Notes under the pieces: model-generated | What the model was told of the DNA's origin: nothing | Databases searched by the model: none | What the model saw: only the letters and a program-made list of their open reading frames with translations | Assembly: GCF_036588685.1 (NCBI RefSeq) | Contig: NC_086385.1 | Location: forward strand, 558,001 to 622,000 | Reading direction: 5' to 3' | Source: Mytilus trossulus | Taxonomy: Eukaryota | Length of the DNA: 64,000 nucleotides | Program-made: the position numbers and the translations under genes | Part shown: piece by piece, positions 1 to 64,000 of the stretch | Numbering within the stretch: position 1 is the first letter of the stretch | Layout of the letters: every line of letters begins with the position of its first letter

Positions 1-2459
1 TCAAAATTTGTCTCCAGAAAAAATAAAGTCCACTTCTAAAGATGGTGACACTTTAATGGTTATTAATTAAATCATTTTTTTCAGTGTATTATATTGTCAA
101 TATATATAGTGCTGGACTGGCATGATACATATTCTTGGTAAACATTTACAAAGAATATTTCAATCAACCTAGGCCTTTTAGATAAAGTTAATAATTGCAG
201 GGACTTTAATGAAGCAAGACTTTTAAAGTCTTTAATAAAAAATGAAATTAAAGAAAAATCAAAAAATAAAAACTTTTGATAAAAACTGTAAACTTGATTG
301 TGTCATAGAATTTTTGGTCATAATTGAGAAATAAAAAATAATGGACAATATAAAATTCCTAGAAAGGATAGAATGTGTAAACTGTGCCTATTGTAGGTCA
401 ATGAAGAACACCTAATTCCTTGTTTGTAAAATTAACAAAACAGCTTTGAAATAATCCATTTGAAAATTATTTACCTTCTAATTATAATGTCTCTAACCCA
501 AGAACAAAAAGTAAAAGAAATGCTAAAAACCTCTAAAACATGAATCATGTTTAAAATATCAAATGACAATAAAAAGATTATCATATTTTGTTGTAATGAA
601 TATTTCTAATACTTATTAATATTTTATTCAATAAAGAAATAATGAATTGTCTTAATTTTATTTAGCGTATGAGTCCTAAAGACAATCTTTATCATTTGTT
701 AAATAATATTGAATGCAGATCAGTCTATCTACAATAATAAACCATTTTGATTTTAGAAAATTAATTTTTGAGAAACACCTTGTCAATAGAAAAAGGCAGG
801 CATTGTAAATGTTTGCAGTATATTTGAAAATAATATTAAATTTATTTTTCACAACCAAAAAATAACTTAAATTGATCAAAAATTATTTAAAAGGTATATC
901 AAAACTAATAGTCAGGGGACAATTAATTTTTAATTAAGCTGTTTGTTCAACTAGTTTTATTATTTCAATTTATTTTTGAATTTCTTGTCATAATCACAGT
1001 TATCAAATTTGACAAACACATACCTGTATATTTTACCTGAGACACCTGACCTGTAAGTTATAAAATTTTAACACTTCAATGCATTCAAGATTTCCATTGA
1101 TCCTTGACTAGTTTTTGAGTAATACCTTGTGTATTAAAAAAGCAACAGGGGGTATGATGATGAACATATAGGGCCACCATGGTGAACATATTTTTTATGG
1201 CCACCATTAATAAGATAAAGTCACAGGTAGTACTGTACATGTACATAAATAATGTGGAGAGTTTAAACAAGTTAGCAGGATCTAGACCGTATAAATAATT
1301 TTTTAAAATGAATCATTTCACAAAACTACCTTTCTTACCAATGGTCTGGATTGAGGGTCCTTCATTTCATTCCTAACTAATTCTTTATATGATTTATCTC
1401 TATTTATTTTTTCCCATTTTTCTGTACTTCTTATAATTTAACAACCCAGTTTTTCTTCATTGTTACATGTATGTCTATTTTCTTTTATTTACAAATGTAT
1501 TGTGACTCATAAAGTGGCGAAAAGTATATTGTTTTGGCGAAAGAGGTGGCGAAAAAAATAATTGACCCAGGGGAAACCCTGATTGTGATCATTACATGCA
1601 TTATTCTCTATTCTTTAAACCTTTTCCTTACCCCCCTATAATATATTTGATCCCACAGAATCTTCATGAGAGAAAAACAAAACTTTTACTACCTAAACAG
1701 GAAAAGTGGTCTTGTCATAAAGTGATATTTTTCTAAATTTAAAAGCTTGTTAGGGGTCTACACAGTTATTTCGAAGAGCATTTCTTAAATATGTTAAAGA
1801 CATTAAATGCAAACTTTAAAAAATTACACCTGCACTAAGTGGGTGTCATTTTCTTTTCAATGATGGCTTCAGACATTTTTTAAGGTTTTTTAGGTGGTCC
1901 ATTCATGACCAAAAGTTACAGTATAATTTCAACTCTTTTAAAAATACTTCCTCTTTAAGGCATATTTATTAAAGGTGTATGAAAAAAATATTTCAAGATA
2001 TGTAATCAAATTTACAAAAATGATTATATAATTGATTTTCATGTGGAACGCATGGTAATGTCCACACAAGAGTCTTTATTTTGTAAATAAAGATAAAATC
2101 AAAGGATGTTTCTTCAGTGTAATAGGATAGTAGGAACTAACTGATCTTAACCAACTTTGTATGACCAGAGATTACTAAATTAAAAGCCTACGGACCAAGT
2201 TTCATGGCAATTATAAGATATATATTATAGACAAAATGTTTTTACAGACTAAATTGATGTACATGTATCTGATAAATGTAGAATGTTTAATAATTATTCA
2301 AAAGTCAAAATTATACAAATGTATAAGTACAAATGTATGTGACTTTTAGCATGTTAAGTAGGTTTTTCAATGAAAAAAAGGGGGGGGGGGGCTTGTATGA
2401 AGAGGTGATATTTTCCTGCAATTTAAAACCTCATGAATGTTTTTGTTGTATAAAAAATC

Positions 2460-2586
2460 CCAGTGGCGGATCCAGAATTTTTCATAAGAGGGGGCTCACT
2501 GACTGCCCTAAAGGGGACCCACCCAGGTCATGCTCCAGTGATTCCCAATATAATTAACCAAATTTTTCCTAGGGCTGCCTCTGAAT
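2460..2586 (+). mobile_element. Degenerate short non-autonomous DNA transposon (MITE-like) copy
   Basis: Begins CAGTGGCGGATCCAG. A reverse-complement copy lies at ~5720-5809, and related termini (CATTGGCGGATTCAG...CTGGATCTGCCCCTG) occur at 18678-18820. Confidence 0.45.
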
Positions 2587-3744
2587 CCTCCCATATGTTT
2601 AAAATGTACTTTAAATAAAAAGGAAATTACTAATTGCATAGTATATTACAATATACATGTAATAATTTAATAGTACTTTAAGTATTAAAAATACTTAGGC
2701 CAAAACACTTGAAATAATTCAGGGTCAATTTAGGCCCCTAGCACATACATTACATTTAAAAATGCATATTACAGCTGAAGTTATTAAAATTTGCTTTTTT
2801 TTGGGGGGGGGGCTGATTTCTATTGCATGTAAGAGGCATCAAGAGTCTCAAGAGGCATACATGTATATTTGAACCACTTACTATCCTACAGGCTACAGTA
2901 GAAAAGAAAAGTAACATGTGAACTACAGCAGTTACAAAAAATATTGTAAAATGTGAATATACTGAAACCTTTAATTTTATGACAGACTTTATGTACATAC
3001 AAACCTCATCACATTTTTTTTGCTCCATAAAGTTTGCAAAACAAGGGTCCTGACTATTCATACAACTCATTCAGCAAATTTATCTGTGATAATCTACTTT
3101 TCGCTAGATTTAGAGTTCAAAAATGAATAATACAAATTGATAAAACCCCTATCATGCCTATGTTGTACCAAATTATACCACTGTCCCATGGCCAGGTTAA
3201 GGGGAAGGGTTGTCACCTTCAAACATTATGTATGTGACAGAAGTGGCTCATTATGTATGTGCCTGTCCCAAGTCATGAACCTGTAATTCAGACAGTGGTT
3301 GTCTTTTGTTGTGTCACATATTTTTTTTAGTTCATCATTTTGTACATTTATATGCCTTCAGTTTTCTCATTTGAATTGTTTTTCTTTAGTCATTGAAGGG
3401 CCTCTTACATCTCACTATGCGATAACGGCTTTTGACCTGTAGCTGTTAACTTTTGTGTCATTTTGTCTTTTGCGGAGAGTTGCCTCATAAATAATCAATT
3501 ATCATACCATATCTTCCTTTTGTATTGAAACACAAATATTGACACATAAAAACCTTTTAGATAGAAAGTCAGATTGAGACTTATGGATAAAAACTAAGCA
3601 GACTGTCAGCTCACAGTTTACATATGTTGTCACAAATATGGTTTAAGCACAATAATTACCAGATGCTCCGCAGGACACAGCTTTATACAACCGCAGAGGT
3701 CAACCCTCTTTGAACAATGAACAACTTTTGTCATTTATTTTGCT

Positions 3745-4920
3745 AAAAAAAATCTCGGATGGCAGATGACCCGCAAATTTTATTTCAATTTTATAAAATA
3801 GAGACATCAAGCTTTACAGTCATGACAGTATGAAAAAATGAGCCACTTCTGTCCTTTATTTGTACTGTAAATTCAATCAAAGAGATATTATGTCTGTTTT
3901 TCCTATATGTAGCCTATTTGCACTCATTTTCAGAGGTCAAAACATCTCTTGGATGGCCGGTGACCTCCAAATTTTATTTCAATTTTATAAAATAGAGACA
4001 TCAAGCTATACAGTATGAAAAAATGAGCCACTTCTGTCATTTATTTTGCTCTGAAAATTCAATCAAAGAGATTTTATGTCTGTTTTTCCTATATTTAGCC
4101 TATTTGCACTCATTTTCAGAGGTCAAAAAATCTCTTGGATGGCCGGTGACCGCCAAATTTTATTTCAATTTTATAAAAAAGAGACATCAAGCTATACAGT
4201 ATGAAAAAATGAGCCACTTCTGTCATTTATTTTGCTTTGAAAATTCAATCAAAGAGATTTTATGTCTGTTTTTCCTATATTTAGCCTATTTGCACTCATT
4301 TTCAGAGGTATAAAAACTCTTGGATGGCCGGTGACCCCCAAATTTTATTTCAATTTTATAAAATAGAGACATTAAGCTATACAGTATGGAAAAATGAGCC
4401 ACTTCTGTCGTTTATTTTGCTCTGAAATTTCAATCAAAGAGATTTTATGTCTGTTTTTCCTACATTTAGCCTATTTGCACTCATTTTCAGAGGTCAAAAA
4501 ATCTCTTGGATGGCCGGTGACCCCCAAATTTTATTTCAATTTTATAAAATAGAGACATCAAGCTATACAGTATGAAAAAATGAGCCACTTCTGTCGTTTA
4601 TTTTGCTCTGAAAATTCAATCAAAGAGATTTTATGTCTGTTTTTCCTATATTTAGCCTATTTGCACTCATTTTCAGAGGTCAAAAAATCCCTTGGAAGGC
4701 CGGTAACCCCCAAATTTTATTTCAATTTTATAAAATAGAGACATCAAGCTATACAGTATGAAAAAATTAGCCACCTCTGTCATTTATTTTGCTCAGAAAT
4801 TTCAATCAAAGTGTATTTGTGTCCATTTTCCCTATAATTTCCTATAACCTATTTGCACTCATTTTCAGAGGTCAAAATATCTCTTAGATGGCCGGTGACC
4901 CCCAATTTTTTTTGCATTTT
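3745..4920. repeat. Tandem repeat, ~186-bp unit, ~6 copies
   Basis: AGAGACATCAAGCTATACAGTATGAAAAAATGAGCCACTTCTGTC recurs at ~3994, 4180, 4366, 4551 and 4737, with a diverged copy at ~3800. Confidence 0.95.
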
Positions 4921-6185
4921 TTCATTTATAATACTTCAAAGTTAAATTTCACAAAGTATAAGAAAATTCTGTCGATTTTTTTCTATACCCCTGAACTACC
5001 TTAAATAACAGATTATCTGAAAACAATCATAGTTTATACATTATGGGATATTCTCATGTTTAAAGGCTTTCATGTAGCCAAAAAAATCCCTATATATCTA
5101 CTCCAAATTAGTATTTTGGGATAGTTGTCTCATTAGCAATTATTCACATCTGTTAAGTTTTCCATTAGTGAAATTCAAATAAAAACATTGAATTCCAATT
5201 TTAATAAATGTGAACCTTCTGAAGTTCTCATTCTTTGACCACATAGAAATTAGTAGACAATTAAAATATATTATAATTTCATATAACAACTGTAGAAAAG
5301 TTTGAAATTATTTTCATGTGATAATATCATCTGCAAAAATTATATATTTTCAGATAACAATAGAAAGAAGAAGAGCAGGATTTCTATTTTGAGGATTTAC
5401 ATGTATGGGACAGAGGACTATTTGACTTGATTTTACTTTAATTTGGACTTTTTAACAATAATACTCTTAAATTATTTAAAATATTTTTTACATATGTTTC
5501 ATTTTAACAATATATTTATGACTATCATGACTATAATATTTATTTATCATTTAATAAACGTTTATTTCTAAACAATTTTATATTTTCAAATATACAATGT
5601 GAAACACTCGACCATTTTATATTGATGACCTGGGGTAAATGTACATGAGACAATAATGCTGTTGCAATACAAAAAAAACCCTGAGATTCATAGATGCAAA
5701 GCTAGCATATTCATAGGGCTTTAGTGGTTGATTAAATAGAGAATCACTGGAGCGGGCCCCTCTTAAGTCAGTCAGCAGCCCCCTAGAAAAAGTTCTGGAT
5801 CCGTCAATGATATCAGGCATTTACATGTATTTTATGAAAATTTTATGTCTCAAATTCTACAGTACGTAGAATTTGAGACATAAAATTTTCAGAGATATAA
5901 AAAAAGTCAACTTGATGATTTATTAGGTGTGAAGGACTGAAACAGAATCGTTCACTTCTCCTAGACATAGTGAGGTAAATGTATCATTGAGGTCTCTCAA
6001 ATGGCCTATCATGACTTGACTTTTCACTGTTTTTCTGAAGTGTGTAAATAAATCATTTTAAGTAGTCTCTCTTTTTTCATACATGTTTGATGAAAAGTCT
6101 AAACTAATATTCAAATTAGAAAAAAGAAAACTGAGCAACTAGAACCCACAACATACAATTGATATCAGGTGTTCCGGAAGAGTAA

Positions 6186-6406
6186 GGGACGACATCAAAA
6201 GATCAATGTAAGATAAAAAACTTAATTCAAATAGTTAGGGGGTGGGGGTTGAACTGCTGCAAGATTTGGTTATCCTACATTGATTTTTACATATATCCAT
6301 ATGGGTCAATAAAGTTTTCCCAAATTAAGTTAAGAGGGGGTAGGGGGTCAGTGAAAAAACTGTGAATTAAGTCTTTTATCCTTCATTGAACTTTTGGTGC
6401 CGCCCC
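6186..6406. mobile_element. Tourist/PIF-Harbinger-like MITE
   Basis: Imperfect ~45-bp TIRs (GGGACGACATCAAAAGATCAATG... / ...CATTGAACTTTTGGTGCCGCCCC) flanked by TAA at 6183-6185 and 6407-6409. It splits a minus-strand fragment of the PLE 3'-end repeat. Confidence 0.8.
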
Positions 6407-8444
6407 TAAGTAGATCCTGCTCCTAGTGTAATATTAGAAATGAGATGTGCCGTTTTCCTATATGTAAAAACATGCCCCAGGGCCCAGACTCACTCAAATA
6501 TGAATGGTTAGTGTACACCAGGTTGCTTGATATGCATGATAAGGACAGGACAGACATTTATAAACATGTCACTTTGTGTAATTGTCAACTTCCAGCTTGC
6601 TTAGTATTTTTTATATAAACAACAAGAACAAAGACTAAAAATCAAGTGAATATTATTGAAGCATCAGATTAAAATTTGTTAATTGGTACTTTTAAAATTG
6701 ACAAGTTGATTTCAGATTAATATTTGCCATAATATTTACTATAAATCAAAGAATGAGATTTGACTGTAACCATTACCCTAAAATAATAGCTTAAAACAAA
6801 GATTAATTGAGTGCTTACACTTTGCACTTGTGTAGGATTTTTATCCAGACAATAACTTTTGACTTGTCCCTTACTGAACTTTTTGAAAAGTTGGGGGAAA
6901 AGGGGGGGGGGGGTACTTCCAGACAACTGAAGTCATTAATATGGAAAAATTAGTTCATAGATTAAACCAGTTTCAATGTACTACATACATCTGTTACACA
7001 CTGCAGCATAATTAAATAACTACAGAAAACGTAATACGAGGAGTTTTGGCAACATGCAAAACATCAACAAATGACGGTGTAAAGCCTTCAACCCCTCATC
7101 ATTTTTAAGTAAAATATATTAAATCCTGGTAACATCATCATCCTTTATTGTCTCAATCAATTTCGTGGTTGAAAATGTGAAATATGACATAATTTGCTTT
7201 ACTTTGCGACGAAATAACTCCAAAAACCTCTGAAAAATGTTGAATTTCGACCTCCGGTTGAAGTATTTAATATGTAAACAAGAGGCAGAGTGACGGGGAA
7301 TCCTATACATAGTCATGTGCCCATTTGTTTCTGGGTCACATTTATTTATATCTCGACCAATGAAAAGCTTTAGGATGCATTTGTGTCAGTTCCTAGCAAA
7401 CAGGGGGATTTTCTGGAAATCCGCGGAGGACGTCTTTTGATTTATCATATTTCAGTAACGCAGCACTTATTTAAATACCTATTTTGGCAGTCGTGTGACA
7501 AAATCTATTCTAATGAAAAATTAACCTCAAACACTGATGGATGTTAAGTTGTTTTAATAAATTTATTGCCTGAAGCACAGGCTATGTTTTTGTTTACACG
7601 CTGGTTACAGCGCCACCTCGAAATTTTTATATTATCTCCCCTTTCCCGCGGGACCACCGGAAGGAGCTCTTCAATGTCACTGGCTTTCCCACTGATAGGA
7701 GTTTAATTTAATCAAAACAAAACGGTATATGCATATTCATTTTCGTTCATTCTTATATTGTGGTTAATAACTACGACCATTTGTCAGCTGTGCGCTTTTA
7801 ATTACGTATATTGTCGATAAACTATAAGAGTTAAACAGATTTTATTTTTTCCCAGAATTCAACAAATCGGGCTAATACGTCACGACCCACTCGAGAATTC
7901 AACCAAAAAAGTTACAAATACTTGATTTTCTCCGTTATTAGAAGGAATATAAATTTAACATGTTTAAAACTTTGCAAATGTGTGTTTTATGTTAAGATGA
8001 ACATAATTAGATGATAAGTAAAAAATCGCGGAATTTCCCTTTAACTGACATGCCAGCTCCAGACTTCAATTAAACTGACTGAAAGATTATTGATTTCATC
8101 ATATGAAGATCAGGCACAATCCTTCCCGTTAGGGGTTTAATATTATACTATCATAACATATGAGAAGAACATAACCCGTGTCATGCCAACAACTGTTTTT
8201 AGAATAAATGTGTTTAGTTCCGACGCAAATACCTTATCAGTGACTCAATATTAACTCCAAAATATGCAATCTTTAATGACTTGACAACAGTCTCGTAATT
8301 ATATCCCTTCTTAATAAGTCTATTCAAATGTTTTGTAAGTTTCTGAGGTGAATACTGACACCTTTGTGCTTTATAAAGAATATTTCCATAAAAAATTGGA
8401 TGTGAAATACCTGAACGTATAAGAAGTCTGCATGTTGAGCTATA

Positions 8445-8865
8445 TTTATATTAATATTAACCTCCTCTGAACTAGACAGACATACACATAAAGACGAGAA
8501 CATGTTAATTTGATATGAATATGAACCTGCTCTGAACAAGACTGACATACACATCAGAACGAGAACATGTTAATTTGATATTGATATTAACCTGCTCTGA
8601 ACTAGACCGACATACACATAAGGACGAGAACATGTTAATTTGATATTGATATTAACCTGCTCTGAACTAGACCGACATACACATAAAGACGAGAACATGT
8701 TAATTTGATATGAATATGAACCTGCTCTGAACAAGACTGACATACACATCAGAACGAGAACATGTTAATTTGATATTGATATTAACCTGCTCTGAACTAG
8801 ACCGACATACACATAAGGACGAGAACATGTTAATTTGATATTAATATTAACCTGCTCTGAACTAT
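8445..8865. repeat. 65-bp minisatellite downstream of DUF229 copy A
   Basis: GAGAACATGTTAATTTGATAT...AACCTGCTCTGAACTAGAC...CATACACAT recurs every 65 bp. The same family occurs at 53165-54783. Confidence 0.95.
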
Positions 8866-8921
8866 TCAAATAAATGCAATGACTACAATTTATGATAGTT
8901 ATTAGTTTTTTATGGGTTTTT

Positions 8922-10505
8922 TTATAAGCGGAAATTACATGCACACCACTTAGACGGAATATGAGCATCTTGACATGATCTATTCCTCGGAATTTCCTTG
9001 AAAAGGGAGATGCCTTTTTGACGATAGGTTTTTATTCCATGGTTATTGTTGTCAAGATCAAGAAGATGCAATAGAGTAGAATGAGTGTCAAAATGTGACG
9101 TAAGTCTTCTTGCATTTGTTCTTAAATTCTTAAAATAGCTACAATATTTTGTTTTGAACCAAGGCGGAACATACATGAACATCATTGGAAGTCTCTCCTC
9201 TAATTGGCCAATAAAGGTAGGTCTAACTTTACCAGATCTTATACCGTGATCCCCGAACAGTGCGAGGAATGTGTTGTTCAGTAAACTGTTTTTGTGTAGT
9301 CTTTGAAGTGTCTTAGAAATTAGTCTGTCAATAGTTACAGCACGGGTTAGACTATCATGAGTCATATGTATATGCTTCGACAATGAGAAATACGGATTGT
9401 CTTTTAAGCTTGACACTATATTAAACATTCTTTCGTTGACGGATTCAGATGACGATTTTCCATGATAGCACAATCTCGTTAATTTTCGGTTACCCTTTTC
9501 ATTTGCGTCATGAAAAGGTTGATCATAATAATCTGTTGGTTGGTATTTGAAGCCAAATATTTGATATTTATAAGAGTAAAATGTGCATACTGCATCCTGT
9601 CCATAATGAGTTGCATAGCCTAATTTTGAAAACTCTTTCCAAATAAATGGACATTTATCAACTCCTTCTGAATCTTTAAAGCACGAGGAGTTTTCTATAA
9701 AATCCCCAGTCAATAAGGCTGCCATATTTGGTCTAGTATTTTTAGCGACTTTGTTATATCCAAGTAGTTCAGTTGCATCTAATGTTTCCAACAAATATTT
9801 TCTAGTCTTGCGTAAGTATCGAACAGAATTAATTCTTGAAGTCGACTCTATCATTATAAGTAACACATTGAGACGGGTTTCTCCATGATTATTCGTATTC
9901 GGTATATTTTTCATTTGTACGACATCATTTCGTGGATTAGATGCTTTCATGTTTGGATTTTTTTTTACAAATACGGTATGGAAGTTTTTAGCTATCACTT
10001 TGTTAAAGGCATCATAACATTGAACTTTTATAAATTCGTCTGCGACCCGTACAGATTTATTGAAATGTCCACTAACCTTACCGAGTTTGAACGAATTACT
10101 AATGTAATATATAGGTTCATATGAACAATATTCGACTTGGTTTCGACTTTTCGTGAAATTGATATAAAGATTATTATTATCAACATATGTAAACACATGA
10201 CTGTTATCGCATACTGATATTTGTGGATCATAAGGTAAAAATTCTTTTATAAATTTATCGAACGGATTTACTCTCGGTATTTTACATACCTCTGATTCCA
10301 CAAGAAAATCGGTGTTGTTGTTGAATTTAGATAACACTTCAAGATTACAACGAGACACGTATTCTTTTTCCCGAAAAGTGTATTCCTTTTTTGTGTTTAT
10401 TCTTAACGTTGTACCAATAATGCACGCAATGCACACAAAAACACATACACACAAATAAAGAAAAGATTTCTTTCGAACTATACCGAACATACGTTTCGAA
10501 TTCAT
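8922..10505 (-). CDS. DUF229 family protein (alkaline phosphatase/sulfatase superfamily), intact copy A, 527 aa, single coding exon
   Basis: N-terminal basic plus hydrophobic anchor. Motifs NVLLIMIESTSR, LLGYNKVAKNTRPN, CPFIWKEF..GY.T, THD, LFGDHG, LEERLP, LTSHFDTHSTL, GISLF and RSCQDAHIP..WCAC are typical of DUF229. Confidence 0.9.
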   Translation of the reverse strand: MNSKRMFGIVRKKSFLYLCVCVFVCIACIIGTTLRINTKKEYTFREKEYVSRCNLEVLSKFNNNTDFLVESEVCKIPRVNPFDKFIKEFLPYDPQISVCDNSHVFTYVDNNNLYINFTKSRNQVEYCSYEPIYYISNSFKLGKVSGHFNKSVRVADEFIKVQCYDAFNKVIAKNFHTVFVKKNPNMKASNPRNDVVQMKNIPNTNNHGETRLNVLLIMIESTSRINSVRYLRKTRKYLLETLDATELLGYNKVAKNTRPNMAALLTGDFIENSSCFKDSEGVDKCPFIWKEFSKLGYATHYGQDAVCTFYSYKYQIFGFKYQPTDYYDQPFHDANEKGNRKLTRLCYHGKSSSESVNERMFNIVSSLKDNPYFSLSKHIHMTHDSLTRAVTIDRLISKTLQRLHKNSLLNNTFLALFGDHGIRSGKVRPTFIGQLEERLPMMFMYVPPWFKTKYCSYFKNLRTNARRLTSHFDTHSTLLHLLDLDNNNHGIKTYRQKGISLFKEIPRNRSCQDAHIPSKWCACNFRL

Positions 10506-12000
10506 CGTAACATGTATGGTATGTTTTTAGAACTAAACAATAAACATATTAATATGTTATTGGTTAAGTGACTAACGAATAGATTTTGTTCAACTTTGCT
10601 ATATTTTAAATACTATGAATAATATTGATCGTCATAAAATCTTGTTTATTCGCGTCAAACAAAGTTCAAATTAAAAAAATACATAAAAATACTAAAAGGT
10701 GAAAATTAGGTAGCAATAAGTGAAATGTAGCAGGTTGCCTTTAAATGCTGTGATTTTAGCATTTCTTAATAATAACCGGAAATCTGTTTTAAGTTTTTAC
10801 CTCTCAAACAATTAAGTGTAAGAAATGTGTTTTCGTATGATTTAAATAAAACTTTGCTTTATTATCAATATGAAAAAGAAATATTTGATAAATATTTAAT
10901 TAGTTCAATGCAAATTACTTAGAAGCCAATAACTGAACACTTTATTGCATTTAGAACCTAACCACTATTAAACGGACAGCCCTTGCACTTACACCTATCA
11001 TCAAGATGCTTTTGAAGGTTAATTATCAAATAAAAATTTGCACGGTTGACCATTCGTTTTCATCGAAGTATGAACTGGTATTTAACGTTCAGAAGACAAA
11101 ACTGAGTCTATATCAGGGTTAGAACATTGAAGATGTGATAGTAATATGCATCTACTAAGACCGAAAGGATGAGTCGTATTCAATAGGTGTAAATGTACAA
11201 GATATCAATCTACAAGAGAGACATCTTACCAAGACACACGGACTCAGAACTGATCGGTCTCTGTTTTTGTCCTAAATGCCGCGTCTTAAACAAAATAGGT
11301 GCATTTACCAGTTTATTAAACAAGAAATTAGAAATCTCCTCAATATTGACAAATCGTGCATGTATCGTGAACGTGAAAAAGGAGTTCAAATAGGTTTCCT
11401 ATTCATGCTTAAACAAAATTGTTATGCACTGGATGCTTCTGGAATAGCCATGGTTACATGCATTGGCTCTCGAACTTAGAGTTTCAAGGCCAATACAACT
11501 AATCTCGAATCTATACCAGTGTAAATACAGAAACCGCCAGTTTATAACGCTAAAATCCAAATCTTTGATTTTTCGATAAACTTTTAATCTATATCAGTGC
11601 TAACACAGAAACAGCCAGTTTATAAAGCTATAATCCAAATCTTTAATTGTTTGATAAACTTTTAATTGATACCAGTGTTAATACAGAAACAGCCAGTTTA
11701 TAACGCTATAATCCAAATCTTTGATTGTTCGATAAACATTTAATCTATACCAGTGCTAATACAGAAACCGCCAGTTTATAATGCTATAATCAAAATCTTT
11801 GATTGTTCGATAACTTTTAATCTATACCAGTGCTAATACAGAAACAGCCAGTTTATAACGCTATAATCAAACTCTTTGATTGTTTGATAAACTTTTAATC
11901 TATACCAGTGTTAATACAGAAACAGCCAGTTTATAACGCTTTAATCCAAATCTTTGATTGTTCGATCAACTTTTAATCTATACCAGTGCTAATACAGTAA

Positions 12001-12541
12001 AAGTTATCAAAGGTACCAGGATTATAATTTAGAACGCCAGACGCGCGTTTCGTCTACATAAGACTCATCAGTGACGCTCATATCAAAATATTTATAAAGC
12101 CAAACAAATAAAAAGTTGAAGAGCATTGAGGATCCAAAACTCCAAAAAGTTGTGCCAAATACGGCTAAGATAATCTATGCCTGGGGTAAGAAAATCCTTA
12201 GTTTTTCGAAAAATTTAAAGTTTTGTAAACAGGAAATTTATAAAAATGACCACATTATTGATGAACACCGAAATCATGACTACTGGGCTGGTGATACCAT
12301 CGGGGACGAAACGTCCACCAGCAGTGGCATCGACCCAGTGGTGTTAATAGTTATCAAAGTTACCAGGATTATGATTTAGTACGCCAGACGAGCGTTTCGT
12401 CTACATAAGACTCATCAGTGACGCTCATAACAAAATATTTATAAAGCCAAACAAGTACAAAGTTGAAGAGCATTGAGGATTCAAAATTTCAAAAAAGTTG
12501 TCGAAAATACGGCTAAGGTAATCTATGCCTGGGATAAGAAA
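12001..12541 (-). mobile_element. Non-LTR retrozyme, ~1.5 units
   Basis: Reverse complement of the 356-bp unit at 31356-32827. Hammerhead motifs lie at 12034-12077 and 12381-12424. Confidence 0.9.
12034..12077 (-). ncRNA. Minimal type I hammerhead ribozyme, intact core
   Basis: Reads GCGUCA-CUGAUGA-GUCU(UAUGU)AGAC-GAAA-CGCGCG-UC^-UGGCGU: stem I, core, stem II, GAAA, palindromic mini stem III and a GUC cleavage triplet. Confidence 0.9.
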
Positions 12542-13487
12542 ATTGATATTAACAGCCAGTTTATAACGCTATAATCCAAATCATTGATTGTTCGATATTT
12601 TTTAATCTATACCAGTGTTAATACAGAAACAGCCAGTTTATAACGCTATAATCCAAATCTTCAATTGTTCGATACACTTTTAATCTATACCAGTGCTAAG
12701 ACAGAAACAGCCAGTTTATACCGCTATAATTCAAATCTTTGATTGTTCGATAAACATTTAATCTATACCAGTGTTAATACAGAAACAGCCAGTTTATAAC
12801 GCTATAATCAAACTCTTTGATTGTTCGATAAACATTTAATCTATACCAGTGCTATTACAGAAACAGCCAGTTTATAACGCTATAATCAAAATCTTTGATT
12901 GTTCGATAAACATTTAATTTATACCAGTGTTAATACAGAAACAGACAGTTTATAACGCTATGATTCAAATCTTTAATTGTTCGATACACTTTTAATCTAT
13001 ACCAGTGCTAACACAGAAACAGCCAGTTTATTACGCTATAACTCAAATCTTTGATTGTTCGATAAACATTTAATCTGTACCAGTGTTAATACAGAAACAG
13101 CCAGTTTATAACGCTAAAATCCAAATCTTTAACTGTTCGATACACTTTTAATCTATACCAGTGCTAACACAGAAACAGCCAGTTTATACCGCTATAATCA
13201 AAATCTTTGATTGTTCGATAAACATTTAATCTATACCAGTGTTAATACAGAAACAGCCAGTTTATAACGCTATAATCAAACTCTTTGATTGTTCGATAAA
13301 CATTTAATCTATACCAGTGCTATTACAGAAACAGCTAGTTTATAACGCTATAATCAAAATCTTTGATTGTTCGATAAACATTTAATCTATACCAGTGCTA
13401 ATACAGAAACAGCCAGTTTATAACGCTATAATCCAAATCTTTAGTTGTTTGATAAACTTTTAATCTCTACCAATGCTAATACACTTA

Positions 13488-13888
13488 AAGTTATCAAAGG
13501 TACCAGGATTATAATTAAGAACGCCAGACGCGCGTTTCGTCTACATAAGACTCATCAGTGACGCTCATATCAAAATATTTATTAAGCCAAACAAGTAAAA
13601 AGTTGAAGAGCATTGAGGATCCAACACTCCAAAAAGCTGTGCCAAATACGGCTAAGGTAATCTATGCCTGGGATAAGAAAATCCTTAGTTTTATGAAAAA
13701 TTTAAAGTTTTGTAAACAGGAAATTTAAAAAAAAATGACCACATTATTGATATTCATATTAACACCGAAATAATGACTACTGGGCTGGTGATACCATCGG
13801 GGACGAAACGTCCACCAGCAGTAGCATCAACCCAGTGGTGTTAATAGTTATCAAAGGTACCAGGATTAAAATTTAGAACGCCAGACGC
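13488..13888 (-). mobile_element. Non-LTR retrozyme, one unit plus ~45 bp
   Basis: Same family. Intact hammerhead at 13521-13564; the 5' end lies within a few nt of the next hammerhead cleavage site. Confidence 0.9.
13521..13564 (-). ncRNA. Minimal type I hammerhead ribozyme, intact core
   Basis: Identical 44-nt motif to 12034-12077. Confidence 0.9.
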
Positions 13889-14322
13889 CATAAACTTTTA
13901 ATTTATACCAGTGCTTATACAGAAACAGCCAGTTTATAACGTTATAATCGAAATATTTGACTGTTCGATAACTTTTAATCTATACCAGTGCTAATACAGA
14001 AACAGCCAGTTTATAACGCTATAATCCAAATCCTTAACTGTTTGATAAACTTTTAATCTTTACCTGTGCTATTACAGAAACAGCCAGTTTATAACGCTAT
14101 AATCCAAATCTTAGATTGTTCGATAAACATTTAATCTATACCAATGATATTACAGAAACAGCCAGTTTATAACGCTATAATTAAACTCTTTAGTTGTTCG
14201 ATAAACATTTAATCTATATCAGTGCTAACACAGAAACAGCCGATTAATAATTTTAAAAGCTATAATCCAAATCTTTGATTGTTCGATAAACTTTTAATCT
14301 TTACCAGTGCTAATACAGAAAC

Positions 14323-14607
14323 ATCCTTAGTTTTTTGAAAAATTTAAAGTTTTGTAAACAGGAAAGTTATAAAAATGACCACATTATTGATATTCATGAC
14401 AACACCAAAATGTTGACTACTAGGCTGGTGATACCCTCGGGGGACGAAACGTCCACCAGCAGTGGCATCGACCCAGTGGTGTTTATAGTTATCAAAGGTA
14501 CCAGGATTATGATTAAGTACGCCAGACGAGCGTTTCGTCTACATAAGACTTATCAGTGACGCTCATATCAAAATACGGCTAAGGTAATCTATGCCTGGGA
14601 TAAAAAA
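14323..14607 (-). mobile_element. Retrozyme fragment with mutated hammerhead (core CUGAUAA)
   Basis: Resembles 12195-12541 with an internal deletion, and shares the stem III variant and right junction. Hammerhead at 14519-14562. Confidence 0.8.
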
Positions 14608-15483
14608 ATTGATATTAACAGCCAGTTTATAACGCTATAATCCAAATCATTGATTGTTCGATATTTTTTAATCTATACCAGTGTTAATACAGAAACAGGT
14701 TTTTTATAACGCTATAATCCAAATCTTTAATTGTTCGATACACTTTTAATCTATACCAGTGCTAAGACAGAAACAGCCAGTTTATACCGCTATAATCAAA
14801 ATCTTTGATTGTTCGATTAACATTTAATCTATACCAGTGTTAATACAGGAACATCCAGTTTATAACGCTATAATTCAAATCTTTAATTGTTCGATAAACC
14901 TTTAATCTATGCCAGTGCTAATACAGAAACAGACAGTTAACAACGCTATAATTCAAATCTTTGACTGTTCGATAAACTTTTAATCTATACCAGTGCTAAT
15001 ACAGAAACAGCCAGTTTATAACGCTAAAATCCAACTCTTTGATTGTTTGATATTTTTAAATCTATACCAGTGCTAATATAGAAACAGCCAGTTTATAACG
15101 CTATAATTCAAATCTTTAATTGTTCGATAAACCTTTAATCTATGCCAGTGCTAATACAGAAACAGACAGTTAACAACGCTATAATTCAAATCTTTGACTG
15201 TTCGATAAACTTTTAATCTATACCAGTGCTAATTCAGAAACAGCCAGTTTATAACGCTAAAATCCAAATCATTAATATGTAATTGTACGATAAACTTGTT
15301 ATCTATACCAGTGCTAATACAGAAACAGCCAGTTTATAACGCTATAATTCAAATCTTTGTTCGATAAACTTGTAATCTATACCATAGGAACAAATGGAAC
15401 TAATGAATGTGTTTGTCCTGCAGAACCGCCAAGCTACCATTATAGTCGCCTGATCTGTGTTTTACCAATTGTATCATATTTCC

Positions 15484-18187
15484 GACATCTTGACTGAGTA
15501 TGAATTCGCGTGGCCGCCTGTTGATGTATCCTTAGCCTTCATTCTCTTGACATCTTGACTAAGTTTAAATTCGCATGGTTTGGTGATGTATGCTTAGCCT
15601 TCATCCTCTTGACATCTTGACTGAGTATAAATTCGCGTGGCCTGGTGAAGCATGCTTAGCCTTCATTCTCTTGACATCTTGACTGAGTATAAATTCGCGT
15701 GGTCTGGTGATGTATGCTTAGCCTTCATCCTCTTGACATCTTGACTGAGTTTAAATTCGCGTGGCCGCCTAGTGATGCATGCTTAGCTTTCATTCTCTTG
15801 ACATCTTGACTAAGTTTAAATTCGCATGGTTTGGTGATGTATGCTTAGCCTTCATTCTCTTGACATCTTGACTAAGTTTAAATTCGCATGGTTTGGTGAA
15901 GCATGCTTAGCCTTCATCCTCTTGACATCTTGACTGAGTATAAATTCGCGTGGTCTGGTGATGTATGCTTAGCCTTCATCGTCTTGACAATTTGATTGAG
16001 TATAAATTCGCGTGGCCTGGTGAAGCATGTTTAGCCTTCATCCTCTTGACATCTTGACTGAGTATAAATTCGCGTGGCCGCCTGGTGATGCATGCTTAGC
16101 CTTCATCCTCTTGACATCTTGACTGAGTATAAATTCACGTGGTCTGGTGATGCATGCTTAGCCTTCATCCTCTTGACATCTTGACTGAGTATAAATTCGC
16201 GTGGCCGCCTGGTGATGCATGCTTAGCCTTCATTCTCTTGACATCTTGACTGAGTATAAATTCACGTGGTCTGGTGATGTATGCTTAGCCTTCATCCTCT
16301 TGACATCTTGACTAAGTTTAAATTCGCATGGTTTGGTGATGTATGCTTAGCCTTCATCCTCTTGACATCTTGACTGAGTATAAAATCGCGTGGTCTGATG
16401 ATGGATGCTTAGCCTTCATCCTCTTGACATCTTGACTGAGTATAAATTCGCGTGGCCGCCTGGTGATACATGCTTAGCCTTCATCCTCTTGACATCTTGA
16501 CTGAGTATAAATTCGTGTGGCCTGGTGAAGCATGCTTAGCCTTCATCCTCTTGACATCTTGACTGAGTATAAATTCGCGTGGCCGCCTGGTGATACATGC
16601 TTAGCCTTCATCCTCTTGACATCTTGACTGAGTATAAATTCGCGTGGCCGCCTGGTGATGCATGCTTAGCCTTCATCCTCCTGACATCTTGACTGAGTAT
16701 AAATTCGCTTGACCGCCTGGTGATAGATGCTTAGCCTTCATCCTCTTGACATCTTGACTGAGTATAAATTCGCGTGGCCGCCTGGTGATGCATGTTTAGC
16801 CTTCATCCTCTTGACATCTTGACTGAGTATAAATTCGCGTGGCCGCCTGGTGATGCATGCTTAGCCTTCATCCTCTTGACATCTTGACTGAGTATAAATT
16901 CGCGTGGCCGCCTGGTGATACATGCTTAGCCTTCATCCTCTTGACATCTTGACTGAGTATAAATTCGCGTGGCTGCCTGGTGATGCATGCTTAGCCTTCA
17001 TTCTCTTGACATCTTGACTGAGTATAAATTCGCGTGGTCTGATGATGTATGCTTAGCCTTCATCCTCTTGACATCTTGACTGAGTATAAATTCGCGTGGC
17101 CTGGTGAAGCATGCTTAGCCTTCATCCTCTTGACATCTTGACTGAGTATAAATTCGCGTGGCCGCCTGGTGATACATGCTTAGCCTTCATCCTTTTGACA
17201 TCTTGACTGAGTATAAATTCGCGTGGCCGCCTGGTGATACATGCTTAGCCTTCATCCTCTTGACATCTTGACATCTTGACTGAGTATAAATTCGCGTGGC
17301 CTGGTGAAGCATGCTTAGCCTTCATCTTCTTGAAATCTCGACTGAGTATAAATTCGCGTGGTCTGATGACGATGCTTAGCCTTCATCCTCTTGACATCTT
17401 GACTGAGTATAAATTCGCGTGGCCTGGTGAAGCATGCTTAGCCTTCATCCTCTTGACATCTTGACTGAGTATAAATTCACGTGGCCTGGTGATGCATGCT
17501 TAGCCTTTATCCTCTTGACATCTTGACTGATCATAAATTCGCATGGTCTGGTGATGCATGGTTAGATTTCATCCTCTTGGCATCTTGACTGAGTATAAAT
17601 TCGCATGGCCGTCTGGTGATGCATGCTTAGTCTTCATCTTCTTGACATCTTAACTGAGTATAAATTCACGTGGTCTGGTGATGCATGCTTAGCCTTCATT
17701 CTCTTGACATCTTGATTGAGTACAAATTCACGTGGCCTGGTGATCCATGCTTAGCCTTCATCCTCTTGACATCTTGACTGAGTATGAATTCACGAGGTCT
17801 GGTGATGCATGCTTAGCCTTCATTCTCTTGACATCTTGATTGAGTATAAATTCGCGTGGCCTGGTGATGCATGCTTAGCCTTCATCCTCTTGACATCTTG
17901 ACTGAGTATAAATTCGCATGGTCTGGTGATGCATGCTTAGCCTTCATCCGCTTGACATCTTGACTGAGTATGAATTCACATGGTCTGGTGATGCATGCTT
18001 AGCCTTCATTATCTTGACATCTTGATTGAGTATAAATTCACGTGGCCTGGTGATGCATGCTTAGCCTTCATCCTCTTGACATCTTGACTGAGTATGAATT
18101 CACGTGGTCTGGTGATGCATGCTTAGCCTTCATTCTCTTGACATGTTGACTGAGTATGAGTTCGCGTGGCCTGGTGATGTATGCTAA
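15484..18187. repeat. 62/65-bp satellite, ~43 units
   Basis: GACATCTTGACTGAGTATAAATTCGCGTGG(CCG)CCTGGTGATGCATGCTTAGCCTTCATCCTCTT arranged head to tail. Confidence 0.97.
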
Positions 18188-19325
18188 GAAGGATGATCTT
18201 ACCCTGTTGCCGCACTCATCCTCTCTTCTTTTGAAGTTCATGTGATCCCCTTTGTTTTTATTACCTTGACTTGTCTCTTTCATATTGATTAACGAGATTT
18301 GAACATTGTTAACTACTATCGCATTAATTCAAGTACCATACTATATGATCACAAACTGTTTACGAGTATAGTATATGCACATTCAGATAGATTCCTGCTT
18401 TTGGGATGTCTTTCGTTTATTATGTCTATTATGTTCAAGAGACATTACATTACACCCCACATTTAAGAAAATTCCAATAGCGAAAAAAAAATCAGCATCT
18501 CTTTTGAATATAAAAATATACCTTCACTTACTCCCTAGCAAAATGTAATATATTCCGTCCCAGTCATATGCCCTCATTCTAAAACAATGAATTGTTTTTT
18601 AAAAGTGGACGAACCGGGGTAGGGGTTCTGCGGGTTGGACCCGATTTAAAAGATTCCCCCAGCTGGAGCAACCCCTGCATTGGCGGATTCAGGGGGATGG
18701 GCGGGGGTTGGAACACCCTTTTTTGGACGATCAATGTATTTGAATAGGGTCATATAGTTAGAACTCCCCATTTGTCCTGGGTTAGGACCCCTCTTTTTGA
18801 AATGACTGGATCTGCCCCTGTTCTGCCGCCAAGATCTGTAGAGGGGGGCTTTTTTCTATAAAAAACGTAAAAAAAGATAAAAAATATAGTACTGATTACC
18901 TTTGTTAAACTGATACAGGTAAGTACTTTGGGTTATATTATTGCCACTATCTTTCGTCTCTTCTACCAAATCCAACGCTGGCCACAAAATGTCAGTCAGA
19001 CGGTCTAATACCCTTCCATATTGCCAACTACATACAAGGACCATGACGTATTATTAGTTTGTAAATAAGAATGCACGATAGGGTCAACCTTGACCTGATG
19101 ATCCATATTAAACCAATTGATTTAGTTGGATTATACAAAACAACCTTGAAATTGGTAAAATTTACTTTCTTGTCAAAGTTTGAACGAAGGTAATCAAAAA
19201 AGGGATACTTTTGGGGTTCATGTAATTGAATAAAATCTCATGAATCATGGTTTGATATTGACAATAAAATATATGCTATCGTTGGTTTTTTTTTCATTTA
19301 ATAATCAATGTTAACAATATCAAGT

Positions 19326-19432
19326 TAATTGTACACCTCGGGATACGGCGTGTCTGGATAAGAAACACCTCCGGCTTCCGGCCGACGGGGTTTATTATCC
19401 AGACACAACTTTATCTCGGTGTTTAACTATTA
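19326..19432. other. ~105-nt foldback inverted repeat (palindromic MITE or hairpin RNA)
   Basis: GTGTCTGGATAA/TTATCCAGACAC, ACACC..CGGGATA/TATCTCGGTGT and CGGC/GCCG arms around a short loop. Confidence 0.75.
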
Positions 19433-20792
19433 CATATAATTTCATGTAATCTACATGCTGTATGAATAAAAGTATACAATACATCTATGTATTACGTGTA
19501 GATTATTAGGTAAGGGATTCGTTACCACACAGTAATTTAAACCTTCAATTATTTTATAGATACAAAGATTTGGGTTGCGATAACCAAACAATTTGGATTT
19601 TAAACCATTTTCCGTGGTTTCGAACAAAAGAACTCGAATAAAACCAAGGGTCAAAACCAAATAACCAAGATGGGACCAAGGTTGAGAACCAGAGAGTCGT
19701 GTAAGAACCTAATTGCATTTTGAATTCTCATGACTTCTTATACCTTAAACGTATTTTCCAAATCATTTATCTATTTAGTATATTTATATATAACTATATT
19801 TGAAACTAAGTTGATACAAACTGATGTGGATTCATCGTCATTCGTAGGATACTTTTTGTTTTGGTGGTTGGCATGGTAATTGATAAAATTGCAAGTTAAC
19901 ACATGCAACGTAGTGTAAATGTACTTAAGATTTTAATCCAGATTTTGGAATACCAATGAAAAGAAAGATCCACTAAATTACACTAGTTACCATTCAACTC
20001 CATCCGAGAAAATAAATTAATCCACAGAAGTTCAAAACTAGCACTTTAATCTACCTTAAATTAAAAGTTTATCAAGTAATATAAACTATGTACTCCGGGT
20101 TTAAACTATAAATTAGCAAATATACATGAAACATTTTACTTCATAATAAACGTGTGTACATCAAGCTAGACGACCACAAACTACTTGAAACAAAACAAAA
20201 TGGCTACATGTTACAAGAACAAACTTAAGGACTAAAGTTACGACTACAATATAGTGCTTGGTCGGACTGATAGTCCATTCATATTTAAATGAGAGCCTTC
20301 TTTAAATGTGTTACTCAAAATATAAGATTGACCATACAAAGGTTACTACTATAACCATGACCCTTAAGTTTAAATTTGAAAGCTTTGAAACCTTACCCAA
20401 TTCACTGGGTTTTAGATAGAGCTTCTTACATCAGTGACTGCCATGTTAAAAAAACCTTCAAAGAACATACATTTTTTTTGTACTTAGCCTAATGTCAAGA
20501 TTATCTTTTTCATGGTTTGGACACACATCAACAACAGACACAGACACGAAGTGATTACTCAATATTTCCAGGGTGCTGTTTACTAAGAGGATAATGTGAT
20601 CAGTTTCACAAAAATATAAAGTTGAGTGTAGGTCATGAACATTATACTAACATGTACAAGCATATGTATTCGTAAGACGTTTCTGAAACTGATCATTGAT
20701 GTTATTTTACATTGATAAATAAAGGCAACTGCGGTGTAACGTTGTTTGAAATTCATGAATCAATTGAGAAAAAAAATACGGGTTACTTATAA

Positions 20793-22107
20793 GTATCCGC
20801 GTCAATGATGAGTCTTATGTATACCAATCGCGCGTCTGGCGTACTAAATTATAATCCTGGTACCTATGATAACTATTTACACCATGGGTCGATGCCACTG
20901 CTGGTGGACGTTTCGTCCCCGAGGGTATCACCAGCCCAGTAGTCAACACTTCGGTGCTGACATGAATATCTATGATGTGGTCATTTTTATAAATTGTCAT
21001 TTTAGATGTGGTCATTTTTATAAATTTCCTGTTTACAAAACTTTGAATTTACCGAAAAACTAAGGATGTTCTTATCCCAGGCATATATTTCCTTAGCCGT
21101 ATTTGGCACAACTTTTTGGAATTCGGGATCCTCAATGCTCTTCAACTTTGAACTTGTTTGGCTTCATAAATATTTTGATATGAGCGTCACTGATGAGTCT
21201 TATGTATTTCTGGTACCTTTGATAACTATTTCCACCACTGGGTCTATGTCACTGCTGGTGGACTTTTCGTCTCCGAGGGTATCACCAGCCCAGTAGTCAA
21301 CACTTTGGTGTTGACATGAAAACAATAATGATGTCACTTTTATAAATTTCCTGTTTACAAAACCTTGAGTTAACCAAAAAAATAAGGATTGTCTTATCCC
21401 ATGCATATATTACCTTAGCCGTTTTTAGCAAATTGTTTATGAATTTTGGATCCTCAATGCTCTTCAACTTTGTATTTGTTTGGCTTTATAGATATTTTGA
21501 TATGAGCGTCAATGATGAGTTTTCTGAAGTCAAAACGCGCGTCTGCCGTACTGAATTATAATCCTGGTACATTTGATAACTATTTACACCACTGGGTCGA
21601 GGCCACAGCTGGTGGACGTTTCGTCCCCGAGGGTATCACCAGCCCAGGAGTCAACACTTCGGTGTTGACATGAATATCAATAATGTGGTCATTTTAATAA
21701 ATTTCCTGTTTACAAAACTTTGAATTTATCGAAAAACTTAGGATTTTCTTATCCCAGGCATATATTACCTTATCCGTTTTTGGCACAATTTTGGGGAATT
21801 TGGGATCCTGAATGCTCTTCAACTTTGTACTTTTCTTGCTTTATAAATATCTTAATATGAGGGTCACTGATGAGTCTTATGAAGACGAAAGAGGGACGAA
21901 AGATACCAAAGGGACAGTCAAACTCATAAATCTAAAACAAACAGACAAAGCCATGGCTAAAAATGAAAAAGACAAACAGAAAAACAATAGTACACATGAC
22001 ACAACATAGAAAACTAAAGAATAAACAACACGGACCCCACCAAAAACTAGGAGTGATATCAGGTGTTCTGGCGTATTCAATTACAATCCTGGTACCTTTG
22101 ATAATTA
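20793..22107 (+). mobile_element. Older, degenerate retrozyme array (~3 units)
   Basis: Same ~350-bp unit with damaged hammerheads at ~20799, 21184, 21506 and 21860. TTATAA on both flanks may be a TSD. Confidence 0.85.
21888..22067 (-). mobile_element. 5'-truncated PLE 3'-end fragment inserted into a hammerhead
   Basis: Reverse complement of ~53855-54034. It separates ...GACGAAA from TCTGGCGT. Confidence 0.85.
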
Positions 22108-24787
22108 TTATAACTCAAACTGAGGGAAAACACATATATAAGAGAACTACGACTCAGCAGAAACACAAAACTAAAATGTAACACACACAGAAAGGAACGA
22201 TAATATAACAATTGGCCTTTTCCTGACTTGGTACGGGACATTTTAAGACAAACATTGTGGGTAGAACCTGGTATGCGGCTAGCGAAACCTCGAGCTTTTA
22301 TGGAAAGATAAACATAACAATAAAATGAAAACATTACATGATAGGACTACTCTACGAATAAATGCAGGAATGTTCAAGACAACGAAATACACAGCTATAC
22401 ATTACAATATGACATTTCGACATGCTGATAACTATCAAAGTTACCTGGCGTATAATGGGATAAAACAATCCTTAGTATTTAGAACAATTCTTACTTTTGC
22501 AAACATAAAATTTATAAAAATGACCATGTAACTGATGTTCATGTCAGCACCGAAGTGGTGACTTACCACAGAATAAAAATAAACACGTAAAACAAAACAA
22601 CGAAAGCACACAAAACAGTACAAAATAACCTAGCATTGTCACCTATAGAATAACGCTACAAAATGAAGTCACAGGAAAAGTGACATCACGATAACTTTCG
22701 GAAAGTTTGATTTATTTAAAAAACAGGATTGTAAGTATGGCATGTAATAATCAAATCTTTGACCAAGAATAGTCTTTATTTTTGTAAAGCATGTGCCAGA
22801 TTGATAACAAACTACATAATGTCTTATATAAAAAGCTATTATATATAGTCAATAAATCGAATGTCATAAATTTGACTGAAGGGTATTTGCTTGTAATGTT
22901 TCGGATTTTGTTGTCAGATTTTCGGAATCCTCTGGGTTTATCCATTTGAATGCCCAATGTAATTTCCTATAGAAACTCCTTTTACGGCTTAAACTGTACC
23001 ACTTTTACTATGATGTTTTGAAAAAAATCTTATCCTAGACAGGAAAGTTCATATGCACAACATTTGTTTTCAAATGTCAAAATATAGGGCTGTGCGACAT
23101 ATTTTCAACGTTTATATTCCCTGAACTTCTCAGAGTTTAAACTAACACTAATTTGCTAAATTGCCCCTACCTCGAATGAAAGGTTACCACAAATTTCAAT
23201 GTGAACAATATGCACATATTTTTTACTGGTATTATTCCTAAGTTATGTCTCTGTGAGATGGAGCATAACTGGGAACCAGTATGTAATCAATGTTCTATGA
23301 ATATTCAAGATCTCCCCAAAAGAGGTGTATTTTGAGAAACAGCTGTATTTACAAAGTGCAACTTTAAAACATTTTGTCATATAATTTTTAAAAATTGTGA
23401 GACGTCAATGATAAAGCTTTGAAAAAATCAAGAGAGGAAATTTTTCTGCCAAAAATTCAGTCATTATTATTTAAAAAAAAACAAGCACACGGACCTATAT
23501 ATACTATTTGCTGTGTTTGGTTCCTTTATTTATCCACTATCAGTATAGATAAGTGTTATAAAAAGCTTGATAATTTGAAACTGAGTGGCGAACTTCCTTA
23601 AATAATAGATAAGCATAAATCATTCATAATAAAATAAAACAAAAACATGTATTATTATGGATATTAAATATAAAGAAAATCAATATAGTCAATGAATCAA
23701 ATGTAATATTTGTTTCTTTAAAAAAAAAAATAAGCATTACTTATTCAAAATTAATCACCAATAAAAACGTAAAAACATTGACATATACACAATAGTTGTA
23801 CGGTTTGGATTTGAATTTTTTAGAATGTTAAATTAACACATTACATAATACATCACAAAATATAATGAAATGCAACGACATAATTTATTATAATATGTAC
23901 AAAACATACAATTTTAAAATCCATTCTCAATAGTTATCATGACTTCTTAATAAATGAAGCAGCATACTGCATATGCATAATTGAGGGACATGAAAGACAT
24001 AAAAACAAAAGTATCCGAGCTATCCATATCATCTATATTCGAATAGATATTTTCAATTTGTTTAAAGACTCAATTCTTTAGTTTATATTTCCCGTCCATT
24101 TAAACCAGAAATGTCCCTTCATCATCTTTTTCTTTTAAAGCCCAATATTGACATAAACGGTCTTCTCGCTTATAATGATGCGAAATTAAAAGACAATAAT
24201 TGTATGAAATGTTTACTAGTATTGTCAAGTAAAATTTGAAAAGAAACAGTGTCCTTTTCATGTTTAGAAAAAAAAAGACACAATGGTTTCATTTTATTTT
24301 GTAATTGTTGCAACAAAAGTTTTAGGTAAAGAAATAGATAAAGATTGAAGTAGTACTTTTGAAAGTGATCTCCCTTTCGTAAGAAAAATTACAATTCATA
24401 CTTCCTATGATCAGAGAGATATTGAAAAAGAACATGAATGTGTCATTCGTTAACCAGAGGTGGGGAATCTACCATAATATATCATAAAATCTTGTAAAAT
24501 TTATGTTTATCATCTCGTTTGTTTGTTGCGCTTAAAATCTTATACAACAGAGACTCTCTAAAAAAAAACAGGAGATAGGTAACCATGTATTTTATAGTCA
24601 AACGCAGTAATGGAATATACTAAGTATTTTCATAAAAACAAAGTCTTCTTATTCATGTTATTATTTATATAAAAAAAAAAAATATTTGAATATTTTTCTT
24701 AAAACTAGCTAAGTATTTTCATAAAACGAACGATACTAACTGCTTTCATAAAACAAGCTATATGACATATTTTCTTAAAACAATATA

Positions 24788-24875
24788 CTCATCATAGATA
24801 CCAGAAATTAAAATTCTATATATACGCCGGACGCTCGTTTGGTCTACAAAAGACTCATCAGTGACGCTCGAATCA
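24788..24875 (-). mobile_element. Fragment of a second retrozyme variant with a mutated hammerhead (24824-24867)
   Basis: CUGAUGA-GUCU UUUGU AGAC-CAAA-CGAGCG-UC. GAAA is changed to CAAA, and the flanks differ from the 356-bp family. Confidence 0.7.
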
Positions 24876-25702
24876 ATACTAAGTGAGTTTATAAAACCTA
24901 GCTGTACTAAGATTGTAATACAAACTAGCTATACTAAATATTTTCTTAAAACAAACAAAAGTTATATTTAGTATTTACATATAGAAATAGAGAAACAAAG
25001 GATTTTTTTATATACACTAGCTATTCTAAGAATTTCATATAACTATCAATACTCAGTATGTTCATAAAAACAATCTATACTAAGAATTTTTTATAAAAAC
25101 AGTTTAAACTAAACAAAATTATAAAACAATCTTGATTTTGTCATAAAAACAAACTTGTGTACATGTAACTGGTTAATTAGATTATTCAAACTGTTTTATC
25201 AAATATTTCATGTGTGTGTTTACCAATGTTTCAACGTGGCATTAAAAGGTAGAGAAAAAAATTACAATTGAATTCTAAAGATATTTTCTAAAAGCATGAC
25301 TTAAATTTGATTGCAAAATTTTATCTTATATGATGTCATTTCGTTGTTTCACTAAAAAGTGTTTTTAAATGTGTACTTGCTATCCACAATAATTGTGAAG
25401 TCCTAGCATTTACGATGGTCATTGTTAATAGAGTGTATATATATTTATCGTTTTTTTAAACGCCTTTCAATATACAATATATTGTTTTTTTTCTTATTAG
25501 GAACGATTATATGTTCAAATGAATTTGTTAACTAAAACGTAAATATCTTAAAAGCTTTATGTTTAAAGTTACATAAAGTCACAGCCAAACTCATTTACCC
25601 GAAATTTTCAACGTGGAATTAAAATCTAAACAAACTTCACATCGGGACATACTAATAAGTAATGAACGAAATTACGAATTAAAGGATAATAAATGTATTA
25701 AG

Positions 25703-27721
25703 TTACCAATTAAGCAGGACGTTATCCTTTTCTGTCATCGTTATTTGATCATTTGTACGGCTTTGTCCTGGTTGTTTTATCGTATTCATGTCTACATCAT
25801 GTGTACGGCTTTGTCCTGGTTGCTCTATCGTATTCATGTCTGCCTCATGTGTACGGCTGTTTACTGGTTGTTCCGTCGTATTCATCGCTACCTCATGTGT
25901 ACGGCTTTGTCCTGGTTGTTCTATCGTATTCATCTGTAGCTCATGTGTACGAATGTTTCCTTGTTGTTCTATCGCATTCATCTCTACCTCATGTGTACGG
26001 CTTTGTCCTGCTTGTTCTATCGTATTCATCGCTACCTCATGTGTTCGGCTTTTTCCTAGTTGTTCCATCGTATTCATCTCTACCTCATGCGTATGGTTTT
26101 GTCCTGGTTGTTCTATCGTATTCATCTGCACCTCATGTGTTTGGCTTTTTCCTGGTTGTTCTATCGTATTCATCTCTACCTCCTGTGAACGGCTTTGTCC
26201 TTGTTGTTCTATCGTATTCATCTCTACCTCATGTGTACGGCTTTGTCCTAGTTGTTCTATCGTATTCATCTCTACCTCAAATGTTCGGCTTTTTTCTAGT
26301 TGTTCCATTGTTATCATCTCTACCTCATGTTTACGGCTGTTTCCTGGTTGTTCCATCATACTCATCTGTACCTCATGTGAACGGCTTTGGCCTGGTTGTT
26401 CTAACGTAATCATCTCTACCTCATGTGTACGGCTTTCTCCTGGTTGTTTTATCATATTCATCTGTATCTCATTTGCCCTGATTTTTCCTGATTTTTCCGT
26501 TGTTGTCATCGCTTTTCTGTCTGTTGGCTGTGTTCTATTATGTGGAGTTTTCCTTATTTGGTGAATTTGATCCTTGAGTGTACAGTGGGTAATTATTTTT
26601 TTTAGGAACAAAACGATTTCTTTTCTCATTTTTGTTGACATCATAATGTAGATGATAAAATTTGACATACACCCAATAATTGTAAAAAGTTTTAAACCTT
26701 CCATAAGCCAAGTAACGATGTAATAGTACGAAATATAATCGGCATAACTAGACAATCCAGGTGTCCATAAAAAATAACCCAAAAGTCCGGCCATCTCTTG
26801 CTCGTACCTTGTTATCACCCAAATTTTATCTATGGTTGAAATATCATTCATCACCTTATTAAAATGATTAAAACACCACAATAAGAACACAATTACTTTT
26901 GGAACTTCTGTAATGAAGAAAACAATAAGAACTGCAATGATCATTGCAACTGATCTTCTTTCTTGTTTCCTTTGTTCTGTCATCCGACCCCTGAACTTGT
27001 TAGTGATTAACTTGTAGACGATGAATATTGTAGATATCAGCATGACCAGACAACAGCTTGTCAAAAGAACGGTTTGCATCAGGAGATATGTAACAGAGGA
27101 GTATTCTAATATATTGTCACCTCCAGAATGAACAAAACAAGAAACTGTGCCATCTTGATGCTTGTATTTCTCAGACCAAATGCTAAAATGTCGTGGAATA
27201 CCTATTGCTATGGACAATACGAAGCACATAGCACAACAGGTTACGGCTTTTTGTTTTGTCATCTCATTTTTAGTCCAAACGGGAAAGAGAATGGCTATGA
27301 CTTTTTGTATTCCGAGACATGTTGTGAGCATTGTTGATACATTGTGAAATGTGAATGATGCTATAGAGAGATGATGATTAATAGAACAATACGGATATGG
27401 TAAATAACAATTGTAAGTTTCAATGTCAATGTCAATGACAAATTCACAAACATATTGTGACTGGAATATTGGTTCCAGCCCATAACATGAAAGCGCCGTT
27501 AATATATCAGCTACTGCTAAACCCTTCATAACCATTGTAGCAGGTGAACGCAAATTTTTACGACTGAGAATAACAAATATGATGATGTTCATTATCATAG
27601 AAAAATATGATATAACAGAACCAGCACGGTACATACCAAGTAAATACTTGTCCAAGTCAACACTAAAAGTATCAACATACATGTAGATATAAAAATTAAT
27701 ACTATCATTATGACCAAGCAT
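25703..27721 (-). CDS. Intronless class A GPCR (FMRFamide/sex-peptide/myosuppressin receptor-like, Srw-type) with repeat tail, paralogue 1, 672 aa
   Basis: Seven hydrophobic segments: TM1 N + LSRKNLRSP, TM2 LAVAD, TM3 C...LGIQKVIAILFP, TM6 FFITEVP and TM7 NFIIY. Confidence 0.9.
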   Translation of the reverse strand: MLGHNDSINFYIYMYVDTFSVDLDKYLLGMYRAGSVISYFSMIMNIIIFVILSRKNLRSPATMVMKGLAVADILTALSCYGLEPIFQSQYVCEFVIDIDIETYNCYLPYPYCSINHHLSIASFTFHNVSTMLTTCLGIQKVIAILFPVWTKNEMTKQKAVTCCAMCFVLSIAIGIPRHFSIWSEKYKHQDGTVSCFVHSGGDNILEYSSVTYLLMQTVLLTSCCLVMLISTIFIVYKLITNKFRGRMTEQRKQERRSVAMIIAVLIVFFITEVPKVIVFLLWCFNHFNKVMNDISTIDKIWVITRYEQEMAGLLGYFLWTPGLSSYADYISYYYIVTWLMEGLKLFTIIGCMSNFIIYIMMSTKMRKEIVLFLKKIITHCTLKDQIHQIRKTPHNRTQPTDRKAMTTTEKSGKIRANEIQMNMIKQPGESRTHEVEMITLEQPGQSRSHEVQMSMMEQPGNSRKHEVEMITMEQLEKSRTFEVEMNTIEQLGQSRTHEVEMNTIEQQGQSRSQEVEMNTIEQPGKSQTHEVQMNTIEQPGQNHTHEVEMNTMEQLGKSRTHEVAMNTIEQAGQSRTHEVEMNAIEQQGNIRTHELQMNTIEQPGQSRTHEVAMNTTEQPVNSRTHEADMNTIEQPGQSRTHDVDMNTIKQPGQSRTNDQITMTEKDNVLLNW
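25742..26509 (-). repeat. Coding 48-bp minisatellite, 16 x 16-aa (MNTIEQPGQSRTHEVE)
   Basis: Counted directly in the translation; the frame is conserved throughout. Confidence 0.95.
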
Positions 27722-30253
27722 TATTTATATTGGCTGATATTGATTTTAAATACGAATACTCATCGTATTTTCGCAACGCACTCCTGATAGCTTAATCAAC
27801 TATCTTATATCAAAAAGTGAAAAGGTAAATACTTTATCCTAATGTCCGAATGATCATATTTCCATGACGATATAAATCACATGGACAACAAACGAAACTG
27901 TGTCATCCTAGTCTAATTTAGTCATCATTTGTCTGGACGGAAACTGCTGGTTTAAGTGAACGGAAAATATACAGCTTAATATTGCATTTAGTCCCCTCTA
28001 AATTAAAAAAAAATCACACACAAGATAGACGTGTATATATCAAATGTGGTTATTTTACTTGTTTTTAATACCATTAATGACATGTTTATCTTATTGAGAT
28101 CACTAAACGCCACATTGCATCATAATACTAACCATTATTATTGATATATATGACAACGTATTTGTCCTTTTGTAAAATAACAATAGTTCACCCATGGGTA
28201 AATGAAAATGACACTTTGTTAATTTCATTTATTCGAAGCACTTTCCTGACTTTCGACAGGAATGCTTAAACCAAAACATATTGAAAGTCGGGGATGTAGA
28301 AAACCTAAATGTAGATCATGTTACCAAGATGGTAAATCAAGAATAAAATTCGTCCATTGATTTTAACATGAAATATCAATTGATGTTCATTAAAATGACG
28401 GTATACCGTCAAACAAACAGGAAACAACAATTCCAAAATTGCCTAGATGATAAAAATGCTATGACCATGACTTCGGTCATCCGACAGTGAGGTCATTCGA
28501 TTCGATGAGCAGAAAATCGAGAACGGAAATGGGGAATGTGAAAAAGCTCTTGGAGCATACACTACAAAAGTCTAAAGGTCTGAAAAGACCAGTTTTTGTC
28601 TTAATTTGCATAAACTTTTACTTGACATTCTTAAAAAGTATGACTCGTGTTTTAATTTTTCTTGACAATTCTAATTAATATAAAATTTGTATGAAATTTA
28701 CTCGACATATTCTCGACATGCTGATTATGGTCTAAAATTTCTTAACTCATTTCTGACATTTGAATACTGTCTTGAAATTCCTCTACATATTCTGGACATT
28801 CTTTTTTTCTCAGTATGGCTTGACAAATTTTTAACATTTTAAATTGTGTCTTAAATTTACTTGACAATTCTGAGTTTTATAAATCATTACCAATATTCAT
28901 GATATAAGTTTAATCTTCATTTCTATTTCTATTATATACTGTTATTCAACGTTACACTTCTTACAACAACAAACTAGAGGCTCTTAAGTTTACGCATGCG
29001 CCAAAAAGATATGGCAGTGAAAATTTTCAGGCTAAAATTTATAGTGATATTTGGATTTGTATAATGGTTATCAGTGATGCCACGCAGTAAAAAGAGTTCT
29101 CGAAATAGAGCCCAAAAGTATTTTAGTGATTCTGCATCGTCGGATGAACGACATTTTTGTGATAAAAGATTTTGTACACAAGCAAAAGACAAGGTACATT
29201 TAAATAATAGTGAACACAATTCAAGTACAAGTACTAGTAAAGGCAATAACATAAATAACGACATGTATAGTTCTATTCAATACACACCTATGGCTGGTAC
29301 GCCGAATATGAACTATCCACAAAACTTTTCGTCTTTTCCACTACAATCTATACCCCCTAAATACCACCTTCGATTTCACCTAGCATTGAAATGTCCCTGA
29401 ACGATTTTTGCAAGAAAATGTCAAAAGTAGAAATGAAATTAACAAAATTAGATCGAATTGAGGAGCGTTTAGAAACCATGGATAAGCAATTTAAGTATGT
29501 AGATTCTAAAGTATGTGCCTGTAAACAGAGACTCAATACGCTCGAACCAAGCGCCCAATTCCTATCGAATGTACATAATGAATGTGCAATAATATTAAAA
29601 GGACGCATAGATACCCTCATAAGTAGTATTGAATCAATAAAAAGCTTATATAACAAGGTCCTAGACATTGAATCGCAAAGTTTAGAACATAACTTCTTAT
29701 ATTTCTCAATTGACGAAGAACCCATTGAAGAAAAAACAGAGAAAATAAAGTAGCCGATAGTTAGGAGTCTGGTCGTGTGATAGGGGGTCACTACGAGATA
29801 ATGAAAACTGTATGGAAAACATTTTGAAATTTTTGGAGAAGGAAATGAAATTTGAAGATGCAAAAAAAATTAAAATGAAAAAGGGTTAGATAAACCGAGG
29901 CCAAAAGTGGTGAAATTTAGGAGCTTGTCTTATAGGTCAAAAGTGAAAAGTGCATCGAGAAGATTAAAGGACTCGAAATTTGGTATAAGCCCTCAATACC
30001 CTCGTGAAATAGTCGAACGAAGGAGAAAACTTGACCCTATAATGTTAAAAGAGCGAAAAAAGAAGAAAACGGCCTATATTGTAGGTGACAAATTGTACGT
30101 TAACGGAGAATTGTGGAAAGGATAGGAAAAAGCAGAGTGTGATGAAAATGTGCCTGATTTACGGAAAGATGTTATTAGTATCTGTTCTTGAATTATTTCT
30201 AAAAGTTTAGTTTGAAAATTTTCTGATCCAGAGTTTCTACAAATAGTGCCTAA

Positions 30254-30806
30254 GGAGGCTCGAGGGTATAAAAATTTCAGAAAAAAAATTAAACATTTGT
30301 TTTTCAATAAAAATTGTATTTGTTACCTTTTGTAGTTGTTACTTTATCATATGGTACAAAAAACATTCAAAACAGTCAATTCGTGTTGTCCCCAGATGAC
30401 TTTTAAGATGTATACATCATTGAAAAAAATCCAAATTATCTCCCTATGGTGGAAAAATCCCTTTTTTTGGCTTTAAAATTGAAATATCTTTTTCCACTCA
30501 TCGGTGACCTATATTTTTTAATATTATTTCCATATAAGCTGTACTTAAACTAAATTATTTAAATTTGAGCGATTTCTGTAATAAATTTCTTTTTTTTATT
30601 TCGATATAAAATTTATTTCTCCTATTACTTCAACAGAAAAAAAACACCTTTTCAAAAATGTTTGTTTCTTTCGAAGGCAGATTGTGAGCGCAAATGAACG
30701 GTGACCCCACTTTTTTATTTTATTTTTCTATTAACTTTAGGATAAAGTTCCTTTATAGAAAAATATAGAGAAATCCTATATAAATGATTTAGACCCGCAA
30801 ACCCCC
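30254..30806. mobile_element. TTAA-targeting non-autonomous DNA transposon (Kolobok/piggyBac-like) inside the LINE endonuclease
   Basis: Imperfect TIRs GGAGGCTCGAGGGTATAAA / TTTAGACCCGCAAACCCCC flanked by CTAA and TTAA. Excision restores DPEFLQIVPKYDVLCFYECW. Confidence 0.8.
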
Positions 30807-31355
30807 TTAAATATGATGTGTTGTGTTTTTATGAATGTTGGGTCAAGTGCCCAGATCAGTTTGAAATAAATGGTTATAGTAAAAAAACATCTCTCTAGAG
30901 CAAAGTGCAATGGCGGGGTATAGTGTTATTCTATAAGAAATGGCTGAATCAATATATTGATATAATAAAATGTGAAGCAGATTGTATGATTTGGTTTAAA
31001 TTTGATAAATGTATTATGCCAAATAGCAAAAAATTATATATATATATATATGCAATTTATATGCCTCCAGATAAAAAGGTGTATTATGAAAAATATGATA
31101 TAGACTTTTTTTATGTATTCCAAGAACAAATCAAACATTTCTCAGACATAGGGACAGTTGCAGTGATAGGCGACCTAAACGGGAGAATTGGAAGAGATAA
31201 AGACTTTATTGAAGGTGATATTCTGAATAAACAATTAATCGATAACATACAGTTTGTTGATTATATAAGTGACAATTGTCTCCCAGATAGAATTACAGAA
31301 GCTTAAAGGCCTCTTATAGTTTCGGGCGTCGAATATTAGAACTGTGTAAATCATC

Positions 31356-32827
31356 TGGCGTACTAAATTATAATCCTGGTACTTTTGATAACTACTTACA
31401 CCACTGGGTCGATGCCACTGCTGATGGACGTTTCGTCCCCGAGGGTATCACCAGCCCAGTAGTCAACACTTCGGTGTTGACATGAATATCAATAATGTGG
31501 TAATTTTTATAAATTTCTTGTATACAAAACTTTAAACCTTTTGAAAAACTAAGGATTTTCTTATCCCAGGCATAGATTACCTTAGCCGTATTTGGCACAA
31601 CTTTTTGGAATTTTAGATCCTCAATGCTCTTCAACTTTGTACTTGTTTGGGTTTATAACTATTTTTGATTTGAGCGTCACTGATGAGTCTTGTGTAGACG
31701 AAACGCGCCTCTGGCGTACTAAATTATAATCCTGGTACTTTTGATAACTATTTACACCACTGGGTCGATGCCACTGCTGGTGGACGTTTCGTCCCCGAGG
31801 GTATCACCAGCCCAGTAGGCAACACTTCGGTGTTGACATGAATATCAATAATGTGGTCATTTTTATAAATTTCTTGTATACAAAACTTTTAACTTTTTGA
31901 AAAACTAAGGATTTTCTTATCCCAGGCATAGATTACCTTAGCCGTATTTGGTTCAACTTTTTGGAATTTTAGATCCTCAATGCTCTTCAACTTTGTACTT
32001 GTTTGGGTTTATAAATATTTTTGATTTGAGCGTCACTGATGAGTCTTATGTAGACGAAAGGCGCGTCTGGCGTACTAAATTATAATCCTGGTACTTTTGA
32101 TAACTATTTACACCACTGGGTCGATGCCACTGCTGGTGGACGTTTCGTCCCCGAGGGTATCACCAGCCCAGTAGTCAACACTTCGGTGTTGACATGAATA
32201 TCAATAATGTGGTCATTTTTATAAATTTCTTGTATACAAAACTTTACACTTTTTGAAAAACTAAGGATTTTCTTATCCCAGGCATAGATTACCTTAGCCG
32301 TATTTGGTTCAACTTTTTGGAATTTTAGATCCTCAATGCTCTTCAACTTTGTACTTGTTTGGGTTTATAAATATTTTTGATTTGAGCGTTACTGATGAGT
32401 CTTATGTAGACGAAAGGCGCGTCTGGCGTACTAAATTATAATCCTGGTACTTTTGATAACTATTGACACCACTTGGTCGATGCCACTGCTGGTGGACGTT
32501 TCTTCCCCGAGGGTATCACCAGCCCAGTAGTCAACACTTCGGTGTGGACATGAATATCAATAATGTGGTCATTTTTATAAATTTCTTGTACTATACAAAA
32601 CTTTACACTTTTTGAAAAACTAAGGATTTTCTTATCCCAGGCATAGATTATAATTACCTTAGCCGTATTTGGCACAACTTTTTGGAATTTTAGATCCTCA
32701 ATGCTCTTCAACTTTGTACTTGTTTGGGTTTATAAATATTTTTGATTTGAGCGTCACTGATGAGTCTTATGTAGACGAAACGCGCGTCTGGCGTACTAAA
32801 TTATAATCCTGGTACTTTTGATAACTA
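31356..32827 (+). mobile_element. Tandem non-LTR retrozyme array, 4 x ~356 bp plus ~40 bp
   Basis: Hammerheads at 31674-31717, 32030-32073, 32386-32429 and 32751-32794 (spacing 356, 356, 365). Removing the array restores the LINE reading frame. Confidence 0.93.
32751..32794 (+). ncRNA. Minimal type I hammerhead ribozyme, intact core
   Basis: GCGTCA CTGATGA GTCT TATGT AGAC GAAA CGCGCG TC TGGCGT. Confidence 0.92.
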
Positions 32828-33865
32828 TTAAGAACTTGTAACGGACGATATGGTGCTGATAGTGGTAAAATTACATTCCTTATATAAAAACGGTTTGATT
32901 GACTATTTATTAATGTCACATGATATAATTTGATTTAACAATTAAGTGTAAAAGATTTTAATACTTACTCTTGTCATGCTCCATTGAATTTTGAAATTCA
33001 CATAAAGGGTTTTAAAATTGTAAATGAAAAATGTACCTGTTCAAAATTTGTATATAATACTGTTAGATGGGATGAAAGGGACAAGGATGACATCATGAGC
33101 GAATTATTGGAAACTTTCTCAAAAGGTTGATGATCTTTTGTTACACTTGACCGAACACGAGAACAAAATTGACGAGTGTGTCAACGAATTAAATAAACTT
33201 TTGATTACAATTTGTGAACAGTATACTAAAGTTGAAGTAAAAAAGTAAACAAATGCGGCTACTGTGTAATATAGCAATTACCAAAAAGCCAGTATTTAAA
33301 CTTAACAGACCATGGATTTCAGAAAACTGAAAACTTTACGTAGACAATATAAATCAGCGTTAAAAGTTTTCAATGAAAAACGTAACAATGAAAACAGAAT
33401 TAAATTGAACATTGCTAAACAGAATTACAAGCAAACAGATATGAGACTCAAGAGACAGTACAAAAACCAACAAATGTTGAATCGGTTGCGTCGAAATAAC
33501 CCCAAAAAGTTTGTCCGGAAATTTAAAAGAACTCGGAATAATCATTCGAATTCTATAACACTGCAACAATTTCAAGCGCATTTTCAAAATTTAGTGTCGG
33601 GAAATACGTATAACGAAAACGAAAGAGTCTATACAAAATGTGTTCGAAGAATTGGACGCCCCATTCACTGAGAATGAACTTAGTTATGGAATACGACAAT
33701 TAAACGAGATAAAAATACTGGATTTGACAACATACTAATCGAATACCTTATTACTGGTAAAGCTGCACAAGTCCTATTTAATAACATTTTAAATACTGGA
33801 AATTTCCTGCAGATGTGGGTTAAAAGCATAATGGTTCCTGTGTTTAAGAAGGGGGATTTGGATGA

Positions 33866-34306
33866 TTTTTTGAAATGTCCACTAACTTTACCGAGTTTGA
33901 ACGAATTACTAATGTGGTATATAGGTTCATATGAACAATATTCGACTTGGTTTCGGCTTTTCATAAGATTGATATAGAGATTATTATTATCAACATATGT
34001 AAACACATTACTGTTATCGCATTCTGAGACTTGTGGATCATCAGGTAAAAATGTCTTTATAGATTGATGGAACGAATTTACTTTCGGTATTTTACATACC
34101 TCTGATTCCACAAGAAAATTGGTGTTGTTGTTGAATTTAGATAACACTTCAAGATTACAACGAGACACGTATTCTTTTTCCCGAAAAGTGTATTCCTTTT
34201 TTGTATTTATTCTTAACGTTGTTCCAATAATGCACACAAAAACACATACACACAAATAAAGAAAAGATTTCTTTCGAACTATACCGAACATACGTTTCGA
34301 ATTCAT
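33866..34306 (-). pseudogene. DUF229 copy B, 5' ~145 codons only, fused to antisense LINE RT
   Basis: Matches copy A up to KVSGHF, then continues into the reverse complement of LINE RT sequence (ORF 33680-34348). Confidence 0.9.
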
Positions 34307-35266
34307 CGTAACATTTATTGTATGTTTTAAGAAATAAACAATAAACATATTAATATTTTATTGGTTAAGTGACTTAGTGAAAATACTATGAATAATATTG
34401 ATCGTCATAAAATCATGTTAATTCGCGTCAAACAAAGTTCAAATTAAAAAAAATAATATTATAGGTGAAAATAAGGTAGCAATAAGTGAAATGTAGCAGG
34501 TTGCCTTTAAATGCTGTGATTTTAGCATTTCTTAATAATAACCGGAAATCTGTTTTTACCTCTCAAACCATTAAGTGTAAGAAATTTGTTTTCGTATGCT
34601 TTAATTAAACTTTGTTTTATTATCAATATGAAAAAGAAATATTTGATAAACATTTAATTACTTCAATGCAAATTACTTAGAAGCCAATAACTGAACACTT
34701 TATTGCATTTAGCACCTAACCACTATTAAACGGACAGCCCCTGCACTTACACCTATCATAAAGATGCTATTGAAGGTTAATTATCAAATGAAAATTTGCA
34801 CGGTTGACCATTCGTTTTCATCGAAGTATGAACTGGTATTTAACGTTCAGAAGACAAAACTGAGTCTATCAGGGTTAGAACATTTAAAATGTGATAGTAA
34901 TATGCATCTACTAAGACCGAAAGGATGAGTCGTATTCAATAGGTGTAAATGTACAAGATATCAATCTATAAGAGAGACCTCTTACCAAGACACACGGGCT
35001 CAGAACTGATCGGTCTCTGTTTTTGTCTTACATGCCGCGTCCTAAACAAAATAGGCGCAATTACCAGTTTATTAAACAAGAAATTAGAAATCTCCTCAAT
35101 ATTGACAAATCATGCATGTATCGTGAACGTGAACAAGGAGTTCAAATAGGTTTCCTATTCATGCTTAAAAAAATTTGTTATGCACTGGATGCTTCTGGAA
35201 TAGCCATGGTTTCATGTATTGGCTGTCGAACTTAGAGTTTCAAGGCCAATACAACTAATCTCGAAT

Positions 35267-35673
35267 CTATACCAGTTCTTATACACATGTATACAGAAAC
35301 AGCAAGCTTATAACGCTATAATCAAAATCTTTGATTGTTCGATAAACTTTTAATCTATACCAGTGCTAATACAGAAACAGGCAGTTTATAACGCGATAAT
35401 TCAAATCTTTGATCGTTCGATAAACTTTTAATCTATACCAGTGCTAATACAGAAACAGCCAGTTTATAACGCTATAATTCAAATCTTTAATTGTTTGATA
35501 AACTTTTAATCTATACCAGTGCTAATACAGAAACAGTCAGTTTATAACGCGATAAATTAAATCTTTGCTCGTTCGATAAACTTTTAATCTATACCAGTGC
35601 TAATACAGAAACAGACAGTTTATAAGGCTATAATTCAAATCTTTAATTGTTCGATAAACTTGTAATCTTTACC
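35267..35673. repeat. 78-bp satellite, ~5 units
   Basis: Same unit and same flanks as 11506-15385. Confidence 0.95.
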
Positions 35674-35773
35674 ATAGGAACAAATGGAACTACTGAATAT
35701 GTTTGTCCTGCAGAACCGCTAAGCTACCATTATAGTCGTCATATCTGTGGTTTACCAATTGTATCATATTTCC

Positions 35774-37818
35774 GACATCTTGACTGAGAATAAATTCGAG
35801 TGGCCGCCTTGTGATGCATGCTTAGCCTTCATCCTCTTGACATCTTCACTGAGAATAATTTCGAGTGGCCGTCTTGTGATGCATGCTTAGCCTTCATCCT
35901 CTTGACATCTTGACCGAGAATAATTTCGAGTGGTCGCCTTATGATGCATGCGTAGCCTTCATCCTCTTGATATCTTGACTGAGTATAAATTCGCGTGGTC
36001 GCCTTGTGATGCATGCGTAGCCTTCATCCTCTTGACATCTTGACTGAGTATAAATTCGCGTGACCTGGTGATGCATGCGTAGCCTTCATCCTCTTGATAT
36101 CTTGACTGAGTATAAATTCGCGTGGTCGCCTTGTGATGCATGCGTAGCCTTCATCCTCTTGACATCTTGACTGAGTATAAATTCGCATGGCCTGATGATG
36201 CATTTTTAGCTTTCATCCTCTTGACATCTTGACTGAGTATAAATTCGCGTGGCCTGGTGATGCATGCTTAGCTTTCATCCTCTTGACATCTTGACTGAGT
36301 ATAAATTCGTGTGGCCTGGTGATGCATTCTTAGCCTTCATCCTCTTGACATCTTGACTGAGTATAAATTCATGAGGCCTGGTGATGCATGCTTAGCCTTC
36401 ATCCTCTTGACATCTTGACTGAGTATACATTCGCATGGCATGGTGATGCATACTTAGCCTTCATCCTCTTGACATCTTGACTGAGTATAAATTCACGTGG
36501 CCTGGTGATGCATGCGTAGCCTTCATCCTCTTGACATCTTGACTGAGTATAAATTCGCGTGGCCTGGTGATGCATGCGTAGCCTTCATCCTCTTGACTTC
36601 TTGACTGAGTATAAATTCGCGTGGCCTGGTGATGCATGCTTAGTTTTCATCCTCTTGACATGTTGACTGAGTATAAATTCGCGTGGCCTGGTGATGCATG
36701 CTTAGCCTTCATCCTCTTGACATCTTGACTGAGTATAAATTCGCGTGGCCTGGTGATGCATGCTCCGCCTTCATCCTCTTGACATCTTGAATGAGTATAA
36801 ATTCGCGTGGCCTGGTGATGCATGCTTAGCCTTCATCCTCTTGACATCTTGACTGAGTATAAATTCGCATGGTCTGGTGATGCATGCTCCGCCTTCATCC
36901 TCTTGACATCTTGACTGAGTATAAATTCGCATGGTCTGGTGATGCATGCTTAGCCTTCATCCTCTTGACATCTTCACTGAGTATAAATTCGCGTGGCCTG
37001 GTGATGCATGATCCGCCTTCATCCTCTTGACATCTTGACTGAGTATAAATTCGCGTGGCCTGGTGATGCATGCTTAGCCTTCATCCTCTTGACATCTTGA
37101 CTGAGTATAAATTCGCATGGTCTGGTGATGCATGCTTAGCTTTCATCCTCTTGACATCTTGACTGAGTATAAATTCGCGTGGCCTGGTGATGCATGCTTA
37201 GCCTTCATCCTCTTGACATCTTGACTGAGTATAAATTCACGTGGCCTGGTGATGCATGCGTAGCCTTCATCCTCTTGACATCTTGACTGAGTATAAATTC
37301 GCGTGGCCTGGTGATGCATGCGTAGCCTTCATCCTCTTGACTTCTTGACTGAGTATAAATTCGCGTGGCCTGGTGATGCATGCTTAGTTTTCATCCTCTT
37401 GACATCTTGACTGAGTATAAATTCGCGTGGCCTGGTGATGCATGCTCCGCCTTCATCCTCTTGACATCTTGAATGAGTATAAATTCGCGTGGCCTGGTGA
37501 TGCATGCTTAGCCTTCATCCTCTTGACATCTTGACTGAGTATAAATTCGCATGGTCTGGTGATGCATGCTCCGCCTTCATCCTCTTGACATCTTGACTGA
37601 GTATAAATTCGCATGGTCTGGTGATGCATGCTTAGCCTTCATCCTCTTGACATCTTGACTGAGTATAAATTCGCGTGGCCTGGTGATGCATGCTTAGCCT
37701 TCATCCTCTTGACATCTTGACTGAGTATAAATTTGCATGGTCTGGTGATGCATGCTTAGCTTTCATCCTCTTGACATCTTGACTGAGTATAACTCGCATA
37801 GTCTGGTGATGTATGCTG
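35774..37818. repeat. 62/65-bp satellite, ~33 units
   Basis: Same unit and flanks as 15484-18187; mostly the 62-bp form. Confidence 0.97.
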
Positions 37819-39122
37819 AGCAGGAGGAGCTTTCCCCGTTGCCGCATTCATCCTCTCCCCTTTTGCAGTTCATGTGATCCCCTTAGTTTTTATTACCTTG
37901 ACTTGTCTCTTTCATTCGATTTACGAGATTTGAACATTGTTAACTTCGTCGCTTTAATTCAAGTACCGTACTATATGACCACAAACTATTTACGAGTATA
38001 TGTACATACAGACACATTCCTGGTTTTGGAATGTCTTTCGTTTACAACCCCTCTCCCGTTCAAGAGACATTACAATATGATGTCATGTTATATACATGCT
38101 GTATGAATAACAGTATACTTTACTGGTAAATTATAAGTCCGGGATTTCGTTACCTCACATAATTTTAAACCTTCAATTATTTTATAGATATGAAGATTTG
38201 GTTTGAAAGTGTGGCTGTTCATGTCAGACAAATTATTTCAAACGGGAAAGTACATCCTAATTCTAACGGAGAGATTGTTTACCAAGCCAAGCAATGAAGA
38301 TACGTTTCGGGCTAACTTATCGATCCTGTAAATAAACGTTTTTTATAAAATGTTATCAACTCCATACTGTACTTAGATTTTTGAATTTTGTTTTATTGAT
38401 ATAGATATAAATTTGTTATGAGTAAATTAAAACCAAACTAAATATTATTGTTATATACATAAGTACATTCACGGTTCACGGTTCATATTGGCATTGCATA
38501 AGGTCGTATTTTTCTATGACTGCTTATGACATTTTTACATTTAACCCTATTGATGTTGGATAAGTACTGATTTCAGTCTTAGATTTTAGTACATGTCTAA
38601 ACAGTTTATAATAATATTAACGTTAAGATAAATTAGTGATCTGGTCCAGTTTGAAAAGGTCATAAATTATGATGTGTCCCAAAATTAATACACTACACTG
38701 TAAAAATATTTTTTGAATCCAACAGGTGCTAATTTTGGTTAAAATATTTTTGTTGTTTTCTTTTATAGATAAATTCACTACGTCATAACTGTTTTCTCGG
38801 ACCTTTATTTGTTTCATGTCTGCCTTGTTATATTACGTCACTTTTTTGTCGGGCTGTTCAATATAGTTTTTATAAGAATTCCTCGACTGTTTTATAAATT
38901 GTTTATATATTCCGTTATTGTAACTCTTAATTCAATGTTATGACTTTCGGCCTCATTTTACCTTCTCATAACCCTTTAAATAATCATGATTTTACGAAAT
39001 GGAAAGAAAACACTAAACACCAATCCTTCAAGAATATTCACGTGCTCTAAAAACCTTACTCCAAATATAAATTCAACCGCCGTCAATCGAAATTCCCCAT
39101 CTAAAGCAGTTTTAATAATTGA

Positions 39123-39430
39123 GTTAAAGGTGGCAATGCCTCTACAGACAGATTATTAAATAAAAATGTACGTGGATATCCACAAATATTTCCGTGCAAT
39201 GCCAGAAAATGACAAACCTGTTCTAGATTATCTTCTAATAATACTATAAGGTCAACAGTGAACGGGAGAGCTTTTTCGCTTTCCTTTTCCTGTGACATAA
39301 CATAGAAAACCCAAAGTCTCATTTATCTGGTTACATGAACATACCCAAAGTGTGGTATACAATATGTAGAACAAACAGGTTGGAAGTTTTTTTAAACGAA
39401 CACAGGAACATCTATACCGCTTCCGAAAAC
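39123..39430 (+). mobile_element. Penelope-like element GIY-YIG endonuclease fragment with upstream Cys cluster
   Basis: Manual translation from 39195: CNARK*QTCSRLSSNNTIRSTVNGRAF...CDIT*KTQSLIYLVT*TYPKCGIQYVEQTG, then after a +1 shift KRTQEH. This fits the PLE CxxxxCxxC...IYxxxC..CGxQYVGxT...R..EH pattern. Confidence 0.8.
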
Positions 39431-40017
39431 CTTAAAACTACTTAAAAACAATGGTAGATATCCATTATTATGTTAACTGGGTCAAATACCCATAAGTAAA
39501 TTACACGATCTTTTCAAAGAGTGTGACACCAGATGTTTTTAGCCCACTGTATGAAATGACACAAGTTTAATTGTCTTTAATAATAAATTTCTAGAAAAAT
39601 CACACGTACACGATGTAAACAAATTACCGAGATGGCGCGATACTGTCGCCGTCTATGTAAAAATCGCGATTGTCGCCCTTGATTTTATGGCCGTTATGTC
39701 ATATGGAAGGAGGCGCAGAACTGATCCGTGGCTTTCCCACTGTAAGAGTGATGAAATTATCAATAATTTAAAGTGCATAATTTCTTTGAAAAATCTATTT
39801 CCCAGATATAAGTAACATAATGCCAACTTTAAAAAAAAAGTAATTCAAAAACTACATTTGACTACCTGTATCATGTTAACTTGTATGTTGATCTATCGTA
39901 TTTGTATTTGCAAACACAAAGACCTTAACTAGTCGTTAAAGGCTCACTGGTAATTTAGAAGTTGAAGTCATTATAATTATCGATTTCGGTTTTTTGCTTT
40001 ATACTAGCCTCAATTTT

Positions 40018-40243
40018 AACACGACGTTGCCACTTGTGGAGAAGGATTTCCTTACCCTGCCGGAGCAATTGTGATCATAAGAAGTTGTTTGTGGGGTTGG
40101 TGTTGCTTAGTCTTTAGTTTTCTATGTTGTATTTTTTTGTATTATTATTTGTCTGTTTGTCTTTTTATTTTTACGCCATGGCGTTGTCAGTTTATCCTCG
40201 TTCTACGAGTTTGAGACTGTTAATTTCGGTATATTTCGCCCAT
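40018..40243 (+). mobile_element. PLE 3'-end (SINE-like) fragment, diverged
   Basis: Aligns to 53803-54034. Further copies lie at 40963-41120 and 52948-53165. Confidence 0.75.
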
Positions 40244-41755
40244 CTCATGAAGCGAAATTAAGACATCCTTATATATAGTTTTTTTGTATTCATCTTCGTT
40301 CAGTGTTTAATGTCGTTGAAATAAAAATGTCATCAACGTATTCAACTTTTTCCTTCATGGTTTAATCAAATGAAAAAAGGGCGCATAAATGTTTTTGACA
40401 TTAATCTATAAATGATACGTTTATGAAGGACACTTTTTCTTAAATCAATTTATTCATCATTTATTTTAATTGTTCTCAACTCATGTAACTTTACGGATCA
40501 ACATTTCAATGGCGGATATCTAAAAAAACACCAAAAACGAAGTCGGTAAGTTTCACCGATTATAGAATCAATGTGTCAATTTTTAATACCATTCTTTACA
40601 TGTATATCTTGGTGAGATCACTAAATGCCACATTTCAACATAATACCAACCACTAGTATTATTGTATATGACAACTAATTTGTCCTTTTGTAACGCAACA
40701 ATAGTTTACCCATGGGTAAATGAAAATGACACTTGGTTAATTTCGTTTATCAGAAGCACTTTCTTACTTTCGACAGGAACGCTTAAATCAAAACATATTG
40801 AAAGTCGGGGATGTAGAAAATCTAGATGTAGATCATGTAACCAAAAATGGTATAAATCTAGAGCAAAGCTCGTCTATTGATTTTACCATGAAATATCCAT
40901 TGCTGTTCATTAACATTATGTCATACCAGTAAGCAAACAGGAAACAACAATTCCTTAATTTGTCATGTTTGGGTTCGTGTTGTTAATTCTTTAGTTTTCA
41001 ATGTTGTATCATGTGTACTATTGTTTGTCTGTTTGTCTTTTTAATTTTTTAGCCATGGTGTTGTCAGTTTGTTTTAGATTTATTAGTTAAACTGTTCCTT
41101 TGGTATTTGTTGTCTCTCTTGTGTAACTCTATACCATAGACCTTCTGAAAATACTTGCACGTTAAGTCTAACTCGTTTTTTCTGTAGCCAAGCGACCCAA
41201 GCTCCTAACCGTGCATTGCTATCACAGTGGCGGGTATCGGTGGTGGATTCGGGATTTGAGTAACCTCAAGAAAAATAAATGAAAACGGAACGAATGAATT
41301 AAATGAAAGGATGTTATATTTATTGTATTTATTGATTTATTTTTTAAATCTATATGATGGTTTAAATTTGTCTAGTTTCATAATGAAAATAATTAAAATG
41401 AAGATGAATACCGTACAGCATTCATGATGGTCATTGTCAATAGAGTGTATATATATTTGTCGTTTGTTTGAAACGCCTTTCAATATACAATATATTGTTT
41501 TTGCTTCTTATTAAGAACCATTATATGTTCAAATGAATGTGTTAAGTAAAAACGTAAATATTTTAAAAGCTTGATGTTTAAAGGTACATAAAAGTCACAG
41601 CCAAACTCATTTACCCGAATTTTCAACGTGGAATTATAACATAAACAAACTTCATATCGGGACATATTAATAAGTAATGAACAAAATTACGAATTAAAGG
41701 ATACTAAATGTATAAATTTACCAATAAAGCAGAACGTTATCCTTTTCTGTTATCG

Positions 41756-43933
41756 TTACTTTCTCATTTGTACGGCTTTGTCTGGTTGTTCTATCGTATT
41801 CATGTCTACATCATGAGTTTGACTTTGTCCTGGGTGTTCTATCGTATTCATGTCTACATCATGAGTATGAATTTGTCCTGCGTGTTCTATCGCATTCATG
41901 TCTACCTCATATGTACGGCTTTGTCCTGCGTGCTCTATCGTATTTATCTCTACTTCATGTGTACGGCTTTGTCCTGGTTGTTCTATCGTAGTCATCTGTA
42001 CCTCATGTGTACGGATGTTTCCTGGTTGTTCAATCGTATTCATCTCTACCTCATGTGGACGGCTTTGTCCTGGTTGTTCTAACGTTTTCATCTCTACTTC
42101 GTGTGTACGGCTTTGTCCTGGGTGTTCCATCGTATTCATCTCTACCTCATGTGTACGGCTTTGTCCCGGTTGTTTTGAGGTATCCATCACTACCTCATGT
42201 GTACGGCTTTGTCCTGCTTGTTCTAACGTATTCATATCTATCTCGTGTGTACGGCTTTTTCCTGGTTGTTCTATCGTATTCATCTCTTCCTCATGTGTAC
42301 GGCTTTGTCCTGGTTGTTCCATCGTATTCATCTCTTCCTCATGTGTACGGCTTTGTCCTAGTTGTTCCATCGTATTCATCTCTTCCTCATGTGTACGGCT
42401 TTGTCCTGGTTGTTCCATCGTATTTATCTCTTCCTCATGTGTACGGCTTTGTCCTGGTTGTTCTATCGTATTCATCTCTTCCTCATGTGTACGGCTTTGT
42501 CCTGGTTGTTCCATCGTATTCATCTGTACCTCATGTGTACGGCTTTGTCCTGGTTGTTTTAACGTATTCATCACATCCTCATATGTTCGGCTTTTTCCTA
42601 GTTGTTCCATTGTATTCATCTGTACCACATGTTTACGGCTGTTTCCTGGTTGTTCCATCATACTCATCTGTACCTCATGTGTACGGCTTTGTCCTTGTTG
42701 TTCCATCATATTCATCACTATCTCATTTGCCCTGATTTTCCCTGATTTTTCCGTTGTTGTCATCGCTGTCCTGTCTGTTGGCTGTGTTCTACCATGTGGA
42801 TTTTTCCTTTTTTGGTGAATTTGATCCTTGAGTGTACAGTGGGTAATTATTTCTTTTAGGAGCAAAACGATTTCTTTCCTCATTTTTGTTGACATCATAA
42901 TGTAGATGATAAAATTTGACATACACCCAATAATTGTAAAAAGTTTTATACCTTCCATAAACCAAGTAGCGATGTTAAAGTAGTAAACAAATTCGCTATT
43001 TATTATATTTGGATATAAGAAATAAGTCAAACGTCCTGCCATCTGTTGCTCGAAGCTGTGTATCACCCATTTGCTATTACTGGTTAAAACATTATCCCCG
43101 GGGTTATTAAAATGATATAAACACCAACATACGAACACAATTACTTTTGGAACTTCTGTAATGAAGAACACAATAAGAACTGCAATGATCATTGCAACTG
43201 ATCTTCTTTCTTGACTTCTTTGTTCTGTCATCCGACCCCTGAACTTGTTAGTGATTAACTTGTAGACGATGAATATTGTAGATATCAGCATGACCAGACA
43301 ACAGCTTGTCAAAAGAACGGTTTGCATCAGGAGATATGTTACAGAGGAGTATTCTAATATATTGTCACCTCCGGCATTAACAATACAAATGTCTGTGCCA
43401 TCGTGATACTTGTATTTCTCAGACCAAATGCTGAAATGTCGTGGAATACCTATTGCTATGGACAATACGAAGCACATAGCACAACATGTTACGGCTTTTT
43501 GTTTTGTCAGCTCATTTTTAGTCCAAACGGGAAAGAGAATGGCTATGACTTTCTGTATCCCGAGACATGTTGTGAGCATTGTTGATACATTGTGGAATGT
43601 GAAGGATATTATAGAGAGATGAGGAGAAATAGAACAATACGGATATGGTAAATAACACGTGTAAGCTTCAAAGTCATAGTAAACTTCCAAATTACAAACA
43701 TATTGTGACTGAAATATTAGTTGTAACCCATAACATGAAATCGCCGTTAATATATCAGCTGCTGCTAAACCCTGCAGAAGTATTGTAGCAGGTGAACGCA
43801 AATTTTTACGACAGAGAATAACAAATATGATGATGTTCATTAGCATTGAAACATAGGATATAACAGAACTAGCACGGAACATACCCAGTAAATATTTGTC
43901 CAAGTCAACAAAAAAATTATCTAAACCACTCAT
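41756..43933 (-). CDS. Intronless class A GPCR with repeat tail, paralogue 2, 725 aa
   Basis: Same 7TM motifs as paralogue 1. The tail has 20 full 16-aa repeats plus a frameshifted 21st. Confidence 0.9.
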   Translation of the reverse strand: MSGLDNFFVDLDKYLLGMFRASSVISYVSMLMNIIIFVILCRKNLRSPATILLQGLAAADILTAISCYGLQLIFQSQYVCNLEVYYDFEAYTCYLPYPYCSISPHLSIISFTFHNVSTMLTTCLGIQKVIAILFPVWTKNELTKQKAVTCCAMCFVLSIAIGIPRHFSIWSEKYKYHDGTDICIVNAGGDNILEYSSVTYLLMQTVLLTSCCLVMLISTIFIVYKLITNKFRGRMTEQRSQERRSVAMIIAVLIVFFITEVPKVIVFVCWCLYHFNNPGDNVLTSNSKWVIHSFEQQMAGRLTYFLYPNIINSEFVYYFNIATWFMEGIKLFTIIGCMSNFIIYIMMSTKMRKEIVLLLKEIITHCTLKDQIHQKRKNPHGRTQPTDRTAMTTTEKSGKIRANEIVMNMMEQQGQSRTHEVQMSMMEQPGNSRKHVVQMNTMEQLGKSRTYEDVMNTLKQPGQSRTHEVQMNTMEQPGQSRTHEEEMNTIEQPGQSRTHEEEINTMEQPGQSRTHEEEMNTMEQLGQSRTHEEEMNTMEQPGQSRTHEEEMNTIEQPGKSRTHEIDMNTLEQAGQSRTHEVVMDTSKQPGQSRTHEVEMNTMEHPGQSRTHEVEMKTLEQPGQSRPHEVEMNTIEQPGNIRTHEVQMTTIEQPGQSRTHEVEINTIEHAGQSRTYEVDMNAIEHAGQIHTHDVDMNTIEHPGQSQTHDVDMNTIEQPDKAVQMRK
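41757..42763 (-). repeat. Coding 48-bp minisatellite, ~21 units
   Basis: Counted in the translation. Confidence 0.95.
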
Positions 43934-45339
43934 TATTATATTGGCTGATATTGATTTTAAATACGAATACTCATCGAATTTTCGATACGCACATCTGAAA
44001 GCTTTATCAACTATCTTATAACAAAAGTGAAAAGGTAAATACGTTATCCTAATGTCCTAATGATCCTATTTCCATGACGATATAAATCCCATGGACAACA
44101 AACGATACTGTGTCATCGGAGTCTAATTTAGTCATCATTTGTTTGGACGGAAACTGTTGTTTTGAGTGAACGGAAGATATACAGCTCAATATTGTATTTA
44201 GTCCCCTTTATATCAAACTCTAAACTTAAAACATCTCAAACACAGATAGATGTGTATATATCAAATGTTGTTATTTTACTTGTTTTTAATACCATTAATG
44301 ACATGTTTATCTTATTGAGATCACTAAATGCCACATTGCATCATAATACCAACCATTAATATTAATGTATATGACAACGTATTTGTCCTTTTGTAAAATA
44401 GCAATAGTTCACCCATGGGTAAATGAAAATAACACTTTGTTAATTTCGTTTATCCGAAGCACTTTTCTGATTTTGTTTTCGACAGGAACGCTTAAACCAA
44501 AACATATTGAAAGCCGGGGGATGTAGAAAACCTAGATGTAGATATTGTTACCAAGATGGTATAAATCAAGAGCAAAATTCGTCCATTGATTATAACATGA
44601 AATATCAATTGCTGTTCATTAACATAACGGTTTACCGTCAAACAAACAGTAAACAACAATTCCAAAAATGCCTAGATAATAGAAATACTATGACCTTGAC
44701 TTCGGTCATCCGACAGTAAGGTCATTCGATATGATGAGCAGGAAATTGAGAATGGGAATGAGGAATGTGTCAAATAGACAACAACCCGACCATAGAAAAA
44801 AACAACAGCAGAAGGTCACCAACAGCTCTGCAATGTAACGAGAAATTCCCGCACACTAGATTGTACATAGTTTTTGTAGTAAATAGATACTATTCTAGAG
44901 ATTTCAGTATAGTCTGCTTAATATTCATAATATATCTTGGTACTTTTTGCAATCTAATTTTGAAAAATTATTTTTACTATGTACATACCGTTATTTAGAG
45001 GGAAACAATTCTGAAAAGTTTCGTCAATGTATATCTTACGCTTCAGTTCGGATACTCTCTGTAAAGTCAAACTAATGAAGTTTAGTCAAGGTCAATGATG
45101 TACATAACTTACTATATATTTATGAATGGTTCAATTAACTTCAGAAACAACTCCGTGATTGTAACATAATATATCCATTGCTCTGCATTCCCTTGAAGTC
45201 ATAAAGATATACAAATACGAACACCTATACCAAATGTATCATCAAGGTAATATAAAAACCTGATTACTTTCGTTTGAAATTAAAAGATGCTGCAGACGAG
45301 TGTCCATGTTGCCTAATGTATGTAATTCAACATTTAGTT

Positions 45340-48300
45340 TTTTTAGTCATTTCCAAGGACAATCAAGAAAAGGCTCTGGGAGCATACACTACAAAAGTCT
45401 AAAAGTCTGAAAGTCTGACTCGTGTCTTAATTTTACTTCATAAATTGTAATTAATATCAAAGTTGTATGAGATTTACTCGACATATTCTCGACATTCTGA
45501 ATATGGTCTTAAAATTTCTAATTCCTGACATTTGAATACTGTCTTGAAATTTCTCGACATATTCTCGACATTCTTTTTTTTTCTCAGTATGGCTTGACAA
45601 ATTTTGAACATTTTTAATTGTGTCTTAAATTAATTGACAATTCTGAATTTTACCAATTTTCTTAGTCATTTCCAAGGACAATCAAGAAAAGGCTCTGGGA
45701 GCATACACTACAAAGGTCTAAAAGTCTGAAAGTTTGACTCGTGTCTTAATTTTTCTTGACAAAATCTAATTAATATCAAAGTTGTATGAAATTTACTCGA
45801 CATATTCTCGACATTCTGAATATGGTCTTAAAATTTCTAATTCCTGACATTTGAATACTGTCTTGAAATTTCTCGACATATTCTTGACATTCTTTTTTTT
45901 TTTCGTAGTATGGCTTGACAAATTTTGAACATTTTTAATTGTGTCTTAAATTAATTGACAATTCTGAGTTTTACAAATTTTCTTAGTCATTTCCAAGGAC
46001 AATCAAGAAAAGGCTCTGGGAGCATACACTACAAAGGTCTAAAAGTCTGAAAGTCTGACTCGTGTCTTAATTTTTCTTGACAAATTCTAATTAATATCAA
46101 AGTTGTATGAAATTTACTCGACATATTCTCGACATTCTGAATATGGTCTTAAAATTTCTAATTCCTGACATTTGAATACTGTCTTGAAATTTCTCGACAT
46201 ATTCTCGACATTCTTTTTTTTCTCAGTATGGCTTGACAAATTTTAAACATTTTTAATTGTGTCTTAAATTAATTGACAATTCTGAGTTTTACAAATTTTC
46301 TTAGTCATTTCCAAGGACAATCAAGAAAGGCTCTCGGAGCATACACTACAAAGGTCTAAAAGTCTGAAAGTCTGACTCGTGTCTTAATTTTTCTTGACAA
46401 ATTCTAATTAATATCAAAGTTGTATGAAATTTACTCGACATATTCTCGACATTCTGAATATTGTCTTAAAATTTCTAATTCCTGACATTTGAATACTGTC
46501 TTGAAATTTCTCGACATATTCTTGACATTTTTTTTTTCTCAGTATGGCTTGACAAATTTGAACATTTTTAATTGTGTCTTAAATTAATTGACAATTCTGA
46601 GTTTTACAAATTTTCTTAGTCATTTCCAAGGACAATCAAGAAAAGGCTCTGGGAGCATACACTACAAAGGTCTAAAAGTCTGAAAGTCTGACTCGTGTCT
46701 TAATTTTTCTTGACAAATTCTAATTAATATCAAAGTTGTATGAAATTTACTCGACATATTTTCGACATTCTGAATATGGTCTTAAAATTTCTAATTCCTG
46801 ACATTTGAATACTGTCTTCAAATTTCTCGACATATTCTCGACATTCTTTTTTTTCTCAGTATGGCTTGACAAATTTTGAACATTTTTAATTGTGTCTTAA
46901 ATTAATTGACAATTCTGAGTTTTACAAATTTTCTTAGTCATTTCCAAGGACAATCAAGAAAAGGCTCTGGGAGCATACACTACAAAGGTCTACAAGTCTG
47001 AAAGTCTGACTCGTGTCTTAATTTTTCTTGACAAATTCTAATTAATATCAAAGTTGTATGAAATTTACTCGACATATTCTCGACATTCTGAATATTGTCT
47101 TAAAATTTCTAATTCCTGACATTTGAATACTGTCTTGAAATTTCTCGACATATTCTTGACATTTTTTTTTTCTCAGTATGGCTTGACAAATTTGAACATT
47201 TTTAATTGTGTCTTAAATTAATTGACAATTCTGAGTTTTACAAATTTTCTTAGTCATTTCCAAGGACAATCAAGAAAAGGCTCTGGGAGCATACACTACA
47301 AAGGTCTAAAAGTCTGAAAGTCTGACTCGTGTCTTAATTTTTCTTGACAAATTCTAATTAATATCAAAGTTGTATGAAATTTACTCGACATATTTTCGAC
47401 ATTCTGAATATGGTCTTAAAATTTCTAATTCCTGACATTTGAATACTGTCTTCAAATTTCTCGACATATTCTCGACATTCTTTTTTTTCTCAGTATGGCT
47501 TGACAAATTTTGAACATTTTTAATTGTGTCTTAAATTAATTGACAATTCTGAGTTTTACAAATTTTCTTAGTCATTTCCAAGGACAATCAAGAAAAGGCT
47601 CTGGGAGCATACACTACATAGGTCTAAAAGTCTGAAAGTCTGACTCGTGTCTTAATTTTTCTTGACAAATTCTAATTAATATCAAAGTTGTATGAAATTT
47701 ACTCGACATATTCTCGACATTCTGAATATGGTCTTAAAATTTCTAATTCCTGACATTTGAATACTGTCTTGAAATTTCTCGACATATTCTCGACATTAAT
47801 TTTTTTTTCTCAGTATGGCTTGACAAATTTTGAACATTTTTAATTGTGTCTTAAATAAATTGACAATTCTGAGTTTTACAAATTTTCTTAGTCATTTCCA
47901 AGGACAATCAAGAAAGGCTCTCGGAGCATACACTACAAAGGTCTAAAAGTCTGAAAGTCTGACTCGTGTCTTAATTTTTCTTGACAAATTCTAATTAATA
48001 TCAAAGTTGTATGAAATTTACTCGACATATTCTTGACATTCTGAATATGGTCTTAAAATTTCTAATTCCTGACATTTGAATACTGTCTTGAAATTTCTCG
48101 ACATATTCTCGACATTATTTTTTTTCTTTCTTAGTATGGCTTGACAAATTTTGAACATTTTTAATTGTGTCTTAAATTAATTGACAATTCTGAGTTTTAC
48201 AAATTTTCTTAGTCATTTCCAAGGAAAATCAAGAAAAGGCTCTGGGAGCATACACTACAAAGGTCTACAAGTCTGAAAGTCTGACTCGTGTCTTAATTTT

Positions 48301-51184
48301 TCTTGACAAATTCTAATTAATATCAAAGTTGTATGAAATTTACTCGACATATTCTCGACATTCTGAATATTGTCTTAAAATTTCTAATTCCTGACATTTG
48401 AATACTGTCTTGAAATTTCTCGACATATTCTTGACATTCTTTTTTTTTCTCAGTATGGCTTGACAAATTTGAACATTTTTAATTGTGTCTTAAATTAATT
48501 GACAATTCTGAGTTTTACAAATTTTCTTAGTCATTTCCAAGGACAATCAAGAAAAGGCTCTGGGAGCATACACTACAAAGGTCTAAAAGTCTGAAAGTCT
48601 GACTCGTGTCTTAATTTTTCTTGACAAATTCTAATTAATATCAAAGTTGTATGAAATTTACTCGACATATTCTCGACATTCTGAATATGGTCTTAAAATT
48701 TCTAATTCCTGACATTTGAATACTGTCTTGAAATTTCTCGACATATTCTCAACATTCTTTTTTTTTCTCAGTATGGCTTGACAAATTTTGAACATTTTTA
48801 ATTGTGTCTTAAATTAATTGACAATTCTGAGTTTTACAAATTTTCTTAGTCATTTCCAAGGACAATCAAGAAAAGGCTCTGGGAGCATACACTACAAAGG
48901 TCTAAAAGTCTGAAAGTCTGACTCGTGTCTTAATTTTTCTTGACAAATTCTAATTAATATCAAAGTTGTATGAAATTTACTCGACATATTTTCGACATTC
49001 TGAATATGGTCTTAAAATTTCTAATTCCTGACATTTGAATACTGTCTTCAAATTTCTCGACATATTCTCGACATTCTTTTTTTTCTCAGTATGGCTTGAC
49101 AAATTTTAAACATTTTTAATTGTGTCTTAAATTAATTGACAATTCTGAGTTTTACAAATTTTCTTAGTCATTTCCAAGGACAATCAAGAAAAGGCTCTGG
49201 GAGCATACACTACATAGGTCTAAAAGTCTGAAAGTCTGACTCGTGTCTTAATTTTTCTTGACAAATTCTAATTAATATCAAAGTTGTATGAAATTTACTC
49301 GACATATTCTCGACATTCTGAATATGGTCTTAAAATTTCTAATTCCTGACATTTGAATACTGTCTTGAAATTTCTCGACATATTCTCGACATTAATTTTT
49401 TTTTCTCAGTATGGCTTGACAAATTTTGAACATTTTTAATTGTGTCTTAAATAAATTGACAATTCTGAGTTTTACAAATTTTCTTAGTCATTTCCAAGGA
49501 CAACCAAGAAAGGCTCTCGGAGCATACACTACAAAGGTCTAAAAGTCTGAAAGTCTGACTCGTGTCTTAATTTTTCTTGACAAATTCTAATTAATATCAA
49601 AGTTGTATGAAATTTACTCGACATATTCTTGACATTCTGAATATGGTCTTAAAATTTCTAATTCCTGACATTTGAATACTGTCTTGAAATTTCTCGACAT
49701 ATTCTCGACATTATTTTTTTTCTTTCTTAGTATGGCTTGACAAATTTTGAACATTTTTAATTGTGTCTTAAATTAATTGACAATTCTGAGTTTTACAAAT
49801 TTTCTTAGTCATTTCCAAGGAAAATCAAGAAAAGGCTCTGGGAGCATACACTACAAAGGTCTACAAGTCTGAAAGTCTGACTCGTGTCTTAATTTTTCTT
49901 GACAAATTCTAATTAATATCAAAGTTGTATGAAATTTACTCGACATATTCTCGACATTCTGAATATTGTCTTAAAATTTCTAATTCCTGACATTTGAATA
50001 CTGTCTTGAAATTTCTCGACATATTCTTGACATTCTTTTTTTTTCTCAGTATGGCTTGACAAATTTGAACATTTTTAATTGTGTCTTAAATTAATTGACA
50101 ATTCTGAGTTTTACAAATTTTCTTAGTCATTTCCAAGGACAATCAAGAAAAGGCTCTGGGAGCATACACTACAAAGGTCTAAAAGTCTGAAAGTCTGACT
50201 CGTGTCTTAATTTTTCTTGACAAATTCTAATTAATATCAAAGTTGTATGAAATTTACTCGACATATTCTCGACATTCTGAATATGGTCTTAAAATTTCTA
50301 ATTCCTGACATTTGAATACTGTCTTGAAATTTCTCGACATATTCTCAACATTCTTTTTTTTTCTCCGTATGGCTTGACAAATTTTGAACATTTTTAATTG
50401 TGTCTTAAATTAATTGACAATTCTGAGTTTTACAAATTTTCTTAGTCATTTCCAAGGACAATCAAGAAAAGGCTCTGGGAGCATACACTACAAAGGTCTA
50501 CAAGTCTGAAAGTCTGACTCGTGTCTTAATTTTTCTTGACAAATTCTAATTAATATCAAAGTTGTATGAAATTTACTCGACATATTCTCGACATTCTGAA
50601 TATTGTCTTAAAATTTCTAATTCCTGACATTTGAATACTGTCTTGAAATTTCTCGACATATTCTTGACATTCTTTTTTTTTCTCAGTATGGCTTGACAAA
50701 TTTGAACATTTCTAATTGTGTCTTAAATTAATTGACAATTCTGAGTTTTACAAATTTTCTTAGTCATTTCCAAGGACAATCAAGAAAAGGCTCTGGGAGC
50801 ATACACTACAAAGGTCTAAAAGTCTGAAAGTGTGACTCGTGTCTTAATTTTTCTTGACAAATTCTAATTAATATCAAAGTTGTATGAAATTTACTCGACA
50901 TATTCTCGACATTCTGAATATGGTCTTAAAATTTCTAATTCCTGACATTTGAATACTGTCTTGAAATTTCTCGACATATTCTCAACATTCTTTTTTTTTT
51001 CTCAGTATGGCTTGACAAATTTTGAACATTTTTAATTGTGTCTTAAATTAATTGACAATTCTGAGTTTTACAAATTTTCTTAGTCATTTCCAAGGACAAT
51101 CAAGAAAAGGCTCTGGGAGCATACACTACAAAGGTCTAAAAGTCTGAAAGTCTGACTCGTGTCTTAATTTTTCTTGACAAATTC
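45340..51184. repeat. ~319-bp satellite, ~18.3 near-identical units
   Basis: GTCATTTCCAAGGACAATCAAG recurs 19 times from 45346 to 51083 at 315-321-bp spacing. Confidence 0.97.
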
Positions 51185-51325
51185 AGATCACAATAATTAC
51201 AAATCCAAACAAGAAAAAAGTTGAAATGCATTGTGGACCCAAAATTCCTAAATGTTGTGCCAAATACGACTAAGGTAATATATTCCTGGGATAAAAAAGT
51301 CCTTCGTTTTTCGAAAAATTCAAAA
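51185..51325 (-). mobile_element. Diverged retrozyme fragment (no hammerhead) terminating the 319-bp array
   Basis: Matches 12098-12218 (AAAAGTTGAA...GTTGTGCCAAATACG.CTAAGGTAAT). Confidence 0.7.
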
Positions 51326-52011
51326 CGAGGTAAACTCACCTTTTTTTTGGGAGGGGGGGATGGGGAGGAACACCAAGTCAGTAATACGAGAATGAATTAC
51401 TATTCGTTATTTTGATACACAAAGTTTGACCTTTTTTGTGTCAGATTTTATGGACTTCCCTTTTTGAATTCACCTTGGAGTGAAGTTATTTTGCTAATAC
51501 TTTTTTACTTTGTAGATAATTTGTCGTAAATATTAGTTTTACTTTTGCTGTAGTAGAAGAAGAAAACGCATTCGTCAAAAAGCAAAAGAGTCAATTACAG
51601 ACAATGCTCTGCGCAAAAATTCAATTCACAACTTGTTATGCTCACTTAAACCAAAACATAGTTGGTGTAAACTACCATGAGTATATTGCAGAAAATTGGA
51701 ATTTTGTTTGAATAAATCGTTCCTTTGTTTAGGACTTACATGATCAACAACTACAGGAAAACCGACATAAACATCACATTATCAAGAGATGTTTTAAATT
51801 CGTTTGGAAACTATTAAATGTTATAGCAACAGTAAGACTAGTTTGACAATTTAACCAATAGATGATTACAGTTTAGTGTATTTTTGTGTTATTTTCATCC
51901 TATTTTTGTTTGAACGGATTGGAATGATCACCGGGTGATTACTTGATTGAGGAACACTTCGGATGCCACTAGTTCAAGGGGGTCTGCTTACTCTTCAATG
52001 GTGGAGTTCGT

Positions 52012-52702
52012 GTTCGCTTTAATTCATTTATCCCCATATATGATAGTGAACTAATGTCGCTTTCATTCATGTATCCCCATATATGATAGTGCACTAATGT
52101 CGCTTTTATTCATGTATCCCCATATGTGATAGTGTGCTTATGTCGCTTTCACTCATGAATCCCCATATATGATAGTGAACTTATGTCGCTTTCATTCATG
52201 TTCCCACTATATGATAGTGAGCTACTGTCGCTTTCATTCATGTATTCCCATATATGATAGTGAACTAATGTCGCTTTAATTCATGTATCCCCATAAGTGA
52301 TAGTGAACTTATGTCGCTTTCATTCATGTTTCCCCATATATGATAGTGAACTTATGTCGCATTAATTCATGTATCCCCATATATGACTGTGAGCTAATGT
52401 CGCTTGTATTCATGTATCCCCATATATGACAGTGAACTAATGTCGCTTTCATTCATGTATCCCCATATATGATAGTGAGCTAACGTCGCTTTCATTCATG
52501 TATCCCCATATATGATAGTGAACTTATGTCGCATTAATTCATGTATCCCCATATATGATAGTGAGCTTATGTCGCTTTCATTCATGTATCCCCATATATG
52601 ATAGTGAACTTATGTCGCATTAATTCATGTATCCCCATATATGATAGTGAGCTAATGTCGCTTTCATTCATCTATACCCTTATATGATAGTGAGCTACTG
52701 TC
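52012..52702. repeat. 43-bp minisatellite, ~16 units
   Basis: ATGTCGCTTTCATTCATGTATCCCCATATATGATAGTGAACTA repeated. Confidence 0.95.
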
Positions 52703-53164
52703 AATGTTTATTCAAAATTTCCTACTTTTGATATAATTTAGTCTCATTTTAGTTGGGACTACATAGTACAAATGTATTACCGTATTTGTTTTTCAAAAAA
52801 AATGGAAACGTGTTGTTTTTCTCGAAATGTTTGTGCCTTTTTCTTTTTGTTCTTTGTGTTGATTCTAAAAATGACATGAGTTGAGAACATCAAAGAAAAC
52901 ACATCGCACTACCACACACACACACAAAACAATTTCACTTTCAACATAATGAGACCTACCGAATTAGACTTGTTACCGGGTTTGTATTAACATAAGCAAT
53001 AAGACGGGTGCAATGTGTGGAGCAGGATCTGTTTACCCTTCCGGGACACCTGAGATCACTTCCAGTTTTTGGTTGGGTCAATGTTGCTTATGTTGTGTTT
53101 TGTGAACTATTGTTTGTCTGTTTGTCTATTTTCTTATTTAGCCATGGCGTTGTTAGTTTATTTT

Positions 53165-54783
53165 ATATTAATATTAACCTGCTGTGAACTTGACTGACAA
53201 AAACATGAGGCCAAGAACTTGTTAATTTGATATGATTATAAATATGATCTGTACTACACTGTCATACACACGAGGACGAGATCATGTTAATTTGCTATGA
53301 ATATGAACCTGCTCTGAACTAGACTGACATACAAATAAAGACGAGAACATGTTAATTTGAATGAATATGAATCTACTCTGTACTAGACCGACATACACAT
53401 GAGGATGAGATCATGTTAATTTGATATGTATATTAACATCCTCTAAATTGGACTGACATACACATAAAGACGGGATCATGTTAATTTGATATGAATATGA
53501 ACCTGCTCTGTATTAGACCGACATACAAATGAGGACGAGATTATGTTAATTCAAATCATGATTTTCTTGATAGAGGGTTACTGCTCACAAGGAAGCTATT
53601 AAACCAATAGTTCCAAATGGTGAAGTTGAAATCATCCCTTCGTAAATTTTACGGACGCCATCACGAGTTGGTTGACCGTTATGGAATAACCGTTTCACAA
53701 ATGATATCGGATATGTTCCTTACGTCGTAACTACAATCCCCTTCCCTTTCATGAATTTGACCTACCGAATTAGACTATTTACCGGATTTGTAATCGCATA
53801 AGCAACACGACGGGTGCCGCATGTGGAGCAGGATCTGCTGACCTTTCCGGAGCAGCACCTGAGATCACCCCTAGTTTTTGGTGGGGTTCGTGTTGTTTAT
53901 TCTTTAGTTTTCTATGTTGTGTCATGTGTACTATTGTTTTTCTGTTTGTCTTGTTCATTTTTAGACATGGCGTTGTCAGTTTGTTTTAGATTTACGAGTT
54001 TGACTGTCCCTTTGGTATCTTTCGTCCCTCTTTCAATTTGATATGAATATGAACCTGCTCTGTACTACACTGACATGCACATAAAGACGAGAACATGTTA
54101 AATTGATATTAATATAAACCTGCACTGAAAATGAATGGCATACACATAAGGATGATATCATGTTAATTTGAAATGAATATTAACCTCCTCTGAACTAGAC
54201 TGACATACACATAAAGACGAGAACATGTTAAATTGATATTAATATAAACCTGCACTGAAAATGAATGGCATACACATAAGGATGATATCATGTTAATTTG
54301 AAATGAATATTAACCTCCTCTGAACTAGACTGACATACACATAAAGACGAGAACATGTTAAATTGATATTAATATAAACCTGCACTGAAAATGAATGGCA
54401 TACACATAAGGATGATATCATGTTAATTTGAAATGAATATTAACCTCCTCTGAACTAGACTGACATACACATAAAGACGAGAACATTTTAAATTGATATT
54501 AATATAAACCTGCACTGAAAATGAATGGCATACACATAAGGATGATATCATGTTAATTTGAAATGAATATTAACCTCCTCTGAACTAGACTGACATACAC
54601 ATAAAGACGGGAACATGTGAATTTTATATGAATATGAACCTGCTATGTACTAGACTGAGACACACATGGGGACGAGGTCATGTTAATTTGATATTAATAT
54701 TAACCTCCTCTGAACTAGACTGACATACACATAAAGACTAGAACATATTAATTTGATATTGATATTAACCTGCTCTGAACTAT
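53165..54783. repeat. 65-bp minisatellite downstream of DUF229 copy C, with a 130-bp dimer repeated ~4x
   Basis: Same family as 8445-8865. Identical dimers start at 54091, 54221, 54351 and 54481. Confidence 0.93.
53551..54034 (+). mobile_element. 5'-truncated Penelope-like element: RT C-terminus and 3' UTR
   Basis: Translates HDFLDRGLLLTRKLLNQ*FQMVKLKSSLRKFYGRHHELVDRYGITVSQM, homologous to the end of the RT at 61143-61330. It is inserted in the 65-bp array. Confidence 0.8.
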
Positions 54784-54839
54784 TCAAATAAATGCAATGA
54801 CTACAATTTATGATAGTTATTTGGTTTTTGTTGTTTTTT

Positions 54840-56428
54840 TTATAAACGGAAATTACATGCACACCACTTAAACGGAATATGAGCATCTTGACATGATCTT
54901 TTCCTCGGAATTTCCTTGAAAAGGGAGATACCTTTTTGACGATAGGTTTTTATTCCATGGTGATTGTTGTCAAGATCAAGAAGATGCAATAGAGTAGAAT
55001 GAGTGTCAAAATGTGTCGTAAGTCTTCCAACATTTGTTCGTAAATTCTTAAAATAGCTACAATATTTTGTTTTGAACCAAGGCGGAACATACATGAACAT
55101 CATTGGGAGTCTCTCCTCTAATTGGCCAATAAAGGTTGGTCTAACTTAACCATATCTTATACCGTGATCCCCGAACAGTGCGAGGAATGTGTTGTTCAGT
55201 AAACTATTTTTGTGTAGTCTTTGAAGTGTCTTAGAAGTTAGTCTGTAAATAGTTTGAGCACGGGTTAGACTATCATGAGTCATATCATATGACTCATATG
55301 TATATGCTACGACAATGAGAAATACGGATTGTCTTTTAAGTTTGACACCATATTAAACATTGTTTCGTTGACGGATTCAGATGACGATTTTCCATGCTAG
55401 CAAAGTCTCGTTAACTTTCGGTTACCCTTTTCATTTGCGTCATGGAAAGGTTGATAATAATAATCTGTTGGTTGGTATTTGAAGCCAGACATGTCCTTTG
55501 AGTAAAATGTGCATACTGCATCCTGTCCATAGTGAGTTGTATAGCCAAATTTTGAAAACTCTTTCCAAATAAATGGACATTTATCAACTCCTTCTGAATC
55601 TTTAAAGCACGAGGATTTTTCTATAAAATCTCCAGTCAACAAAGCTGCTGTGTTTGGTCTAGTATTAAACGCCACTTTGTTATGTCCAAGTAGTTCAGTT
55701 GCGTTTAATGTTTCCAACAAATACTCTCTAGTCTTGCGTAAATATCGAACAGAATTAATTCTTGAAGTCGACTCTATCATTATGAGTAGCACATTTAGAC
55801 GGGTTTCTCGATGATTATCCATATTCGGTATATTTTTCACTTGTACGACATGTTTTCGTAAGTCAGATGCTTTCAGGTTTGGATCGTTTTTTACAAATAC
55901 GGTATGGAAGTTTTTAGCTATCACTTTATTAAAGGTATCATAACATTGAACCTTTATAAATTCGTCTGTAACCCGTACAGATTTATTGAAATGTCCATTA
56001 ACTTTACCGAGTTTGAACAAATTACTGATGTAATATATAGGTTCATATGAACAATATTCGACTTGGTTTCGGCTTTTCGTCAAATTGATATAGAGATTAT
56101 TATTATCAACATATGTAATCACATTACTGTTATCGCATTCTGATACTTGTGGATCATCAGTTAAAAATTCGTTGATAGATTGATCGAACGAAATTACTCC
56201 CGGTATTTTACATACCTCTGATTCCACAAGAAAATCGGTGTTGTTGTTGAATTTAGATAGCACTTCAAGATTACATTGTGACACGTTTTCCATTTCAAAA
56301 GAGTATGCCGTTTTTGTATTTATCTTCAAACGATGTACTTAATGTATTAGGAACGAAATGTACACACACACACCTACACACAAATAAAGAACCGTTTTCT
56401 TTCCAAAACAACTGAACAGACTTATCAT
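54840..56428 (-). pseudogene. DUF229 copy C, multiply disrupted
   Basis: Stop after the signal-anchor (~56340), TAG at 55397-55399, and a small duplication/frameshift at ~55281-55300. The N-terminus and upstream region are divergent. Confidence 0.9.
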
Positions 56429-56707
56429 GGTGACGTCCTTGCTATGTTTTGAAAAAAAGCAATAAATATATACATAATTTTATTATTGAACAAGTAATCA
56501 TAATCTAAAAATAGACAGAGGTAGAAACAGGTAACTTCAGGCAGTGGATATAATTTGTAATCGAGGTAATAAAGAAAAGGAAGATTAACTCCTCTTTCTA
56601 TTTAAATTTTCATCTTTAGAAAATGAAAGAGTTTTTATCATTTCAAACATAGTTAAAAGTTACAAAAATGTTACAATAGATTTTACTGTTACTTTTAAAA
56701 CACATGC

Positions 56708-57780
56708 CATTGTCTATTGTGAAAACTAAACATTGTCTACTGTCAAAACTAGATGATGTCTACTGTAAAAACTAACCATTGTCTACTGTAAAAACTAGAT
56801 GTTAACTACTGTAAAAACTAAACATTGTCTACTGTAAAAACTAAACATTGTCTACTGTCAAAACAAGATGTTGTCTACTGTAAAAACTAAACATTGTCTA
56901 CTGTCAAAACTAAACATTGTTTTCTGTCAAAATTAAACGTTACCTGCTGTTAAAATAAACGCCTCATAAAAACCAGGATTGAAATTAAAACGTTGTCTAC
57001 AATCAACAGGGTTGGCAAAAACCCGGGTTTTAAGAGTATTGCCCAGCCCAGTGGGAAATACTGGGAAAACCCGGGTTTTACTGGGTTTTAGTTGGTAATA
57101 CTGGGCAATACTGGGTAATATAAAATACTAGTCTGAATTTTATAGAGGATTCAGTGATCAAACACAAATTTTATACATTTAAAATATATATAACCTTTTT
57201 CGTTTGTCTGGTAAATCTGTAAATCATAAAGCAAAAAACTTTTTTTTAAAGAAATATAACTCCTATTAAGAATTAACAATTACATGTAAGAAAAATTACA
57301 TTTAAATAATGTTTTATTTAGCAATATGACAAATGTATGAATGTATAACAATTAAATTAACAATTCACTTAAACATTGCCATAATTTTTGTCTTTCAAAG
57401 TAGGGATTATTGCAACAATGCTTGGTAATTAACAAGGCTTCCTAAAATGTGCAAATCTTGTATTCGGGCAACAAAGAAGGGAATGAAATTGATTTTTTTA
57501 TTCTTTTAGAAATGACTGTCAATGGTTATCTGTATAAAAAGTATATATTTAGCTGTTATACTATGAAACTACACCAAGACCTTACTATTTTATATTGAAA
57601 TAAGCTGACAAAATCATATTGCCCAGTAATGCCCAGTATTCCTCATTTCTGGGAGTTTTGCCCAGCCCGGGAAAACCCGGGGTTTTCCACCCGGGAATTC
57701 CCAGGCGGGTTATACTTTGCCAACCCTGACAATCAAAGCTAAATATTGTCTACTGTTATAACTACACGTTGTCTACTGTC
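56708..57780. repeat. 23-24-bp minisatellite (AAAACTAAACATTGTCTACTGTC) split by a MITE
   Basis: About 12 units before and 2 units after the insertion. Confidence 0.85.
57007..57728. mobile_element. hAT-family non-autonomous transposon (722 bp)
   Basis: Perfect 13-bp TIR CAGGGTTGGCAAA / TTTGCCAACCCTG. Perfect 8-bp TSD ACAATCAA (56999-57006, 57729-57736). Subterminal ACTGGG/CCCAGT and CCCGGG motifs. Confidence 0.93.
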
Positions 57781-57927
57781 AAGACACGTTTCTGGTTTAT
57801 TCAGTTACATTAAGTTTTTACTGAATTTAGAACCTTTATTAAGACATGTCATTTTTTTTTTTTTTTTTTTGTTCCAAAGATAGATCAATACATGAACACG
57901 CTGGGAGCAAGGGACGTACGGCATAAT

Positions 57928-58920
57928 AGTAACTTGTGTTTCTAATGGGATCAACTAATTAGTTTTAATTGTAATGTTGAAAATGCCGTGAAAATGGAAA
58001 AGTTATTCTGAATTTTGATGCCTCCCGTATCCATGCCGACGCGTTGTTTTGTTCTTTCTGTTTTAATTCATTATAGCAATTATTAAGAAAGTGAAACATC
58101 TTACCATGTAGGTGATGTACATATTGATGTAGTTAAGTACGTGTAGTTTAGTAGTCGATTTGTTTGTTTCAACCTAACTGATGTCATTCGCTGTATGTCA
58201 TATAGAATTTATTCACTAGCAATAAATCAATTATTGTTGCTTGAGTATATTTATTAATTTTCTAAACAAATACATTCATATCTTTATACTTCTTTGCACT
58301 TAATTTCACAAAAATAACACACAAGACTTTCTAGTTACTGTAAAAAAAAGAACACAACATAGTAATACGATATTTATCTTCAAGAATACTTGCATTTCCA
58401 GGTTGACGAATGACAAAATAGTAACTTGTGTTTCTGATGGGATCAATTAATTAGTTTTTAATTGCAATGGTGAAAATGCAGTAAAAAGTTATTCTACATT
58501 AAGATGCCTCCGTATCCATGCAGACCGGTTGTTTTGTACTTTATGTTTTAATTAATTATAGCAATCATGAAGAAAGTGAAACATCTTGCCATGTAGGTGG
58601 TTTACATATTGATGTAGTTAAGTACGTTTAGTTAAGCACGAGACGTGTTTCAACTTGTCTGATGTCATAAGCAGTAGGTCATATAGAATTTATTCAATAA
58701 CATTAAATCAATTATTGTTGTTTAAGTATATTTATTAATTCTTTTAACAAATACATTCATATCTCTATAATACTCATTTTCACAAAAATAACAACCAAGA
58801 CTTCCTTGTTACTGATAAAGGAAAGAACACAACACAGTAACACGATATTAATCTTAAAAAAGCTTACATTCCATACTAATGACAAAATAGTTATTTGTGC
58901 TTCTGATTAGATCAACTAAT
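57928..58920. repeat. Diverged tandem duplication, ~480-bp unit x2 plus the start of a third
   Basis: AGTAACTTGTGTTTCT..TGGGATCAA at 57928, 58420 and ~58889. Confidence 0.85.
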
Positions 58921-60175
58921 AAGTATCAAACGACTGAAATGTTGTTGCGAATAAATATTTTGAATAAAAGAGTACATGCTGGCACTCTGTATTGATGGGT
59001 ATTTTTTGTTGTAGTCAATGTTTTTCAATATTGCTGTCATTTGTTTTTTACAAGATATCCGGAAATCAATATTACTGAATTATTATGCAGATGTATATAG
59101 TTGCCGTCAGGTAAAATTGGCACCATGTTTTGTCATATTTAGATATAAGCCGCGTTTACTCAAGATGATGTTTTTCATTTAGCGGAAGTAAAATTCTGTT
59201 CAAATATCCACTACTGTCCTACCTTTTATTGTGTTTGCACTGTATAATCCTGACCTATTAGTATAATCTACATTATTATACAGATCCGTCTGCATTATAT
59301 TTAATTACCTATCTCGAATTTATAAACAACAGGCTTGGCAGTACCAGATATGAATAGTTTTCAAAGATACCAGGATTTTATTTAAGTACAAGAACAAAGT
59401 TAAGGAGCGTTGAGGACCCAATTGAGGAGACAATTTGTCACAAATATTAGTTTTACTATTGCTGCATTGTGAATACACAAATGAGTCAATTACAGACAAT
59501 GCTCTGCACAAAATTCAATTCACAACTTGTTATGCTCAATTAAACCAAAACATAGTTTGTGTAGTCTAGCATGAGTATGTTGCAGAAAATCGGACTTTTG
59601 TTTGAATAAATCGTATCTTTGTTCAGCACTTACATGATAAACAACTACAAGAAAACCGACATAAACATCCCATTATCTAGAGAGTTATAAAACCGTTTTG
59701 AAACTTATAAATGTAATAGCCATCGTAATACAAGTTTGACAATTTAACCAAAAGATGATTACAATTTTGTGTATTTTTTTGTGTTATTTTCAGCGTATTT
59801 TGTTAATAAAAAATATTTAAGAAATATGGTTATCAAATCAAAATAATTGACAATTGAACGGATTGGAATGATCACCGGGAGATTACTTGGATGAGGAACA
59901 CTTCGAGTGCCACTAGTTCAGGGTGGTCTGCTTACTCTTCCGGGGCACATGTTGGGAGTACGTGTTGCAAAATTTTCATTGGAATACATGTGACAGTAAA
60001 ATTTGTATGATGACAGATCACTGATATGTTTCGTTGATATAAAGATTAAATTTGAATAAAAGATTACATTTCCCGCATGAAAAAAAAGATCAGAGCTTGT
60101 AATTAGAGAAATAAGAGCTAATCAAATAAATGCAATGACTACAATTTAAGATATCTGGTTTTTTTATTGTTTGTT

Positions 60176-60257
60176 GTATAAACGGATATTATATGCAAAC
60201 CACTGAGACTGAATATGAGCATCTTGACATGATCTATTCCTCGGAATTTCCTTGCAA
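60176..60257 (-). pseudogene. DUF229 C-terminal remnant (fifth copy)
   Basis: Matches the last ~27 codons (KEIPRNRSCQDAHI..) and its 3' flank; cut off by the PLE. Confidence 0.8.
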
Positions 60258-61815
60258 AAAAAGTGAAATCACAAAAATACTGAACTTAAGGGAAAATCAA
60301 TTCGAAAAGTCCATTATCACATAGCAAAATCAAAAAAAAAACACATCAGAAACGAAAGGACAAGAACTGTCATATTCCTGACTTGGTACAGGGGTTTTCA
60401 AATATGGTTCTATATCGCTAACCCTCTCACTTTAATGACAGTTTCATCAAATTCCGTTATACTTACAATGATGCGTTAAATAAACAGACACGATAATAAA
60501 ATAGTCAAAATATCAGTCATCATCGTATTACAATTTTAATAGGAACAATTTAACGGAACACAACAACATCTTCTATCTACGAAAACATTGAATAATTCGA
60601 ATGTCGAATTCTTAAACGTTACATAAATTTGTCATTCAATGTGCATACAAACAATTTTAAAACTTACATACTAGGCAATGTTAGCATACGGGGTTAAAAA
60701 AATCAAAGTATGTAGGAATAAATTTCAAAAAAAGACCGAGATTTAAACTAGTTCAAAAGTAATACATAGATTTTATAAGAATTCAAAAATAGTTAATTCC
60801 ACTACGCGATTAAATGATTTTGAGGTTTGTGGTTCAACGTATATAGTAATTCATAATAGAAATATGTCATAATGACATATTATAGAATAATATCATACTG
60901 ACGGGATTTTTTGAAGAACAGAGTCACGTTGTAAGAACAAAAGAAATTCAAAAAGTCGCATATACAAAACAAACCAACACCAACACAAACACATTGACGA
61001 GATGTATACGTACCGAGCCACGTCAAACGGATATCACATAAAACCATTCAACAGTAAAAGAAATATTGATAATAGAACAAAAACAAGTAAAAGAACAACA
61101 AAACACGTTGTTAAGATGATAAACAAGATCAGTACGCAGAATCTATACATCAAGACCATCGTGTATTATTTGAGAAGTTGATACGGAATATTTATCAACA
61201 AGGTCTTGGTAACATGCCGATGAACTTTTTTTGAAAAAGGACGAGTCGTTCTTCGACATACCCCTGGTTCATCAACTTTCTACTCAGACACCGATGACGT
61301 TTTACAAAGTCTGAGTAGGTGCTGCAAGCTCTTGAATATCGAATAAGTTAGGAAATATATATCCCGTATGTAGGTGAAGTTGCTATATTGCTACTAAGGT
61401 GGGGGAAATTTATAATTTCAAAATTAAAATCGTCTCGTTTGTCATAGATTCTGGTACTGAGATGACTGTGTAAGTAAAATTCGAGATATAAGTCTAAAAA
61501 TATTTATGGAAAGAACATCATCAATATATCTGAAAGTGAAATTAAATAATCTGGCTTTTTTTATTCTCTTGTATTTGACAAGTGTCTGGAGGAACTCCGA
61601 TTCATATGAAAATAGGGAGAGGTCGGCAAGAAGAGGCGCACAGTTTGTTCCCATAGAAATGCCGACAATTTGTTGGAAAATTCTACCTCAAAACTCAAAA
61701 AATATGTTGTCGATCCGAAACTCCAGAATACTGACCACTTGTTCTTCTGTGTAGCATGTTTTACCTTTTTGTTTGTCACTATTAACGAAATTTGCCTCAT
61801 GAAATCCCAACGTAA
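60258..61815 (-). mobile_element. Decayed Penelope-like retroelement (RT core, thumb, long 3' UTR)
   Basis: GISMGTNCAPLLADL, FRYIDDVLSIN and YDKRDDFNFEIINFPHLSSNI..YGIYIS..IRYSRAC. The ORF ends at ~61143 with no C-terminal endonuclease. Confidence 0.85.
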
Positions 61816-62039
61816 TAAATGGAAGATACCTTTTTGATTATAGCTTTTTATTTAATTAATGTCAATGATATATCCCACTAGTATGTTTCTTTGATTTGGT
61901 ATTTGAATTTGAATAAATTAAAAACAATATATGACTACATCTCATGCATGAAAAAATTCCATGCTTGTAATTAGAGAAATGAGAGCTAATCAAATGCAAT
62001 GATTACAATTTTGAGAATATTTATCTGGTTATTTTTTCT

Positions 62040-63617
62040 TTATAAACGGAAATTACATGCACACCACTTAGACGGAATATGAGCATCTTGACATGATCTA
62101 TTCCTCGCCATTTCCTTGAAAAGGGAGATGCCTTTTTGACGATAGGTATTTATTCCATGCTGATTGTTGTCAAGATCAAGAAGATGCAATAGAGTAGAAT
62201 GAGTGTCAAAATGTGTCGTAAGTCTTCTTGCATTTGTTCTTAAATTCTTAAAATAGCTACAATATTTTGTTTTGAACCAAGGCGGAACATACATAAACAT
62301 CATTGGAAGTCTCTCCTCTAATTGGCCAATAAAGGTTGGTCCAACTTTACCAGTTCTTATACCGTGATCCCCGAACAGTGCGAGGAATGTGTTGTTCAGT
62401 AAACTATTTTTTTGTAGTCTTTGAAGTGTCCTTGAAATAAGTCTGTCAATAGTTACATCACGGGTTAGACTATCATGAGTCATATGTATATGCTTCGACA
62501 ATGAGAAATACGGATTGTCTTTTAAGCTTGACACCATATTAAACATTCTTTCGTTGACGGATTCAGATGACGATTTTCCATGATAGCAAAATCTGGTTAT
62601 TTTTCGGTTATCCTTTTCATTTGCGTCATGGAAAGGTTGATCATAATAATCTGTTGGTTGGTATTTGAAGCCAGACATGTCCTTTGAGTAAAATGTGCAT
62701 ACTGCATCCTGTCCATAGTGAGTTGTATAGCCAAATCTTGAAAAGTCTTTCCAAATAAATGGACATTTATCAACTCCTTCTGAATCTTTAAAACAAGAGG
62801 AGTTTTCTATAAAATCTCCAGTCAACAAAGCTGCTGTGTTTGGTCTAGTATTTAACGCCACTTTGTTATATCCAAGTAGTTCAGTTGCGTCTAATGTTTC
62901 CAACAAATACTTTCTAGTCTTGCGTAAGTATCGAACAGAATTAATTCTTGAAGTCGACTCTATCATTATGAGTAACATATTTAGACGGGTTTTTCGATGA
63001 TTATCCATATTCGGTATATTTAGCATTTGTACAACATGTTTTCGTAGAGCAGATGCTTTCTTGCTTGGATTTCTTTTTACAAATACGGTGTGGAAGTTTT
63101 TAGCTATTACTTTATTAAAGGCATGATAACATTGAACTTTTATAAATTCGTTTCTGACCCGTACAGATTTATTGAAATGTCCACTAACTTTACCGAGTTT
63201 GAACGAATTGCTGATGTAATATATAGGTTCATATGAACAATATTCGACTTGGTTTCGGCTTTTCGTCAAATTGATATAAAGATTATTATTTTCAACATAT
63301 GTAAACACATGACTGTTATCGCATACTGATAATTGTGGATCATCAGGTAAAAATTATTTTATACATTGATCGAACGGATTTACTTTCGATATTTTACATA
63401 CCTCTGATTCCACAAGAAAATCGGTGTTGTTGTTGAATTTAGATAACACTTCAAGATTACAACGAGACACGTATTCTTTTTCCCGAAAAGTGTATTCCTT
63501 TTTTGTATTTATTCTTAACGTTGTACCAATAATGCACGCAATGCACACAAAAACACATACACACAAATAAAAAAAAGATTTCTTTCGAACTTTACCGAAC
63601 ATACGTTTCGAATTCAT
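62040..63617 (-). pseudogene. DUF229 copy D, full length with a single in-frame nonsense codon
   Basis: The two listed ORFs share a frame (1578 nt). TAA at 63354-63356 corresponds to GAA in copy A. Confidence 0.88.
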
Positions 63618-64000
63618 CGTAACATTTATGGTATGTTTTTAGAACTAAACAATAAACATATTAATATGTTATTGGTTAAGTGACTAACGAATAGATTTTG
63701 TTGAACTTTGCTTAGTGAAAATACTATGAATAATATTGATCGTCATAAAATCATGTTTATTCTCGTCAAACAAAGTTCAAATAAAAAAATAAAAAAAAAA
63801 TACTAAAAGGTAAAAATTAGGTAGCAATAAGTGAAATGTAGCAGATTGCCTTTAAATGCTGTGATTTTAGCATTTCTTAATAATAACCGGATATCTGTTT
63901 TAAGTTTTTACCTCTCAAACAATTAAGTGTAAGAAATTTGTTTTCGTATGCTGTAAATAAAACTTTGTTTTATTATCAATATGAAAATATAGTTCAATGC

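Follow-up and report, generated by a model that had tools for sequence, protein, structure and literature searches.

SECIS-directed decoding of UGA as selenocysteine (Sec) is an established mechanism of eukaryotic cells. Among transposons, Sec-encoding elements were previously known from four families reported in one paper (Craig et al. 2021, PMC8557442), namely four Naiad Penelope-like elements (PLEs) of clams and spiders, in which Sec is a prediction. As that paper describes them, all four families carry UGA at the Cys in front of the GIY-YIG motif (pre-GIY) and eight residues after the DKA motif (DKA+8), and their SECIS elements are located 1-21 nt behind the end of the open reading frame (ORF) (PMC8557442). 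In the literature library that we searched, no other paper on Sec-encoding PLEs was listed.

Here we analyse a relic of such an element in a 64-kb stretch of DNA (hereafter the window, with positions counted from its first letter). The family represented by this relic resembles the clam elements Naiad_Scon (Sinonovacula constricta) and Naiad_Mmer (Mercenaria mercenaria), as these are presented in PMC8557442, in several respects: i) the GIY-YIG endonuclease is N-terminal, ii) UGA occupies, as compared by eye, both the pre-GIY cysteine and the first cysteine of the CCHH motif, iii) the endonucleases align by eye column for column, with the same four-residue CCHH spacing, and iv) the inferred ORF end is followed by a SECIS-like element with a similar core. 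On the other hand, the window family has a shorter, unrelated N-terminus, a likely third Sec at the second zinc-finger cysteine, where both clam elements have Cys, and a SECIS-like element that follows the inferred end of the ORF at a distance of about 80-100 nt, as against the 1-21 nt published (PMC8557442). It also falls into a sub-clade separate from clam-like proteins, in a tree from which the published sequences themselves are absent. The spider elements Naiad_Sdum and Naiad_Smim (Stegodyphus) share UGA at the pre-GIY cysteine, but their CCHH Cys is kept and U is found at the first zinc-finger cysteine; Naiad_Sdum is the only published family with U at the second one as well (PMC8557442). 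Because the spider elements are described in that paper as an independent origin, a Sec shared at this position would be a convergence. As for the published Mytilus elements Naiad_Mgal and Naiad_Mcor, which come from what is probably the host group here, these are described in PMC8557442 without UGA or SECIS, with a zinc finger longer by five amino acids and in another subclade, and they are not the window family.

The relic comprises the following features:

38113..38418 (+): decayed C-terminus of a Naiad reverse-transcriptase (RT) ORF, from a 5'-truncated upstream unit (pseudo-LTR); frameshift-aware alignment
38518..38578 (+): decayed SECIS-like element (AUGA core, AA, UGAU); Rfam SECIS_1 21.4 bits, about 80-100 nt past the inferred ORF end
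38579..38985 (+): untranslated spacer from SECIS to start codon (3' UTR of the upstream unit and/or leader of the next); by position
38986..39432 (+): N-terminal GIY-YIG endonuclease from its start codon on, disrupted by frameshifts and stops; alignment to P0003, L004 and L001
39210..39212 (+): TGA at the second Cys of a CX4CxxC zinc-finger-like motif, likely a family-level Sec codon; sequence and variant rows
39303..39305 (+): TAG here, TGA in the family, at the Cys column just before the GIY-YIG motif; read depth and L001
39336..39338 (+): TGA at the first Cys of the CCHH motif, family-level; L001 and variant rows
39433..39441 (+): junction where about 355 nt have been lost internally (remainder of the endonuclease plus the KR-rich block); comparison with L001
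39442..39555 (+): piece of the Naiad linker between endonuclease and RT; 88% identity to L001 545-663

We identify the fragment as a GIY-YIG endonuclease from the N-terminus of a Naiad PLE. The window family possesses both the CX2-5CxxC motif upstream of GIY-YIG and the CCHH motif, and the Pfam GIY-YIG profile matched 31 of 42 aligned homologues; the same profile gave no match for the window fragment, P0001, P0003 or the L004 domain. Weak profile matches were obtained to T4 endonuclease II (E 0.008) and I-TevI (E 0.03), and the L004 domain, modelled with a pLDDT of 90, had I-TevI as its top, likewise weak, fold match (E 0.02). In tblastn searches, the endonuclease matched protein P0003 with E 1e-28 and the intact ORF of L004 with E 7e-12. 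In Neptune and Nematis PLEs, an endonuclease with the same zinc finger is located at the C-terminus, behind the RT in the same ORF. In L001, an independent copy of the window family (83-88% DNA identity to the window copy; 83% over 233 columns of the endonuclease), the endonuclease runs into a KR-rich block and further into the Naiad linker, and relatives continue to the DKA motif and RT. From this, the endonuclease is N-terminal, and the element is therefore a Naiad and not a Neptune. A Neptune-type arrangement was rejected also on account of the fragment's own start, about 75 codons before the finger, and the Naiad linker behind the endonuclease. The KR-rich block, which lies between endonuclease and RT, is deleted in the window copy, while the linker piece at 39442-39555 matched P0124-P0128 and P0143 in tblastn.

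The TGA codons at 39210-39212 and 39336-39338 and the TAG at 39303-39305 are located in a single + strand frame, the two TGAs standing within the motifs C-X4-(TGA)-xx-C (39195-39221) and (TGA)-X4-C (39336-39353, with an R/H helix next); the second His region of the CCHH motif was seen in L001. The original prediction of TGA at two cysteine positions of a PLE GIY-YIG fragment was thus borne out, with the motifs as it quoted them. It also named the TAG as the only other stop of the fragment; the TAG is present, but a TAA at 39393, caused by a frameshift within a T-run, lies in the same frame too, and the endonuclease reading resumes in the next frame from 39394. The start codon at 38986 aligns with Met1 of P0003 and precedes the first UGA by about 75 codons. 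Three additional in-frame stops between them and upstream of the motifs (TAA at 39048, TAA at 39102 and TGA at 39120) indicate that the copy is decayed. Furthermore, about 355 nt (L001 190-544) were deleted internally, with loose ends at 39432/39442, and homology to the element stops at 39555 (loose ends 39551/39555). The window copy is dead. Beyond it, a high-copy repeat (39551-39700+) is joined to the relic by a 5-nt microhomology; the region 39551-39900 is repetitive and matched the element neither in protein nor in DNA. The chance that two of five Cys codons mutated into TGA was calculated as 0.7-1.7% (10-20% divergence, equal rates). Taken from the window copy alone, the TGA pattern is suggestive and indecisive, so that other copies and related families have to decide.

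To other copies of the family we had access through contigs of four public runs (X1, X2, X4 and X15, among 24), which were aligned to 38900-39700 at 80% likeness; 511, 242, 318 and 16 contigs were aligned, respectively. These runs represent three coded organisms and one RNA library (X15), whose contigs may be DNA and are not evidence of expression. The public runs found contain at most 0.32 of the words, and the mean depth was 540-18000 in the three DNA runs. At the TAG, G at 39304 and A at 39305 accounted for 5289 and 5559 of 6216 in X1, 573 and 573 of 599 in X2, 704 and 769 of 866 in X4, and 13.9 of 13.9 in X15, i.e. for 81-100% of depth across the four runs. As G and A are in the majority in every run, the TAG is a decayed TGA, and not a decayed TGG as had been proposed. 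L001, read directly, has TGA at both the pre-GIY and the CCHH columns. Neither 39210-39212 nor 39336-39338 appeared among the 40 variants listed of 218, each of which had another letter at at least 54% of depth in some run (the rule of their ranking is unstated). The in-frame TGA at 39120 did appear among them, being TGT in 84-100% of depth, and shows, as an internal control, how a nonsense change private to one copy looks in these data. Judging from the codons read in these copies, TGA at the 39303 and 39336 columns is a family-level state. All family copies seen (the window copy, L001, P0058 and P0104) are decayed, internal deletions are frequent among the public-run contigs, and none of the family members recovered is full-length. 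A search with the family peptide pattern found one metagenome contig and no genome contig.

The position 39210 calls for more caution. L001 begins downstream of this codon, and no second DNA copy of it was present among the copies recovered. At the corresponding column, the true homologues with the two best scores, P0003 and P0004, both have W, as they do at the remaining two columns; P0058, a copy of the same family, has L. Together with the absence of 39210 from the listed variants, this makes a family-level Sec codon likely here, as read from the sequences compared. As an alternative, the family might be a Sec-Naiad in which only 39303 and 39336 are family-level, TGA at 39210 being a later nonsense change in part of the copies. 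In agreement with this, a single DNA copy of the codon was seen, and Cys is found at the column in 111 of 116 protein hits, including the close relatives P0007 and P0020, as well as in L004 and, according to PMC8557442, in both clam families. The behaviour of 39210, so different from that of the copy-specific TGA at 39120, and the residues in P0003, P0004 and P0058 argue against it, and we consider this alternative rather improbable, yet serious. On the question of whether other copies read TGT or TGC, which the original prediction had raised, TGA is thus kept at 39303 and 39336, while 39210 is answered only indirectly.

Next to the endonuclease, we found traces of the other end of a Naiad. 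The segment 38113-38418 scored 110 and 120 against the last 125 amino acids of P0143/P0145 in a frameshift-aware alignment, compared with a mean of 30 and a maximum of 43 for 48 control stretches of the window. Its score fell from 110 with P0143 to 54 with L004, and three Cys-type Naiads gave 31-40. Behind it, at 38518-38578 (+), lies the SECIS_1 match mentioned above, below the Rfam gathering score of 35, and in the right place and with the right core; at the gathering score, Rfam found nothing in the window. Exactly two SECIS_1 matches were present in the whole 64 kb (scanned in three parts), the second one being at 8100-8162 (-) with 31.8 bits (E 4e-4), and each of them lies behind the C-terminus of a Naiad RT in the same orientation. 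The element at 38518-38578 aligns with that at 8100-8162 and with those of L004 and L007. In the Rfam register, helix II is 85% paired, with seven of ten pairs changed on both sides, as against 28-53% when slid (four sequences from three families). The segment 38518-38578 folds no better than its shuffles (z -0.7). A simple SECIS pattern scan, giving 19 rows, was not used as support, since it is unspecific and misses 38518. A downstream SECIS at 39551-39600 was rejected for its lack of a fold (z +1.0) and of an Rfam match, and also because 39551-39900 does not match the element. While no SECIS had been seen originally, a decayed SECIS-like element is thus present, upstream of the endonuclease in pseudo-LTR position. 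No hammerhead was found at E<=10 in 37900-40600, where the copy is decayed.

The order on one strand, i.e. RT end, SECIS, about 400 nt, ATG and endonuclease, is that of a Naiad partial tandem; the equivalent spacer from SECIS to ATG in L004 is about 620 nt. As no full-length family member is available, the link between 38113-38578 and the endonuclease rests on adjacency and on shared sublineage, from which we infer that both come from the same family. Should 38113-38578 instead belong to a different Naiad family that merely adjoins the endonuclease, this would agree with the existence of a second SECIS-bearing Naiad family in the window, and with the fact that no contig was seen spanning both parts, reads having been aligned from 38900 only (contigs of other copies, aligned to 38900-39700, join 38900-38985 to the endonuclease). 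Strand, order and spacing are nevertheless those of the L004 tandem array, and the best match of the RT end is P0143, which groups with L001 in one sub-clade. A neighbour from a different Naiad family is therefore improbable, somewhat more so than the loss of family status for 39210.

Intact relatives were found in the family L002-L010. Its DNA was obtained, as that of one W-bearing family, by a pattern with free third codon base, and the W of the protein records was confirmed to be TGA in DNA. These copies are located on two contigs (C448 and C653) of G001, a record filed as a bacterial metagenome-assembled genome (MAG), where they form head-to-tail tandem arrays of intact ORFs of about 1050 amino acids encoding endonuclease and RT. 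Each ORF contains five in-frame TGAs, at the pre-GIY, CCHH, linker, CxC and DKA+8 positions; the pre-GIY TGA is present in L002-L010 and the CCHH TGA in all copies printed from L003-L010. A SECIS_1 match of 42-43 bits follows each array ORF (8 hits). The arrays resemble the window family in TGA at pre-GIY and CCHH, in a SECIS (in the window, a SECIS-like element) at the ORF end and in tandem layout; unlike the window copy, they are intact, have Cys at the second zinc-finger position and carry the further TGAs at linker, CxC and DKA+8. As far as we searched, they are unpublished. G001 also holds many PLEs with C-terminal endonuclease, and for this reason it likely carries animal contigs; the array contigs are presumably host contamination of the bacterial MAG. 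In G001, no DNA copy of the window family was found, and L002-L010 had no DNA match to the window copy.

To place the family more widely, a profile-free HMMER search with the fragment was run against 1.84 billion proteins. It gave 118 hits, from which P0002 and P0034 were dropped as repeat-driven, leaving 116; word-indexed protein searches with the short fragment gave no match, and scans of viral contigs found no relatives. Cys occurs at the three columns in 66-111 of the 116 homologues. In 29 of them the protein ends inside the query span, and these ends pile up exactly at the pre-GIY column (17) and the CCHH column (7), the remaining five being scattered singly over five other columns. W, as produced by gene calls with TGA=W, was found at the pre-GIY column in 26 hits and at the CCHH column in 17, although W in protein records may also be true TGG. 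Altogether, W or a protein end at either Sec column was present in 49 of 116 hits; this is not a count of families, because several hits are decayed copies of the same families. It nonetheless points to a clade much larger than the published one, with members being mis-annotated as broken genes.

In the linker, the closest longer relatives were 57-63% identical and carry CxC and DKA, P0143 and P0145 containing a full RT in addition. Both motifs are present in P0124-P0126, P0128 and P0143, while this region is absent from the window copy and from L001. Of seven relatives, six terminate precisely at DKA+8; Cys is found at this position in P0143, P0145, P0146 and P0138. Sec use therefore appears to vary by site, the P0143 cluster having Cys where most relatives end. 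P0143 and P0145 represent a family within the Sec clade with an open frame of 851 amino acids and Cys at DKA+8, for which site-wise loss or non-gain of Sec is possible, going by the residues found. A tree of 20 rows was computed from the C-terminal half of the endonuclease and the linker only, and L001 fills 41% of its columns. L001 falls into a sub-clade with P0124-P0128 and P0143 (support 99/97), nested in a clade (99/99) that includes the Sec family verified in DNA, and the Cys-type Naiads stand apart. Other copies, domain order and tree thus support the original view of the fragment as a relic of a Sec-bearing Naiad family. The two details in which that view erred, the origin of the TAG and the lack of a SECIS, both strengthen it once corrected.

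The codons themselves, the way they recur across copies, the order of the domains, a pseudo-LTR arrangement and a SECIS-like element behind an RT C-terminus were all observed. From them we conclude with a probability of roughly 85% that the locus holds a dead copy, with an internal deletion, of a multi-copy Naiad family that carries in-frame TGAs in place of two, and likely three, conserved cysteines of its endonuclease and likely recoded them as Sec by means of a SECIS. According to this model, the intact element would have encoded one ORF from the ATG at 38986, giving a protein of endonuclease, linker and RT. The SECIS in its 3' UTR would have recruited the SBP2/eEFSec/Sec-tRNA machinery of the host, so that UGAs were read as Sec, which would replace Cys as a putative zinc ligand. 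Target-primed reverse transcription would have moved the element and left partial tandems, which decayed later. Since the first UGA is only about 75 codons from the start, failed recoding would give neither endonuclease nor RT; without an enzyme, mobility would depend on selenium supply, and we put forward such selenium gating as a hypothesis.

Two further alternatives concern the meaning of the TGAs in the family as a whole, and we rate both as very unlikely. The TGAs might be real stops, fixed by trans amplification of a dead or non-autonomous derivative, as the decay of all family copies seen and the many internal deletions among contigs would allow. The same columns are TGA, however, in intact ORFs with strong SECIS elements and in the families of PMC8557442, and protein ends pile up at both columns across divergent families. 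Alternatively, UGA might be passed by Trp or Cys read-through or by a changed genetic code instead of Sec insertion: gene callers do give W at the TGA columns, and both here and in PMC8557442 Sec is predicted from sequence. Yet the columns are predominantly or often cysteine in homologues, as counted above, SECIS elements follow the ORF, and the host genes found in this stretch read as long open frames in the standard code, which speaks against a changed code. Random nonsense decay of an ordinary Cys-coding PLE, confined to the window copy, would fit its other stops, frameshifts and deletions and the TGT to TGA change at 39120, but it is refuted for 39303 and 39336, where TGA predominates among other copies and is read in L001, and is negligible as an explanation of the locus.

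The principle of Sec-encoding Naiads is not new. The family at this locus probably represents a separate Sec-Naiad sublineage, whose hosts are probably mussels, a group in which the Naiads published so far are of Cys type; Sec-Naiads would thereby occur in a probably new host group, and the three-site Sec pattern is probably new for bivalves. The abundance of SECIS-bearing 3' ends makes the proposed donation of SECIS elements by transposons to host genes testable in the genome. Much more tentatively, and with the odds rather against it, Sec-Naiads might constitute a broad, high-copy bivalve radiation with site-by-site gain and loss of Sec at zinc-ligand positions and with selenium-gated mobility, whose 5'-truncated copies scatter SECIS elements over the genome of the host. 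If so, the third Sec site would have been gained convergently with the spider element, and the scattered SECIS elements (two families in one 64-kb window) would be a ready source of new host selenoproteins.

Several other features of the window were recorded. At 8447-8100 (-) lies the 3' end of a second Naiad family, 54% identical to the C-terminus of P0143 and with its stop near 8216; the window thus contains another SECIS-bearing family, in a better state of preservation. Two other PLE families have left RT pieces at 61800-61150 (-) and 53560-53685 (+), and SECIS_1 had no match behind either. All these PLE pieces (8447-8214, 61800-61150 and 53560-53685) are RT ends, and none is followed by an endonuclease match; originally, two other PLE pieces had been described as lacking a C-terminal endonuclease. 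A paralogous stub at 19429-19577 (+), 77% identical to the RT C-terminus at 38069-38205, sits in a segmental duplicate after a 62-bp tandem array, which suggests that the insertion is older than the segmental duplication.

Tandem units of 355 bp and fragments thereof, which contain hammerhead ribozymes of type I scoring up to 33 bits, are present at 31354-32829 and 21210-21884; they are retrozyme-like and of the size described for Mytilus retrozymes in PMC7229834. Together with the gill and mollusc labels of public runs, these tandems point to a mussel as the probable host. Single hammerhead hits were found at 12034, 12381, 13521 and 14519. Four intronless DUF229/sulfatase-like gene copies, some of them broken, occupy 8922-10526, 33680-34357, 54840-56338 and 62040-63638 (-). 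Finally, two intronless rhodopsin-type GPCR genes are located at 25703-27724 and 41756-44056 (-), each ending in a tail in which a 16-residue unit is repeated 15-20 times in tandem.

Follow-up and report, generated by a model that had tools for sequence, protein, structure and literature searches.

Retrozymes, Naiad Penelope-like elements (PLEs) and the idea that PLEs move retrozymes have all been published previously. Non-LTR retrozymes of the mussel Mytilus galloprovincialis have a tandem unit of about 350–390 bp with a type I hammerhead, and PLEs were proposed as their mobilisers (PMC7229834, PMC7761336). Self-cleavage and circular RNA in vivo were described for a M. galloprovincialis retrozyme, and mussel retrozyme RNAs pile up as unit-length circles of 350–400 nt (PMC7229834). 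According to the available text of a 2020 review, animal retrozymes have no conserved motif that reveals their partner (PMC7761336). The Naiad clade is characterised by an N-terminal GIY-YIG, CxC, DKA, a C-terminal RT, a pseudo-LTR and many short 3'-end copies, and it has no canonical hammerhead (PMC8557442). In the main text of that paper, a word search finds neither "hairpin" nor "palindrom", and the RNA passages deal with SECIS elements and hammerhead searches. A preprint on vertebrate retrozymes also ties retrozymes to PLE termini by sequence homology; its available text concerns Xenopus and pseudo-LTR regions, includes no mollusc and no cis motif, and found Naiad only in a coral (bioRxiv 10.64898/2026.07.22.740005).

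The mussel elements analysed here resemble the M. galloprovincialis retrozymes in unit size and hammerhead type, and they differ from the Xenopus case in that the partner is a Naiad without a hammerhead and that a hairpin of the 5' body alone is in common. We hold with moderate confidence that the retrozyme carries a near copy of the hairpin with which Naiads open, which would be the place where the Naiad endonuclease/RT binds and starts copying 4–9 nt to the 5' side; this reading is drawn from sequence comparison. In contrast to the description in the available text of PMC7761336, we present a motif that points to the partner and a fixed insertion end, and beyond the available parts of PMC8557442, two conserved Naiad RNA modules are described, the 5' hairpin and a 3' UTR module with a palindrome. 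In the literature searches and the texts consulted, no account of either motif or of a Naiad-retrozyme link was found.

The window is a stretch of 64,000 nt from Mytilus trossulus (contig NC_086385.1, positions 558,001 to 622,000), AT-rich animal DNA with satellites and with 356-nt tandem repeats that bear type I hammerheads. The repeats are non-coding tandem units in the range of 150–450 bp with one type I hammerhead per unit, as is typical of retrozymes. One array on the plus strand (31354..32829) contains about 4.1 units, starts near the hammerhead cut and ends at the equivalent of 32108. Another plus-strand array (20799..22109) is interrupted by a Naiad fragment, and three retrozyme insertions (11997–12543, 13489–13888 and 14317–14609) lie on the minus strand within 11997..14609. 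For one unit, the type I hammerhead at 32030..32073 (plus strand) matches Rfam RF00163 at 28.6 bits, and the cut is expected after 32067 from the hammerhead consensus; across the window units the scores are 23–33 bits, just under the gathering score of 34. One RNA run contained the retrozyme unit, in contigs that do not reveal strand and ends.

The hairpin that the earlier note had marked in the retrozyme at 32123–32161 is real. It occupies 32115..32172 on the plus strand, occurs in 10 window copies and folds better than shuffled sequences (z = -3.9), and its pair probability in the folded retrozyme circle is 0.89–1.0. The outer stem P0 pairs 32115–21 with 32166–72, and P1 pairs 32123–28 with 32156–61, with a near-invariant bulged core and an apical stem-loop beyond.

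Independent loci were obtained by pattern scans of contigs. Metagenome contigs gave at least 120 loci (about 220 estimated); among the matches listed, 103 with a GC content of 45% or more were treated as chance, 17 had lower GC, one of these (L078) was dropped for having no stems, and 16 were kept. Four of the 16 kept among the matches listed are Naiad 5' ends (L032, L045, L072, L076) and one is a retrozyme of the window family (L028). The other eleven (L008, L018, L019, L020, L021, L052, L054, L067, L068, L095, L097) have the same Naiad hairpin and a hammerhead-like core, and represent, among the matches listed, one or more additional retrozyme-like families; the period, where it could be measured, is about 340 nt. 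This second family is called hammerhead-like by its core letters and its ~340-nt period, and Rfam did not detect the cores in L008 and L020. No match for either pattern was found in viral contigs, and in genome contigs the 3' pattern had a single match, the Naiad 3' end L121. This 407-nt contig is listed under a bacterial genome, yet its Naiad 3' end is of bivalve type, so it is probably contamination.

L032 belongs to the Naiad family seen in the window and is intact, with a protein of 995 amino acids that has N-terminal GIY-YIG, CxC, DKA and RT. In Pfam, GIY-YIG is found at 130–167 (weak, E 0.037) and RVT_1 at 640–849 (E 1e-4), while the values for L072 are E 1e-5 and E 8e-4, respectively. 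As expected for Naiads, GIY-YIG is N-terminal to the RT in a single ORF, and the translation has CxC, DKA instead of DKG, a CX2-5CxxC finger before GIY-YIG and a KR-rich block. Moreover, the first 144 nt of the locus repeat its own 3' end and form the pseudo-LTR, the hairpin follows 7 nt further on, and the locus has no Rfam hammerhead at E ≤ 1.

That the mussel retrozyme combines a hammerhead with a Naiad 5' hairpin, and thus is a chimera, is well supported. The 5' hairpin of L032 and the retrozyme motif are identical at 50 of 58 nt, and the former matches all 10 window retrozyme copies with 80–86% identity over 64–71 nt. When the 356-nt unit is compared with the whole 3447-nt L032 locus, one 71-nt segment is in common (E 6e-19), and the next best match has E 0.04. 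R2, a covariance model built from the four Naiad 5' ends alone, scores the 10 window retrozyme copies at 56–76 bits, and only 13–29 bits were given to five chance loci with an identical exact core; therefore the flanking stems carry the match, beyond the selected core. Across 20 hairpin sequences, pairing holds in 89.7% of cells, and changes on both sides are seen in 7 of 22 pairs, a number reached by 2 of 500 shuffles (0 of 500 for the covariation score), in a shuffle control that ignores the kinship of the sequences. Because the Naiad loci were fetched by a pattern derived from the core, the identity of the core is selected and the core cannot covary. In Naiads the hairpin is located where the pseudo-LTR meets the main body. 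It does not appear in the minimum-energy fold calculated for the first 330 nt of L032, although its main stems have ensemble probabilities of 0.6–1.0 across four windows.

The same core is present in published Naiads. In the supplement of PMC8557442, as far as available, the retrozyme core (C/U)GCUGGUGGA-hairpin-UCCC(C)GA is found near the 5' end of 15 of 54 consensus sequences (Amil, Aacu, Anas, CGi, Sglo, Olur, Tgra, Pmar, Mcor, Mgal, Bpla, Skow-1, Pfla-1, Pfla-2 and Cmel; Pmar named by file order), which span corals, bivalves, hemichordates and a fish. Two of the 15 have a one-base difference in the 3' half. The exact core word is absent from the other 39 of 54, a figure to be read with the facts that 9 of the 54 are marked incomplete and that an exact-word search misses variants. 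In the closing stems of the 15 Naiads the letters change and the pairing is kept, the apical loop ranges from a few to about 19 nt, and Mcor, Mgal and Skow-1 have an extra hairpin inserted; none of the 15 has the HHR_core annotation of the authors (PMC8557442).

These variations bear on the reading that the Naiad GIY-YIG endonuclease recognises the hairpin in DNA or cDNA form and would cut there to resolve tandem intermediates. The Penelope endonuclease required "tail" sequence for cleavage (cited in PMC11167929), and the tails of PLEs were explained by endonuclease resolution (PMC8557442), as far as these sources are available. However, G-U pairs favour the plus strand as RNA, and an RNA fold fits better with the inserted hairpins and variable loops tolerated in the published consensus sequences, so that this reading is quite improbable.

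Another structure was observed in the same four Naiads (L032, L045, L072, L076), namely a conserved hairpin 90–95 nt past the hairpin core, within the first ORF codons. Its loop pairs with a downstream segment and the letters co-change, which by inspection is an H-type pseudoknot; it is also visible in the available oyster, coral and hemichordate consensus passages. It is not contained in the retrozyme and may serve translation.

The hairpin shared by retrozyme and Naiad lies next to the insertion boundary of the retrozyme. Contigs of three DNA runs were placed on 32030–32440, and loose ends were read from contigs, not from raw reads. Among those listed, loose ends with long unlike flanks (median 186–255 nt, agreement 0.38) cluster at 32108–32110 in all three runs, with contig counts per place of 293 and 185 in X7, 250 and 182 in X13, and 159 and 107 in X3. 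The other clusters, among those listed, have short tails (median 15–52 nt) with an agreement of 0.52–0.79, and several resemble variant unit sequence. Thus 32108..32110 (plus strand) is the genome-wide 3' boundary of retrozyme insertions as seen in contig loose ends, and the putative RT start. It is 4–6 nt 5' of the outer stem and 41–43 nt 3' of the expected hammerhead cut, and therefore differs from the end of the cleaved RNA. Of the 10 retrozyme insertions or fragments in the window, 6 end within 32105–32111 and four elsewhere, and several loci of the second retrozyme-like family also stop 4–8 nt ahead of the hairpin. Five Naiad copies of the window align with the pseudo-LTR; four of them end 7–9 nt before the hairpin position and the fifth stops earlier, and the own 3' end of L072 stops 6 nt before it. 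Naiad 3' ends near the hairpin follow from any head-to-tail tandem, and therefore only the retrozyme boundary is independent evidence. Contig depth is about 1.5–3 times higher just 5' than 3' of the boundary; contig depth is not copy number, and it was left out of the argument.

The boundary also weighs against the idea that the hairpin region is an internal promoter or a 5' UTR element, as a transcription start, an intron or a splice signal would be, captured for retrozyme transcription, since a promoter leaves unexplained why retrozymes end at 32108–32110 rather than at the hammerhead cut. This idea draws on 32118–32128, which resembles a Pol III B box, and on the distance of the hairpin to the first ATG, 52–61 nt in the four Naiads. 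In addition, the promoter and the 5' UTR intron of Penelope and Chlamys-3 span the pseudo-LTR/body junction (PMC8557442), and a schistosome SINE-like element combines a Pol III promoter with a hammerhead (PMC6765202), according to the available parts of these papers. However, the B-box-like letters vary across Naiads while the pairing stays, and the retrozyme unit contains 7 runs of four or more T. Such runs stop Pol III. Overall, a captured promoter or 5' UTR element is unlikely.

Identical boundaries would also be produced if the hairpin were a self-cleaving or protein-assisted processing element, cut 4–9 nt to its 5' side and thereby making the Naiad 5' end and an RT-start 3' end. A near-invariant bulged core within covarying stems at a retroelement 5' end would suit such an element, and HDV-like and twister ribozymes occupy a similar 5'-end spot in other retrotransposons (PMC7761336, available text). 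However, an efficient second cut would remove about 42 nt and block circles, yet unit-length circles accumulate (PMC7229834, available text), and the hairpin fold has neither a multi-helix junction nor a pseudoknot. At the retrozyme hairpin, as at the Naiad 3' UTR module, Rfam gave no match at E ≤ 1 (hammerhead, twister, pistol, hatchet and others), and by inspection the hammerhead core CUGANGA...GAAA...UH on a three-way junction is absent from both. For HDV-like ribozymes, whose hallmark is a nested double pseudoknot P1-P1.1-P2-P3-P4 with a catalytic C, a descriptor run without a positive control had 0 matches in four regions on both strands. We consider a processing element improbable.

If the hairpin is the docking site, as we prefer, the Naiad protein would bind it and start reverse transcription with nicked AT-rich DNA as primer on the U-rich tract immediately to its 5' side. 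The retrozyme RNA, cut by its hammerhead and circularised, would then be copied from the boundary point round the circle, which would lead to tandem arrays whose 3' end is fixed and whose 5' ends are ragged. On a Naiad transcript that covers the pseudo-LTR and continues into the body, copying would begin at this same point, with the pseudo-LTR part first, and would give many short 3'-end copies such as 53555–54033; for a full Naiad copy, a tandem template or a jump to the homologous 3' UTR would be required. For Poseidon PAc, reverse transcription starts internally at +111 to +118 and RNA is needed to +172 (PMC11167929). As proposed for the mussel case, the start is internal to the RNA, close to the pseudo-LTR/ORF junction, and RNA to its 3' side is needed, about 55–60 nt in PAc, while the retrozyme hairpin ends 62–64 nt 3' of the boundary. 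However, PAc belongs to another PLE clade and starts in an AC-rich stem-loop in the ORF, versus a U-rich tract before a 5' UTR hairpin here; the likeness is one of described layout.

Several Naiad 3' ends are present in the window. The copy at 53555..54033 (plus strand) is 5'-truncated and was recognised by its translation, which contains the final ~57 RT codons with one in-frame stop; the stop codon at 53728–53730 is followed by the 3' UTR, and 53555–53964 is 98% identical to the 3' end of the intact L032. The structure at 53803–53896 within this 3' UTR is as the earlier note described, its sequence was confirmed and its folding beats shuffles (z = -3.4). Further copies were searched with R1, a covariance model from nine 3' UTR copies with 40013–40107 and 52993–53088 in the training set. 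Diverged plus-strand Naiad 3'-end copies with the motif are located at 40018..40245 (R1 and sequence match; 80 bits at 40013–40107) and 52953..53169 (R1; 88 bits at 52993–53088), and a degenerate motif at 59892..59969 (plus strand, 36 bits). These agree with the positions near 53000 and 59895 in the earlier note, while the one near 51950 (51948–52017) is a weaker sister copy of the degenerate motif with only 14 bits (E 0.19). The copy proposed at 6165–6425 is present, but it lies on the minus strand (6160..6428, by sequence match) and is divided by about 235 nt of inserted sequence. A Naiad 3'-end fragment on the minus strand (21887..22065) is inverted inside a retrozyme hammerhead, and a short plus-strand copy (40971..41120) begins downstream of the motif.

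Some other observations were made around these copies. The ~235-nt insertion in 6190–6410 is bounded by short terminal inverted repeats, with what seems to be a duplicated TTA, and looks like a PIF/Harbinger MITE. Short A/T microhomology is seen at the junction of fragment 21887–22065 with the retrozyme hammerhead, and a broken RT fragment of a different Naiad family (61180–61771, minus strand) has 70–74% identity to L072. The satellites comprise a 62-nt family, an array with a ~300-nt unit and short-period arrays, one of which flanks fragment 53555–54033; they are found at 15386–18284 and about 36000, 49000–51180, 52020–52700 and 53190–54760. Four paralogous intronless ORFs of one family (8922–10526, 33680–34357, 55397–56338 and 62040–63353, minus strand) are sulfatase-like by appearance, and two GPCR-like ORFs (25703–27724 and 41756–44056, minus strand) have a C-terminal repeat of 16 aa (48 nt).

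The segment 53804–53894 is a conserved multi-helix structure in the Naiad PLE 3' UTR and a separate module of Naiads. On the plus strand it consists of an outer stem P0 (53804–10/53888–94), P1 (53811–16/53856–61), which is nearly invariant (CGGGUG/CACCUG), a 10-nt palindrome (53817–26), a short hairpin (53827–39) and a terminal hairpin P4 within 53804..53894. The purine loop of the short hairpin can pair with a downstream pyrimidine tract (53846–48) in a putative pseudoknot, in which no covariation was seen. The topology of the module may resemble the template/pseudoknot domain of telomerase. As a side observation, in three Chlamys passages of the available PMC8557442 supplement a helix starting with the P1 letters encloses a hairpin, and they may be distant relatives.

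Covariation among the nine close copies is not significant, with 3 of 26 pairs, a number that 110 of 500 shuffles reach. Of the paired changes reported for the copy at 40018, UUGC/GCAA holds with one true compensatory change, but AAGG/CCUU forms a shifted-register helix that breaks one pair of the conserved stem. When L121 is added and the palindrome is counted, 13 of 29 pairs change on both sides, a level that 0 of 500 shuffles reach; this figure depends mostly on one or two distant sequences. With G-U counted, the palindrome is fully self-complementary in 6 of the 9 fetched copies and has 4 of 5 pairs in the other three, while the background rate of a full palindrome is 0.8%. In L121 it is perfect with a different sequence, and all 11 published Naiad 3' UTR passages with the module in the available supplement of PMC8557442 have it, in seven different perfect sequences. 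Because the palindrome is kept while its letters change, it likely pairs two RNAs as a dimerisation signal. The homodimer energy is -11.0 kcal/mol for the 3' motif versus about -6 for the 5' hairpin, which is suggestive only, as any hairpin can duplex.

The earlier note had regarded the 3' UTR structure and the retrozyme motif as one layout. Both do have nested stems with a short apical hairpin, and CCG stands ahead of the closing stem in this family. However, R1 has 17 matches at E ≤ 10 in the window and none of them is one of the 10 retrozyme motifs, which by the refuting test named in the earlier note speaks against a single element; a single 8.9-bit match falls inside a retrozyme unit, away from its motif. 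In local alignment the two motifs score 33, at chance level against a shuffle mean of 31.7 ± 3.8 (751 of 2000 shuffles as high). The likeness UGCCAC..GUGGA..CCG is local to this mussel family, and CAC..GUG in the 3' motif is part of the palindrome, whose letters vary between families. With a far better partner inside the same Naiad, the 5' hairpin, it is highly improbable that the two motifs are one element. What stands of the proposal is the idea of a cis element common to PLE and retrozyme as an RT signal, with the Naiad 5'-end hairpin in this place; the 3' UTR module is not the common signal because the retrozyme lacks it. L072 also lacks the module although it has the 5' hairpin, its 3' UTR being a different one, and therefore the module is not needed by every Naiad with a 5' hairpin.

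Dimeric hammerheads are known from other PLEs, and according to the available text these minimal hammerheads have a palindromic short loop in the pseudo-LTR region, like the palindrome of the module (PMC6765202). The module differs from them in having neither a hammerhead core nor an Rfam hammerhead match. Since it is located in the pseudo-LTR, where other PLEs carry a hammerhead, we keep as a doubtful reading that it might be a new class of self-cleaving ribozyme, a dimer linked by the palindrome, which would replace the hammerhead in Naiad pseudo-LTRs. If so, the Naiad RNA would be arranged as [new ribozyme]-[RT start]-[docking hairpin] and the retrozyme as [hammerhead]-[RT start]-[docking hairpin].

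In summary, the Naiad hairpin in the mussel retrozyme offers a candidate answer to how animal retrozymes move, by naming the likely autonomous partner that the 2020 review left open in its available text. It provides a 58-nt candidate signal, a start site predicted within 3 nt and, in L032, a natural ORF that is intact. Naiad RTs are related to telomerase, and for this clade the hairpin is a defined candidate for an RNA that recruits the RT. The 3' UTR module adds another conserved RNA to these elements, which are known for their lack of hammerheads. Should the hairpin prove portable, it could be used to insert circular-RNA cargo by way of PLEs.
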